Positions 1 to 41,875 of a stretch of 41,875 nt of DNA are shown in pieces. The translations under genes and the position numbers were made by a program. The notes beneath the pieces were generated by a model. That model was not told where the DNA came from, did not search any database, and saw nothing but the letters and a program-made list of their open reading frames with translations. The stretch spans positions 1 to 41,875 of the forward strand of contig JACPZV010000389.1 in assembly GCA_016195295.1 (NCBI GenBank), given 5' to 3'. The DNA comes from Acidobacteriota bacterium. Lineage in GTDB: Bacteria; Acidobacteriota; Vicinamibacteria; Vicinamibacterales; CAVVIG01. The stretch's first letter is position 1, and the number at the start of each line of letters is the position of its first letter.

Positions 1-1
1 C

Positions 2-1207
2 ACCGCGAACCGCAAGCTGCGTGCGTTCGCCGTCGTGCAGGTCGCGGCGTGCTTCATGCTGCTTGCCGGCGCCGGCATGCTGCTGCGCACGCTGCTCGCG
101 CTGCAGGCCACCAATCCCGGCTTCGAGACGCGGCAGGTACTGGCCGTGAACGTTCCGGTGATGTCGTACGGGCGCTCGCAGGAACAGATTCGCGAGTTCT
201 ATCGCGAAGTGCGGCGCAAGGTCACCGCGATCCCCGGCGTCGCTCAGGTCGCCGTCGGCGGCACCGTGCCGTGGCGTGACGTCGGCGCCTTCGGTCAGGG
301 CTTCGCGTTCACCGTCGAAGGCTGGCGTCGGGGCACAGACGAGGACGATCCCCACGGGAAGTTCCGTTCGGTCTCGCCGGGCTTCTTCGCGGCGCTCGGC
401 ATCCCCATCCTCGACGGACGCGATTTCACCGAGGCGGATCGCAACGGCGCCGAGCGCGTGGTGATCGTCAGCGCGAGCGTGGCGCAGCGGCTGTTTCCCG
501 GTCAGAGCGCGCTCAATCGTCACCTGACGTGGACCGACGGCGTGATGAAGTTCATCGGCATCGCGACCGAGCCCCGCCGCATCGTCGGCATCGCCGCCGA
601 CATCAACGACGAGCAGATCGCGGGGACGCCCGCGATGCTCGTGTATCACCCGTTCGAGCAGGAGATCGGCGGCGGCCGGCTGTTCGTCCACGCGCGGACG
701 GATCCGTACGCGCTGGTACCGCCCATCACGCGCGCCGTGCGCGAGATGGCGGCGGATCAACCCGTCGAGCGCGCGGCGACGCTTGAAGATGTGCGCGCCG
801 AAGTGCTGGCGCCGAACCGGCTGAACACGATCGTGTTCGGCGGCTTCGCGGCGGTCGCGCTGGCGATTTCGATCGTGGGCGTCGCGGGCGTGCTGGCGTT
901 CTCGGTCAGCGGGCGGATGCGCGAGTTCGGGATCCGGATGGCGATCGGATCGCAGCCGCGCGCGATTCTGACCGGCGTTCTCGTGGAAGGCATGTGGATG
1001 GCGGGGCTGGGCGTCGTGGCCGGCGCCGTCGGCGGACTCGCGCTGTCGCGCGTGATCGGCAGCGTTATACAAGATGTTCAGCTGCCCGGCCCCTTGCCGA
1101 CGATCGGCGCCGCGCTCGTTTTGCTCGCGGCCGCGATCATCGCGGCCGTTTGGCCGGCCGCGCGGGCCGCGCGCGTCGACGTCGTGCAGGCGCTGCGGGC
1201 GGAGTAG
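2..1207 (+). CDS. ABC transporter permease, MacB/FtsX-like (ADOP-type), C-terminal part; the 5' end lies outside the window
   Basis: The frame is open from base 2 (TANRKLRAFAVVQVAACFMLLAGAGMLLRTL, a typical FtsX TM helix). A periplasmic MacB-like domain follows, then the C-terminal FtsX signature REFGIRMAIGSQPRAIL plus three TM helices. Stop at 1207. Confidence 0.8.
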   Translation, partial: TANRKLRAFAVVQVAACFMLLAGAGMLLRTLLALQATNPGFETRQVLAVNVPVMSYGRSQEQIREFYREVRRKVTAIPGVAQVAVGGTVPWRDVGAFGQGFAFTVEGWRRGTDEDDPHGKFRSVSPGFFAALGIPILDGRDFTEADRNGAERVVIVSASVAQRLFPGQSALNRHLTWTDGVMKFIGIATEPRRIVGIAADINDEQIAGTPAMLVYHPFEQEIGGGRLFVHARTDPYALVPPITRAVREMAADQPVERAATLEDVRAEVLAPNRLNTIVFGGFAAVALAISIVGVAGVLAFSVSGRMREFGIRMAIGSQPRAILTGVLVEGMWMAGLGVVAGAVGGLALSRVIGSVIQDVQLPGPLPTIGAALVLLAAAIIAAVWPAARAARVDVVQALRAE

Positions 1208-1469
1208 CCGCCTTCGCGCCGTCTTGCGTGTCTCGTAGCGCGGCCCTTCCGCCTTCGCGTGAAGCTTCGGCAGACCGCCGTAGCCTTGGCGTAGGCGGTT
1301 CGGGGTCGCGTCCCATCTCTCGCCTCAGCCGCGCCTCGCGGCGGGACGGATCGAGCACATCGAGCAGGCCTTCGTATACTTCCCTCGCCCGAACATCCGG
1401 GACGCCGCTCGCGATCCGCTCGCGCAGGTAATTCGTGGCGGCCAGGATGTTCAATTGCTGCCAGTTCAC
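1137..1469 (-). CDS. Small conserved hypothetical protein, paralog of 4027..4353
   Basis: GTG start. The first ~48 aa (MNWQQLNILAATNYLRERIASG..RA.EVYEGLLDVLDPSRR.ARL) are nearly identical to the second copy, and DNA differences are mostly at third codon positions. The C-terminal tail is basic, low-complexity and divergent, and overlaps the permease 3' end by 71 nt. Confidence 0.5.
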   Translation of the reverse strand: MNWQQLNILAATNYLRERIASGVPDVRAREVYEGLLDVLDPSRREARLRREMGRDPEPPTPRLRRSAEASREGGRAALRDTQDGAKAATPPAAPARRRRARPARPAKRPR

Positions 1470-1666
1470 GAGGTCGACTGTAACTCAGGTCGGTCGTGCT
1501 AGCATCCCGCGTGATTGCAACCCGCGGCGATTGGAGAGCCAACTAAAGCCCCACCGGAGCGCTACCGTTCCGGCCTGGCATCTCCTATCGCGACCGTGCA
1601 ACGCTAAGAGCCGAAACAACGAACGCAAAAGCAAATCGGTCATCAACTGTTCGCGCCCTTCCGAGA

Positions 1667-2041
1667 TCAATCCGCCAGGATTAGATCGGGAATGTCGGCA
1701 AAATCGTCGCGATTGAGGGTCCAGAGCGCGGCGTTGTGCACGAGTGCGCAGGCCGCAATCGCCAGATCGATTTCACGGCCGCGCGCACGAGGCACGCGCG
1801 TGTAGAGCCGCGCCGCCCGTGCAGCCTCGGCCGCGCCGAAGGCGACCGCGGCGTCTTGCGGAAAGAGCAGCTCCTGATCCTTCAGCTCGTCAGGCTGCCG
1901 CGGCCCGCGCAGCCATTCATAGAGCACAATGGCGCTCACCTGAACCTGTTCGCCGCGCTCGATGAAGCGGCGCAAGTCCGGCGCCGATCGCCGGCGTCCG
2001 GTGAGCGCATCAACGAGCGCGGAGGTGTCGATGTGAATCAC
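1667..2041 (-). CDS. vapC: PIN-domain toxin VapC
   Basis: N-terminal IHIDTSALVD is followed by conserved acidic positions (YEWL, EIDLAIAA, LNRDDF). Size is 124 aa. It lies 12 nt downstream of an RHH antitoxin gene. Confidence 0.85.
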   Translation of the reverse strand: MIHIDTSALVDALTGRRRSAPDLRRFIERGEQVQVSAIVLYEWLRGPRQPDELKDQELLFPQDAAVAFGAAEAARAARLYTRVPRARGREIDLAIAACALVHNAALWTLNRDDFADIPDLILAD

Positions 2042-2053
2042 GTGAAGCGCCTG

Positions 2054-2338
2054 TCAGGCGCGATGCCGGCGACCGCCGCCTTGCCGCGCCGCTCGAAGCT
2101 CCCGCAGCTCGCGATCGACGTCGGCCGTCGAGCGGGTAGGCTTCCGTTTGACGATCGCGTCGAGCGCAGACAGCATGCGCAGCCGCTCGTGCTCGCTGAG
2201 GCGGCCGACACGATCGGCGTAGTCACGCACCGCGTCGCGGACGACCTGGCTCTGCGGCCTGTTCAACCGGGCGGCGGCTTGCCGCAACCGGGACACCGTC
2301 TGGTCGTCCAGCGTGAAGGTCACCTTGACCATATTCAT
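2054..2338 (-). CDS. vapB: Ribbon-helix-helix (CopG/VapB-type) antitoxin
   Basis: MVKVTFTLDDQTVSRLRQAAARLNRPQSQVVRDAVRDY is a classic RHH beta-strand plus two helices. It sits directly upstream of the PIN gene. GTATGG direct repeats lie in the 5' leader. Confidence 0.8.
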   Translation of the reverse strand: MNMVKVTFTLDDQTVSRLRQAAARLNRPQSQVVRDAVRDYADRVGRLSEHERLRMLSALDAIVKRKPTRSTADVDRELRELRAARQGGGRRHRA

Positions 2339-2487
2339 GCCATACTACCATACCTCCTCGCAGGGACGCTGACTGTAACGGTGTTCCCGTATGCGGCTCC
2401 CCATCTGGCTGAGGCGTTGTTCGCGCGGAGGGCTGGCTCGTCGCAGGCGCTACGAGCCGAAGTAGACTTCCCGCTCAGGAGGATCGC

Positions 2488-4017
2488 GTGGTCTCTCAAC
2501 GCGTACACGTCGGCTTCGTGGTGCTGGTCGCGTCCAGCCTAGCATTCGCCAGCGCGCGGCCGTCCGCGCAACCGCAGAATCCTGCAACGGTGCTCGTCGG
2601 CGGCACGGTGATCGACGGCAACGGCGGACCGCCGATCGCCGACGCGGTCGTGATCGTTTCCGGCTCGCGCATTCAAGCCGTCGGCCCGCGAAGCGCGGTG
2701 AAGATTCCTACCGGCGCCACCCAGATCGACGCGCGCGGCCGCTGGATTCTGCCGGGCCTGATCGACACCAACGTGCACCTCTCGCTCTACGGCGGCCAGA
2801 ACGATCGCTACGAGTCGCTCGTCCGCTATCAGCCGCGCCAGAACGAGATCGTCCTCGAAGCCGCGCAGATCGATTTGAGTTATGGCGTCACGACCGTGCG
2901 CGACAGCTACGGCGCGCTCGTGCCGCTCGCGCACGTGCGCGACCAGATCGCGCGCGGCGAGAAAACGGGCACGCGCATCCTCGCCGCCGGCAACATCCTC
3001 GGCTGGAGCGGGCCCTACTCGTTCTCCTTCAGCCGCGTGATGGGCCAGTTGACGCTCTTCCAGGAGCAGATGAACGACTTCATCGCGCAGGGCGGCGGCG
3101 AAGAACTGATGACCATGACGCCGGCCGAGCTGCGCGTGGCGATCGACAAGTACATCGACAAGGGGCCGGACTTTCTCAAGTTCGGCGGCACGAGCCACTT
3201 TTCAGAGCCGACGTTCATCGGCTTCTCGCCGGAACAGCAGCGGGTGATCGTCGAAGAGGCGCACCGCCGCAATCGGGCGGCCGAGACGCACTCGACGACG
3301 ATCGAGGGACTGCGGGTGTCGATCGCCGCGGGCATCGACGGCATCCAGCATCCCGAGCTGCTCGACGGACGCGAGATGCCCGACGATCTCATCACCACGA
3401 TTCGCGATCGTGGCCTCGTCTGCTCGATGCTCGCGAGCACGATCACCGGCCCAGCCTGGACGCGCCACCTGAAGGCGAAAGAGGAAGCCGAGAAGAAACG
3501 CATCGAAACCGAGAAAGAGGCGGCGCGCGGTCTGAAGCACGAAAAGACAACCGCCGAGCAACGGAAAGAAGATGCGGACAGCGGCGCGGGCCTCGAGGCG
3601 AGACGTCGCAACGCGCAGAAGCTGATTCGCGGCGGGTGCACGGTCACGCCAGGAACGGACAGCTACTGGGCCGCGGCGCCCGAGCTGACGCGGACGCCGA
3701 AACCGACGGAGCAGGATCACGGCATCGGCACGATCATGGCCATCGAGGGCCTCGTCGAGCTCGGCATGACCTCGTCTCAAACCATCGTCGCGGCCACAAA
3801 GAACGGGGCGATCGCGTCGCGCGGATTGAAGGATTTCGGCACGATCGAGCCCGGCAAGCTCGCGGATCTCGTGGTCCTGACGGCGGATCCGCTGGCGGAC
3901 ATCAAAAACCTGCGCAAGGTCTCCGCGGTGTTCAAAGAAGGGCGCTCCGTCGACCGCGGACGGCTGCCTGAGTTGCGCGTCCTGTCAGTCGCGCCGGCCG
4001 CGCCAGGAACGAAATAA
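2488..4017 (+). CDS. Secreted amidohydrolase-family (metal-dependent hydrolase) protein
   Basis: Signal peptide VVLVASSLAFASA. N-terminal beta-sandwich VIDGNGGPPIADAVVIVSGSRIQAVG...ILPGLIDTNVHL. C-terminal GTDS and GTIEPGKLADLVVLTADPLADIKNL motifs. AGGAGGA lies 7 nt upstream of the GTG start. Confidence 0.8.
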   Translation: MVSQRVHVGFVVLVASSLAFASARPSAQPQNPATVLVGGTVIDGNGGPPIADAVVIVSGSRIQAVGPRSAVKIPTGATQIDARGRWILPGLIDTNVHLSLYGGQNDRYESLVRYQPRQNEIVLEAAQIDLSYGVTTVRDSYGALVPLAHVRDQIARGEKTGTRILAAGNILGWSGPYSFSFSRVMGQLTLFQEQMNDFIAQGGGEELMTMTPAELRVAIDKYIDKGPDFLKFGGTSHFSEPTFIGFSPEQQRVIVEEAHRRNRAAETHSTTIEGLRVSIAAGIDGIQHPELLDGREMPDDLITTIRDRGLVCSMLASTITGPAWTRHLKAKEEAEKKRIETEKEAARGLKHEKTTAEQRKEDADSGAGLEARRRNAQKLIRGGCTVTPGTDSYWAAAPELTRTPKPTEQDHGIGTIMAIEGLVELGMTSSQTIVAATKNGAIASRGLKDFGTIEPGKLADLVVLTADPLADIKNLRKVSAVFKEGRSVDRGRLPELRVLSVAPAAPGTK

Positions 4018-4026
4018 AGGATCGAA

Positions 4027-4353
4027 TCAAGGTTTACGGCGCTCGCGTCCGGTCCGGCGATCGGCTCGGCCTCGTCGTTCGGCGCCGGCCGGATTACCGA
4101 CGTTGGTTTTCCGGTTGTCGCTCGAGATCCGACGCTCGCGAGTCGCTCGGCGCGCGCGCGCTGTCTGCTCGGCGATCGACGCCTCGATCGCCGCGGCCTT
4201 CTCACGCTGAAGCCGGGCGGCGCGCCGCGACGGATCGAGCACGTCGAGAAGGCCTTCGTACACCTCCTTCGCCCGCGGGCCGGAGTCGCCGCTCGCGATA
4301 CGCTCGCGCAGGTAGTTCGCGGCGGCCAGGATGTTCAGATGCTGCCAGTTCAC
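4027..4353 (-). CDS. Small conserved hypothetical protein, paralog of 1137..1469
   Basis: Same conserved N-terminal ~48 aa and the same ~27-nt conserved 5' leader as the first copy. The C-terminal tail is divergent and basic. Confidence 0.5.
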   Translation of the reverse strand: MNWQHLNILAAANYLRERIASGDSGPRAKEVYEGLLDVLDPSRRAARLQREKAAAIEASIAEQTARARRATRERRISSDNRKTNVGNPAGAERRGRADRRTGRERRKP

Positions 4354-4428
4354 GATGTCGACTCTAACTCAGGTCGATTCAGTAGGATTTCAGTCCATGA
4401 AGTGGCACCTCGACACCGAACACTGGGA

Positions 4429-4722
4429 ATGAAAGAGTTCACTGCTCGCTGGCTGAATCATCCACGCTGGCCCGTCATTCTCGGCGTGGTGGCGATCGTC
4501 GTCACGCTCCGGTCGCTGTGGACCGGGTTCGTGGTCGATGACTATGTGCCGGACGACGGCCGGCCGACAAAGATCGGCTTCCACTTCGACGCCGCCCTCG
4601 AAGACGACTCCATCGCGTGGTTCGCACGGCTCGAGCCCTCTTCGAACAACGCGGTCCCGACGAGGGGCCGCTATCCGCCATGGAAGCCCCCGCCTGTCGG
4701 CCAGGCGATCTCCGTCAGATGA
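4429..4722 (+). CDS. Hypothetical protein with one N-terminal TM helix; possibly the 5' fragment of a larger membrane protein
   Basis: The internal ATG at 4429 gives MKEFTARWLNHPRWPVILGVVAIVVTLRSLWTGFVVDDY, which looks like the start of an ArnT/PMT-like membrane protein. The rest has no recognisable domain. Confidence 0.25.
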   Translation: MKEFTARWLNHPRWPVILGVVAIVVTLRSLWTGFVVDDYVPDDGRPTKIGFHFDAALEDDSIAWFARLEPSSNNAVPTRGRYPPWKPPPVGQAISVR

Positions 4723-4813
4723 GGGTGCGGACCGAAATCACGGACCAGCGCCAGGGCTGACGGTTGACGGCTCTGGGGCCACGCAACAGAACTTGTTGCG
4801 CGACCTGGATTCG

Positions 4814-5176
4814 GTGCGCTACAATGCGTACGTGGCTGTCGCGATCGAACGCCTCACGCGGGTGAAGCTCCGCCGGATCGCGGAGGAGCTCGGCGGACAG
4901 AGCGAAGTCGCCCGCCTGCTGCACGTCCACCGATCGCGGGTTTCGCGCTGGTTGGCGGGCGACGAACCGGACCCGCGCAACAAGGCCAAGCTCGAGGCGC
5001 TCGAATTCGTCCTTGCACGGCTGCTCCAGACCTTTGCGCCGGCCACCGTCCGGAAGTGGCTCAGCGCGACGAACGCGCACCTGGGCCACCGGCGGCCGCT
5101 CGATCTCCTTGCGCGCAATCGCCTCTCCGAAGTCATCGCCGCGATCGAGCAGGCCGATCTCGATTCGTACGCCTGA
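4814..5176 (+). CDS. Xre-like HTH / DUF2384 antitoxin of a RES toxin (ParS/MbcA type)
   Basis: HTH segment GGQSEVARLLHVHRSRVSRWLAG, then a DUF2384-like C-terminus WLSATNAHLGHRRPLDLLARNRLSEVIAAIEQ. The stop abuts the RES gene start. The start was chosen at an in-frame GTG (4814; 4832 is also possible) because the upstream part of ORF 4538.. is Arg/Ser-rich junk. Confidence 0.75.
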   Translation: MRYNAYVAVAIERLTRVKLRRIAEELGGQSEVARLLHVHRSRVSRWLAGDEPDPRNKAKLEALEFVLARLLQTFAPATVRKWLSATNAHLGHRRPLDLLARNRLSEVIAAIEQADLDSYA

Positions 5177-5731
5177 GTGGAGCTGTTCCGAGTCTTCGAC
5201 TGGGACGGCGCATCACTCGGTCGATCCGAAGGCGGCCCGCTGTGTGTCGCGCGCTCGCGGCAAGGCGCCGGACGCCATGACAGTCCCGCGCAATACGGCG
5301 CCTGGTACTGCTCGCGGCTTGCCGTCTCGGCAATCGCCGAATGCATCCAGTATCTCCGCGGCCACGTCCTGCGCGACGGCGACTTCGTGCGCGCCAACGG
5401 CAGGACCAAAGCGCTGGTGATGCTGCGGCTCGACGACGCGCTGCCCATCGTCGATCTCGATGATCCCGCGGCGCTCGTGAGGCGGCGCCTTCGGCCCTCG
5501 CAGGTCGCGACGCTGCGACGAGCGGTGACGCAGCGGATCGCGGCGTCCGTGTTCCGTGAGGGCGCCGGCGGATTGTCGTGGTGGTCCACGCTGGACGCGG
5601 AGTGGACGAACGTGACGCTCTTTCATGAACGCGCGCTGCCTCACATCGTCATCGCCGCGCCGCCGCGGATGCTCTCGACGCGCCTCGCGGAGGTGCGCGA
5701 GGCCGCAGCGCATCTTGGCGTCCAGATTTGA
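5177..5731 (+). CDS. RES-domain toxin
   Basis: The R, E and S positions are in order (GAGRHDSP ... AIAECI ... LSWWST). Size is 184 aa. The GTG start immediately follows the antitoxin TGA. Confidence 0.8.
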   Translation: MELFRVFDWDGASLGRSEGGPLCVARSRQGAGRHDSPAQYGAWYCSRLAVSAIAECIQYLRGHVLRDGDFVRANGRTKALVMLRLDDALPIVDLDDPAALVRRRLRPSQVATLRRAVTQRIAASVFREGAGGLSWWSTLDAEWTNVTLFHERALPHIVIAAPPRMLSTRLAEVREAAAHLGVQI

Positions 5732-5804
5732 GATGCCCGCGCCGAGGTGTGCCAGGCCGCGGCGTATCCCCTACAGATCGCCTTCTTGTTGCCTGACTTG
5801 TCGG

Positions 5805-5985
5805 CTATGGACGGACCGAAAACCCGAGCGCGGTCGCGGCGGTCCCCAACCGCTCGTCGAAGCAGACGAACGGTCGCTGCTTCGGGCGTTCCCGGCATCA
5901 GACGAGCGCTGCCGCGAGTTGCGCCGCGTCGGCGTCGCGCCGTGCGCATCACGGGCCGATCGCGCTCGCGTTCGGAACGTCATGT
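5805..5985 (-). pseudogene. Decayed VapC (PIN) remnant downstream of the Phd antitoxin
   Basis: One minus-strand frame reads ARRDADAAQLAAALV*CRERPKQRPFVCFDERLGTAATALGFSVRP*. This matches the C-terminal ~45 aa of PIN toxins (DAlhLAaAl ... lvT.DerLa.aA.alG) with an in-frame TGA. About 80 N-terminal codons are missing. Confidence 0.45.
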
Positions 5986-6303
5986 TCAGTCGTCGTCGCG
6001 ATCGGCGCGGACGGCCGCTGCGGCTTTTCGCAGTGCCAGGCGGGGGCGGCGTGCGTTCCAGAACGAGGGCGGCAACGCGCCGGAACCCTTGCGCATGAGC
6101 CCGGCGGCGACCAGCGCCGCATCCTCGGCCTCGGCATCATCCGCCGTGAACGGGACGATCTTCGCGATCGGCCGCTGGCGATCGCGGACCACGATCTCCT
6201 CGCCGGCCCGGACCTCCCGCAGGTAGTGTGTGAGCCGGTTGCGGAAGGTCGGCGATGTTGGTGCTTCGCACGGAGGCTCCTTCAATATGGCTATGATAGC
6301 CAT
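5986..6303 (-). CDS. Phd/YefM-family antitoxin
   Basis: FRNRLTHYLREVRAGEEIVVRDRQRPIAKIVP is the Phd/YefM N-terminal fold. The C-terminal half (LVAAGLMRKGSGALP) resembles the second Phd copy at 20432. The start is uncertain: ATG 6303 lies inside a palindrome, and an in-frame TTG at 6285 is possible. Confidence 0.75.
   Translation of the reverse strand: MAIIAILKEPPCEAPTSPTFRNRLTHYLREVRAGEEIVVRDRQRPIAKIVPFTADDAEAEDAALVAAGLMRKGSGALPPSFWNARRPRLALRKAAAAVRADRDDD
6287..6303. promoter_or_regulatory. 17-bp perfect palindrome ATGGCTAT-G-ATAGCCAT at the Phd start; candidate antitoxin operator
   Basis: Read directly from the sequence. It overlaps the annotated ATG and lies just upstream of AAGGAG. Confidence 0.35.
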
Positions 6304-6660
6304 GTCGAAGGCGTCGCGGCAGCCGCTGCTGGGGCGTGCGCAGTCGCGAAGATGTCTTCGCCGCCGTTGGTGAGGGCGACAGCGATGTCGTGTGGCTCGA
6401 AGGGCTCAAGCCGTAACGAGCTCGACCGCCGACCATCGAGTTGGGTCGTCCTGGTGATCTCATCGAGCCGCAGGGCCGCAGGCGTCTCGAGAAAGCTCTT
6501 CGCGCGCTCGTGCGACGCCAGCAACTGCTCGACCTGTTGGCGCAAGGCGTCGTCGCCTTCGCACGTCCTCGAGAGATAGGCGGGGCGGGCGTCCGCCGAC
6601 AGCGCGCGCACCATCGAACACTGCCTTCAGGCGCGGCCACTCGTCGGGACGAACCGTCAT
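6291..6660 (-). pseudogene. N-terminal leader fragment of a Ser/Thr kinase (frameshifted; kinase domain absent)
   Basis: Two frames join to give MTVRPDEWPRLKAVFDGARA|LSADARPAYLSRTCEGDDALRQQVEQLLASHERAKSFLETPA. The last part is nearly identical in protein and DNA to 9480-9560 of the neighbouring kinase. No GxGxxG or kinase motifs follow. Confidence 0.55.
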
Positions 6661-6683
6661 AGCTGACTGGCTTGGAGAACTGG

Positions 6684-9600
6684 TCAGTTCCCTTTCACGG
6701 TGCGAGTGGGGGGTGACGACCGAGTGCGGGCCAGCTCTCTCAATTCCTCCGCCCAGTTGAGCACGACGACGACTCGGGTTCCTGCGACCGAACTGTCCTC
6801 GTCGCGAACCATCAGGAAGCGCTGCCCGTCCGGCGTGATGTCATAGTTCGTTGAGGTTACGCCGACCATGCCGCATGAGGAACTTGTGCCGGCCGAATAG
6901 TTGCCTTCCCACAGTTGTCTCGGCGCAGAGGCTCGGATTTCAGGGGACGTGGTGATGGACACGACCATCATGGTTCTTCCGCTGCGGTAATAGAGTTCTC
7001 CACCCGATCGTCGCCACACCGGGTCGAACCCACCAGCGTTGGAAATCTGCACCTTCGGTCCGGGCCCCGGGAACGGCTGAACGTAGACTTCCGATTTGCC
7101 AGATTCGTCCGACGCGTACGCGATCCAGCGACCGTCCAGAGAGAACTTCGCGGAGCCCTCTCCAAATCGCGATCGGACGAGGGGCTGTGGTTGACGGTTG
7201 CTGCCTTCAAGCGGCAACACCCATGCGTCGTTTCCCGTTTGCGCATCCTTTTGATCGAAGGTGAGAAACCGTCCATCGGGAGAAAACGACACGGACTCTG
7301 TCGACTCCCAGTCGGGTCCAGGCGCACGGCGCTCGCGCTCCTGTCTGCGGGCATCATCCACAGCGTCATGCCGCCTGACAGCCAGGACCGAAACGCCAGC
7401 TGTTTGCCGTCCGGCGTCCAGACCGGGTCGTGACTTTGGCCATCCGTCGTCATCTTGGTCAGGACCGACCGGGCGAAATCATAGACGTAGAAATCGTGAT
7501 TCGGACCTTCGATCTCCACTGCCAGGTAGCGGCCGTCCGGCGAAAGCCGCGGGTACAAGTAGGAGGCGGGCGGCAATGGCAACGGCTCGGTCTTCCCCGA
7601 TCGGTCCACCCACACCAGCGCCCGATGCCTGTCCACGGCGGAACCAGGGACGTATGCGAGATCTCCGCGCCGCGAGAGTGAGAACTCCGCGGCGCCGGTG
7701 TTGCTGCTCATCAACACACCATCCAGTGCCTCGAACGGCGCACCGGTCACTTGCCGCCGCGACGCGTCGAACGGCACCGCCAAAAGCTTGCCCGCCCGGG
7801 CGTAGACGATGTGTCCCGAGGGAGAGTAGGCGGCTGACGTCCCCCCAACGATCAGTGTCTTTCTCTCTCGCGATTTGAGATCCCACAGATCGATTCGCGC
7901 ATCGTCGTAGTTGTTGATCCCTTCGAAGGCCACCGTGAAAATGAGCGCTTGCCCTCCGGGCAACAGGCTCGCGAACCGGTGGCTTCGCTCACCATGCTTG
8001 ACGTCGAGCTCGGTCACCGGCTGGATGTCACCTCCCGCGTCGGAGATGCGAACGATGCCGCCTGGATAGCGAGCCGTCCAGTAGATCCACCCGTCGGCTG
8101 CCCAGTCCCCCTTGTGGAAGGCGTCGTAGTCCGCCAGTTTGACCGCCGCTCCCCCGGATAGCGCGGCCTTGTAAAACGGGCGCGCCCACGAAAAGATCGC
8201 GTTACCCTCGATGAAGGAAACGGCGGTGCCGTCTGGCGAAAAAAGGGGCGCACCACGAAAGCCGGGCGAGGCTGATGCCTCGAGCGACCGCGTTTCAAGG
8301 CCGTCGAACCGCCGGATGGACACCGGTCCGGGCAGCGTCGTGATCGCCAACTGCGTGCCATCCGGTGAAAGGGCCAAGTGCGGGTTGAATTCCCCGACAA
8401 TCACTTGACCCCTTGGAAGGTCCACGGTGAAGCGCGCCACCCGGCGCTCGCCTGCAGGCCCGCTCCCGCCCCTCAATCCCAACCAGAGCGCGCCGGCAAG
8501 CACGAGCGCAACGATGCTCACAGCGGCCGCGGTCCGCGTGCGGCTTCCCAGCCACGGGGCGCTCGCGGCTGCCAGCGCGCGCGCCTCGTCTGCCCCAGCA
8601 TCCCGTTCGGCAAGCCACTGCAGCTCGCGCAGGAGATCGCGCGCGGTCTGCCAGCGATCGTCGGGATCTTTGGCCAGACAGGTTCTGACGATGCGATCGA
8701 GCACGGGGATCGCGAGCGGCTGGAGAGTCGAAAGTGGCGGCGGCTCTCGTTCGAGGATGGCGGCCATCAAGCTTGCGTGGCTGTCCCCATCGAACGCTTT
8801 CCGTCCGGCGAGCATTTCGAAGAGGACGGCGCCGAACGCGAAGATGTCCGTGCGCGCATCGGCCTCCTTTCCTTTGATCTGCTCCGGCGCCATGTACTGA
8901 ACCGTGCCGACGATCAGGCCGGGCGCCGTGAGACTCGGCGACCCCGTCATCGCCCTGGAGCTGACCGTGATGGCGGGCGCCATCGCTTTGGCCAGCCCGA
9001 AGTCGAGCAGCTTTGCGGTCGGCGGGGAAGCCCCGCCGCCACGTACGAGGAAGATGTTGCCGGGCTTGAGATCGCGGTGGACGATGCCGGCGCGGTGGGC
9101 TTTGTCGAGTGCCGACGCAATCTGGATGGCGAGCTGGAGCGCCTGCGCCACCGGCAACGGCTTCTTGGCCAGCCGCGTCGCCAGCGTCTCGCCTTCCAGG
9201 AATTCCATCACCAGGAAGTCGACGCCTTCCTGATGCCCGACGTCGTGCAGCGTGCAGATGTTTGGATGGTTCAGCGCGGCGACGGCGCGCGCTTCTCGCT
9301 CGAAGCGCTCGCGCGCGTGAGGATCCTGCGCGACGAGAGCCGGCAGGACTTTAATTGCCACCGTGCGGTCGAGCCGCGTGTCGCGCGCCTTGTAGACTTC
9401 GCCCATCCCGCCCGCGCCGATGCGCGCGGCGAGCTGGTACGAACCGATGCGCCGGCCTTCCAAGTGCGTCGTCTCCGTCGCGTCGGTGAGCGGCGGGACC
9501 GCCGGCGTTTCCAGAAAGCTCTTCGCGCGCTCGTGCGAGTCCAGCAACAGCTCGAGCTTGTCGGTGAGTCTTTTCCGAGCGTGGTCGACGAGGATCTGCC

Positions 9601-9865
9601 GCATCAGGCGCGCCGCGACCGCGAAGAAGTGCGTGCGACTGTGGATGGTCATGCGGTCCAGGTCCACGAGCCGCAGGTACGCCTCGTGAACGAGGGCCGT
9701 CGTCTGAAGCGAGTGGTCTCGCTCGGCCTTGAGGTGCCCGCGCGCGACGCGGCGCAACTCCTCGTAGACGAGCGGCACCAGACGATCGAGTGCGGCCTTG
9801 TCGCCCTGACGCCAACTGAGAAGGAACGCGGTCACCGCTTCACGCGGTTCCCGTCGCTGTGCCAT
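6684..9865 (-). CDS. Fusion protein: ECF sigma region 2 + Ser/Thr protein kinase + TM helix + PD40/TolB-like beta-propeller (frameshifted as given)
   Basis: ORFs 6968..9865 and 6684..7361 form one gene. The N-terminus LLSWRQGDKAALDRLVPLVYEELRRVARGHL...TALVHEAYLRL...ILVDHARKR is TIGR02999-type sigma region 2. Kinase motifs follow: GAGGMGEVYKA, AIKVL, HRDLKPGNIFL, DFGLAK, APEQ. Then comes a TM helix AAAVSIVALVLAGALWLGL and repeated SPDG/TPDG blades. The frame switches near the GGG run at 7314-7316. Confidence 0.8.
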
Positions 9866-9996
9866 GGGCCGATCGCCTCCCTGAAGGAGGGTAGCACCGA
9901 CGCCTCCCGGCGCCCCGTGGGCATGAGGGAGAAATGCGCCGCATTACGCCTATAGGAGTGTGACGTCCTTACCGGAACATCCGTGGAGATGGCGCC

Positions 9997-12771
9997 ATGT
10001 TCCTCAGATCGATCGTTCCGACCGTGTTGCAAGCGGCAGGTCTCCTCGTCCTCGTCTCGAGCATCGCCGATGCCCAGGTGCTCACTGGAAGCCTGTTCGG
10101 CATGGTGAAAGACGAGTCTGGCGGAGTCCTGCCTGACGCATCGGTACATTTGAGTTCGGCGGCCCTGATTGGCGGACCGGCAGTGTCGGCTCTCAATGAG
10201 AAGGGACAGTTCCGGTACCGCGAGCTCGCGCCTGGCCCGTACACACTGCTGATTGAGCTCGCCGGGTTCGCACCCTACCGTGAAGACGAGATCCGGATTG
10301 GTGTGGGCGACAGCATCGAGCGCACGGTGATCCTCAAACTCGCGGCCTTCGCTGAATCCATCGCCGTCGAGGGCAAAAGCTCGATCGAGGCGCGCCGCAG
10401 CGGACTGTCCAGCCGCTACGAGCGAGACCAGCTCGAGGCCATTCCAGTTCGCCGCTACAGCATGTTCGACTTCATCAAAGCGGCGCCGGGCGTCTCGGCC
10501 ACGTCTCCGTCGAGCGGCACAAGCAACAGCGTGTCGGTGTTCGGATCGGGCGCCAACGAGAACGCGTTTCTCCTGGACGGCACCAATTTCACGTGCCCGT
10601 GCAGTGGCGGGGCGGCACCGCAGCCTGACGTCGACGTCATCGAAGAGCTCCAGATCGATTCGCTCGGCGCGTCGGCCGAGTTTGGGAACGTCGAGGGCGC
10701 GGTCTTCAACGCCGTGACCAAGCAAGGCGGCAACACCTTCCAGTACGACGCCTCGTACTACGGGCAGACCGACGGTCTCACCAGCCACCCGGTGGGGATC
10801 GTGTGCGTTCGCTGCACGGAGCCCGAAACCGCGTACGCGCGCGCGAGATATCGTGACCTCACAACACATCTCGGCGGTCCGATCCTGCGCGACCGGCTCT
10901 GGTTCTTCGGCGGCTATCAATTCCTCCGCGACTACGACAGCCAGCCGGGCACGGACCCGAGATTCCCGCGGACCGACGAGTACGACAAGCTGTTTGCAAA
11001 GGTCACGTGGCAGATCGCACCGCAACTGAAGCTGCTCAGCAGTTTTCACGATGAGTTCTGGGTCAGTCCCGATCGGCCCACTCTGTCGAAACCTATCGAG
11101 ACGACCGTGCGCACCAGCGGATCGCGGCCGACGGGCACGTTCGCACACCTGACGCACGTGCTGTCGGGCAACACGCTGTGGGACGCTCGGGTCTCCCGCT
11201 TCCTGGCGCCGCAGGAGGGCGTTCCGAGTACCGGCGATCGCACCATCCCGAACCGCAGCGACACGGCGACGGGCCTCTCAAGCGGAGGTCCTCCAAGTTT
11301 CGGCAGCCTCACGTTGACCCGGACGACTACGAAGGCGACCCTCAGCCACTACCGGACGAACCTGCTCGCCGGCGATCACGAGTTCAAGGCGGGCGTGCAG
11401 ATCGAGGATGGAAGACATGACGGCTATAGCGCGTTTCCTGGTGGCGTCCAGTACACCGACAATAACGGACAGCGGTTCCAGGCGGTCTTTCGCGCACCCT
11501 CCATCGCGGGCGGAGAGTTCACCACAACCGGCGCCTTTGCCATGGATTCTGTCCGGCTGGGCGGCCGTCTGACTCTCGATCTGGGCGTCAGATACGATCA
11601 CAGCACCGCCATCAGCCCGGATCTTCCGGCACGTGATGCGGAGGGGCACGAGACAAGCGCGACGATTCGTGGTCTGGGCACTCTGTACACCTGGGATGTC
11701 GTGTCACCACGTCTGGGCCTTGCGGTGAAGCTCACGCCCAGCGGACGGACGATCTTGCGTACGAACTACGGCCGCTTCTATGGAGGCATCCTGACGGGCG
11801 AGCTCGCACCGATTCACCCGGGCCAGACCCCGACGACGACCGCGCGCTTCGATCCGGCGACCGGTCAATACTCGCGTATCGTGTCGGTCGTCGATACGAC
11901 GCAGCTGCGGCTCGATCCCGACACGAAAGCGCCCCGGACCGATCAGTTCTCGATCAGCGTCGACCGCGAACTGGCAAGCCACCTGGCCGCGACCGTGGCG
12001 CTCGTGCACAAAGCCGGGCGGGACTTCATCGGCTGGGAAGATACCGGCGGAGTCTATGGAGCACAGACGAGAGCGCTGTCGGACGGCCGCACATTCCCGG
12101 TCCTCGTGCTCACGAACTCGACCGCCGATCGCCGCTTCCTTCTGACGAACCCGGAGGGCTACTTCCTCAGATACAACGGCGCGATGTTCGCCCTCGAGAG
12201 ACGCTGGGCCGATCGCTGGCAGGCGCTCGCGTCATACACGCTCTCGCGAACGGAGGGTCTCCAGCCGTCGAGCGGCACCACGCCAGGCGGCGGTCAGTTC
12301 AGCAGCACGTTCGGCGCCAACACGTTCGGGCGCGACCCGAACAGTCTGACGAACGCAATCGGCGAGTTGCCGAACGACCGGACGCACGAACTCCGATTGA
12401 TGGGATCGCTCGAGATCCCCAGGACCGGTGTGATGGTGGCGGCCAACCTTCAGTATTTGACGGGGCAGCCGTGGGCGGCGACGGCGCTGGTTTCCCTGCC
12501 GCAGGCGCCTGCCCAGCGAGTGCTCCTCGAGCCGCGCGGATCGCGCCGGCTGTCGTCGCAAACCCTGCTCGACCTGCGCGTGTCGAAAACCCTTCGCTTC
12601 GCCGGACGCGGACAGATCGAACTGCTCCTCGACGTGCTGAATGCGCTGAACAAGACGGCGGAGGAAGGACTCGCGGACGACAATCTGTTCAGCCAGAATT
12701 TCGCACGTCCGAACGTGTTTGTCGATCCACGCCGAGCCATGCTGGGCGTCAGGCTTCTTCTTCCGAAGTAG
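9997..12771 (+). CDS. TonB-dependent receptor-like outer-membrane protein with N-terminal CarboxypepD_reg domain
   Basis: Signal peptide, then GMVKDESGGVLPDASVHL...GQFRYRELAPGPYTLLIELAGF (carboxypeptidase-regulatory fold), a plug-like segment and a long beta-barrel with alternating hydrophobic pattern. Confidence 0.85.
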   Translation: MFLRSIVPTVLQAAGLLVLVSSIADAQVLTGSLFGMVKDESGGVLPDASVHLSSAALIGGPAVSALNEKGQFRYRELAPGPYTLLIELAGFAPYREDEIRIGVGDSIERTVILKLAAFAESIAVEGKSSIEARRSGLSSRYERDQLEAIPVRRYSMFDFIKAAPGVSATSPSSGTSNSVSVFGSGANENAFLLDGTNFTCPCSGGAAPQPDVDVIEELQIDSLGASAEFGNVEGAVFNAVTKQGGNTFQYDASYYGQTDGLTSHPVGIVCVRCTEPETAYARARYRDLTTHLGGPILRDRLWFFGGYQFLRDYDSQPGTDPRFPRTDEYDKLFAKVTWQIAPQLKLLSSFHDEFWVSPDRPTLSKPIETTVRTSGSRPTGTFAHLTHVLSGNTLWDARVSRFLAPQEGVPSTGDRTIPNRSDTATGLSSGGPPSFGSLTLTRTTTKATLSHYRTNLLAGDHEFKAGVQIEDGRHDGYSAFPGGVQYTDNNGQRFQAVFRAPSIAGGEFTTTGAFAMDSVRLGGRLTLDLGVRYDHSTAISPDLPARDAEGHETSATIRGLGTLYTWDVVSPRLGLAVKLTPSGRTILRTNYGRFYGGILTGELAPIHPGQTPTTTARFDPATGQYSRIVSVVDTTQLRLDPDTKAPRTDQFSISVDRELASHLAATVALVHKAGRDFIGWEDTGGVYGAQTRALSDGRTFPVLVLTNSTADRRFLLTNPEGYFLRYNGAMFALERRWADRWQALASYTLSRTEGLQPSSGTTPGGGQFSSTFGANTFGRDPNSLTNAIGELPNDRTHELRLMGSLEIPRTGVMVAANLQYLTGQPWAATALVSLPQAPAQRVLLEPRGSRRLSSQTLLDLRVSKTLRFAGRGQIELLLDVLNALNKTAEEGLADDNLFSQNFARPNVFVDPRRAMLGVRLLLPK

Positions 12772-12941
12772 CGCAGAGCGACAATCGGCGATGCGCTCGT
12801 GCCGCCGGTGGTGGCAGCCGCGCGGCGCGACGATTTCGTACGGGCCGACGCGTGTTCCCGCGCTCAGCATTCGCCTCTCACCCAATGCCCCAATCAAATG
12901 ACCAGATAACCAGGTGACAAGATGACCAGATTCCGCGCCGC

Positions 12942-14249
12942 TTAGGCCGGCAGCCCGTTCTTCACCACGTTCTGCATCACCTCGACGAAGTAATCGATCT
13001 CTTCGAGCGGCGTGTAGATGTTGGGCGTCACGCGCAGCCCGCGATAGCTGAGGCTGGGTGTCTTGAGATTCTCGTGCCCCACGCTCGTGATCACGATGCG
13101 GTGCTTGTCCCACAAGTGCGTGACGAGCTTGTTCGAATCGACGCCGTCGATTGACACGACCGCCAGGCCCCACGTCTGCCCCGACTCGAGGCTCGAGTGC
13201 AGCTTGATTCGCGGATTCTTCTTCAGTTCGTTCGCCCAGCGCAGCGTCAGGTAGCGCAGGCGCGCGGCTTTGCGCTCGATGCCGATGGCCTGCTGGAACG
13301 CGATGGCCTCGTTGATCGCCGCCTTGGTGGCCGCGGGGCTCGTGCCGATTTCCTCGAACTTGCGGATGTCGTTGTCGCGACGCTCCGGCGCGGCCTGCAG
13401 CGGCCACGTCGACGCGATGCGGTCCTTGCGGACGTAGAGCAGGCCGGTGCCGGTCGGCGCCAGCAGCCACTTGTGCAGGCTCACGCCGTAGAAGTCCATC
13501 TCCAGATCGCGCAGCTTGAACGGAAAGTGGCCCATCGCGTGGGCGCCGTCGACGATCGTCGTGATGCCGCGCTGCCGCGCCATCCGGCTCAGATCACGGA
13601 CAGGGAAAAGCTGCCCGGACTGATTGGTGATGTGGCAGAAGTGCAGCACCTTCGTCTGCGGCGTGATCGCTTTCTCGAACCGCTGCAGGAGATCCGCCTG
13701 CGTCGTCGGGCACGGAAAATCGAGGCGCGTGATCTTGATCTTGTCCCGCCGCGCGCGCTGGTCCCACGTGGTCAGCATGCGCCCGTAGTCCTGCTCGGTC
13801 GTGATGATTTCGTCACCCGGCTTGAAATCGAGACCGTTTTGCGCGATCTGCAGCGACTCGCTGGCGTTGCGCGTGATGGCGATCTCTTCCGGGTCGGCGC
13901 CGAACTCCGCGGCCAGCCGCCGCCGGGCCGTTTCGATGTTCCGCTCGATCAGTCCGCGGTGGTACACCGGCGCCTGGTTCGACGAGTCCAGGTACCGTTT
14001 GTACGCCTCGTGGACGACGGTGGGGCTGGGACACGAATTGCCGTTGTTGAGGTTCATCAGCGTGCGATCCAGCGTGAACGCGAACTGGATCTCGCGCCAG
14101 TAGGTTTCGTCCGCTGCGACCTCATCGGGCGAACGGTTCTCGATGGCCGCCGTGGCGGCGGCAACCTCGTCGATCCCGTAGTGGCGAACGGCGAACGCTG
14201 CCCCCGTCGCCGCGCCGGCCAGCCGCAGAATAGAACGTCGACTCCACAT
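12942..14249 (-). CDS. Tat-exported PLP-dependent aminotransferase class V (cysteine desulfurase / isopenicillin-N-epimerase-like)
   Basis: Twin-arginine signal MWSRRSILRLAGAATGAAFA. The PLP-lysine motif is SLHKWLLAPTGTG. AGGAGGA lies 6 nt upstream of the internal ATG at 14249, so the ORF-track start at 14360 was rejected. Confidence 0.8.
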   Translation of the reverse strand: MWSRRSILRLAGAATGAAFAVRHYGIDEVAAATAAIENRSPDEVAADETYWREIQFAFTLDRTLMNLNNGNSCPSPTVVHEAYKRYLDSSNQAPVYHRGLIERNIETARRRLAAEFGADPEEIAITRNASESLQIAQNGLDFKPGDEIITTEQDYGRMLTTWDQRARRDKIKITRLDFPCPTTQADLLQRFEKAITPQTKVLHFCHITNQSGQLFPVRDLSRMARQRGITTIVDGAHAMGHFPFKLRDLEMDFYGVSLHKWLLAPTGTGLLYVRKDRIASTWPLQAAPERRDNDIRKFEEIGTSPAATKAAINEAIAFQQAIGIERKAARLRYLTLRWANELKKNPRIKLHSSLESGQTWGLAVVSIDGVDSNKLVTHLWDKHRIVITSVGHENLKTPSLSYRGLRVTPNIYTPLEEIDYFVEVMQNVVKNGLPA

Positions 14250-14399
14250 GGTGATCCTCCTGTGTGGTGCGCAGTGTAACAGTGGTTGCCGCCAGACGAC
14301 AGCGCCCTTATGCTGACGCTGCGTCCCTTGCTTGACCGGGAAAAATAACACAGAGGACACAGAGGAAGACCGGATGTGATAGCCACAAAGAGACGGAGG

Positions 14400-14419
14400 T
14401 GTTCGACGCGTCGAACACG
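14400..14419. promoter_or_regulatory. 20-bp perfect palindrome GTGTTCGACG|CGTCGAACAC in a divergent intergenic region
   Basis: Read directly from the sequence. It lies between the aminotransferase (-) and GH31 (+) genes and is flanked by CACRGAG-type repeats in both orientations. Confidence 0.35.
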
Positions 14420-14503
14420 GTCTGTGGAGTTTCTTATCGCTGTGACTCCGTATCTCCGTGGCCCATTTCCCTCCGTGATCTCCGTGGTTCAGAGTTTGAC
14501 CTC

Positions 14504-16810
14504 ATGACCTCCATCTCCCGCCGGGAACTGCTCAAGCGTGTCGGGTCGGTCAGCGCCGGCGCGCTTGTCGGCGCGCCTGGCGCTGGCGCGCGGGACGATG
14601 CGATCACCGTCGCGGCACAGCCAGTCGAGATCGCGATCGCCGCCGCGAGTTCGCTGACCGCGCGCATCACGATCGCGGCCATTGTCAACGGCAGCGCGCA
14701 GGCGGTCCGAGGCGACGGATCGCTCGTCGATCGCCGCTGGCCGGCGCCGGTCGCCCGGCTGCGCACGCTTCCGCGTCCAGCCGCCGCGCGTGCTGGCGAT
14801 TTGATCGTTCGCGCGTCGGTTGGCGGGCCTGAAAGGCCCGCCCTACACATCACGGTCAGTCACGCGAACGGCCGCACCGTCCAGCAGCTCCACATCGATC
14901 AGCAGACCGGCGCGTTGACGTTCGCGCTCGGCGACCGTCCACTCCTCGGACTCGGCGAAGGCGGACCGCAGTTCGATCGGCGCGGCTCGACCGATCGCAT
15001 GCGCAGCGGCCAGAGCGGCTACGAGCTGCGCACGCACGGCGGACGCGTGCCCGTGCAATGGCTGATCGGCACCGACGGCTGGGCGATGTTCATTCATCAG
15101 CCGTACGGCACGTTCGACTTCTCCGGCACGGAAGGACGCTTCGATCCTCCAGCCGGCGCTCCGCTCCCGCTCGACTTCTTCGTCGTGGGCGCGAGCGATC
15201 CGGCCGCGATCATGGCGGAATACGCGCGGCTCACCGGCTACCCCGAGATGCCGCCGCTCTGGTCGTTCGGCTACCAGCAGTCGCACCGCACGCTGGCCAG
15301 CCGCGACGAGATCCTCCAGGAAGCGAAGATGTTCCGCGAGAAGAAACTGCCCTGCGACACGATGATCTATCTCGGGACGGGCTTCTGCCCCTCGGGCTGG
15401 AACACCGACAACGGCGAGTTCGTGTTCAACAAGAACGTGTTTCCCGATCCGCCCGCGATGATTCAACAGTTGCACGACGATCACTTCAAAGTCGTCCTGC
15501 ACATCGTCCTGGAGGGCCGGACGCTGACCGGCGCTGTCGGCGATCCGTGCACGGCGCCGCCGTTGCCGAGCGGCCGCACGAGTGACGGCAAGTGGCCAGA
15601 CGATCGACAGGTGAGCTGCTACTGGCCCGTCCACAAACCGTTGTTCGATGCCGGCGTCGACGGCTGGTGGCCGGATCAAGGCGACGGACTGGATGGGCCG
15701 TCGCGTCTCGCCCGCAATCGGATGTACTGGGACGGCAGTCAACAGTGGCGTCCGAACCAGCGCGTCTACGCGCTTCACCGCAACGGCCGTCCGGGAATGC
15801 AGCGTTTTGGTGCGTTCCTCTGGTCCGGCGACGTTTACTCCACCTGGGAAACGCTGAAAACGCACGTGCCGGTCGCCGTCAACACCGCGCTCTCGGGCAT
15901 TCCGTTCTGGGGCACGGACATCGGCGGATTCGTGCCCACGAAAGAATTCACTGGAGAGCTGTACGTCCGCTGGTTCCAGTTCGGCGCGTTCTGCCCGCTC
16001 TTCCGATCGCACGGGCGGACGTGGACGCTGCGTTTGCCGTGGGGCTGGAACACCGGGTCGATCGAGCCGGATGAGATCTCCAACTACACGGGCGGCGCCG
16101 CCAATCCCGATCTCAGCGAGCTGCGCAACGCCGCGGTCGAGCCGATCTGCAAGAAGTTCCTCGAGCTCCGCTACCGCTTGATGCCGTACCTCTACAGCGC
16201 CGTCCACGAGGCGCACCAGACCGGACTGCCGGTCGTGCGCGCGCTGTGGCTGCACTACCCGATCGATCGAGCGGCCGTCGCGCGCGGCGACCAGTACTTG
16301 TGGGGCCGCGATATCCTCGTCGCGCCGGTCGTCGAGAAAGGCGCAACCTCCCGCAGCGTCTATCTTCCCGCCGGACGCTGGTACGACTTCTGGACTGAGG
16401 AGGCACGTGACGGCGGACGCGAGATCAGCCGGCCCGTCGATCTCGAAACGATGCCCCTGTTCGTCCGCGCGGGTGCGATCCTGCCGCTCGGCCCCGTCAA
16501 GCAGTACACGAGCGAGCCGGTCGACGCGCCGCTTACCGTCCAGGTCTTCCCCGGCGCTAACGGCGCGTTCACGCTGTACGAAGATGATGGGCGGACGTTT
16601 GACTACAGACGAGGAGACTGGATGGGCATCGAGTTCCGATGGAATGACACGACGCGGCGATTGACGCTGCAGCTGGCGAACGGATCGCGGATGCGTCCGC
16701 CCGCGTCTCGGCGGATCACCGTTCGCGCGGCCGGCATGCCGATCACCCGCGACGTCGTCTTCACCGGCACCGCCATCGAGGTGCGCCTACGACCTGATGA
16801 AATGTATTGA
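14504..16810 (+). CDS. Glycoside hydrolase family 31 (alpha-glucosidase/alpha-xylosidase-like), Tat signal
   Basis: MTSISRRELLKRVGSVSAGAL is a Tat leader. GH31 signatures are present: VDGWWPDQGDG (nucleophile region), FLWSGDVYSTWETL and GIPFWGTDIGGF. Confidence 0.85.
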   Translation: MTSISRRELLKRVGSVSAGALVGAPGAGARDDAITVAAQPVEIAIAAASSLTARITIAAIVNGSAQAVRGDGSLVDRRWPAPVARLRTLPRPAAARAGDLIVRASVGGPERPALHITVSHANGRTVQQLHIDQQTGALTFALGDRPLLGLGEGGPQFDRRGSTDRMRSGQSGYELRTHGGRVPVQWLIGTDGWAMFIHQPYGTFDFSGTEGRFDPPAGAPLPLDFFVVGASDPAAIMAEYARLTGYPEMPPLWSFGYQQSHRTLASRDEILQEAKMFREKKLPCDTMIYLGTGFCPSGWNTDNGEFVFNKNVFPDPPAMIQQLHDDHFKVVLHIVLEGRTLTGAVGDPCTAPPLPSGRTSDGKWPDDRQVSCYWPVHKPLFDAGVDGWWPDQGDGLDGPSRLARNRMYWDGSQQWRPNQRVYALHRNGRPGMQRFGAFLWSGDVYSTWETLKTHVPVAVNTALSGIPFWGTDIGGFVPTKEFTGELYVRWFQFGAFCPLFRSHGRTWTLRLPWGWNTGSIEPDEISNYTGGAANPDLSELRNAAVEPICKKFLELRYRLMPYLYSAVHEAHQTGLPVVRALWLHYPIDRAAVARGDQYLWGRDILVAPVVEKGATSRSVYLPAGRWYDFWTEEARDGGREISRPVDLETMPLFVRAGAILPLGPVKQYTSEPVDAPLTVQVFPGANGAFTLYEDDGRTFDYRRGDWMGIEFRWNDTTRRLTLQLANGSRMRPPASRRITVRAAGMPITRDVVFTGTAIEVRLRPDEMY

Positions 16811-16873
16811 CTGCTGAACCAGGAAGACACAGGATAGCGCCTCACTTCGCAGAGCTTGAGGAGGGCGCAACAG

Positions 16874-17635
16874 ATGGCTCAAATCCTGACGCTCGTCTAC
16901 GGGTTCGTCGCCTATGCGGTGTTCCTCGGCGCGTTTCTCTACGCGATCGGATTCGTCGGCAACATCTTTGTGCCCAAATCGATCGATTCGGGGGCGACGT
17001 TTCCGCTGATGGAGACGCTCGTCACGAACGTGCTGCTTTTGACTCTGTTCGCGGTCCAGCACAGCGTCATGGCACGGCCGGCCTTCAAGCGCTGGTGGAC
17101 CCGGATCGTGCCGAAACAGATCGAGCGGAGCACGTATGTGCTGCTGGCCAGCTTGATCCTATTGCTGCTGTTCTGGCAATGGCGTCCGATCACCGGCGTG
17201 GTGTGGGACGCGCGGTCGACGATGCTGGGAGTGCTCCTGCTCGGACTTTTCGGCGTCGGTTGGCTGATCGTGTTGCTCTCGACGTTCATGATCGATCACT
17301 TCGATTTGTTTGGCTTGCGTCAGGTCACGTTGTACTTCCAACAGCGGCCGTACACGCCCGTCTCGTTCGTGACGAGGGGTCTGTACAAAATCGTTCGGCA
17401 CCCGATCATGCTCGGCTTTCTCATCGCGTTTTGGGCGACGCCGGTGATGACCCTCGGCCATCTGATGTTCACCGTCATTACGACTGCCTACATCCTCGTC
17501 GCGCTTCAACTCGAAGAGCATGATTTGCTTGAGGCGCACCGTCAGACATACGAGCGGTACCGCCGCGAGACGCCGATGCTCATTCCGCTGCCAACGGGAA
17601 AACGCAAGCCTGCGCCCGTCCACGAAAAAGTTTGA
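16874..17635 (+). CDS. Membrane methyltransferase of the ICMT/PEMT superfamily, MddA-like (methanethiol S-methyltransferase candidate)
   Basis: Multi-TM protein with VPKSID, FAVQHSVMARPAFKRWW, IDHFDLFGLRQV, VRHPIMLGF, TLGHLMF and LEEHDL motifs, which I recall as typical of the MddA family. GAGGAGGG lies 8 nt upstream of ATG 16874. Confidence 0.6.
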   Translation: MAQILTLVYGFVAYAVFLGAFLYAIGFVGNIFVPKSIDSGATFPLMETLVTNVLLLTLFAVQHSVMARPAFKRWWTRIVPKQIERSTYVLLASLILLLLFWQWRPITGVVWDARSTMLGVLLLGLFGVGWLIVLLSTFMIDHFDLFGLRQVTLYFQQRPYTPVSFVTRGLYKIVRHPIMLGFLIAFWATPVMTLGHLMFTVITTAYILVALQLEEHDLLEAHRQTYERYRRETPMLIPLPTGKRKPAPVHEKV

Positions 17636-19131
17636 ACTGAGAAGCGATTGCGGGAGGCGTGGTCAACGCGCTGCGCGGTCGGAACCGCTTTCAGGAACTC
17701 GCTGTACGGCACGATGGCGCCGTGAATCGGCACAATACGATCGATTTTCAGATCGTGCTTCTTGATGTTCTCGAGCAGATTCGCCGCGTACGGCTGCACG
17801 GCCGCGGCCGGACTGAACACATCGGCCTCCACTAGCAGTCGCTCCTTCGGGAAGTACGCCATCAGGAGCGTATCGGCGTGCGCGCTGCCCGCGACGCGGT
17901 ACAGGTTGACCGTCATCGCACGGTCCTTGAGGACCATCTCCTCGTCTATGGTCTCGATCTTCAGCGGCTTGGGACTCTTCGCCAGCGCATCGGGCACGAT
18001 CGAGTGCGACCGCGAGATCGCATCCTGGTAGAACGCCGCATTCGCTTTCTGCGTGATGACCGTGAGGCCTTCCGACACGGCGGCGCGGATGCCGCCGGAG
18101 TGATCGAAGTGGTGGTGAGTGTTGATGACCTGCGTCAGCGGCTTGTTCGGCCGCAGCTCTCGCGCCTTCGCAATCACCGCGCGCGCGCGCGTGTCGTTCT
18201 GCGGAGCCTCGATCAGCGTCAGGTGATCGGCGAACTCCACCAGGACGCTGTGATGCGACTGGCCGGCGAGGAACCAGACGCCCTTCGCGATCTCTTCCGT
18301 CGTCACTGTGGCGGGCGGAGGGCCTGCGATCGGCGCGGCCAACGCCGCGGCCGCCGGCGCCCTGAGATCGCTGTCATCGCCCGCGTCGCCATCGACGATC
18401 TGCTTCGTCACCTTGATGTCGACCGTCGTGTACCTGTCGGTCTTCGTCGTCAGATGCGTCGGGAGCTTCAGCCCGCTGACGTCCTGGTAGTCGGCGAAGC
18501 TGGTCTCGATAGCGACGTCGCCCAGGTTGGCGTTGTCCGTCATCGACACGACGCGCGTCGGCAGCTTGGTCGCGCTATCGATCGCCAGCGTGAACTTGAG
18601 GCCGTTGGCCGTGGCGACGTCGACGATGCGCTCGCTGTCGTGCGTGCGAGGCTGGGACAGCGTGGCCGCCGGATCGAGCGCGGCACGGACGATCGTGAGC
18701 GGATGATGATAGATCTCCGCGCGGCGATCGGTCGCGACGGCGTTCGCGACGCGCGTCGCGGTGCCATTGACGGCGATGTTGTAACCCATGCTGCCGTCGA
18801 CGCCGAGCACCTGTTTCTGCGCCTGCTGACCTTGGAAGTACGTGAAATTCGGCGTGCGCGTCTGCTCGATTCGCGCGCGTCCGGCCGCGACATCGATCGC
18901 GCGCTTGTAGCCGGTGAGCGTGAACGCTTGTCCCGTGGCGTCGGGCGTCATGTCCTGGCCCAGGTTGCCGTTGATCCCCGAGCCTTCAATGACGAGCGTC
19001 TTGACGGCCTGAACGCGCGCGCGACCGCCGAGGGCGCTCGCGGCATCGTTGATGATCTGCTGTTCCGGCGGGGCCTGCGCGCAGGCGCCAAGCGTCGCCG
19101 CCACGAGTACCGCGAGGATCGTGCGTGCCAT
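17542..19131 (-). CDS. Lipoprotein with C-terminal metallo-beta-lactamase-fold hydrolase domain
   Basis: Lipobox LVAATLGAC. The MBL motif is VINTHHHFDHSGG (HxHxDH), with later His/Asp ligands. The 3' tail overlaps the convergent methyltransferase gene by 94 nt. Confidence 0.8.
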   Translation of the reverse strand: MARTILAVLVAATLGACAQAPPEQQIINDAASALGGRARVQAVKTLVIEGSGINGNLGQDMTPDATGQAFTLTGYKRAIDVAAGRARIEQTRTPNFTYFQGQQAQKQVLGVDGSMGYNIAVNGTATRVANAVATDRRAEIYHHPLTIVRAALDPAATLSQPRTHDSERIVDVATANGLKFTLAIDSATKLPTRVVSMTDNANLGDVAIETSFADYQDVSGLKLPTHLTTKTDRYTTVDIKVTKQIVDGDAGDDSDLRAPAAAALAAPIAGPPPATVTTEEIAKGVWFLAGQSHHSVLVEFADHLTLIEAPQNDTRARAVIAKARELRPNKPLTQVINTHHHFDHSGGIRAAVSEGLTVITQKANAAFYQDAISRSHSIVPDALAKSPKPLKIETIDEEMVLKDRAMTVNLYRVAGSAHADTLLMAYFPKERLLVEADVFSPAAAVQPYAANLLENIKKHDLKIDRIVPIHGAIVPYSEFLKAVPTAQRVDHASRNRFSVQTFSWTGAGLRFPVGSGMSIGVSRRYRSYV

Positions 19132-19250
19132 ATGTCGCTCCCTGCGAGAACCGGATGACGTTCGCGTCCACCGAGCCCGACGTACTCACGTGTGATCAAA
19201 CACAAGTTCTGATTTGCCGTGCTTGTCGAGACAGTGCCCACTGGCACGTT

Positions 19251-19481
19251 TTAGCCCTTCGATCGACGGGCTCGCTCTCTGGCTGCTGAAGCAGCTTGAC
19301 TCGCCTTCTTGGCTCTGGCGACACGTTGTTCGGGTGTCATTGTTTCCAGCGACCGCTTGCCACCAATCCGGCCGCCTTTTGCGCCTTGGGCGCGAAAGAA
19401 CTTGAGCACTTCCACCGGAACGCGCTTGCCCCGAAAGAACTTGTGCACTGCCGGAGGGAGTCGCTTCGCCATCTCAGGCAT
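19251..19481 (-). CDS. Small basic hypothetical protein (76 aa)
   Basis: AGGAG lies 10 nt upstream of the ATG. It sits in an AT-richer stretch. The Lys/Arg-rich sequence GGKRSLETMTPEQRVARAKKASQAASAARE resembles small proteins of mobile elements. Confidence 0.45.
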   Translation of the reverse strand: MPEMAKRLPPAVHKFFRGKRVPVEVLKFFRAQGAKGGRIGGKRSLETMTPEQRVARAKKASQAASAARERARRSKG

Positions 19482-19517
19482 TATCTTAAACTCCTGATGG
19501 TGTCGGCTAGATCGCAG

Positions 19518-19547
19518 TTGACACCTAAAGGGGGGTTTAGGTAATAT
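19518..19547 (+). promoter_or_regulatory. Near-consensus sigma70-like promoter (TTGACA-18 nt-TAATAT) whose spacer is a 7-bp hairpin
   Basis: TTGACA at 19518-19523 and TAATAT at 19542-19547. The spacer contains ACCTAAA-GGGGGG-TTTAGGT. It points antisense into the 3' end of the nuclease gene. Confidence 0.3.
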
Positions 19548-19651
19548 CAGACTCCGTCCCGATCATCCCAGGCAGAAGCTCCGGAAGGACGATGCGCCCC
19601 AGGACTACTTTAAGGGTGGACGCGTCAAATCAGACCGGCGGCTGCCGCTCT

Positions 19652-20327
19652 TCAAGGTCGAGTGATCCGCAGCGTGCACCGGCTGCGCTCCGTGCGTGGC
19701 CGGTCGATTTGAACCTGCAGCCGACGGGTATCGGTCACGGTGCGCGAATAGCGCGACGCTTCGTACGAAGTCCAAGTGGCTTCTACTATCGAGCCGGGTT
19801 CTTCGAAAAGACCCACGAGACGAATCGGCGCGTCGAAGACTCGGTGTTTTGCCAACTCATTCAACTGACTGCGCGCCTGTTCATAGTAGAGCGTGCTATT
19901 CGAGGCTGGGAACATCTTCCCTTTTGTCACGATCACGACAACCTCGAAGGGCATGCCCGCGAGCGGCACCTTCGCTTTGTAGAACAATTCGCTCCGAATT
20001 ACGTTGTTGAGCAGGAACGGGGTAGTTCGAGAACTGCACCTCACCGAGTAGGCCACCCTTCACAAAGTCCACGTCGGTGCCGAGGAAAGAGAACTCATCT
20101 GGAATGACAACCCCGGCATTCCAGCCGAGATCCACGAGCGCCTGCTTCAAGTAGGCGTTCGTACCGACAGGATCAAAAATCAAGTTTCCAACGAGTCCGG
20201 CCTGATCGGACGCCTTGAGGTGGAGAGGCATCCCTCGCGTGACATCAACGAGTTCGCGCCACTCGGAAGCATAGGGGGTGCCGAGCAAGACGTCGGCTCC
20301 GTTATAGTCGACAAGATCAATGCGCAC
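19652..20327 (-). pseudogene. BglII/BstYI-family type II restriction endonuclease-like protein, frameshifted at a homopolymer
   Basis: ORFs 19896..20327 and 19652..20056 join to ~225 aa if one C of the CCCC run (GGGG at 20019-20022 on the + strand) is removed, giving ...DFVKGGLLGEVQFSNYP|FLLNNVIRSELFYKAK... DFVKGGLLGEVQ has the D-x8-E-x-Q spacing of the BglII active site (D84/E93/Q95). No methyltransferase is adjacent. Confidence 0.7.
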
Positions 20328-20431
20328 AGGACCAACGGATTCTCAGTGTGGCAGGGACCACCCGCGACAACACGCTGACGCCAATCACGGTCGGCGTTGG
20401 TTCCCAAAGGGCGTGCAGTGTCGGGACGACC

Positions 20432-20722
20432 TTACGCCTCGCCACGGTCAGCGTCGATCAGTTGCGCGGCGGTCCCGGCCGAAAGACGAAGCGTCGGCCA
20501 GCCCGCCAGAGGATCGCCGGATTCGAGCGGCAGCCGGACGATTCCCGCCGCGACGAGCTTCTCGTACTGAGACCGCCGGCCAGCGCGCGTCCCTTTTGGT
20601 GGCGGACCAAGTTCGGCGACGACCCGGCCGTGCGCCGTCACGGCAATGCGTTCGCCCGCCTCGATTCGACGCACGTACTTGCTCAGGTTGTCCTTCAGCT
20701 CGCGGATGCCCGTCGACGTCAT
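20432..20722 (-). CDS. Phd/YefM-family antitoxin, orphan (no toxin gene downstream)
   Basis: MTSTGIRELKDNLSKYVRRIEAGERIAVTAHGRVVAEL. The start was set at the second ATG (20722) because the first ATG (20749) lies inside a 36-bp inverted repeat. Confidence 0.7.
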   Translation of the reverse strand: MTSTGIRELKDNLSKYVRRIEAGERIAVTAHGRVVAELGPPPKGTRAGRRSQYEKLVAAGIVRLPLESGDPLAGWPTLRLSAGTAAQLIDADRGEA

Positions 20723-20758
20723 GTTGCCAAAATAGCTACATGTGGCCATATTGGCAAC
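20723..20758. promoter_or_regulatory. Inverted repeat with 14-bp arms (GTTGCCAAAATAGC-N8-GCCATATTGGCAAC) immediately upstream of the orphan Phd gene; candidate operator
   Basis: Read directly from the sequence. Twelve of 14 arm positions pair, and ACATGT is at the centre. Confidence 0.4.
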
Positions 20759-20769
20759 CGTCGGTTCAG

Positions 20770-20792
20770 GTCCGGCTGAAGCCGGACACTAC
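20770..20792 (+). repeat. Palindromic repeat unit GTCCGGCTGAAGCCGGAC-ACTAC, copy 1
   Basis: It matches 39652-39674 at 22 of 23 positions, in the same orientation. The stem is 7 bp (GTCCGGC/GCCGGAC). It overlaps the stop codon of the BNR gene. Confidence 0.5.
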
Positions 20793-23700
20793 CGATCGGG
20801 TCTGAGCGCCGAGAGACCCGTGGCGGCCGCCGTGCGGTTGAACGCCGGCACGTCCTGATCCATCACGCGATTGAATTCCGCCCTCGCGGCCGCGAGATCC
20901 CGATCGATCCCTTCCAACACTTCGAGCGACGCGTCGGTCGGCCGATAGTCGGCGCCGCCCGCGACGTCACCGGCGCCGCTCCCGACGACGCCGTTCAGGC
21001 AGACGAGGTTCATGTAGATCTTGTAGGCCTCGACGTACCATTTGTCGTCGCTGTGCAAGTCCGTCCGCGACAGCAGCCGCAGCTCCACCGCGAGCAGCTT
21101 GGCGTCCAGATCGTTGAGCGCCTTTTCGGCCTGCGCCTGACCCCGATGGGTTTGGAGCTGATCTTCGATCTGCTTCCGCACGATCTCGATCTTGTTGATC
21201 ATGTCGGCCGTGTCGTTCATGCGATCGCGAACGCGCGTCTGCGCCATCGTCGAGGCGACCAGGTCGCCGTCAGACGAGGGAATCGCCGGGTCCTTCAGCA
21301 CCTCGATCGGCCTCGTCTGCGACCTGCCGTTCACCATCAAGCGAACGGTGTACTTGCCTGGCGCGGCGATAGGCGCAGCCGACGCCGCCTGCTCGATGCC
21401 CCAGTGCACGATGGGCCGCGTGTCCTTGCCCTTGAATCGCGGTTCTTCCCAGATGTGCGGGTTATCGGGCGGTGTCGTGCGCAGCGCGACAGCTTTGGGC
21501 GCCTCGTAACGCAGGTCCCACACGACGCGGTTCAAGCCCGCGCGGCCCGCGGATTGAAGCGTTCGCACGATGGTTCCGCCCGCATCGAGAATCTCCAGCT
21601 TGACAGCGTTTACCGGGGCCGTCGACGCGGCCTTCAGCGAGTACAGAAGATCGACGGTCCCGCTGCGCGCGAGACGGAAACCGGGACGCGGCGCGTAGAG
21701 AAACGCGTCGGCGTCGGTCGTCACCTGATCGCTCTGCTCGAGCCGCGTGATGTCGCTCAGAATGAACAGCCCGCGGCCGTACGTCGAGATGACGACGTCG
21801 TGAGCGAGTTTCGGCACGACGATCCACGTGACCGGCGCCGCTGGTAAGCCGTCCGTGAACTGCGTCCAGTGCCCGCCATCGTCCAGCGAATAGAAGAAGC
21901 CGTGGCCAGTGCCGGCGAAGAGCATCCCGCGGCGATTCGGATTCTCGGCGATCGACAGCGCGTAGGAGAGCGGATGCTTCGCCGGCAGGCTGTCGCTGAT
22001 CTTCTTCCACGTCTGCCCGAAGTCCGTGGTCTTGTAGATGAACGGATCGCGATTGTCGACGAGATGAAAATCGATCGCGACGTACGCCGTGCCGGGATCG
22101 AAGTGCGACGGCTCGATCTTTCTCACCGTCCCCCACGGCGGGAGACCGATGATGTTCTTCGTCACGTCGTTCCACCTGCCGCCGCCGTCTCTCGTGTTCC
22201 ACACTTTGCCGTCGTTCGTGCCGGCCCAGATCAACCCGCGCTGGACTTCAGACGGCGCGATGGCGAACACAAGCTCGCCGTAGAACTGCCCGAGGTTGTC
22301 GCCGATGATGCCGCCCGACGAGACGATGCGCGAGGCGTCCTGCGTCGAGAGATCCGGGCTGATGACTTTCCAGCTCTGCCCGCCATCCGACGTCTTGAAG
22401 ATCACCTGGCAGCCGAAATACACGGTGTTGTGATCGAAGGGATCGATCGCGAGCGGCGGCGTCCAGTGGCAGCGGTACTTGACGTCGGTCGGCGCCGAGT
22501 CCAGCGTGTGGATCGTCGGGCTCACCGAGCGGGCGCGCCTGGTGCGGGCGTCGTAGCGCGTCACCTCGGCGCCGTAGCAGCTCGCCCACACGACGTCGGG
22601 ATTCGTCAGGTCCGGCAGCGTGAATCCGGACTCGCAACCGCCGAGGTTCGGCTGCCACGGCGTCACGCCGATCCCGCCGGCCGCGCCGCGACCGCGTCCT
22701 CCGCCTCCAGCCGCCTGCCCTGAGCCTGTCGAAGGGCCGCGCCCGCCTCGTCCGCCGGCCGCGGCCGGATCGACGAGGCCGGATCCAACGCCTGTGATTC
22801 CGCGATACGACGGGACGTTTGGCACGGCGGCGGGCGAATCGCTCGGCCCGCGCATCGTGCCATCGTCCTGACGGTTGCTGTAGATCCAGTACGGCACCTG
22901 GTTGTCAACTGCGACGTGATACATCTGGCCGATCGGCAGCGCAATCTGGTTGAAGGTGCGCCCATGATCGATCGTGATGCCCATTCCGCCGTCGCCGGTC
23001 GCCACCCAGTGGTCGGCGTTCTTCGAATCCATCCAGATGTCGTGGCAGTCGCCGCAGCCGCCGCCCGTGTTGATGGTGAAGGTGCTGCCGCCGTCGAGCG
23101 ATCGATGGAAGCTGCTGTTCGCGATCAAGACTTCGTCGGCGTTCTTCGGATTGACGTCGATGCGAATGTAGTAGCCTGCGCGGCCGATCAGCGTGCGGTC
23201 CCAGCTCACGACGCGCCACGTCGCCGCGCCGTCGTCCGATCGCCACAGCGATCCCTGGTTCGCGGTTTGTATCAGCGCGTACGCGCGTTTGGAATCGGAC
23301 GGCGCGATCGCGACGTCGATCTTCCCCACGGGCGATTTCGGCAGACCGGTCTCGCCTCTGGTCCATGTCGCCCCGCCGTCGCGCGTCACGTACACGCCGC
23401 TGCCCGGACCGCCGCTCAGCTCCGCCCACGTGTGCATCTCGACCTGCCACATGCCGGCGATGAGCACGTTCGCATCGTGCGCGTCCAGCGTCAGGCCCGA
23501 ACAGCCGGTGTTCGCGTCGACGAACAGCGAGCGCTGCCACGTCTGGCCGCCGTCGGTCGTCTTGAAGACGCCGCGTTCCTGCTGCGGTCCCGTCGTGCGG
23601 CCCAGCGCGCAGACGTAGACGATGTTCGGATTGGTGGGATGGACGATCACGCGGCCGATGCGACCGGTGTCGGCGAGGCCCATGTTCTTCCAGGTCTTGC

Positions 23701-24091
23701 CCGCGTCGGTCGACTTGTAGATGCCGTCGCCCATCACGTCGCTGTCGCGAATCGCCCACGCTTCGCCGGTCCCGGCCCACACGGTGTTGGGTTCAGAGGA
23801 GGCGACGGCGAGCGCGCCAATCGCCTGCGACGATTGATCGTCGAACACCGGCTCGAACGTCCGCGCGCCGTCAGTCGATTTCCAGACGCCGCCCGACGCC
23901 GCGCCAGCGTAGTACGTGTTGGTGTCGCCGGACACGCCGGCCACGGCCGCGATGCGGCCCGCGCTTTCCGGCCCCATATAGCGGAACCGGAACGGCGGCG
24001 GCGCCTGCGCGGCCGGTGGAGCGGCCTGTTGTGCCAGCGCGACCGCTCCTAGGATTCCCGTGCAGAAGAACTTGAGGAATGACCGTGTCAT
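20789..24091 (-). CDS. Secreted BNR/Asp-box repeat, sortilin/VPS10-like beta-propeller protein (~1100 aa)
   Basis: Signal peptide MTRSFLKFFCTGILGAVALAQQ. There are repeated S-x-D-x-G-x-T-W type Asp-boxes (KSTDGARTF, KSTDAGKTW, KTTDGGQTW, TRDGGATW, RSDDGAATW, RSLDGGSTF, KTSDGGQSW, TRDGGGRW, KTTDFGQTW). The start was set at ATG 24091, not the ORF-track 24484. Confidence 0.8.
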   Translation of the reverse strand: MTRSFLKFFCTGILGAVALAQQAAPPAAQAPPPFRFRYMGPESAGRIAAVAGVSGDTNTYYAGAASGGVWKSTDGARTFEPVFDDQSSQAIGALAVASSEPNTVWAGTGEAWAIRDSDVMGDGIYKSTDAGKTWKNMGLADTGRIGRVIVHPTNPNIVYVCALGRTTGPQQERGVFKTTDGGQTWQRSLFVDANTGCSGLTLDAHDANVLIAGMWQVEMHTWAELSGGPGSGVYVTRDGGATWTRGETGLPKSPVGKIDVAIAPSDSKRAYALIQTANQGSLWRSDDGAATWRVVSWDRTLIGRAGYYIRIDVNPKNADEVLIANSSFHRSLDGGSTFTINTGGGCGDCHDIWMDSKNADHWVATGDGGMGITIDHGRTFNQIALPIGQMYHVAVDNQVPYWIYSNRQDDGTMRGPSDSPAAVPNVPSYRGITGVGSGLVDPAAAGGRGGRGPSTGSGQAAGGGGRGRGAAGGIGVTPWQPNLGGCESGFTLPDLTNPDVVWASCYGAEVTRYDARTRRARSVSPTIHTLDSAPTDVKYRCHWTPPLAIDPFDHNTVYFGCQVIFKTSDGGQSWKVISPDLSTQDASRIVSSGGIIGDNLGQFYGELVFAIAPSEVQRGLIWAGTNDGKVWNTRDGGGRWNDVTKNIIGLPPWGTVRKIEPSHFDPGTAYVAIDFHLVDNRDPFIYKTTDFGQTWKKISDSLPAKHPLSYALSIAENPNRRGMLFAGTGHGFFYSLDDGGHWTQFTDGLPAAPVTWIVVPKLAHDVVISTYGRGLFILSDITRLEQSDQVTTDADAFLYAPRPGFRLARSGTVDLLYSLKAASTAPVNAVKLEILDAGGTIVRTLQSAGRAGLNRVVWDLRYEAPKAVALRTTPPDNPHIWEEPRFKGKDTRPIVHWGIEQAASAAPIAAPGKYTVRLMVNGRSQTRPIEVLKDPAIPSSDGDLVASTMAQTRVRDRMNDTADMINKIEIVRKQIEDQLQTHRGQAQAEKALNDLDAKLLAVELRLLSRTDLHSDDKWYVEAYKIYMNLVCLNGVVGSGAGDVAGGADYRPTDASLEVLEGIDRDLAAARAEFNRVMDQDVPAFNRTAAATGLSALRPDR

Positions 24092-24240
24092 GCGAGTCCC
24101 TCGTGTTGATGGGTGATGGTCGACATTGTACCGGCGACGTTGCGCCCGTCCCAATGGGAATGGATTATCCCCGATACCCGCGAAGTGAAGGTCGAGCCTC
24201 TGGGCGCTAACCCGCTCGGCTATGATGCGCGAAAGGCCCC

Positions 24241-25731
24241 ATGCCCAGAGCAAGCAAGACCGAACCACCGCAGGTCCCTCGTGCTGGCATCTTCGCGATG
24301 AACTGGCTCCGAAATGCCGTACGGATCCTCGCTCGGATTCGGGAGCGAATCTTCCCGGTTCGTCCTCGGAATGATGAACGCGCAAGTGAAACGCCAAGGT
24401 CTGTGGAAGGCGACGCGTGGGGATCGCCGGTAGCTGTTCTGACAGCGGAATCAGTGAAGGCAGAAGGGGACCAAGCTGCGCCACTTCCTTCCGTTCCAGG
24501 TGCAGAGCCAGATCGAGGGTCTATCGACGTTGCGTGGGAAGCTCCGAAGGCAGACGGCGATGCTGACCTGAAACAAGTCCAGTCCCAGCAAAGTCCACAA
24601 GACGACAGCTCGCAGGCTGCGCCGGCGTCTGTTGCGTCGATTGATATCGACGCATCGGGACACGATTCAGAAGAGAAAAAGGTAGACGAGACTGCGCGAC
24701 AAGAAGACGTCCACCAGTCCGCTCCGCCTGCATCAGGTCACGGGCTCGTCAGCCCAGAGACACCGCAAACTCCGGGACGCGTCGAGCCTGTGCGTCGGGG
24801 TGGTCGGCCGCGGGGATGCGGCGCACCGCAACGGCGCGATGATTCTAAGATCGATTCAGGCCTAAGGAGCCGTGGCCGGCCGCCGAAACCAGAGCTCGTC
24901 TGCTGGCGCAAGGGCATGAACTGGCTGGTTGGGATCGAGGTTCCTGACTCCTCATCCTCCGAGGAATGGGATCTACGGCACGGAGTCGCACCCTTGGAAG
25001 AGGACGAGCAGCGATCCGGTCGATGGGTTCTGAGCTCACCATGCGACTCCGTCACAGCTCAATGTGGAGACGGACCTGAGGTCATGTTCGCGGAGGAGCC
25101 GTTTCGGCTCTTCAAGCTATCCGGCGCCTCGTGTGACCGAGGCCGACACATTCGGTCGCTGACCAACGGTCGGTTCCTTATCATTGCTCCTGAGGAATTT
25201 GAGCCCAACCAACCGATGCTGGACTCGGCGTTTCTCGCCAATGAGCACGTCGTTGGCGCGTGCCGTGCACATCACGTCGAACTGCCTTCAGCAGTTCAAG
25301 ATCCGATGGGTTTCAGGACGCTGGAGGGAGAGTTCAGGTCCGTGCCAATTACCGGCGCGGCGTTCGAGTTCCAAGGAGATCTGGTTCCTGATGCGCACGC
25401 GATGGCTGGACCGTTGTTCCGGGGCGAACCACCCCACCTTCGGAGTCGCGGAGTGGTTTCGTATGGGACGGTCGTGATTATCGATCAGGGTGTCAAAGAT
25501 TCATCAACGCACTGGCGGCGGTCATCGTCTGACTTCGAGGAACTTCGGCCGGAAATCGCGTCGCGTCGGGCAGGGTGGTTCCAAGTGCGGCTGTACAACG
25601 ACGTGGATCAACACATCGAGAGTCTCGACTTCAGGTTTGCCGCTGGGTTACAAGCCATCTTGCGTGAAGCCGCGGCAACCCATGCCGAGCTCGAACGGGC
25701 ATGCTACCGCGCCGATCAAAGTCGTGCATGA
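24241..25731 (+). CDS. Hypothetical protein A, first gene of the helicase array: disordered acidic/Pro-rich N-terminus (~210 aa), a basic patch, then a beta-rich domain
   Basis: I recognise no domain. It is on the same strand as the helicases and upstream of them. The start is uncertain (24241 or 24298). The 3' ~90 nt may be out of frame; see findings. Confidence 0.55.
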   Translation: MPRASKTEPPQVPRAGIFAMNWLRNAVRILARIRERIFPVRPRNDERASETPRSVEGDAWGSPVAVLTAESVKAEGDQAAPLPSVPGAEPDRGSIDVAWEAPKADGDADLKQVQSQQSPQDDSSQAAPASVASIDIDASGHDSEEKKVDETARQEDVHQSAPPASGHGLVSPETPQTPGRVEPVRRGGRPRGCGAPQRRDDSKIDSGLRSRGRPPKPELVCWRKGMNWLVGIEVPDSSSSEEWDLRHGVAPLEEDEQRSGRWVLSSPCDSVTAQCGDGPEVMFAEEPFRLFKLSGASCDRGRHIRSLTNGRFLIIAPEEFEPNQPMLDSAFLANEHVVGACRAHHVELPSAVQDPMGFRTLEGEFRSVPITGAAFEFQGDLVPDAHAMAGPLFRGEPPHLRSRGVVSYGTVVIIDQGVKDSSTHWRRSSSDFEELRPEIASRRAGWFQVRLYNDVDQHIESLDFRFAAGLQAILREAAATHAELERACYRADQSRA

Positions 25732-26629
25732 TGCGCACTGCCAGGTCATCCCGCTTGGTGCGGACGCAGTATCCGTGTCGGTTATTACCGAGGAAGGGGG
25801 CACGAGAGTCGAACTTCCTCCTTTGCCGATTTTCGATGAGACGTTGTGCCTTGTTGAGCATCGTGGAGGCGGACAGGTCGAGATTGGCCTGGGAGTCGAC
25901 CGAGTGTGGTGGTCCATGCTGGATGGGCCGGAGGACAAGACTCGCGTCGATTGGACCGATCGGCCGTTCGAGCTTCGAGCCGCCGACTTCGCCGCGACAA
26001 GTCAGCGTCTGCTGCGGGTTCGGCTGCCGCGCGCCTGGGAGGGCACCACTGTAGACGTTGGCGTCGCGCCATACCGAACCGTATTGGCTCGTCCTCTGCC
26101 TCGCCGCCGACGTGAAGCAGAAGTTCCATTCCGGGAACTCGGCAGGTTTCCCGAGGTTACCGACGGTGTCTCTGGAGTCGAGCTCAAGCTGTGGGGGCGC
26201 TCTTCTGCGGGCGAGATGTGGAACGGCGTTGTCGGTCGGCTGATCGTCGCCGAGCCCACAACGAGACTGCACCTGGAAGCGCTCAGCCCGGTCAATGCCA
26301 TGAGGATTCTCACTCGACTTCGGCAGCAGTGCCTGGGCCGGGGATGCTGTCACCGGGCTCTGGTTGACAGGCTCCGCAAACGGTACGACAGGCTCGCTCG
26401 ACATGCGGATTGTCCCAGTGATGCCGAGCGACAAACATTCCTCTGCGACGCGCTGTGCGTTCTCGCGCTCGTGGAGGACGAACATTTGCGGGATGGATGG
26501 AGTCCTCGCATCCCCGCGAGGTGGATCCGTAGGGCGAGGGCCGCAGCGACCAGGTTCCCCTTGGTCCTTGAGGGGCTGAAGCTCGCTCGTCCGTGGCGGG
26601 ATCGAGGAGGATCCGCGAGTGACTCATAA
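25682..26629 (+). CDS. Hypothetical protein B (or the C-terminal part of A if A and B are one frameshifted gene)
   Basis: The frame is open from 25490. Candidate starts are ATG 25682 and GTG 25724. A hand count of third-position GC in the overlap favours this frame from about 25640 onward. The stop overlaps the helicase start by 11 nt. The C-terminus is helical and Cys-rich. Confidence 0.5.
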   Translation: MPSSNGHATAPIKVVHDAHCQVIPLGADAVSVSVITEEGGTRVELPPLPIFDETLCLVEHRGGGQVEIGLGVDRVWWSMLDGPEDKTRVDWTDRPFELRAADFAATSQRLLRVRLPRAWEGTTVDVGVAPYRTVLARPLPRRRREAEVPFRELGRFPEVTDGVSGVELKLWGRSSAGEMWNGVVGRLIVAEPTTRLHLEALSPVNAMRILTRLRQQCLGRGCCHRALVDRLRKRYDRLARHADCPSDAERQTFLCDALCVLALVEDEHLRDGWSPRIPARWIRRARAAATRFPLVLEGLKLARPWRDRGGSASDS

Positions 26630-29600
26630 GGTGGGCATACCTAACGCAGGTGACGGGGTAAGTCCAATTGGACTGGCTCGTGAGATCCAAGAGCGGTATC
26701 ACGGGTACCTGAGAACAAGCTTCTACTTCCGGGATCCGCTGCTCCGCCGCTCGTTCGAGGACGAGCTCGCACAGGGCCAGCTCGTGAACGGACCGTTCGT
26801 TGAAGCCACTCCTGTCTATTCCAGGGAGACGACGACGAGCGCGTTGTTAGCCGAGCTTCACCGTGGAGACGTCGACGCCGGCTTCATGGCTGCCCTCGAT
26901 CCGCAGCAGCGCCGGCTGTACGTGCATCAGGAACAGGCCGTTCGCCGCCTTAATAGGGGCCGCAACGTCATTGTGGCGACAGGGACCGGCAGCGGGAAGA
27001 CGGAGGCCTACCTGCTACCGATTCTGCTGGCACTGTACCGAGAGAGCCTGCTCGGCGAACGAGCGCCAGGCGTAAGGGCGCTGATTCTCTATCCCATGAA
27101 CGCACTGGCGAACGATCAATGTCGCCGCCTACGCGAGTTCGCCATGCGGCTTGCCGCGCGCGGCAGCAAGTTCTCGTTCACGTTCGGACGCTACACGGGT
27201 GAGACGCCAGAAGATGAGAGGGATTCCTTCCGCAACGCGAGGCGACTGCTTGGGAATCGGAAGCCGGGAGACGGAGAACTGGTGCTGCGAAGGGAGATGC
27301 GGGAGCGGCCTCCTGACATCTTGCTGACGAACTACTCGATGCTCGAATACTTACTTCTACGCCCGAAGGACAGCCTTCTCTTCGACAACGGGCGCGGATC
27401 GACTTGGCGGTTCTGCGTTCTTGATGAGGCGCACCAGTATCGTGGCACGAAGGGTATGGAGATGGCGATGCTTCTTCGTCGTCTCAAGGAACGCCTACGT
27501 GAAGGTGGCTTGGCGCAACGCATCCAGTGCGTTGCGACAAGCGCCTCGCTGGGGGGTGGACCGGGACGGACATCGAACCTTGCGGCTTTCGCCCGCGAGC
27601 TCTTTGACGAGCCGTTCGAAGAGGAAGACGTGCTCCTGGAGGATGTGACGAGGTCCACGACGACCGGCACAGTGTCAGTTCCTGCGAGCGACTTCCAGGC
27701 GCTTTCGCGAGCTCTTGAGGCCGGCGATCGTCAGTGTGAGGCGGAACTCCAGAAATTGGCTAACCGATGTGGGATCACGCTCGGATCGGAATCAGGAATG
27801 GCCGAGCGTCTCCATCGTGTGTTGTCGGCGGACCATCGGTTGGCCAAGCTGCGCACAATCCTCGATACGCCACGTCTGGCGAACGATGTTCGCGACGCCG
27901 TCTTCGACGAAGTTCCTGAGGATCGGCGCGAGGAAGTTCTGGAAGCCTATCTTCATCTCGTTACGAGCGCACGCGATCCGGAGTCTGATGCCCCGCTTCT
28001 CACACTTCGGTATCACCTCTTCCTGCGAGCACTCGAGGGAGCCTTCGTGAGGTACTGGCCGGATAAACGGGTTTCTCTGGCCCGGGCTGGCGCGGGTGCC
28101 GTATCCGTCGAAGGGAAGGGCGACAGCGGTTCGTGGTTCGAAGTCGCCCTCTGTCGCGAGTGCGGACAGCACTACTTCGTCGGGCGCTGCGAGGGCGGAT
28201 TTCTCCGAGAGGCGCTCCGCGATTATGGCGACGATGATTTCAGCGTGTCGTTCTTTCGACCGGTGGAATTGTCAGAGGGCGACGACGACGCAAAGCGCGC
28301 TCGGCTGTGTGTGATCTGTGGTGCGCTATCCGCGTCGAGTCAAAGACCTGGGGATCCTGCGTGCGGCCACCATATAGTGATCGACGTCGTCGAGGAGAAG
28401 GTACGCGACGCATCTAAGGATCAGATGCGGACGTGCGGGGCCTGCGAATACAGGGGACCGGACCCAGTGAGGGAGATTGTCCACGGTACTGACGGTCCGA
28501 ATGCCGTGGTGGCCACGGCCCTGCATCGCTTATTGCCCGAGGACCGACGGAAGGTTCTGGGTTTCGTTGACGGCAGGCAGGAAGCTGCGTTCTTTGCTGT
28601 CTACCTGGAAAGAAGCTACCAGTCCATCCTTGGACGGAGTCTGCTGTTTGCGACCGCACAGTCGCTGGCCCGGGAAGGCTATCGGGAGGTGTCGCTCGGC
28701 TCGCTGGCTGCAAAGCTGACTCGAGTGTTGCGCGAGCGTGGAGTTGTGCTGGCTTCCGCCGACGATCTCCAGGTTCGGCGGGAAGCATGGAAGCTCGTGT
28801 TTTCCGAGTTTGCGACCGATGAGCCAAGAATCTCTCTGGAAGGCGTCGGTCTCGTTCGTTGGCTTCCTGTCCTTCCGGATGACCTGTCAGTTCCAGAATC
28901 GCTGTTTCGCAAGCCGTGGTCTTTCGGGCCAGAGGAAGCCAGAGACCTGCTTCGTTGGCTGCTGGACTCGTTGAGGAGCGATTTCGCGTTAGAACTGCTG
29001 GCGGATCGTGGAATCGATCTGTCGTGGGAGGATCTGGGCCTGAACGCCTCGCAATCGAGGGTAGAAGTGGGCGGCGGTCGGGGGGTACGGGCGTGGGACG
29101 GTCCACGGACCCGCAGAACGGGCTTCCTGGTGCGCGCTCTCGCGTCCGGCGCCGACGCAGCACTCGATGCGCGGGCGAAGGTTAACGCCGCTCAGCAGCT
29201 TCTGCGGGAAGTCTGGGAGGCTCTTAAGGTGGCTGGTGGAGAAGACCGGGTCCTGCTTCAGGTCGGAGACTCGCGGCGCATCAATCCGTCGTGGTGGCGT
29301 CTGAACCTCGTCCTTCCACAGGATGCGCGGTTCCAGTGCGACACGTGCGGACGCCATCAGTCACTTTCCGTGCGTTCTGTCTGTGGCCGGCACGCGTGTC
29401 CGGGTACGCTCCGACCGGTTGAGCCCGGTGGTACCGATTCGGCGCGCAATCATTACCGCCAGTTGTACGAGCAGGCGCTGCCTTCGCGGCTGCGCGCCGA
29501 GGAACATACCGCACAGATTGCTCCCGAGAAGGCTCGTACGTTTCAAGAGGACTTTGAAAAAGGGCTAATCCACTTTCTCAGTTGCTCCACGACTTTCGAG

Positions 29601-31331
29601 CTGGGTGTTGACCTCGGGGATCTGGACACGATTTTCTTGCGAAACGTGCCGCCAGAGCCCTTCAACTACGCGCAGAGAGTGGGCCGTGCGGGTCGCCGGG
29701 CGAGCCATCCTGGCTTCGCCGTGACGTATTGTCGCCGTAGGCCACACGATCTCGCCCACTTCCAGGATCCTCGCGAGTTGATGGCGGGACGGACAGCCCC
29801 GCCGCTCCTGAAGCTGACGAACGCCAAGATCGTTGGCCGGCACCTTACCGCAGTCGTCCTGTCGGAGTTCTTTCGGAAGCTGGGGAACGAGTCCCGCTTC
29901 GAGAGTGTTGCCGCATTCTTGGTCAACATGAAGGAGCCGGTCGTCGTCGCCGATCTCGCGCGCTTCGCGGCAGACAGTTCCACGGATCTCAATCCGCAGT
30001 TACGTAGGCTGGCGCCTCGCGCGCTCCATGCCAGTCTCGGACTCGACGACGGAACATGGATTCAGCAAATCATCACCGATGCTGAAACCCGGCTGGCGAG
30101 TGTCGTGAGCGAGGTGTCCAGCGACTACGCCAGGGTGGAACAGTTTGAGGAGGAGGCCAGTAGGAGCAAGAGGCACCGGGACGCGGACTGGGCTCATCGG
30201 AGGGCTGAGACGATCAGCGGCGAAGACGTGATCTCGTTTCTCTCTCGTAAGGCCGTCATCCCCAAGTACGGATTCCCGGTGGATGTCGTCGAGCTGGACC
30301 TTCAGCCGCTGCGGAGGAGTTCGCGTGAGAGCAGTGAAGTTACCCTACAGAGGGACCTCTCCATCGCTGTGTCTGAGTTCGCCCCGGGTTGCCGCCTCGT
30401 GGCAAACAAGAAGTTGTGGACGTCTTACGGATTGAAGCGGGTTGCAGAGCGAGAGTGGGGCTGGAGGCATTACAGAAGGTGCAATCGCCATGGCACCTTC
30501 GTTAGCTGGGAGCTCAACGATCAACCGCCTGAAAGACCGTGCTGCGCAAAAGTGGTTCAGAACACGTACGTTGACCCGATCTTCGGCTTTGTCACAGAGC
30601 GCAAGGCTCCAGAGGATCCGAGTTACCGACCAGCGCGGGTTTACACGACGCGACCGTATTTTCTAGGGCCTGGAGGCGTTGAGCCGGAGACCATTGAGAT
30701 CGCTGGAGTAGCCAGCGTCCGCAAGGCGTCTCCTGGTCGGCTCGTTGTTCTCTGCGAAGGCAAGAAAGGGCGGGGTTTCACGATCTGCCAGAACTGCGGC
30801 GCAGGCGTCGACGAAAGAGCGAAGGAACACAAGACACCGCTCGGAGAGCAGTGCCGTGGCGCGCTCAGGCGGGTCACGCTCGGTCATGAGTTCCTGACGG
30901 ATGTGCTGCGGGTGAGATTCCATCAACGGCCGGCGTCCGCGGCGGCTCCTGACGGCATGCTGTGGTTCGGGTTTTCGCTGGCCTACGCGCTTCTCTACGG
31001 CGCTCACGAGATCCTCGAAGTTCCGCGCCAGGACCTCAACGTGACGGTTCGCGGAGGTGAGGGAGACGAGGTTCCAGAAGTCGTCCTCTATGACGACGTG
31101 CCTGGAGGCGCGGGTCTGGTTGCCAGACTGGAAGAACCGGAGGCCTTTCACGAGTGCCTGGTCAGGGCACGCGCGCGTGTTTTGGGTTCGTGCGGTTGTG
31201 CAGCGGACACGAGCTGCTACGGGTGCCTACGGAGCTACGCCAACCAGTTCGCGCATCCGCGACTTCGTCGCGGTGCGGTCAAGGGCTATCTTGATGAAGT
31301 TCTCGGGCGCTGGCGCAGCGGGAATCCATGA
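26619..31331 (+). CDS. Large DEAH-box helicase with C-terminal DUF1998/MZB zinc-binding domain (YprA/MrfA/DruE-like), 1570 aa
   Basis: Motif I ATGTGSGKTEAY, Ia LILYPMNALANDQ, LLTNYSMLEYLLLRP, II LDEAHQYRG, III VATSASL, VI AQRVGRAGRR. PKYGFPVDVVELDL and GSCGCAADTSCYGCLRSYANQFAHPRLRRGAV are MZB/DUF1998 hallmarks. Several CxxC ribbons are present. GGAGGA lies 7 nt upstream of GTG 26619. Confidence 0.85.
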   Translation: MTHKVGIPNAGDGVSPIGLAREIQERYHGYLRTSFYFRDPLLRRSFEDELAQGQLVNGPFVEATPVYSRETTTSALLAELHRGDVDAGFMAALDPQQRRLYVHQEQAVRRLNRGRNVIVATGTGSGKTEAYLLPILLALYRESLLGERAPGVRALILYPMNALANDQCRRLREFAMRLAARGSKFSFTFGRYTGETPEDERDSFRNARRLLGNRKPGDGELVLRREMRERPPDILLTNYSMLEYLLLRPKDSLLFDNGRGSTWRFCVLDEAHQYRGTKGMEMAMLLRRLKERLREGGLAQRIQCVATSASLGGGPGRTSNLAAFARELFDEPFEEEDVLLEDVTRSTTTGTVSVPASDFQALSRALEAGDRQCEAELQKLANRCGITLGSESGMAERLHRVLSADHRLAKLRTILDTPRLANDVRDAVFDEVPEDRREEVLEAYLHLVTSARDPESDAPLLTLRYHLFLRALEGAFVRYWPDKRVSLARAGAGAVSVEGKGDSGSWFEVALCRECGQHYFVGRCEGGFLREALRDYGDDDFSVSFFRPVELSEGDDDAKRARLCVICGALSASSQRPGDPACGHHIVIDVVEEKVRDASKDQMRTCGACEYRGPDPVREIVHGTDGPNAVVATALHRLLPEDRRKVLGFVDGRQEAAFFAVYLERSYQSILGRSLLFATAQSLAREGYREVSLGSLAAKLTRVLRERGVVLASADDLQVRREAWKLVFSEFATDEPRISLEGVGLVRWLPVLPDDLSVPESLFRKPWSFGPEEARDLLRWLLDSLRSDFALELLADRGIDLSWEDLGLNASQSRVEVGGGRGVRAWDGPRTRRTGFLVRALASGADAALDARAKVNAAQQLLREVWEALKVAGGEDRVLLQVGDSRRINPSWWRLNLVLPQDARFQCDTCGRHQSLSVRSVCGRHACPGTLRPVEPGGTDSARNHYRQLYEQALPSRLRAEEHTAQIAPEKARTFQEDFEKGLIHFLSCSTTFELGVDLGDLDTIFLRNVPPEPFNYAQRVGRAGRRASHPGFAVTYCRRRPHDLAHFQDPRELMAGRTAPPLLKLTNAKIVGRHLTAVVLSEFFRKLGNESRFESVAAFLVNMKEPVVVADLARFAADSSTDLNPQLRRLAPRALHASLGLDDGTWIQQIITDAETRLASVVSEVSSDYARVEQFEEEASRSKRHRDADWAHRRAETISGEDVISFLSRKAVIPKYGFPVDVVELDLQPLRRSSRESSEVTLQRDLSIAVSEFAPGCRLVANKKLWTSYGLKRVAEREWGWRHYRRCNRHGTFVSWELNDQPPERPCCAKVVQNTYVDPIFGFVTERKAPEDPSYRPARVYTTRPYFLGPGGVEPETIEIAGVASVRKASPGRLVVLCEGKKGRGFTICQNCGAGVDERAKEHKTPLGEQCRGALRRVTLGHEFLTDVLRVRFHQRPASAAAPDGMLWFGFSLAYALLYGAHEILEVPRQDLNVTVRGGEGDEVPEVVLYDDVPGGAGLVARLEEPEAFHECLVRARARVLGSCGCAADTSCYGCLRSYANQFAHPRLRRGAVKGYLDEVLGRWRSGNP

Positions 31332-31376
31332 TCGTTTTGCGGACTGACGAATGAGCACTGGCGGCCTGCAGGCGAC

Positions 31377-31414
31377 TTGATATCAAATGCAGATCAGGGT
31401 AAGAATACTACCCT
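31377..31414 (+). promoter_or_regulatory. Candidate abiE promoter (TTGATA-N17/18-TAAGAAT) overlapped by the inverted repeat AGGGTA-N7-TACCCT
   Basis: Read directly from the sequence: TTGATA at 31377-31382 and inverted-repeat arms at 31396-31401 and 31409-31414, 8 nt upstream of the AbiEi ATG. AbiEi proteins are known to autorepress through promoter inverted repeats. Confidence 0.4.
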
Positions 31415-31421
31415 CATCAGC

Positions 31422-32225
31422 ATGCAACATAAAGTCAAGACGCGCGATTTCTTCGCCACGCACCCTGTCTTCTCCCTGGACGAGGCCGCTCGATCGCTGG
31501 CCCCGAGGCGAGGACGAGCCGCCACGCTCGACCGCCTGAAGCATCACCTCAAGGCCGGCCGGATCAAAGTCGCGGCCAGAGGCGTCTACGCGCTGGTGCC
31601 CGCCGGCGTGCCGGCCGGGCGGTTTTCGCCGGACCCGGTCCTCGTCGCGCTGGCGATGCGGCCCGACGCGGTGTTCTCGCACCACACAGCCCTCGAGCTT
31701 CTCGGCGCCGCGCACTCGGCGTGGCGCCAGTGTACGGTCTACACCGCCAGGGTTCATCGGCCGATGGCGCTGAACGGCACCGCGATCCTGTTTCTTGCGA
31801 GTCCCAAGGGCCTGACCGGCAAGCGAGCGCTCGGCACGCGCCGGGTCGAACGACGCGGACGGCTGGTCGAAGTCACCGGCCCCGAGCGTACGCTCGTCGA
31901 CGGGTTTCGGCGGCCTGCCCTCGCCGGCGGGCTCGAAGAGCTCGTCACTTCGGCGAGCGGGTTTGCCACGATGGATCTGAAACTCGTCGAGGAAGTTCTT
32001 CGACGCTATGGAGCGGCGAACCTGTGGGCCGCGGTCGGCTGGTTCCTCGATCGATTCCAGAAAACTTTTCACGTGTCCGAGGCCGTGCTCAAGCGACTGG
32101 AACGCCACCGGCCGCAGTCGCCCCAGTATCTCGAGCGCGGGACGCGCGGCGGCGTCCTGGCGCATCGCTGGAATCTGATTGTGCCTGAGGCTCTCGCCGG
32201 GTCAGGTGAGCCCGATGAGCGTTAG
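31422..32225 (+). CDS. abiEi: AbiEi-family antitoxin / transcriptional regulator (type IV TA)
   Basis: The N-terminal wHTH-like segment has the pattern RDFFATHPVFSLDEAARSL...LKHHLKAGRIKVAARGVYALV, followed by FSHHTALELLG and ERTLVD. The stop overlaps the AbiEii start by 11 nt. Confidence 0.8.
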   Translation: MQHKVKTRDFFATHPVFSLDEAARSLAPRRGRAATLDRLKHHLKAGRIKVAARGVYALVPAGVPAGRFSPDPVLVALAMRPDAVFSHHTALELLGAAHSAWRQCTVYTARVHRPMALNGTAILFLASPKGLTGKRALGTRRVERRGRLVEVTGPERTLVDGFRRPALAGGLEELVTSASGFATMDLKLVEEVLRRYGAANLWAAVGWFLDRFQKTFHVSEAVLKRLERHRPQSPQYLERGTRGGVLAHRWNLIVPEALAGSGEPDER

Positions 32226-33197
32226 CGTCGAGTACCTCGAACGCTGCGCCAGCGAGACAGGCTTTCAGGTCGCCTCACTTGAGAAGGTCACCCGGCTCGG
32301 AGAGCTGGCCGCGGACATCGCCCGTCATGCGTTCCTGGCGGAGGTGCTCGCGCTCAAGGGTGGCACGGCGCTGAATCTGGCCTTCGGCGCACCCTCGCGT
32401 CTTTCGGTCGACCTCGACTTCAACTACATCGGTCACCTCGATCGCGAGAAGATGCTGGCCGATCGACCGCGAGTCGAAGCCGCGGTCGCGGAGCTGGCTC
32501 GCCGCCACGGCTACCGCGTGCAGCGATCGGCGGACGCGTTCGCCGGACGAAAGCTGTTCCTGGCCTACCGGTCCGCCCTCGGCCAGAACGACAGGATCGA
32601 GGTCGACCTCAACTTTCTCTTCAGACAACCGCTTTGGAAGACCGAAATCCGAACGCTGTGGCAGCCTGGCGAACTGGATCGCCCGCGGGTCGTCGTCGTC
32701 AGCGTCGGAGAGCTGCTCATCGGAAAGTTTTCGGCCCTGTTGGACCGGGCTGCGACCCACAGGACGCATGGGACGTGGCGAACCTTCAGCCGGCGGCTCG
32801 CGATGCCATTGGATCGCCTCGCTTCCGTCCTCACTTCATGGCGATGGCCGCCACGCTGACGCACCCGCCGTCCGAGTACAGCGAGAACCGCCTCGCCAGA
32901 ATCGTGACCGACCGGGCCGTGGAGGAGCAACTCACGCCGATGCTCGTGTCGGGAAAGACGCCGCGGGCCGCCGATCTGGTGAGAAGGTCGTGGGCCGTCG
33001 TCGGGCCTCTCGTCGATCTGACGGACCGTGAACGGGAGTTCCACGCCGCCGTTGGTCGCGGCGACCTTCGTTTGGATCTTTTGTTCGATGGCAGTCCTGG
33101 AGACGCGTCCCCGCTGTCCACCCACCCGGCACTGTTGTGGAAGATGATGAACGTCCGTCAACATCTGGCGAAACGTCAGGCAAGAACTGACACCTGA
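32215..33197 (+). CDS. abiEii: AbiEii/AbiGii-family nucleotidyltransferase toxin (frameshifted as given)
   Basis: Pol-beta NTase motif LKGGTALNLAFGAPSRLSVDLDF. Frames 32179.. and 32634.. join at the GGG run 32747-32749 (...FSALLDRG|CDPQDAWDVANL...) to give a total of ~327 aa. Confidence 0.8.
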
Positions 33198-33200
33198 GCA

Positions 33201-36200
33201 ATGGCGCTGAACCCGATCGTCTTCACCGAGAAGGTCGTCAGGAGCTTCCTGCGCTACCAGCTCACGGCGTATCCGTTCGCCGACGAGCGGTTGCACGCGC
33301 AGATGCGGCGGCTGTTGTCGCTCGACGAGACGCGGCAGTCGCCGCTGATGAAAGGCCCCTATATCAGCCTGTCGCGCCCGTTCCGGCAGGGGGCGGCGGT
33401 GGACGCGCTCGTCCGCGAGGGCATCTTCCATCCCCACATGCGCCAGCGGATTCCGGCCGAGATCGCGCACGTCTACGGCCATCAGGAAGACGCCATTCGA
33501 GCGATCCGCGCGGGCAAGACGACGCTCGTGTCCACGGGCACCGGGTCGGGGAAGACCGAGTGCTTCCTGTATCCGATCATCAGCAAATCCCTGGAACTGA
33601 GAGATGCCGGCGCTCACGCCGGCATCAGCGCCGTCATCGTCTATCCGATGAACGCGCTGGCTGAAGATCAGCTCGGCCGGTTGCGGTCGCTCCTGGCCGG
33701 TACGGGCATCTCGTTCGGCATGTACGTCGGCAAGACGCCGGAGAACGAGGCGGAAGTCACCGGCATCCGGCTGCCGCAGGGCGCATCGCGTGCCGACTAC
33801 GAGGCCAAGGTCGCCGAAGTCCGGCGCGAGAAGCGCAGCGACACGGTGTATCCACCCGAGGAAATCTGCTCGCGCGAGGTGATGCGGACACCGGGCCGGC
33901 AACCACGGATCCTGCTGACGAACGTGAAGCAGCTCGAGCTGCTGCTGACCCGCCAGCGCGACGTGAATCTGTTCGCCGACGCGCGGCTCGACTTCCTCGT
34001 CTTCGACGAGGCCCACACGTTCACCGGAGCGCAGGGTGCTGAGACGGCTTGCCTGATCCGGCGGCTGCGATCCTTCTGCGGACGAGGCATCCAGGAGACC
34101 GCATGCGTCGCGACCTCCGCGACCATTGTCGATCACGAGAACCCGGACGCCGCGCGCGATTTCGCGTCCAGGTTCTTCGGTGTTGAACCAGACGCTGTCG
34201 TCACGGTGGGCGAAGCGTACGAGCGCGAGGTATGGGAGAACGATCGCGTCGTCCCGATCGTGCCGCAGAAAGATCCTGCGGCCCTGCTGAACGATTGTGT
34301 CCGGAGCGTCGAGGAAGACGGAGGAGCGGGACATGCCGTTCGAGCCGCGTACAGGCAACTCGCCGGAGTGGATCTGCCGGCTGGCGAGTGGCCGCGCGCG
34401 CTGTATTCCGCGCTCTCGCGCAACGAGCTGGTCTTCCAACTCAGCGAGGTGCTGGCGAGGCCGCGGCCGCTGAACGAGCTGCCCGCTGAATTGGGGGCGA
34501 CGCTCGGGCGCTCAATGACCGAAGCCGAGATCCTCTGCTGGCTGACTTTGGGAGCGGCCGCCCGGTCGCAGGGCCGACCGCTCCTGCGTCCGGTCGTGCA
34601 CGGGTTCGTGCGTGGCATCAGCGGCGCGGTCGTGAGTTTTCCGGTGACTGAGCCCGGACCCCGGCTGTGGTTCGCCGCGGAGGACGAGATCCAAGCCCAG
34701 GGTGGATCGGCGCAGCACGCGCACTTTCCAATCACGACGTGCACGACGTGCGGCCAGCACTACTTTATTTCTCACTTGAAGGACTTCGAATTTGCCGGAA
34801 CGACGCCCGGAGGCGGAGAGGCGGCAGCCGATTCGTCCTTCTGGGAGCCGCTCGAGGAAGCGCGGGGCGGCAAGCGCGCCATCCTGATCGATCGCATCGT
34901 GGGCGGCGCGGACGATGACGACCTGGACGAGCACGACCGGCTGGCGCCGGTCAGCTTTTGCCGTCGCTGCGGCGCGGGTCACCCGCAGGCGATCGGACGC
35001 TGCCTGCACTGGTACGGCCGCGGAGATGGTGTCGCTGTACGCGGTCAGACAGAAGAAGGACAACCCCGGCTTCCTGACCAGTTGCGTTTCCTGCGGCGCG
35101 AACGGCCGCCGCATGGGCACCGTCTACCGCGAGCCGGCGCGTCCGGTGCGCGCGACCAACGTCGCGGACGTTCACGTCCTCGCGCAGGACATGGTGCAGC
35201 ACTCGGAGCGGCCGCGCCTGCTCGTCTTCTGCGACAACCGGCAGGATGCCGCGTTTCAGGCCGGTTGGATGAAGGACCATGCGCGCCGGTTCCGCCTGCG
35301 CGCGCTCATGGCCGAAGGCATGAAGGACGGCGGCCTTTCCATCGGCGATCTGACCCGCCACGTGGACGACGCGCTCGAGGCGGATGAATCGCTGTCGCGC
35401 GCGCTCGTGCCCGAAGTCTGGCAGGTCGTGCGCCGGGAAGGTGGTGGCGGCCGCCACGAGCAGGAGCGGCGGAAGTTCCTGCGCATCCAGGTGCTGCGCG
35501 AGGTCACGATGTCCGCGCGCCAGCCAATCGGCCTGGAGCCATGGGGACGGATGAAAGTCGAGTACCTCGGACTCGATCAGGGTCTTCCGTGGATCCAGCG
35601 GCACGCGCGATCGCTTGCGATGCCGGTCGAGGATCTACGGGACGGTGTGGCCGGTCTGCTCGATTACCTTCGTCGTCGTCGCGCGCTGCACGACCCGGAG
35701 CACGAGATCTTCACGAAATACTGGCAGGATGGCGACCTCGAGCTTCAGCAGGGTTATCTGCCGCAGCTTGGATCGCCGACAGGCACGAAACTGCGCCGCG
35801 GCGGCAACGAGAAGCCTGAATTGGTGCTGCAGTGGCTGAGCGAGCGCGGGGACACCACGATTCGCCAGATCGTGCGCAAGTGGGGCGTGAAGTCTGACGA
35901 GGCGGCGGACTTCATCGATGGACTCTTCACGTTCCTCATCGATCAGCGTCTCCTGGTGCCCGTACGGCTCAAAGGCTCTCACGGCAATCCACTTCCCAAT
36001 GTGAGCGGTGTGTATCAGGTGGACGCCGATCGGCTCCGTCTTCTGCAGAACCATGGCGTCTGGCGCTGCCGCAGCTGCCGGCGCCGGACTGCGCGCCGTG
36101 CGCCGCTCCAGAAGTGTTTGTCGTGGAGGTGCGACGGCGAGCTGGAGTTCATCAAGGAAGACCCGGACAACTACGATCTGCAAGTGCTCGACCAGGGCTA

Positions 36201-38985
36201 CGCGATGCTGCGGCCCGAAGAGCACACGGCCATGGTGCCGCACGACGAGCGTGAGCGTCTCGAGAACCTGTTCAAGGGTGAGTCCGACGCCGTGAACGCG
36301 TTCGTCTGTACGCCAACGCTCGAGCTGGGCGTTGATATCGGGCAGCTCGATGCGGTCCTGATGAGGAACGTTCCACCACGGTCCGCGAACTACTGGCAGC
36401 GCGCGGGGCGGGCCGGCCGGCGCCATCGCATGGCTGTAGACCTCACGTACTGCCGGCCAGTGTCGCACGACCGCGCGTACTTCGCCGACCCATTGAAGCT
36501 GCTGGCCGGGCGCATCGATCCACCTGCGTTCAACCTGCGCAACGACCTGATGGTCGCCAAACACGTGCACGCGACGGTCGTGACGCGGCTGCATCAGTAC
36601 GCGCGAGACCCGGCTCGCACCGAGGTCGAGCGGCGAAGCATCGAAGAGACGCTGCAGCGCTGCCTGCCGAATCAGGTGTCGGCCTGGTTGTTCGAGGACG
36701 GCCTTGTCAGAGAGCGGCCATTCGATCTCACGCCTCTCCGGACACTGATCGACAGCAACGTTGACGACCTCGTGGAGTACGTCGAAGGCGCATTCCGCCA
36801 GGGCTGGCCGAAGGCGGATGCGGAGGTCACGACGCCCGAAGAACTGCGCGCGCACGTCACGAGCATGGTCGACGGCCTCGGCGAGATTCTCGCGCGCCTG
36901 GTGCGCCGCCTTCGCTGGGCGATGGCTCAGATCAAACGGCTCAACGTGGTTCGCGAGCGGCAGGGCGACCTCGATGCCGAAGACGAGGCGCTGTTCCGCC
37001 GGTGCGGCGCTCTCGTCAAGCGCCTCAAGGGGACGGAACGTCGAACGCGGCGCGAGGCCGAGGGTTACGACGATGCGAACACGTTTGCCGTGCTGGCGGC
37101 CGAGGGTTTCCTGCCGGGCTACGGCCTCGAGGTCGGATCCGTCCTCGGCACGGCAGAGATTCCTTACTGGCGTACCGGTGCCATGGAGTTCGTGCTGCCG
37201 CGATCGGCCAGCGTGGCGTTGCGCGAGTACGTGCCGGGCAATCTCATCTACGCGAACGGGAACAAGTTCGTCGCGCGGCGATTCCACCGGGACATCGACG
37301 AGCAGCGCGCCGAAATGCCGGCGTTCGAGGTGTCAGTCGAGCGACAAGCCGTCAAGGAAACGAACGCCGGCGGGCCGACGTCTGGACTCGGCTCGCAAGT
37401 CCTGCAGACGATTGCCGTCTGCGACGTCGACCTCGTCCACCAGTCGCACATCTCGGATGACGAGGAGTTGCGCTTTCAGATGGGCGTCTCGGTTTTCGGG
37501 TTGGAGCGCGACCAGCACAATGGCGGCCGCGCCTGGCGCTGGGGAGAGCAGGCGCTCCACCACCGGCGCGGCGTGCGGCTGCGTCTCGTCAACGTCGGAG
37601 CGACTCGGGCGATCGGGCAGCAGCAACTCTTCGGTTATCCGATCTGCACGGTGTGCGGCCAAAGCATCTCGCCTCTCTCGTCGGACAAGCAGTGGGAGCA
37701 CTTCGAGACGTCGCACCGGGACCGGTGCGGCCGGGAACCTGAACCCGTTGGGTTCTACGCGGACGTCGTCGCCGATGTGCTGTCTCTCCCGGCCTGCGCG
37801 AATCAGAAAACCGCATACAGCGTGCTCGAGGCGCTGCGGTTCGCCGCGACCCAGGTGCTCGACATGCACATGGAGGATCTGCAGATCCTGGTCATCGGCC
37901 ACGTCGATCGCGACGAGGTCGATGGACTCCTCTGGGATCCAATGCCTGGAGGGTCGGGACTGCTCGACCAGATGTGCGAGCGCTTCGATGAGATCGTCGC
38001 GGCGGCGCGGGAAGTCGTGGAGGGTTGTCCGTCGGCCTGCGAGACGTCGTGCATCGACTGCCTTCAGACGTTCCGTAATGGCTATTACCACAAGTATCTG
38101 GACAGAAAGGTGGCGGTCGATCGGCTATCGGTCTGGGGCGATCGACTTTCGGTCTCTCACGACATTCCGCCGAAGCAGCCTTCGCAGGAGCCAGGCGAAG
38201 GCACCCATCCGGTCAATGAGGCGGAGCGGCGTCTTCGACATCTTCTCGGTGCCGCAGGTTTTGAGGAAGGGATCCGAGGCGAGCCGCTTCGTTTGGATCG
38301 CAGCATCGGCACGACGACCCCCGACGTTATCTATCGAGCAGCACATCATGGTCTCGAAGAGGGGATCTGCATCTATCTGGATGGACTCAGCCGGCACCTC
38401 CATGGGAACCCTGCGACCGCCGATCAGGACCAGCGCATCCGAAGCTGGCTCCGCAACAACGGGTTTGAGGTCATTGAGATCGCAGTCAGCGACCTCTACG
38501 ACGACGGCGCGATGACACGGCACTTCAGAAAACTTGCGGGGTATCTCGGCGCCAATGAGCTGCGGGATCGGCTTCGTACGAACACGTCATGGTTCTCGAA
38601 GGTGGCTGACGCGTCCGACACGTCGGCCCGGTTCGAGCCGCGGCGCGTTCAACCGCGTCCCGGGGAGCATTACCGGCATTGCGTGCCACTGGTGCCTCTT
38701 AAGGCTGGCTCGTATTGCCTCTTTGCGGCACCAGTCGAGGGATCCAGACAGGGCAAGACGGTGTTGGTGCAACTGCGCAAGGAGAAAGACCCCGAAACGG
38801 GCGAGCGCTATACGGTGAAGCGGTACTCCAGCGAGAAGGCGACCTCGCCTGACGGGACGTGGCGGCACGTGAAAATCACCCTCACGCCGAATAATCCGAT
38901 CTTTCAACCGGTGGAACTAACCACCGATGACGACGGCAGCGTCGGAGTCGTCGCCGAACTGGTTGAAGTGCTCACGAATCGCTAG
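33201..38985 (+). CDS. Very large DEAH helicase + DUF1998/MZB + Vsr/DUF559-like PD-(D/E)xK nuclease + truncated S24/LexA-like C-terminal domain (frameshifted as given, ~1.9 k aa)
   Basis: TGTGSGKTECF, VYPMNALAEDQ, LLTNVKQLELLLTRQRD, FDEAHTF, VATSATI, WQRAGRAGRR, EGFLPGYGLEVGSV, CPSACETSCIDCLQTFRNGYYHKYLDR. The nuclease-like segment is TTPDVIY...ICIYLDGLSRHLHG...DQRIRSWLRNNGFEVIEI. The tail is CVPLVPLKAG|SYCLF..GSRQGKTVLVQ...YTVKRY. ORFs 33201..35387 and 34915..38985 join at GG 35011-35012, which restores the zinc ribbon CRRCG...CLHC. The ATG lies 3 nt after the AbiEii stop. Confidence 0.85.
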
Positions 38986-39136
38986 GAGCGCGTCCGAGAA
39001 ATCTCAACACGCTCCCTAGAAAAACTGCGACAAGATGGCTTTCCAAAAAGCGAAGGCTGAACACCTGGGTGTGCGATAAGAGTTCTGGCTGTTTGACAGA
39101 GCCGACTGGTCACCGTACGCTGACAGTCTACTTCCT

Positions 39137-39178
39137 CCCCGCCGGACACGCCGCAAGGCCCCGGCGGGGTTATTTTTT
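39137..39178 (+). terminator. Rho-independent terminator candidate downstream of the helicase array
   Basis: The stem CCCCGCCGG (39137-39145) pairs with CCGGCGGGG (39161-39169) and is followed by TTATTTTTT. Confidence 0.6.
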
Positions 39179-39189
39179 GTCGGCAGTCC

Positions 39190-39650
39190 ATGCCGCCATT
39201 CGAACCCCCAACCAAGCGAGCCGTCGCGTTCATCGACGGGCAGAATCTGTTCTTATACGAGCATTCCAGACAGTTCGGACAATCCATTTTTGGAATCACT
39301 TCTGGGCTGGCAAACTGCTTCATCTCAGTCGCCAGGGCGTCCACGTGTTCAGCCGTTCGCTGCGCTACCGTAACAAGACGGTCAAGCTGCCGGACGGCTC
39401 GATGCACGCCTTCCTGACGGCCGAGGAGAAAGGGATCGACGTCCGCATCGCCATCGACATCATTCGACTCGCGCATCGAGGCAAATACGACGTGGCGCTG
39501 CTGTTCAGCCAAGACCAGGACTTGTCAGAGCTTTGCGCGGAGATTCGAACGATCGCGAAGGAGCAGGCCCGCCGGATCAAGATCGACCGCGCGACGTTCG
39601 ATAAGTGTCTCGACCCGCGTGATTATCGACCGAAGGCGAGTCGACCCTGA
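39190..39650 (+). pseudogene. NYN/LabA-like (DUF88) domain protein, frameshifted at a T5 run
   Basis: KRAVAFIDGQNLF (frame 1) and EEKGIDVRIAIDIIRLAHRGKYDVALLFSQDQDL (frame 0) are the NYN acidic motifs. The frames join at TTTTT 39287-39291 if one T is added. The region is AT-richer. Confidence 0.65.
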
Positions 39651-39651
39651 A

Positions 39652-39700
39652 GTCCGGCTGAAGCCGGACGCTACTGGGCCGGGTCCAAAAGGACCGGCCC
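39652..39700. terminator. Two tandem GC-rich hairpins between convergent genes; the first is copy 2 of the repeat at 20770
   Basis: GTCCGGC-TGAA-GCCGGAC (39652-39669) and GGGCCGGGTCC-AAAA-GGACCGGCCC (39676-39700). No clear T-run follows either. Confidence 0.45.
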
Positions 39701-39720
39701 ACTACTGGGGGTTGGTGATC

Positions 39721-39785
39721 GAGGAATTGAGGATCCGGGCTTGAGGCACTTCCTCAAATCCTCAGATCCTCAAATCCTCAAATCC
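39721..39785. repeat. Octanucleotide tandem repeat (TCCTCARA x4) that pairs with an upstream inverted arm
   Basis: The units lie at 39751-39782. GAGGAATTGAGGATC (39721-39735) is complementary to GATCCTCAAATCCTC (39765-39779) with one mismatch. A nested TTGAGG/CCTCAA hairpin is present. Confidence 0.6.
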
Positions 39786-39791
39786 GATCGT

Positions 39792-41875
39792 CTAGAACAA
39801 CACGCTGAATCCAACCCGCATGATTCTCGGCGCGACGAACCCCTGCGGATACAGGTACGTGCTGCCGACGACGTTATTCCACGCCGTGATCGTGTAGGCG
39901 TTCGTCAGATTGTAGATGTCGAACTGCGGTGAAATCCGCCGCTGCCCGAACTTGAAGGAGCGAGAAAAGCGCAGGTCGACGAGTGTCACGTTGGGATACC
40001 GCTCGTCGCCTCGTTCGCTGAGCAGAATCGTTTGCGACGCCCGCGTCAGCGCGACGCCGGCCGCCGCGGCCGTCGCGCGGCTCAGCGAGTACGTCGACAC
40101 GACCGGGTAGCCATTGTTCGACACCAGGCTCCCCGCGACGCTGATGTCGTAGGGCAACACGTAGCTGCCCGAGAGCCGGAACGCGGCCTTCGAGTCGTTG
40201 CCGATGATCCCGTTCGGGAACACCAGGAGGTTGGGATCGTTCAGGTCGGCCGTGCCCGACTGTCCGCCGGCCGCGTTGACGCCGCCGGTGTTCTTGCCGA
40301 AGGTCAGGCCCGCCACCATCTGCCACCGTTGGGAGAACCGCTTGGCCGCAGTGAACTCGACGCCCTGATACTTGGTGTCGAGGTACGGCTGGTTGTCGAG
40401 GACGCTGTTCTGAAGGCCGTTGAACGCCGCTTGCAGGTTGTAGACGGTCACCGACGCCGACTTGGGCGCGGCAATCGTTCCGCCTGGTCCATTCGGCACG
40501 TTGAACGTGAACGGCGTGTAGGCACTCGACGGCACGAGGGTGTTCGTCGTGCCGATCTGATTGCGGTTCGTCCGGTAGTAGTACATCACGCCGACGCGCA
40601 TGTTGCGCATCACCTCGCGCTCGACGCCCGCGGTGACTTCATCGGAGTACGGCCAGCTCGGGCCGTTCGCGCCGGCGTAGCGCACGCTGAGGCCGGGAAA
40701 CCCGCTGCACTGGCTCTGCTGGATCTCGCTCGTCTCCGCGATGCCGTTGCCGTTCGGATCGGTCCACGGGCAGGTCTGCGACGTCGCGCTGAGCGGGTTC
40801 ACGTTGGTCACGCGATCGATGCCGACCTGCAGGCCGTACCGGCTGTAGCTGGCTTTGACCGCGGTGCGGCCGTCCGCCATGGGATCGAAGGACACGCCGG
40901 TGCGCCAAACGGCGATGTTCTGACCGATCGGCTGCGAGGCGTCGAAGGTCTGCGGCCCGACGAACTGTCGCTGCCCCGCGGATTGCGCCGGAAGCATCCC
41001 GGCGTTGTGATCGAACCGGAAGCCAAGGTTCAGCGTCAGCCGCCGGCCCACCGACCAGGCGTCCTGAACGAAGAATCCGGTGAGGTTTTCTTTGTTGATC
41101 GAATCGGTGGGCGTGTTGAATTCGCGAACGGACGTGGCCCGGCCGTTGTTGTAGAGCAGGTACATGTTGCCCTGCACCTCGTAGCGGCTCTCGTACGACA
41201 GCCGTGCGTGCTGCACGCCGGCCTTTAGCAAGTGATCGCCGCCGAGCCCCGACGCGCTGTAGGACACCGTGTTGTCGAACTGCAGCCGGGAATTTGGCTG
41301 TTCCTCGTGCCGCGTCGCCGCGAAGTTGAAAATGCCGAGGGTCGAATCCTCCACGCGGATGGCGTTCGCGGGTGTGTCCGGCTGGTACATGTAGTTCGTC
41401 TGGCCGTCCATGACGCTGAACGACGATTCGAACACGAGCTTGTTGCGAATGCCCGTGTACTTCGCCTGGGTCGAGGACGCGGGGTTGGTCTGCACCAGCG
41501 CCGCGATATCAGGAATGATGTCGCTCGAATCGCGGCGGTGGCCGCGAATCTTGTTGTTCCAGTTGTACGAGAACACCCACTTCTGATTGGAGGACGCCGA
41601 GAACACCGCCTTGCCGGAATAGTTCTTCAAGGTGTTGTCATCGAGCGCCTGCGTCCGATTGGCGTCGAGGTTTCTGGAGTTCACCAGCTTGTCGACGATC
41701 CAGTAGCGATACGACCCGTTCACCCAGAGGCGGTCCTTGACGAGCGCGCCCCCGCCCGCGATGTTGAAGTCGTACGTGGTCTTCGTCGGGTTGCCGGGGT
41801 ACGGCCGGCCGTCAGGCCCAAGCTTCGGGAACACACCGTCATCGATCCCGTTCTGCACGTTGTCGCTCTCGAGAC
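39792..41875 (-). CDS. TonB-dependent receptor-like outer-membrane beta-barrel, C-terminal part; the 5' end lies outside the window
   Basis: The frame stays open to the window edge. It shows a long amphipathic beta-strand pattern, ends in the aromatic residue ...RVGFSVLF, and is similar in style to 9997..12771. Confidence 0.85.
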   Translation of the reverse strand, partial: LESDNVQNGIDDGVFPKLGPDGRPYPGNPTKTTYDFNIAGGGALVKDRLWVNGSYRYWIVDKLVNSRNLDANRTQALDDNTLKNYSGKAVFSASSNQKWVFSYNWNNKIRGHRRDSSDIIPDIAALVQTNPASSTQAKYTGIRNKLVFESSFSVMDGQTNYMYQPDTPANAIRVEDSTLGIFNFAATRHEEQPNSRLQFDNTVSYSASGLGGDHLLKAGVQHARLSYESRYEVQGNMYLLYNNGRATSVREFNTPTDSINKENLTGFFVQDAWSVGRRLTLNLGFRFDHNAGMLPAQSAGQRQFVGPQTFDASQPIGQNIAVWRTGVSFDPMADGRTAVKASYSRYGLQVGIDRVTNVNPLSATSQTCPWTDPNGNGIAETSEIQQSQCSGFPGLSVRYAGANGPSWPYSDEVTAGVEREVMRNMRVGVMYYYRTNRNQIGTTNTLVPSSAYTPFTFNVPNGPGGTIAAPKSASVTVYNLQAAFNGLQNSVLDNQPYLDTKYQGVEFTAAKRFSQRWQMVAGLTFGKNTGGVNAAGGQSGTADLNDPNLLVFPNGIIGNDSKAAFRLSGSYVLPYDISVAGSLVSNNGYPVVSTYSLSRATAAAAGVALTRASQTILLSERGDERYPNVTLVDLRFSRSFKFGQRRISPQFDIYNLTNAYTITAWNNVVGSTYLYPQGFVAPRIMRVGFSVLF

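What the first reader, a model, noticed from the sequence alone, without database searches (positions are those of the whole stretch)
24241..26629. Unannotatable lead protein(s) A/B: long disordered acidic N-terminus, and either a 50-240 nt gene overlap or a hidden frameshift
Protein A begins with about 210 residues of Pro/Asp/Glu/Ser/Gln-rich sequence and no predicted fold. A basic patch follows (RRGGRPRG...RSRGRPPKPE), then beta-rich sequence (ELVCWRKGMNWLVGIEVPD...).

ORF B is open from 25490 in the +1 frame and overlaps A. In 25622-25731, a hand count of third-position GC gives about 70% for the B frame against about 56% for the A frame. The A-frame tail (ILREAAATHAELERACYRADQSRA) looks like an off-frame translation. 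Removing one base at TTT 25636-25638 or GGG 25645-25647 would fuse A and B into one protein of ~795 aa.

A large domain-less protein directly upstream of a DruE-like helicase is the layout of Druantia type III (DruH-DruE). I cannot verify homology by eye.
Basis: partly seen in the sequence, partly recalled or inferred. Interest (0 to 1): 0.7.

Follow-up and report, generated by a model that had tools for sequence, protein, structure and literature searches.

The report
Frameshifted partner gene of DruE helicase
ORFs A and B are two halves of one gene, split here by a single extra base, that encodes an unannotated but widespread protein always found just upstream of a compact Druantia-type (DruE) anti-phage helicase, in the position DruH normally holds.

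Summary
ORF A (24241-25731) and ORF B (25490-26629) exist as described, but they are not overlapping genes. All 35 homologues first found are single proteins of 546-923 aa that cover both halves, and nearly all of the 150 best of 1,045 family clusters (50% identity) are too.

An 86.5%-identical contig shows the window has one extra base at 25677/25678 (GGCAACCC against GGC-ACCC). Removing it gives a 795-aa protein. AlphaFold2 models it confidently across the junction.

The protein has an N-terminal helix, a 170-aa disordered linker, AT-hook-like RGGRPRG and RGRP motifs, a tandem Ig-like beta-sandwich array and a helical C-terminal domain.

In every locus examined that extends far enough downstream, the gene sits directly upstream of a 1,440-1,570-aa DruE helicase with no nuclease domain. 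So the Druantia III layout holds. The protein, however, matches no PADLOC DruH model and none of the Pfam families recorded for DruH. Profile-profile comparison with DruH gives only a weak hint (E 0.017, probability 3%).

Verdict: the gene is broken by mutation or carries a sequencing error. It belongs to an undescribed DruH-analogous partner family, a new variant of a known two-gene defence system.

The parts
24241..25677 (+). 5' part of the single partner gene ('X'), reading frame A, aa 1-479 of the repaired 795-aa protein. An alternative start at ATG 24298 (MNWLRN...) matches the start of the closest homologue.
   Evidence: Collinear with homologues up to ...GLQAILREAAA. ORF listed.
25677..25678 (+). 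Frame-breaking single-base insertion: one A of the AA dinucleotide in GGCAACCC. The relative has GGC-ACCC.
   Evidence: blastn alignment of the window against L001, 86.5% identity over 3.36 kb. All other indels are multiples of three, singly or as an adjacent group.
25679..26629 (+). 3' part of the same gene, reading frame B, aa 480-795 plus the TAA stop at 26627-26629.
   Evidence: Homologues continue ...PMPSSNGHATAPIKVVHDAHCQV... in one ORF.
25678..25731 (+). Out-of-frame tail of ORF A (THAELERACYRADQSRA plus TGA). It results from the insertion and is not genuine protein sequence.
   Evidence: No homologue carries this tail.
25490..25678 (+). Spurious 5' extension of ORF B. It is open by chance in the +1 frame and is not coding in that frame.
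   Evidence: Homologues align with the A frame across this stretch. GC3 does not separate the frames.
24283..24351 (+). N-terminal helix, aa 15-37. It is amphipathic and basic in this clade. In about 10 of 36 homologues it is a clear transmembrane helix followed by a K/R cluster.
   Evidence: AF2 secondary structure, hydropathy scan, alignment.
24361..24867 (+). Disordered, poorly conserved, mildly acidic linker, aa 41-209.
   Evidence: pLDDT below 50, gappy alignment columns, composition.
24793..24894 (+). AT-hook-like basic motifs: RRGGRPRG (family consensus PEKRGGRPRG) and RSRGRPPKPE, placed just before the folded core.
   Evidence: Conserved motif in the alignment. Coordinates. DNA binding is inferred.
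24892..26242 (+). Tandem Ig-like beta-sandwich array, aa 218-667. It holds the family's invariant residues: G445 W446 R450 Y452 F464 R465 W556 W557 W571 D573. The frameshift falls inside this array.
   Evidence: AF2 pLDDT mostly above 90. Foldseek best hits are titin, CSF-1R and DSCAM Ig arrays. Invariant columns.
26288..26587 (+). Helical C-terminal domain, aa 683-782.
   Evidence: AF2 helices H683-782.
26619..31331 (+). Compact DruE/YprA-type SF2 helicase, 1570 aa. It has DEAD, Helicase_C and MZB/DUF1998 domains and no C-terminal nuclease domain. The GTG start follows a GGAGGA Shine-Dalgarno sequence and overlaps the stop of X by 11 nt.
   Evidence: PADLOC DruE1 5e-182 and DruE3 1.3e-159, Pfam domains. 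Start context.

Best explanation
ORFs A and B are one gene. It encodes a ~795-aa protein of an unannotated family, called X here. X is the obligatory upstream partner of compact, nuclease-less DruE (YprA/MrfA-type) helicases. Together they form a two-gene module built like Druantia type III, with X in the place of DruH.

In this window the gene carries one extra base at 25677/25678. As written, translation ends after 479 genuine residues plus 17 junk residues, inside the Ig-like array. The copy is therefore most likely inactivated, unless the extra base is a sequencing error.

Shown:
- One gene and the exact break point.
- Family size and the strict X-DruE adjacency.
- The predicted architecture: helix, disordered linker, AT-hook-like motifs, Ig-like array, helical C-terminal domain.
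- No detectable DruH sequence signature.

Inferred:
- The intact protein sits on the cytoplasmic face of the membrane, held by its N-terminal helix. In many homologues the transmembrane helix is followed by K/R, which implies N-out/C-in topology.
- It touches DNA through the AT-hook-like motifs.
- Its Ig-like array and C-terminal domain act as the sensor or DNA-binding partner that licenses or directs the DruE 3'-to-5' helicase against phage DNA. This is by analogy with DruH, which is described as an ssDNA-binding, Ig-rich sensor in 2026 preprints.
For: Single gene:
- 35 homologues of 546-923 aa each cover both halves.
- The family has 1,045 representative clusters. Most of the 150 listed are 560-930 aa and nearly all match the profile in one stretch.
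- Against the 86.5%-identical contig, the window's only indel that is not a multiple of three (singly or as an adjacent group) is +1 at 25677.
- The AF2 model of the repaired protein has pLDDT above 90 across the junction.

Partnership:
- In L001-L020 a DEAD/YjiV_N/Helicase_C/MZB helicase of 1,440-1,563 aa (split or cut short in some contigs) follows X, usually within a few bases, in every locus that extends that far. The flanking genes are unrelated and the hosts span at least 8 phyla or classes.
- The window's helicase matches DruE1 at 5e-182 and DruE3 at 1e-159.
- Its start overlaps the stop of X and follows a GGAGGA Shine-Dalgarno sequence.
- One representative (P0131) matches X at residues 14-550 and Helicase_C at 776-847, apparently X fused to helicase sequence.

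Architecture:
- AF2 secondary structure and Foldseek hits to tandem Ig arrays.
- Transmembrane helix plus K/R cluster in about 10 of 36 members.
- Conserved RGGRPRG motif.
- One member (P0215) has winged-helix DNA-binding domains at its N-terminus, ahead of the X core.

Analogy with DruH:
- DruH has Ig-like domains plus a C-terminal domain and binds ssDNA between Ig5 and that domain (10.64898/2026.05.12.722862).
- DruH is a proposed sensor (PMC13192584).
- Subtype III-B has a compact DruE without PLD domains (10.64898/2026.05.13.724758).
Against: - No experiment links X, or any X-DruE pair, to phage defence. The function rests on context and analogy.
- Whether the extra base is real cannot be settled. 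No reads are available, no identical protein is on record, and two metagenome DNA scans found nothing.
- The window's own N-terminal helix is amphipathic, not clearly transmembrane: maximum Kyte-Doolittle 19-residue average 0.81.
- The AT-hook assignment comes from motif inspection only.
- Ig-like arrays are generic, so the structural resemblance to DruH says little about mechanism.
Confidence: 0.75

Rival explanations
1. The extra base at 25677/25678 is a sequencing or assembly error. The organism carries an intact 795-aa gene and a working X-DruE module.
For: - It is a single-base indel in an otherwise well-conserved gene. All other differences from the relative preserve the frame.
- The downstream DruE is intact.
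- Two other genes nearby also carry single frameshifts, as an error-prone assembly would produce.
Against: - The three frameshifts are confined to the 24-39 kb island, and none lies in a long homopolymer.
- All 13 scanned ORFs with Pfam matches outside the island show no frameshift; most have near-full-length domain matches, including proteins of 803-1231 aa.
- This pattern fits local gene decay better than random error.
Confidence: 0.3
2. X is a true but highly diverged DruH homologue that has lost the N-terminal globular domain. The locus would then be an ordinary, if remote, Druantia III-B system rather than one with an unrelated partner.
For: - The operon position is the same and the helicase is a compact DruE.
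- Both proteins combine an Ig-like array with a C-terminal domain.
- hhalign twice picks the same region: X 291-402 against DruH 379-494, score 32.4, E 0.017. That beats one reversed and 20 column-shuffled controls, whose maximum was 25.8.
- The two profiles share a motif, [FY]xLxG...P[LV]FxGxP.
Against: - The hhalign probability is only 2.7-3.8%.
- None of 36 members hits any PADLOC DruH3 model at E<=1, while E. coli DruH hits ten.
- No X homologue carries PF27205 or PF27201, while almost every DruH homologue does.
- The X core is about 570 aa against about 1,100 aa for DruH.
- Ig-like domains can align weakly by convergence of fold.
Confidence: 0.3
3. A and B are two separate, overlapping, independently translated genes.
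For: - Both ORFs are open.
- Frame B has in-frame starts: ATG 25682, just after the break, and GTG 25724.
Against: - No homologue is split at this point.
- The break lies inside a conserved motif (P482, G486, H487) at a domain start in a confidently modelled array.
- No clear Shine-Dalgarno sequence precedes these starts.
Confidence: 0.03
4. Programmed +1 ribosomal frameshifting or transcriptional slippage restores the full-length protein.
For: The shift needed is +1. The two frames overlap over a long open stretch.
Against: - The site (GCA ACC CAT) has no slippery or hungry-codon context and no homopolymer run.
- The 86.5%-identical relative and all other homologues encode the protein in a single frame.
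Confidence: 0.02

Closest known systems
Druantia type III-B (DruH + compact DruE, e.g. M. smegmatis MSMEG_1253/1254; PMC13316683; Bell et al. 2025, 10.1101/2025.09.15.676423)
   Same: - A two-gene, co-directional, overlapping or adjacent operon.
- A large protein with no annotated domains lies directly upstream of a YprA/MrfA-type helicase of about 1,550-1,670 aa with DEAD, Helicase_C and MZB/DUF1998 domains and no PLD nuclease domains.
- The module sits in variable genomic contexts.
   Different: - The upstream protein is not recognisable as DruH/YjiT by any PADLOC DruH3 model or by PF27205/PF27201.
- Its folded core is about half as long (about 570 aa against about 1,100 aa).
- It has no N-terminal globular domain. 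Instead it has a membrane-type or amphipathic helix, a long disordered linker and AT-hook-like motifs.
Druantia type III-A DruH (YjiT family, E. coli; cryo-EM in 10.64898/2026.05.12.722862 and PMC13192584)
   Same: - Ig-like/Fn3-like beta-sandwich array followed by a C-terminal domain.
- Partner of DruE, proposed to act as a sensor or ssDNA binder.
- A weak profile-profile hit to one Ig-like region (E 0.017).
   Different: - No significant sequence similarity.
- III-A DruE is about 2,100 aa with two PLD domains, while the window's DruE is 1,570 aa and ends at MZB.
- DruH is soluble and monomeric or dimeric, whereas many X members have an N-terminal transmembrane helix.
Firmicutes ~1,070-aa hypothetical protein upstream of compact DruE (C. 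butyricum pNPD4_2, WP_071981758.1)
   Same: It occupies the same slot, overlapping by 4 nt a 1,559-aa DruE that is 29.6% identical to the window's. It also has no Pfam or PADLOC annotation.
   Different: It is unrelated to X and to DruH by hhalign. This shows that the partner slot of compact DruE is filled by several families with no mutually detectable similarity.

Membership tests
Druantia type III (DruH-DruE) | DruE: YprA/MrfA-family SF2 helicase with DEAD, Helicase_C and MZB (DUF1998) domains | tested here: met
   Window 26619-31331: PADLOC DruE1 5e-182 and DruE3 1.3e-159; Pfam DEAD 1e-22, Helicase_C 1e-9, MZB 1e-10.
Druantia type III (DruH-DruE) | Two-gene operon with the partner gene immediately upstream of druE on the same strand | tested here: met
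   The stop of X at 26627-26629 overlaps the DruE start at 26619. The same adjacency holds in every related locus that extends far enough downstream.
Druantia type III (DruH-DruE) | The partner is DruH, i.e. YjiT family (PADLOC DruH3 models; Pfam PF27205 + PF27201; NCBI 'STY4851/ECs_5259 family') | tested here: not met
   None of 36 X members hits a DruH model at E<=1, while a control E. coli DruH hits 10 models. X homologues carry neither PF27205 nor PF27201 in the precomputed Pfam column; nearly all carry no Pfam family at all. hhalign probability 2.7-3.8%.
Druantia type III (DruH-DruE) | DruH architecture: N-terminal globular (J-like) domain | tested here: not met
   The AF2 model has only a helix (aa 15-37) and a disordered region (aa 41-209) ahead of the Ig-like array.
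Druantia type III (DruH-DruE) | DruH architecture: several Ig-like/Fn3-like domains followed by a C-terminal domain | tested here: met
   Beta-sandwich array at aa 218-667 and helical domain at aa 683-782. Foldseek best hits are tandem Ig arrays. The resemblance is generic and no DruH coordinates were available to superpose.
Druantia type III-A | DruE carries two C-terminal PLD-like nuclease domains (~2,100 aa) | tested here: not met
   The window's DruE is 1,570 aa and its last domain is MZB at residues 1454-1537. This fits the compact III-B-like form.
Druantia type III (DruH-DruE) | Confers phage resistance, with both genes required | not testable with these tools
   Needs plaque assays with a repaired operon.
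Family X (unnamed partner family defined here) | Collinear alignment over the ~570-aa core, with the invariant residues present (G445 W446 R450 Y452 F464 R465 W556 W557 W571 D573) | tested here: met
   The repaired window protein aligns end to end with 35 homologues at 21-77% identity and keeps all invariant columns. The family profile finds 1,045 clusters.
Programmed ribosomal frameshift | A slippery or stall site, and conservation of the frameshift among relatives | tested here: not met
   No slippery motif at GCA ACC CAT. Relatives are in one frame.
AT-hook DNA-binding motif | An R-G-R-P core flanked by basic residues in a disordered context | tested here: inconclusive
   RSRGRPPK (exact RGRP core) and RRGGRPRG (near-canonical, conserved across the family) lie at the end of the disordered linker. 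Binding was not tested, and no profile can score so short a motif.

The most novel reading that the evidence does not exclude
X is not a diverged DruH. It is an independent, membrane-tethered sensor bearing AT-hook-like motifs that has captured the partner slot of compact DruE helicases. X and the Firmicutes 1,070-aa family would then define unrecognised Druantia-like subtypes, with DruE as a common helicase engine plugged into interchangeable, unrelated sensors. X-type systems could survey DNA at the inner face of the membrane, where phage genomes enter.
Probability: 0.3. Interest if true: 0.65.

Novelty: new variant of a known kind. Interest (0 to 1): 0.45.

Why it matters
Druantia is among the most widespread anti-phage systems. 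Mechanistic work only appeared in 2025-2026, and all of it concerns DruH-DruE.

This result shows a family of at least 1,000 clusters at 50% identity, spread over many phyla, that has no Pfam or PADLOC model and always sits in the DruH position next to compact DruE. Current defence-finding tools therefore miss a whole class of Druantia-like loci, or would report a lone DruE without its partner.

It also suggests that the DruE partner is modular. Comparing X with DruH could show which partner features the helicase actually needs: the Ig array, the C-terminal domain, or DNA binding.

For this window the practical point is smaller. The A/B pair should be annotated as one frameshifted gene, not as two hypothetical proteins. 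The island around it shows signs of decay.

Tried and rejected
Searches on A, B or family X that found nothing useful:
- Pfam and PADLOC scans of A and B separately found nothing.
- A profile search of PDB sequences with the family alignment found nothing significant.
- A Pfam scan of all 36 members gave only sporadic C2H2 zinc-finger hits in a few members. The local Pfam copy lacks PF27205/PF27201, because even E. coli DruH does not hit them there. That negative is therefore not a test against DruH. The precomputed Pfam column was used instead.
- Foldseek against PDB and BFVD returned only generic multi-Ig arrays with TM-scores near 0.1. DruH structures are not in the PDB copy.
- The search for related loci with the full 36-sequence alignment failed because no stretch was conserved enough. 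It worked with 17 closer sequences.

Comparisons with other DruE partners:
- hhalign of X against single DruH or C. butyricum sequences gave nothing.
- hhalign of the Firmicutes partner family against X and against DruH gave nothing.

Attempts to decide between error and real mutation:
- Exact-protein look-ups of ORF A (two alternative starts), AbiEi and a TonB-dependent receptor were all 'not on record'.
- Two metagenome DNA pattern scans across the junction returned no matches.

Other:
- GC3 frame analysis proved uninformative for this gene.
- The supplementary tables of Bell et al., as held, list only ARMADA helicases and domain statistics. They give nothing on partner families.
Full report
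**Observation**

ORF A (24241-25731, 496 aa) and ORF B (25490-26629, 379 aa, +1 frame) are present and overlap by 242 nt. A 1,570-aa ORF (26619-31331) follows. It is a strong DruE match: PADLOC DruE1 5e-182 and DruE3 1.3e-159, with Pfam DEAD, Helicase_C and MZB/DUF1998 domains. A and B on their own hit nothing in Pfam or PADLOC.

In undisputed A-frame coding (24871-25489) the +1 frame already scores higher, 0.69 against 0.64. In undisputed B-frame coding the third frame scores higher than B.

**One gene, and where it breaks**

I searched with the folded part of A concatenated to B. This returned 35 proteins of 546-923 aa, each a single ORF covering both halves.

The closest is P0001 (777 aa). 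It reads ...ESLDFRYAAGLQGIEREAGAPMPSSNGHATAPIKVVHDAHCQV... The window gives ...ESLDFRFAAGLQAILREAAA in frame A and PMPSSNGHATAPIKVVHDAHCQV in frame B.

I aligned the DNA of that relative's contig (L001, 86.5% identity over 3.36 kb) with the window. Every indel is a multiple of three, singly or as an adjacent group (3, 6, 6, 2+3+4, 12, 3, 3), except one. The window has one extra base at 25677/25678, GGCAACCC against GGC-ACCC.

Deleting base 25678 gives a 795-aa protein collinear with all homologues. The hidden frameshift is therefore real in the sequence as given. Only the last 17 residues of A are off-frame, and the first 63 codons of B are not coding in that frame.

An AlphaFold2 model of the repaired protein, built on the 36-sequence alignment, has a mean pLDDT of 77. 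The value is above 90 over most of aa 210-786, including the junction.

A programmed shift is unlikely. The site (GCA ACC CAT) has no slippery context or homopolymer run, and all relatives are in one frame. Two separately translated genes are also unlikely. No homologue is split there, and the break lies in a conserved P..GH motif at the start of a beta-sandwich domain.

**Error or mutation?**

This could not be settled. No identical proteins from the window are on record, and two metagenome scans for the junction found nothing.

Indirect evidence leans towards real decay:
- Two more genes in the same island carry single frameshifts: AbiEii near 32750 and a second DruE-like gene near 35000. 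None of the three lies in a long homopolymer.
- Outside the island, all 13 scanned ORFs with Pfam matches show no sign of a frameshift, and most have near-full-length domain matches. They include proteins of 803, 924, 965 and 1,231 aa.

I put a real mutation at about 0.65 and an error at about 0.3.

**What the protein is**

The architecture comes from the model and the alignment:
- A helix at aa 15-37.
- A poorly conserved disordered linker at aa 41-209, only mildly acidic (D+E 31 against K+R 20).
- A conserved PEKRGGRPRG motif. The window has RRGGRPRG, plus a second motif, RSRGRPPKPE, with an exact AT-hook RGRP core.
- A beta-sandwich array at aa 218-667.
- A helical domain at aa 683-782.

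Foldseek against PDB and BFVD returns only tandem Ig-like arrays such as titin, CSF-1R and DSCAM.

About 10 of 36 homologues have a clear N-terminal transmembrane helix followed directly by a K/R cluster. By the positive-inside rule the bulk of the protein would be cytoplasmic. The window's clade has an amphipathic, basic helix instead.

Variants support a DNA-related, DruE-linked role:
- One member has winged-helix domains at its N-terminus, ahead of the X core.
- One appears to be fused to helicase sequence.
- Several end in C2H2-type zinc fingers instead of the helical domain.

A full HMMER scan of 1.84 billion representatives finds 1,045 clusters at 50% identity with E<=1e-3, and 805 with E<=1e-30. 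Most of the 150 listed are 560-930 aa, and nearly all match the profile in a single stretch.

**Context**

I examined about 20 related loci. They come from Ignavibacteria, Armatimonadota, Bacteroidota, Nitrospirales, Limisphaerales, Longimicrobiales, a gammaproteobacterial MAG, Clostridiales and unbinned contigs.

In each locus that extends far enough, a DEAD/YjiV_N/Helicase_C/MZB helicase follows the gene. The gap is usually a few bases and at most about 430 nt. The helicase is 1,440-1,563 aa where intact, and is split or cut short in some contigs. The surrounding genes are unrelated.

In the window the DruE GTG start follows a GGAGGA Shine-Dalgarno sequence and overlaps the stop of X. This is a conserved two-gene cassette.

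**Comparison with Druantia**

Recent papers define two type III subtypes. Type III-A has DruH of about 1,120 aa and DruE of about 2,100 aa with PLD domains. Type III-B has DruH and a compact DruE without PLD domains, for example M. smegmatis with DruH 1,132 aa and DruE 1,667 aa.

DruH belongs to the YjiT family. It has an N-terminal globular, J-like domain, several Ig-like domains and a C-terminal domain. It binds ssDNA between Ig5 and the C-terminal domain, and it is proposed as the infection sensor.

The window's DruE ends at MZB, so it is of the compact kind.

X fails the DruH membership tests:
- A control E. coli DruH (from plasmid CP057056.1) hits ten PADLOC DruH3 models. None of 36 X members hits any at E<=1.
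- DruH homologues carry the precomputed Pfam families PF27205 and PF27201. X homologues carry neither.
- hhalign of X profiles (36 or 126 sequences) against a 29-sequence DruH profile gives probabilities of 3.8% and 2.7%.

Both hhalign runs pick the same region, X 291-402 against DruH 379-494. The score of 32.4 exceeds one reversed and 20 column-shuffled controls, whose maximum was 25.8. I read this as a weak hint that one Ig-like module may share ancestry, not as evidence of membership.

A third family fills the same slot: a ~1,070-aa protein upstream of the compact DruE on a C. butyricum plasmid. It has 374 or more homologues and is unrelated to both X and DruH by the same test. The partner slot of compact DruE therefore appears to be modular.

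**Mechanism (inferred)**

The intact X would be held at the cytoplasmic face of the membrane by its N-terminal helix. The flexible linker and AT-hook-like motifs would contact DNA. The Ig-like array and C-terminal domain would recognise a phage cue or a DNA intermediate and couple to the DruE helicase. By analogy with characterised DruE, that helicase unwinds DNA 3'-to-5' from ssDNA regions.

In this window the truncation after residue 479 removes about half of the Ig array and the whole C-terminal domain. The module is then probably non-functional, although DruE keeps its own ribosome-binding site.

**Verdict**

The frameshift itself is ordinary. The gene it interrupts belongs to a sizeable, unannotated family that stands in for DruH next to compact DruE. 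That makes it a new variant of a known kind of defence system, so far unrecognised by PADLOC or Pfam and absent from the papers I could search. Interest is moderate, 0.45.

Noticed in passing
window 31377-33197 (+): An AbiEi antitoxin (31377-32225; PADLOC AbiEi 3.8e-68) and an AbiEii toxin lie between the two DruE genes. AbiEii is split by a frameshift near 32750: ORF 32179-32859 matches profile positions 1-181 of 306, and the rest continues in ORF 32634-33197.
   Followed up: partly
window 33201-38985 (+): A second DruE-like helicase of about 1,930 aa is split by a frameshift near 35000 into ORFs 33201-35387 and 34915-38985. It has about 300 aa beyond the MZB domain, possibly a nuclease-type extension. 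No DruH- or X-like gene lies upstream of it.
   Followed up: partly
window 24000-39000 against the rest of the window: All three frameshifts lie in the defence island. Its first 7 kb also has lower GC (0.60-0.63 against 0.64-0.69) and positive GC skew. Flanking housekeeping genes look intact (a TonB-dependent receptor with a carboxypeptidase-regulatory-like domain, an ECF-sigma/Ser-Thr kinase fusion, GH31, a BNR/sortilin-like protein). The broken genes are the presumed sensor or toxin components (X, AbiEii, DruE2), while AbiEi and DruE1 are intact. This could reflect selection against toxicity.
   Followed up: partly
L021 2783-10668 (C. butyricum plasmid NZ_CP013238.1): A 1,069-aa hypothetical protein overlaps by 4 nt a 1,559-aa compact DruE. 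It founds a Firmicutes family with at least 374 homologues and no Pfam or PADLOC hit. hhalign finds no relation to DruH or X, so it is another unrecognised DruE partner.
   Followed up: partly
homologues P0021, P0024, P0032-P0035, P0215, P0131: Family X shows modular ends. Some members have C2H2-type zinc-finger tails instead of the helical C-terminal domain. One has tandem winged-helix domains at the N-terminus. One 1,001-aa protein carries the X core followed by a Helicase_C domain, a possible X-DruE fusion or a gene-calling artefact.
   Followed up: partly
L005 and L007 (also L012, L016, L017): In several metagenome contigs the DruE downstream of X is itself split into two to four ORFs. In L006, the sister contig of L005, it is intact. 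Either long-read assembly errors or recurrent inactivation of these modules could explain this.
   Followed up: no
L022 2161-12357 (Nostoc linckia plasmid AP018224.1): A 2,122-aa DruE-like helicase is preceded by a 967-aa 'chromosome segregation ATPase-like' protein and a 307-aa hypothetical protein. Neither hits PADLOC. This may be another variant operon.
   Followed up: no
window 4538-5176 (+): A small ORF has weak, below-cutoff Pfam hits to HTH families and to the Xre/MbcA/ParS antitoxin C-terminal domain, hinting at a further toxin-antitoxin element far from the island.
   Followed up: no
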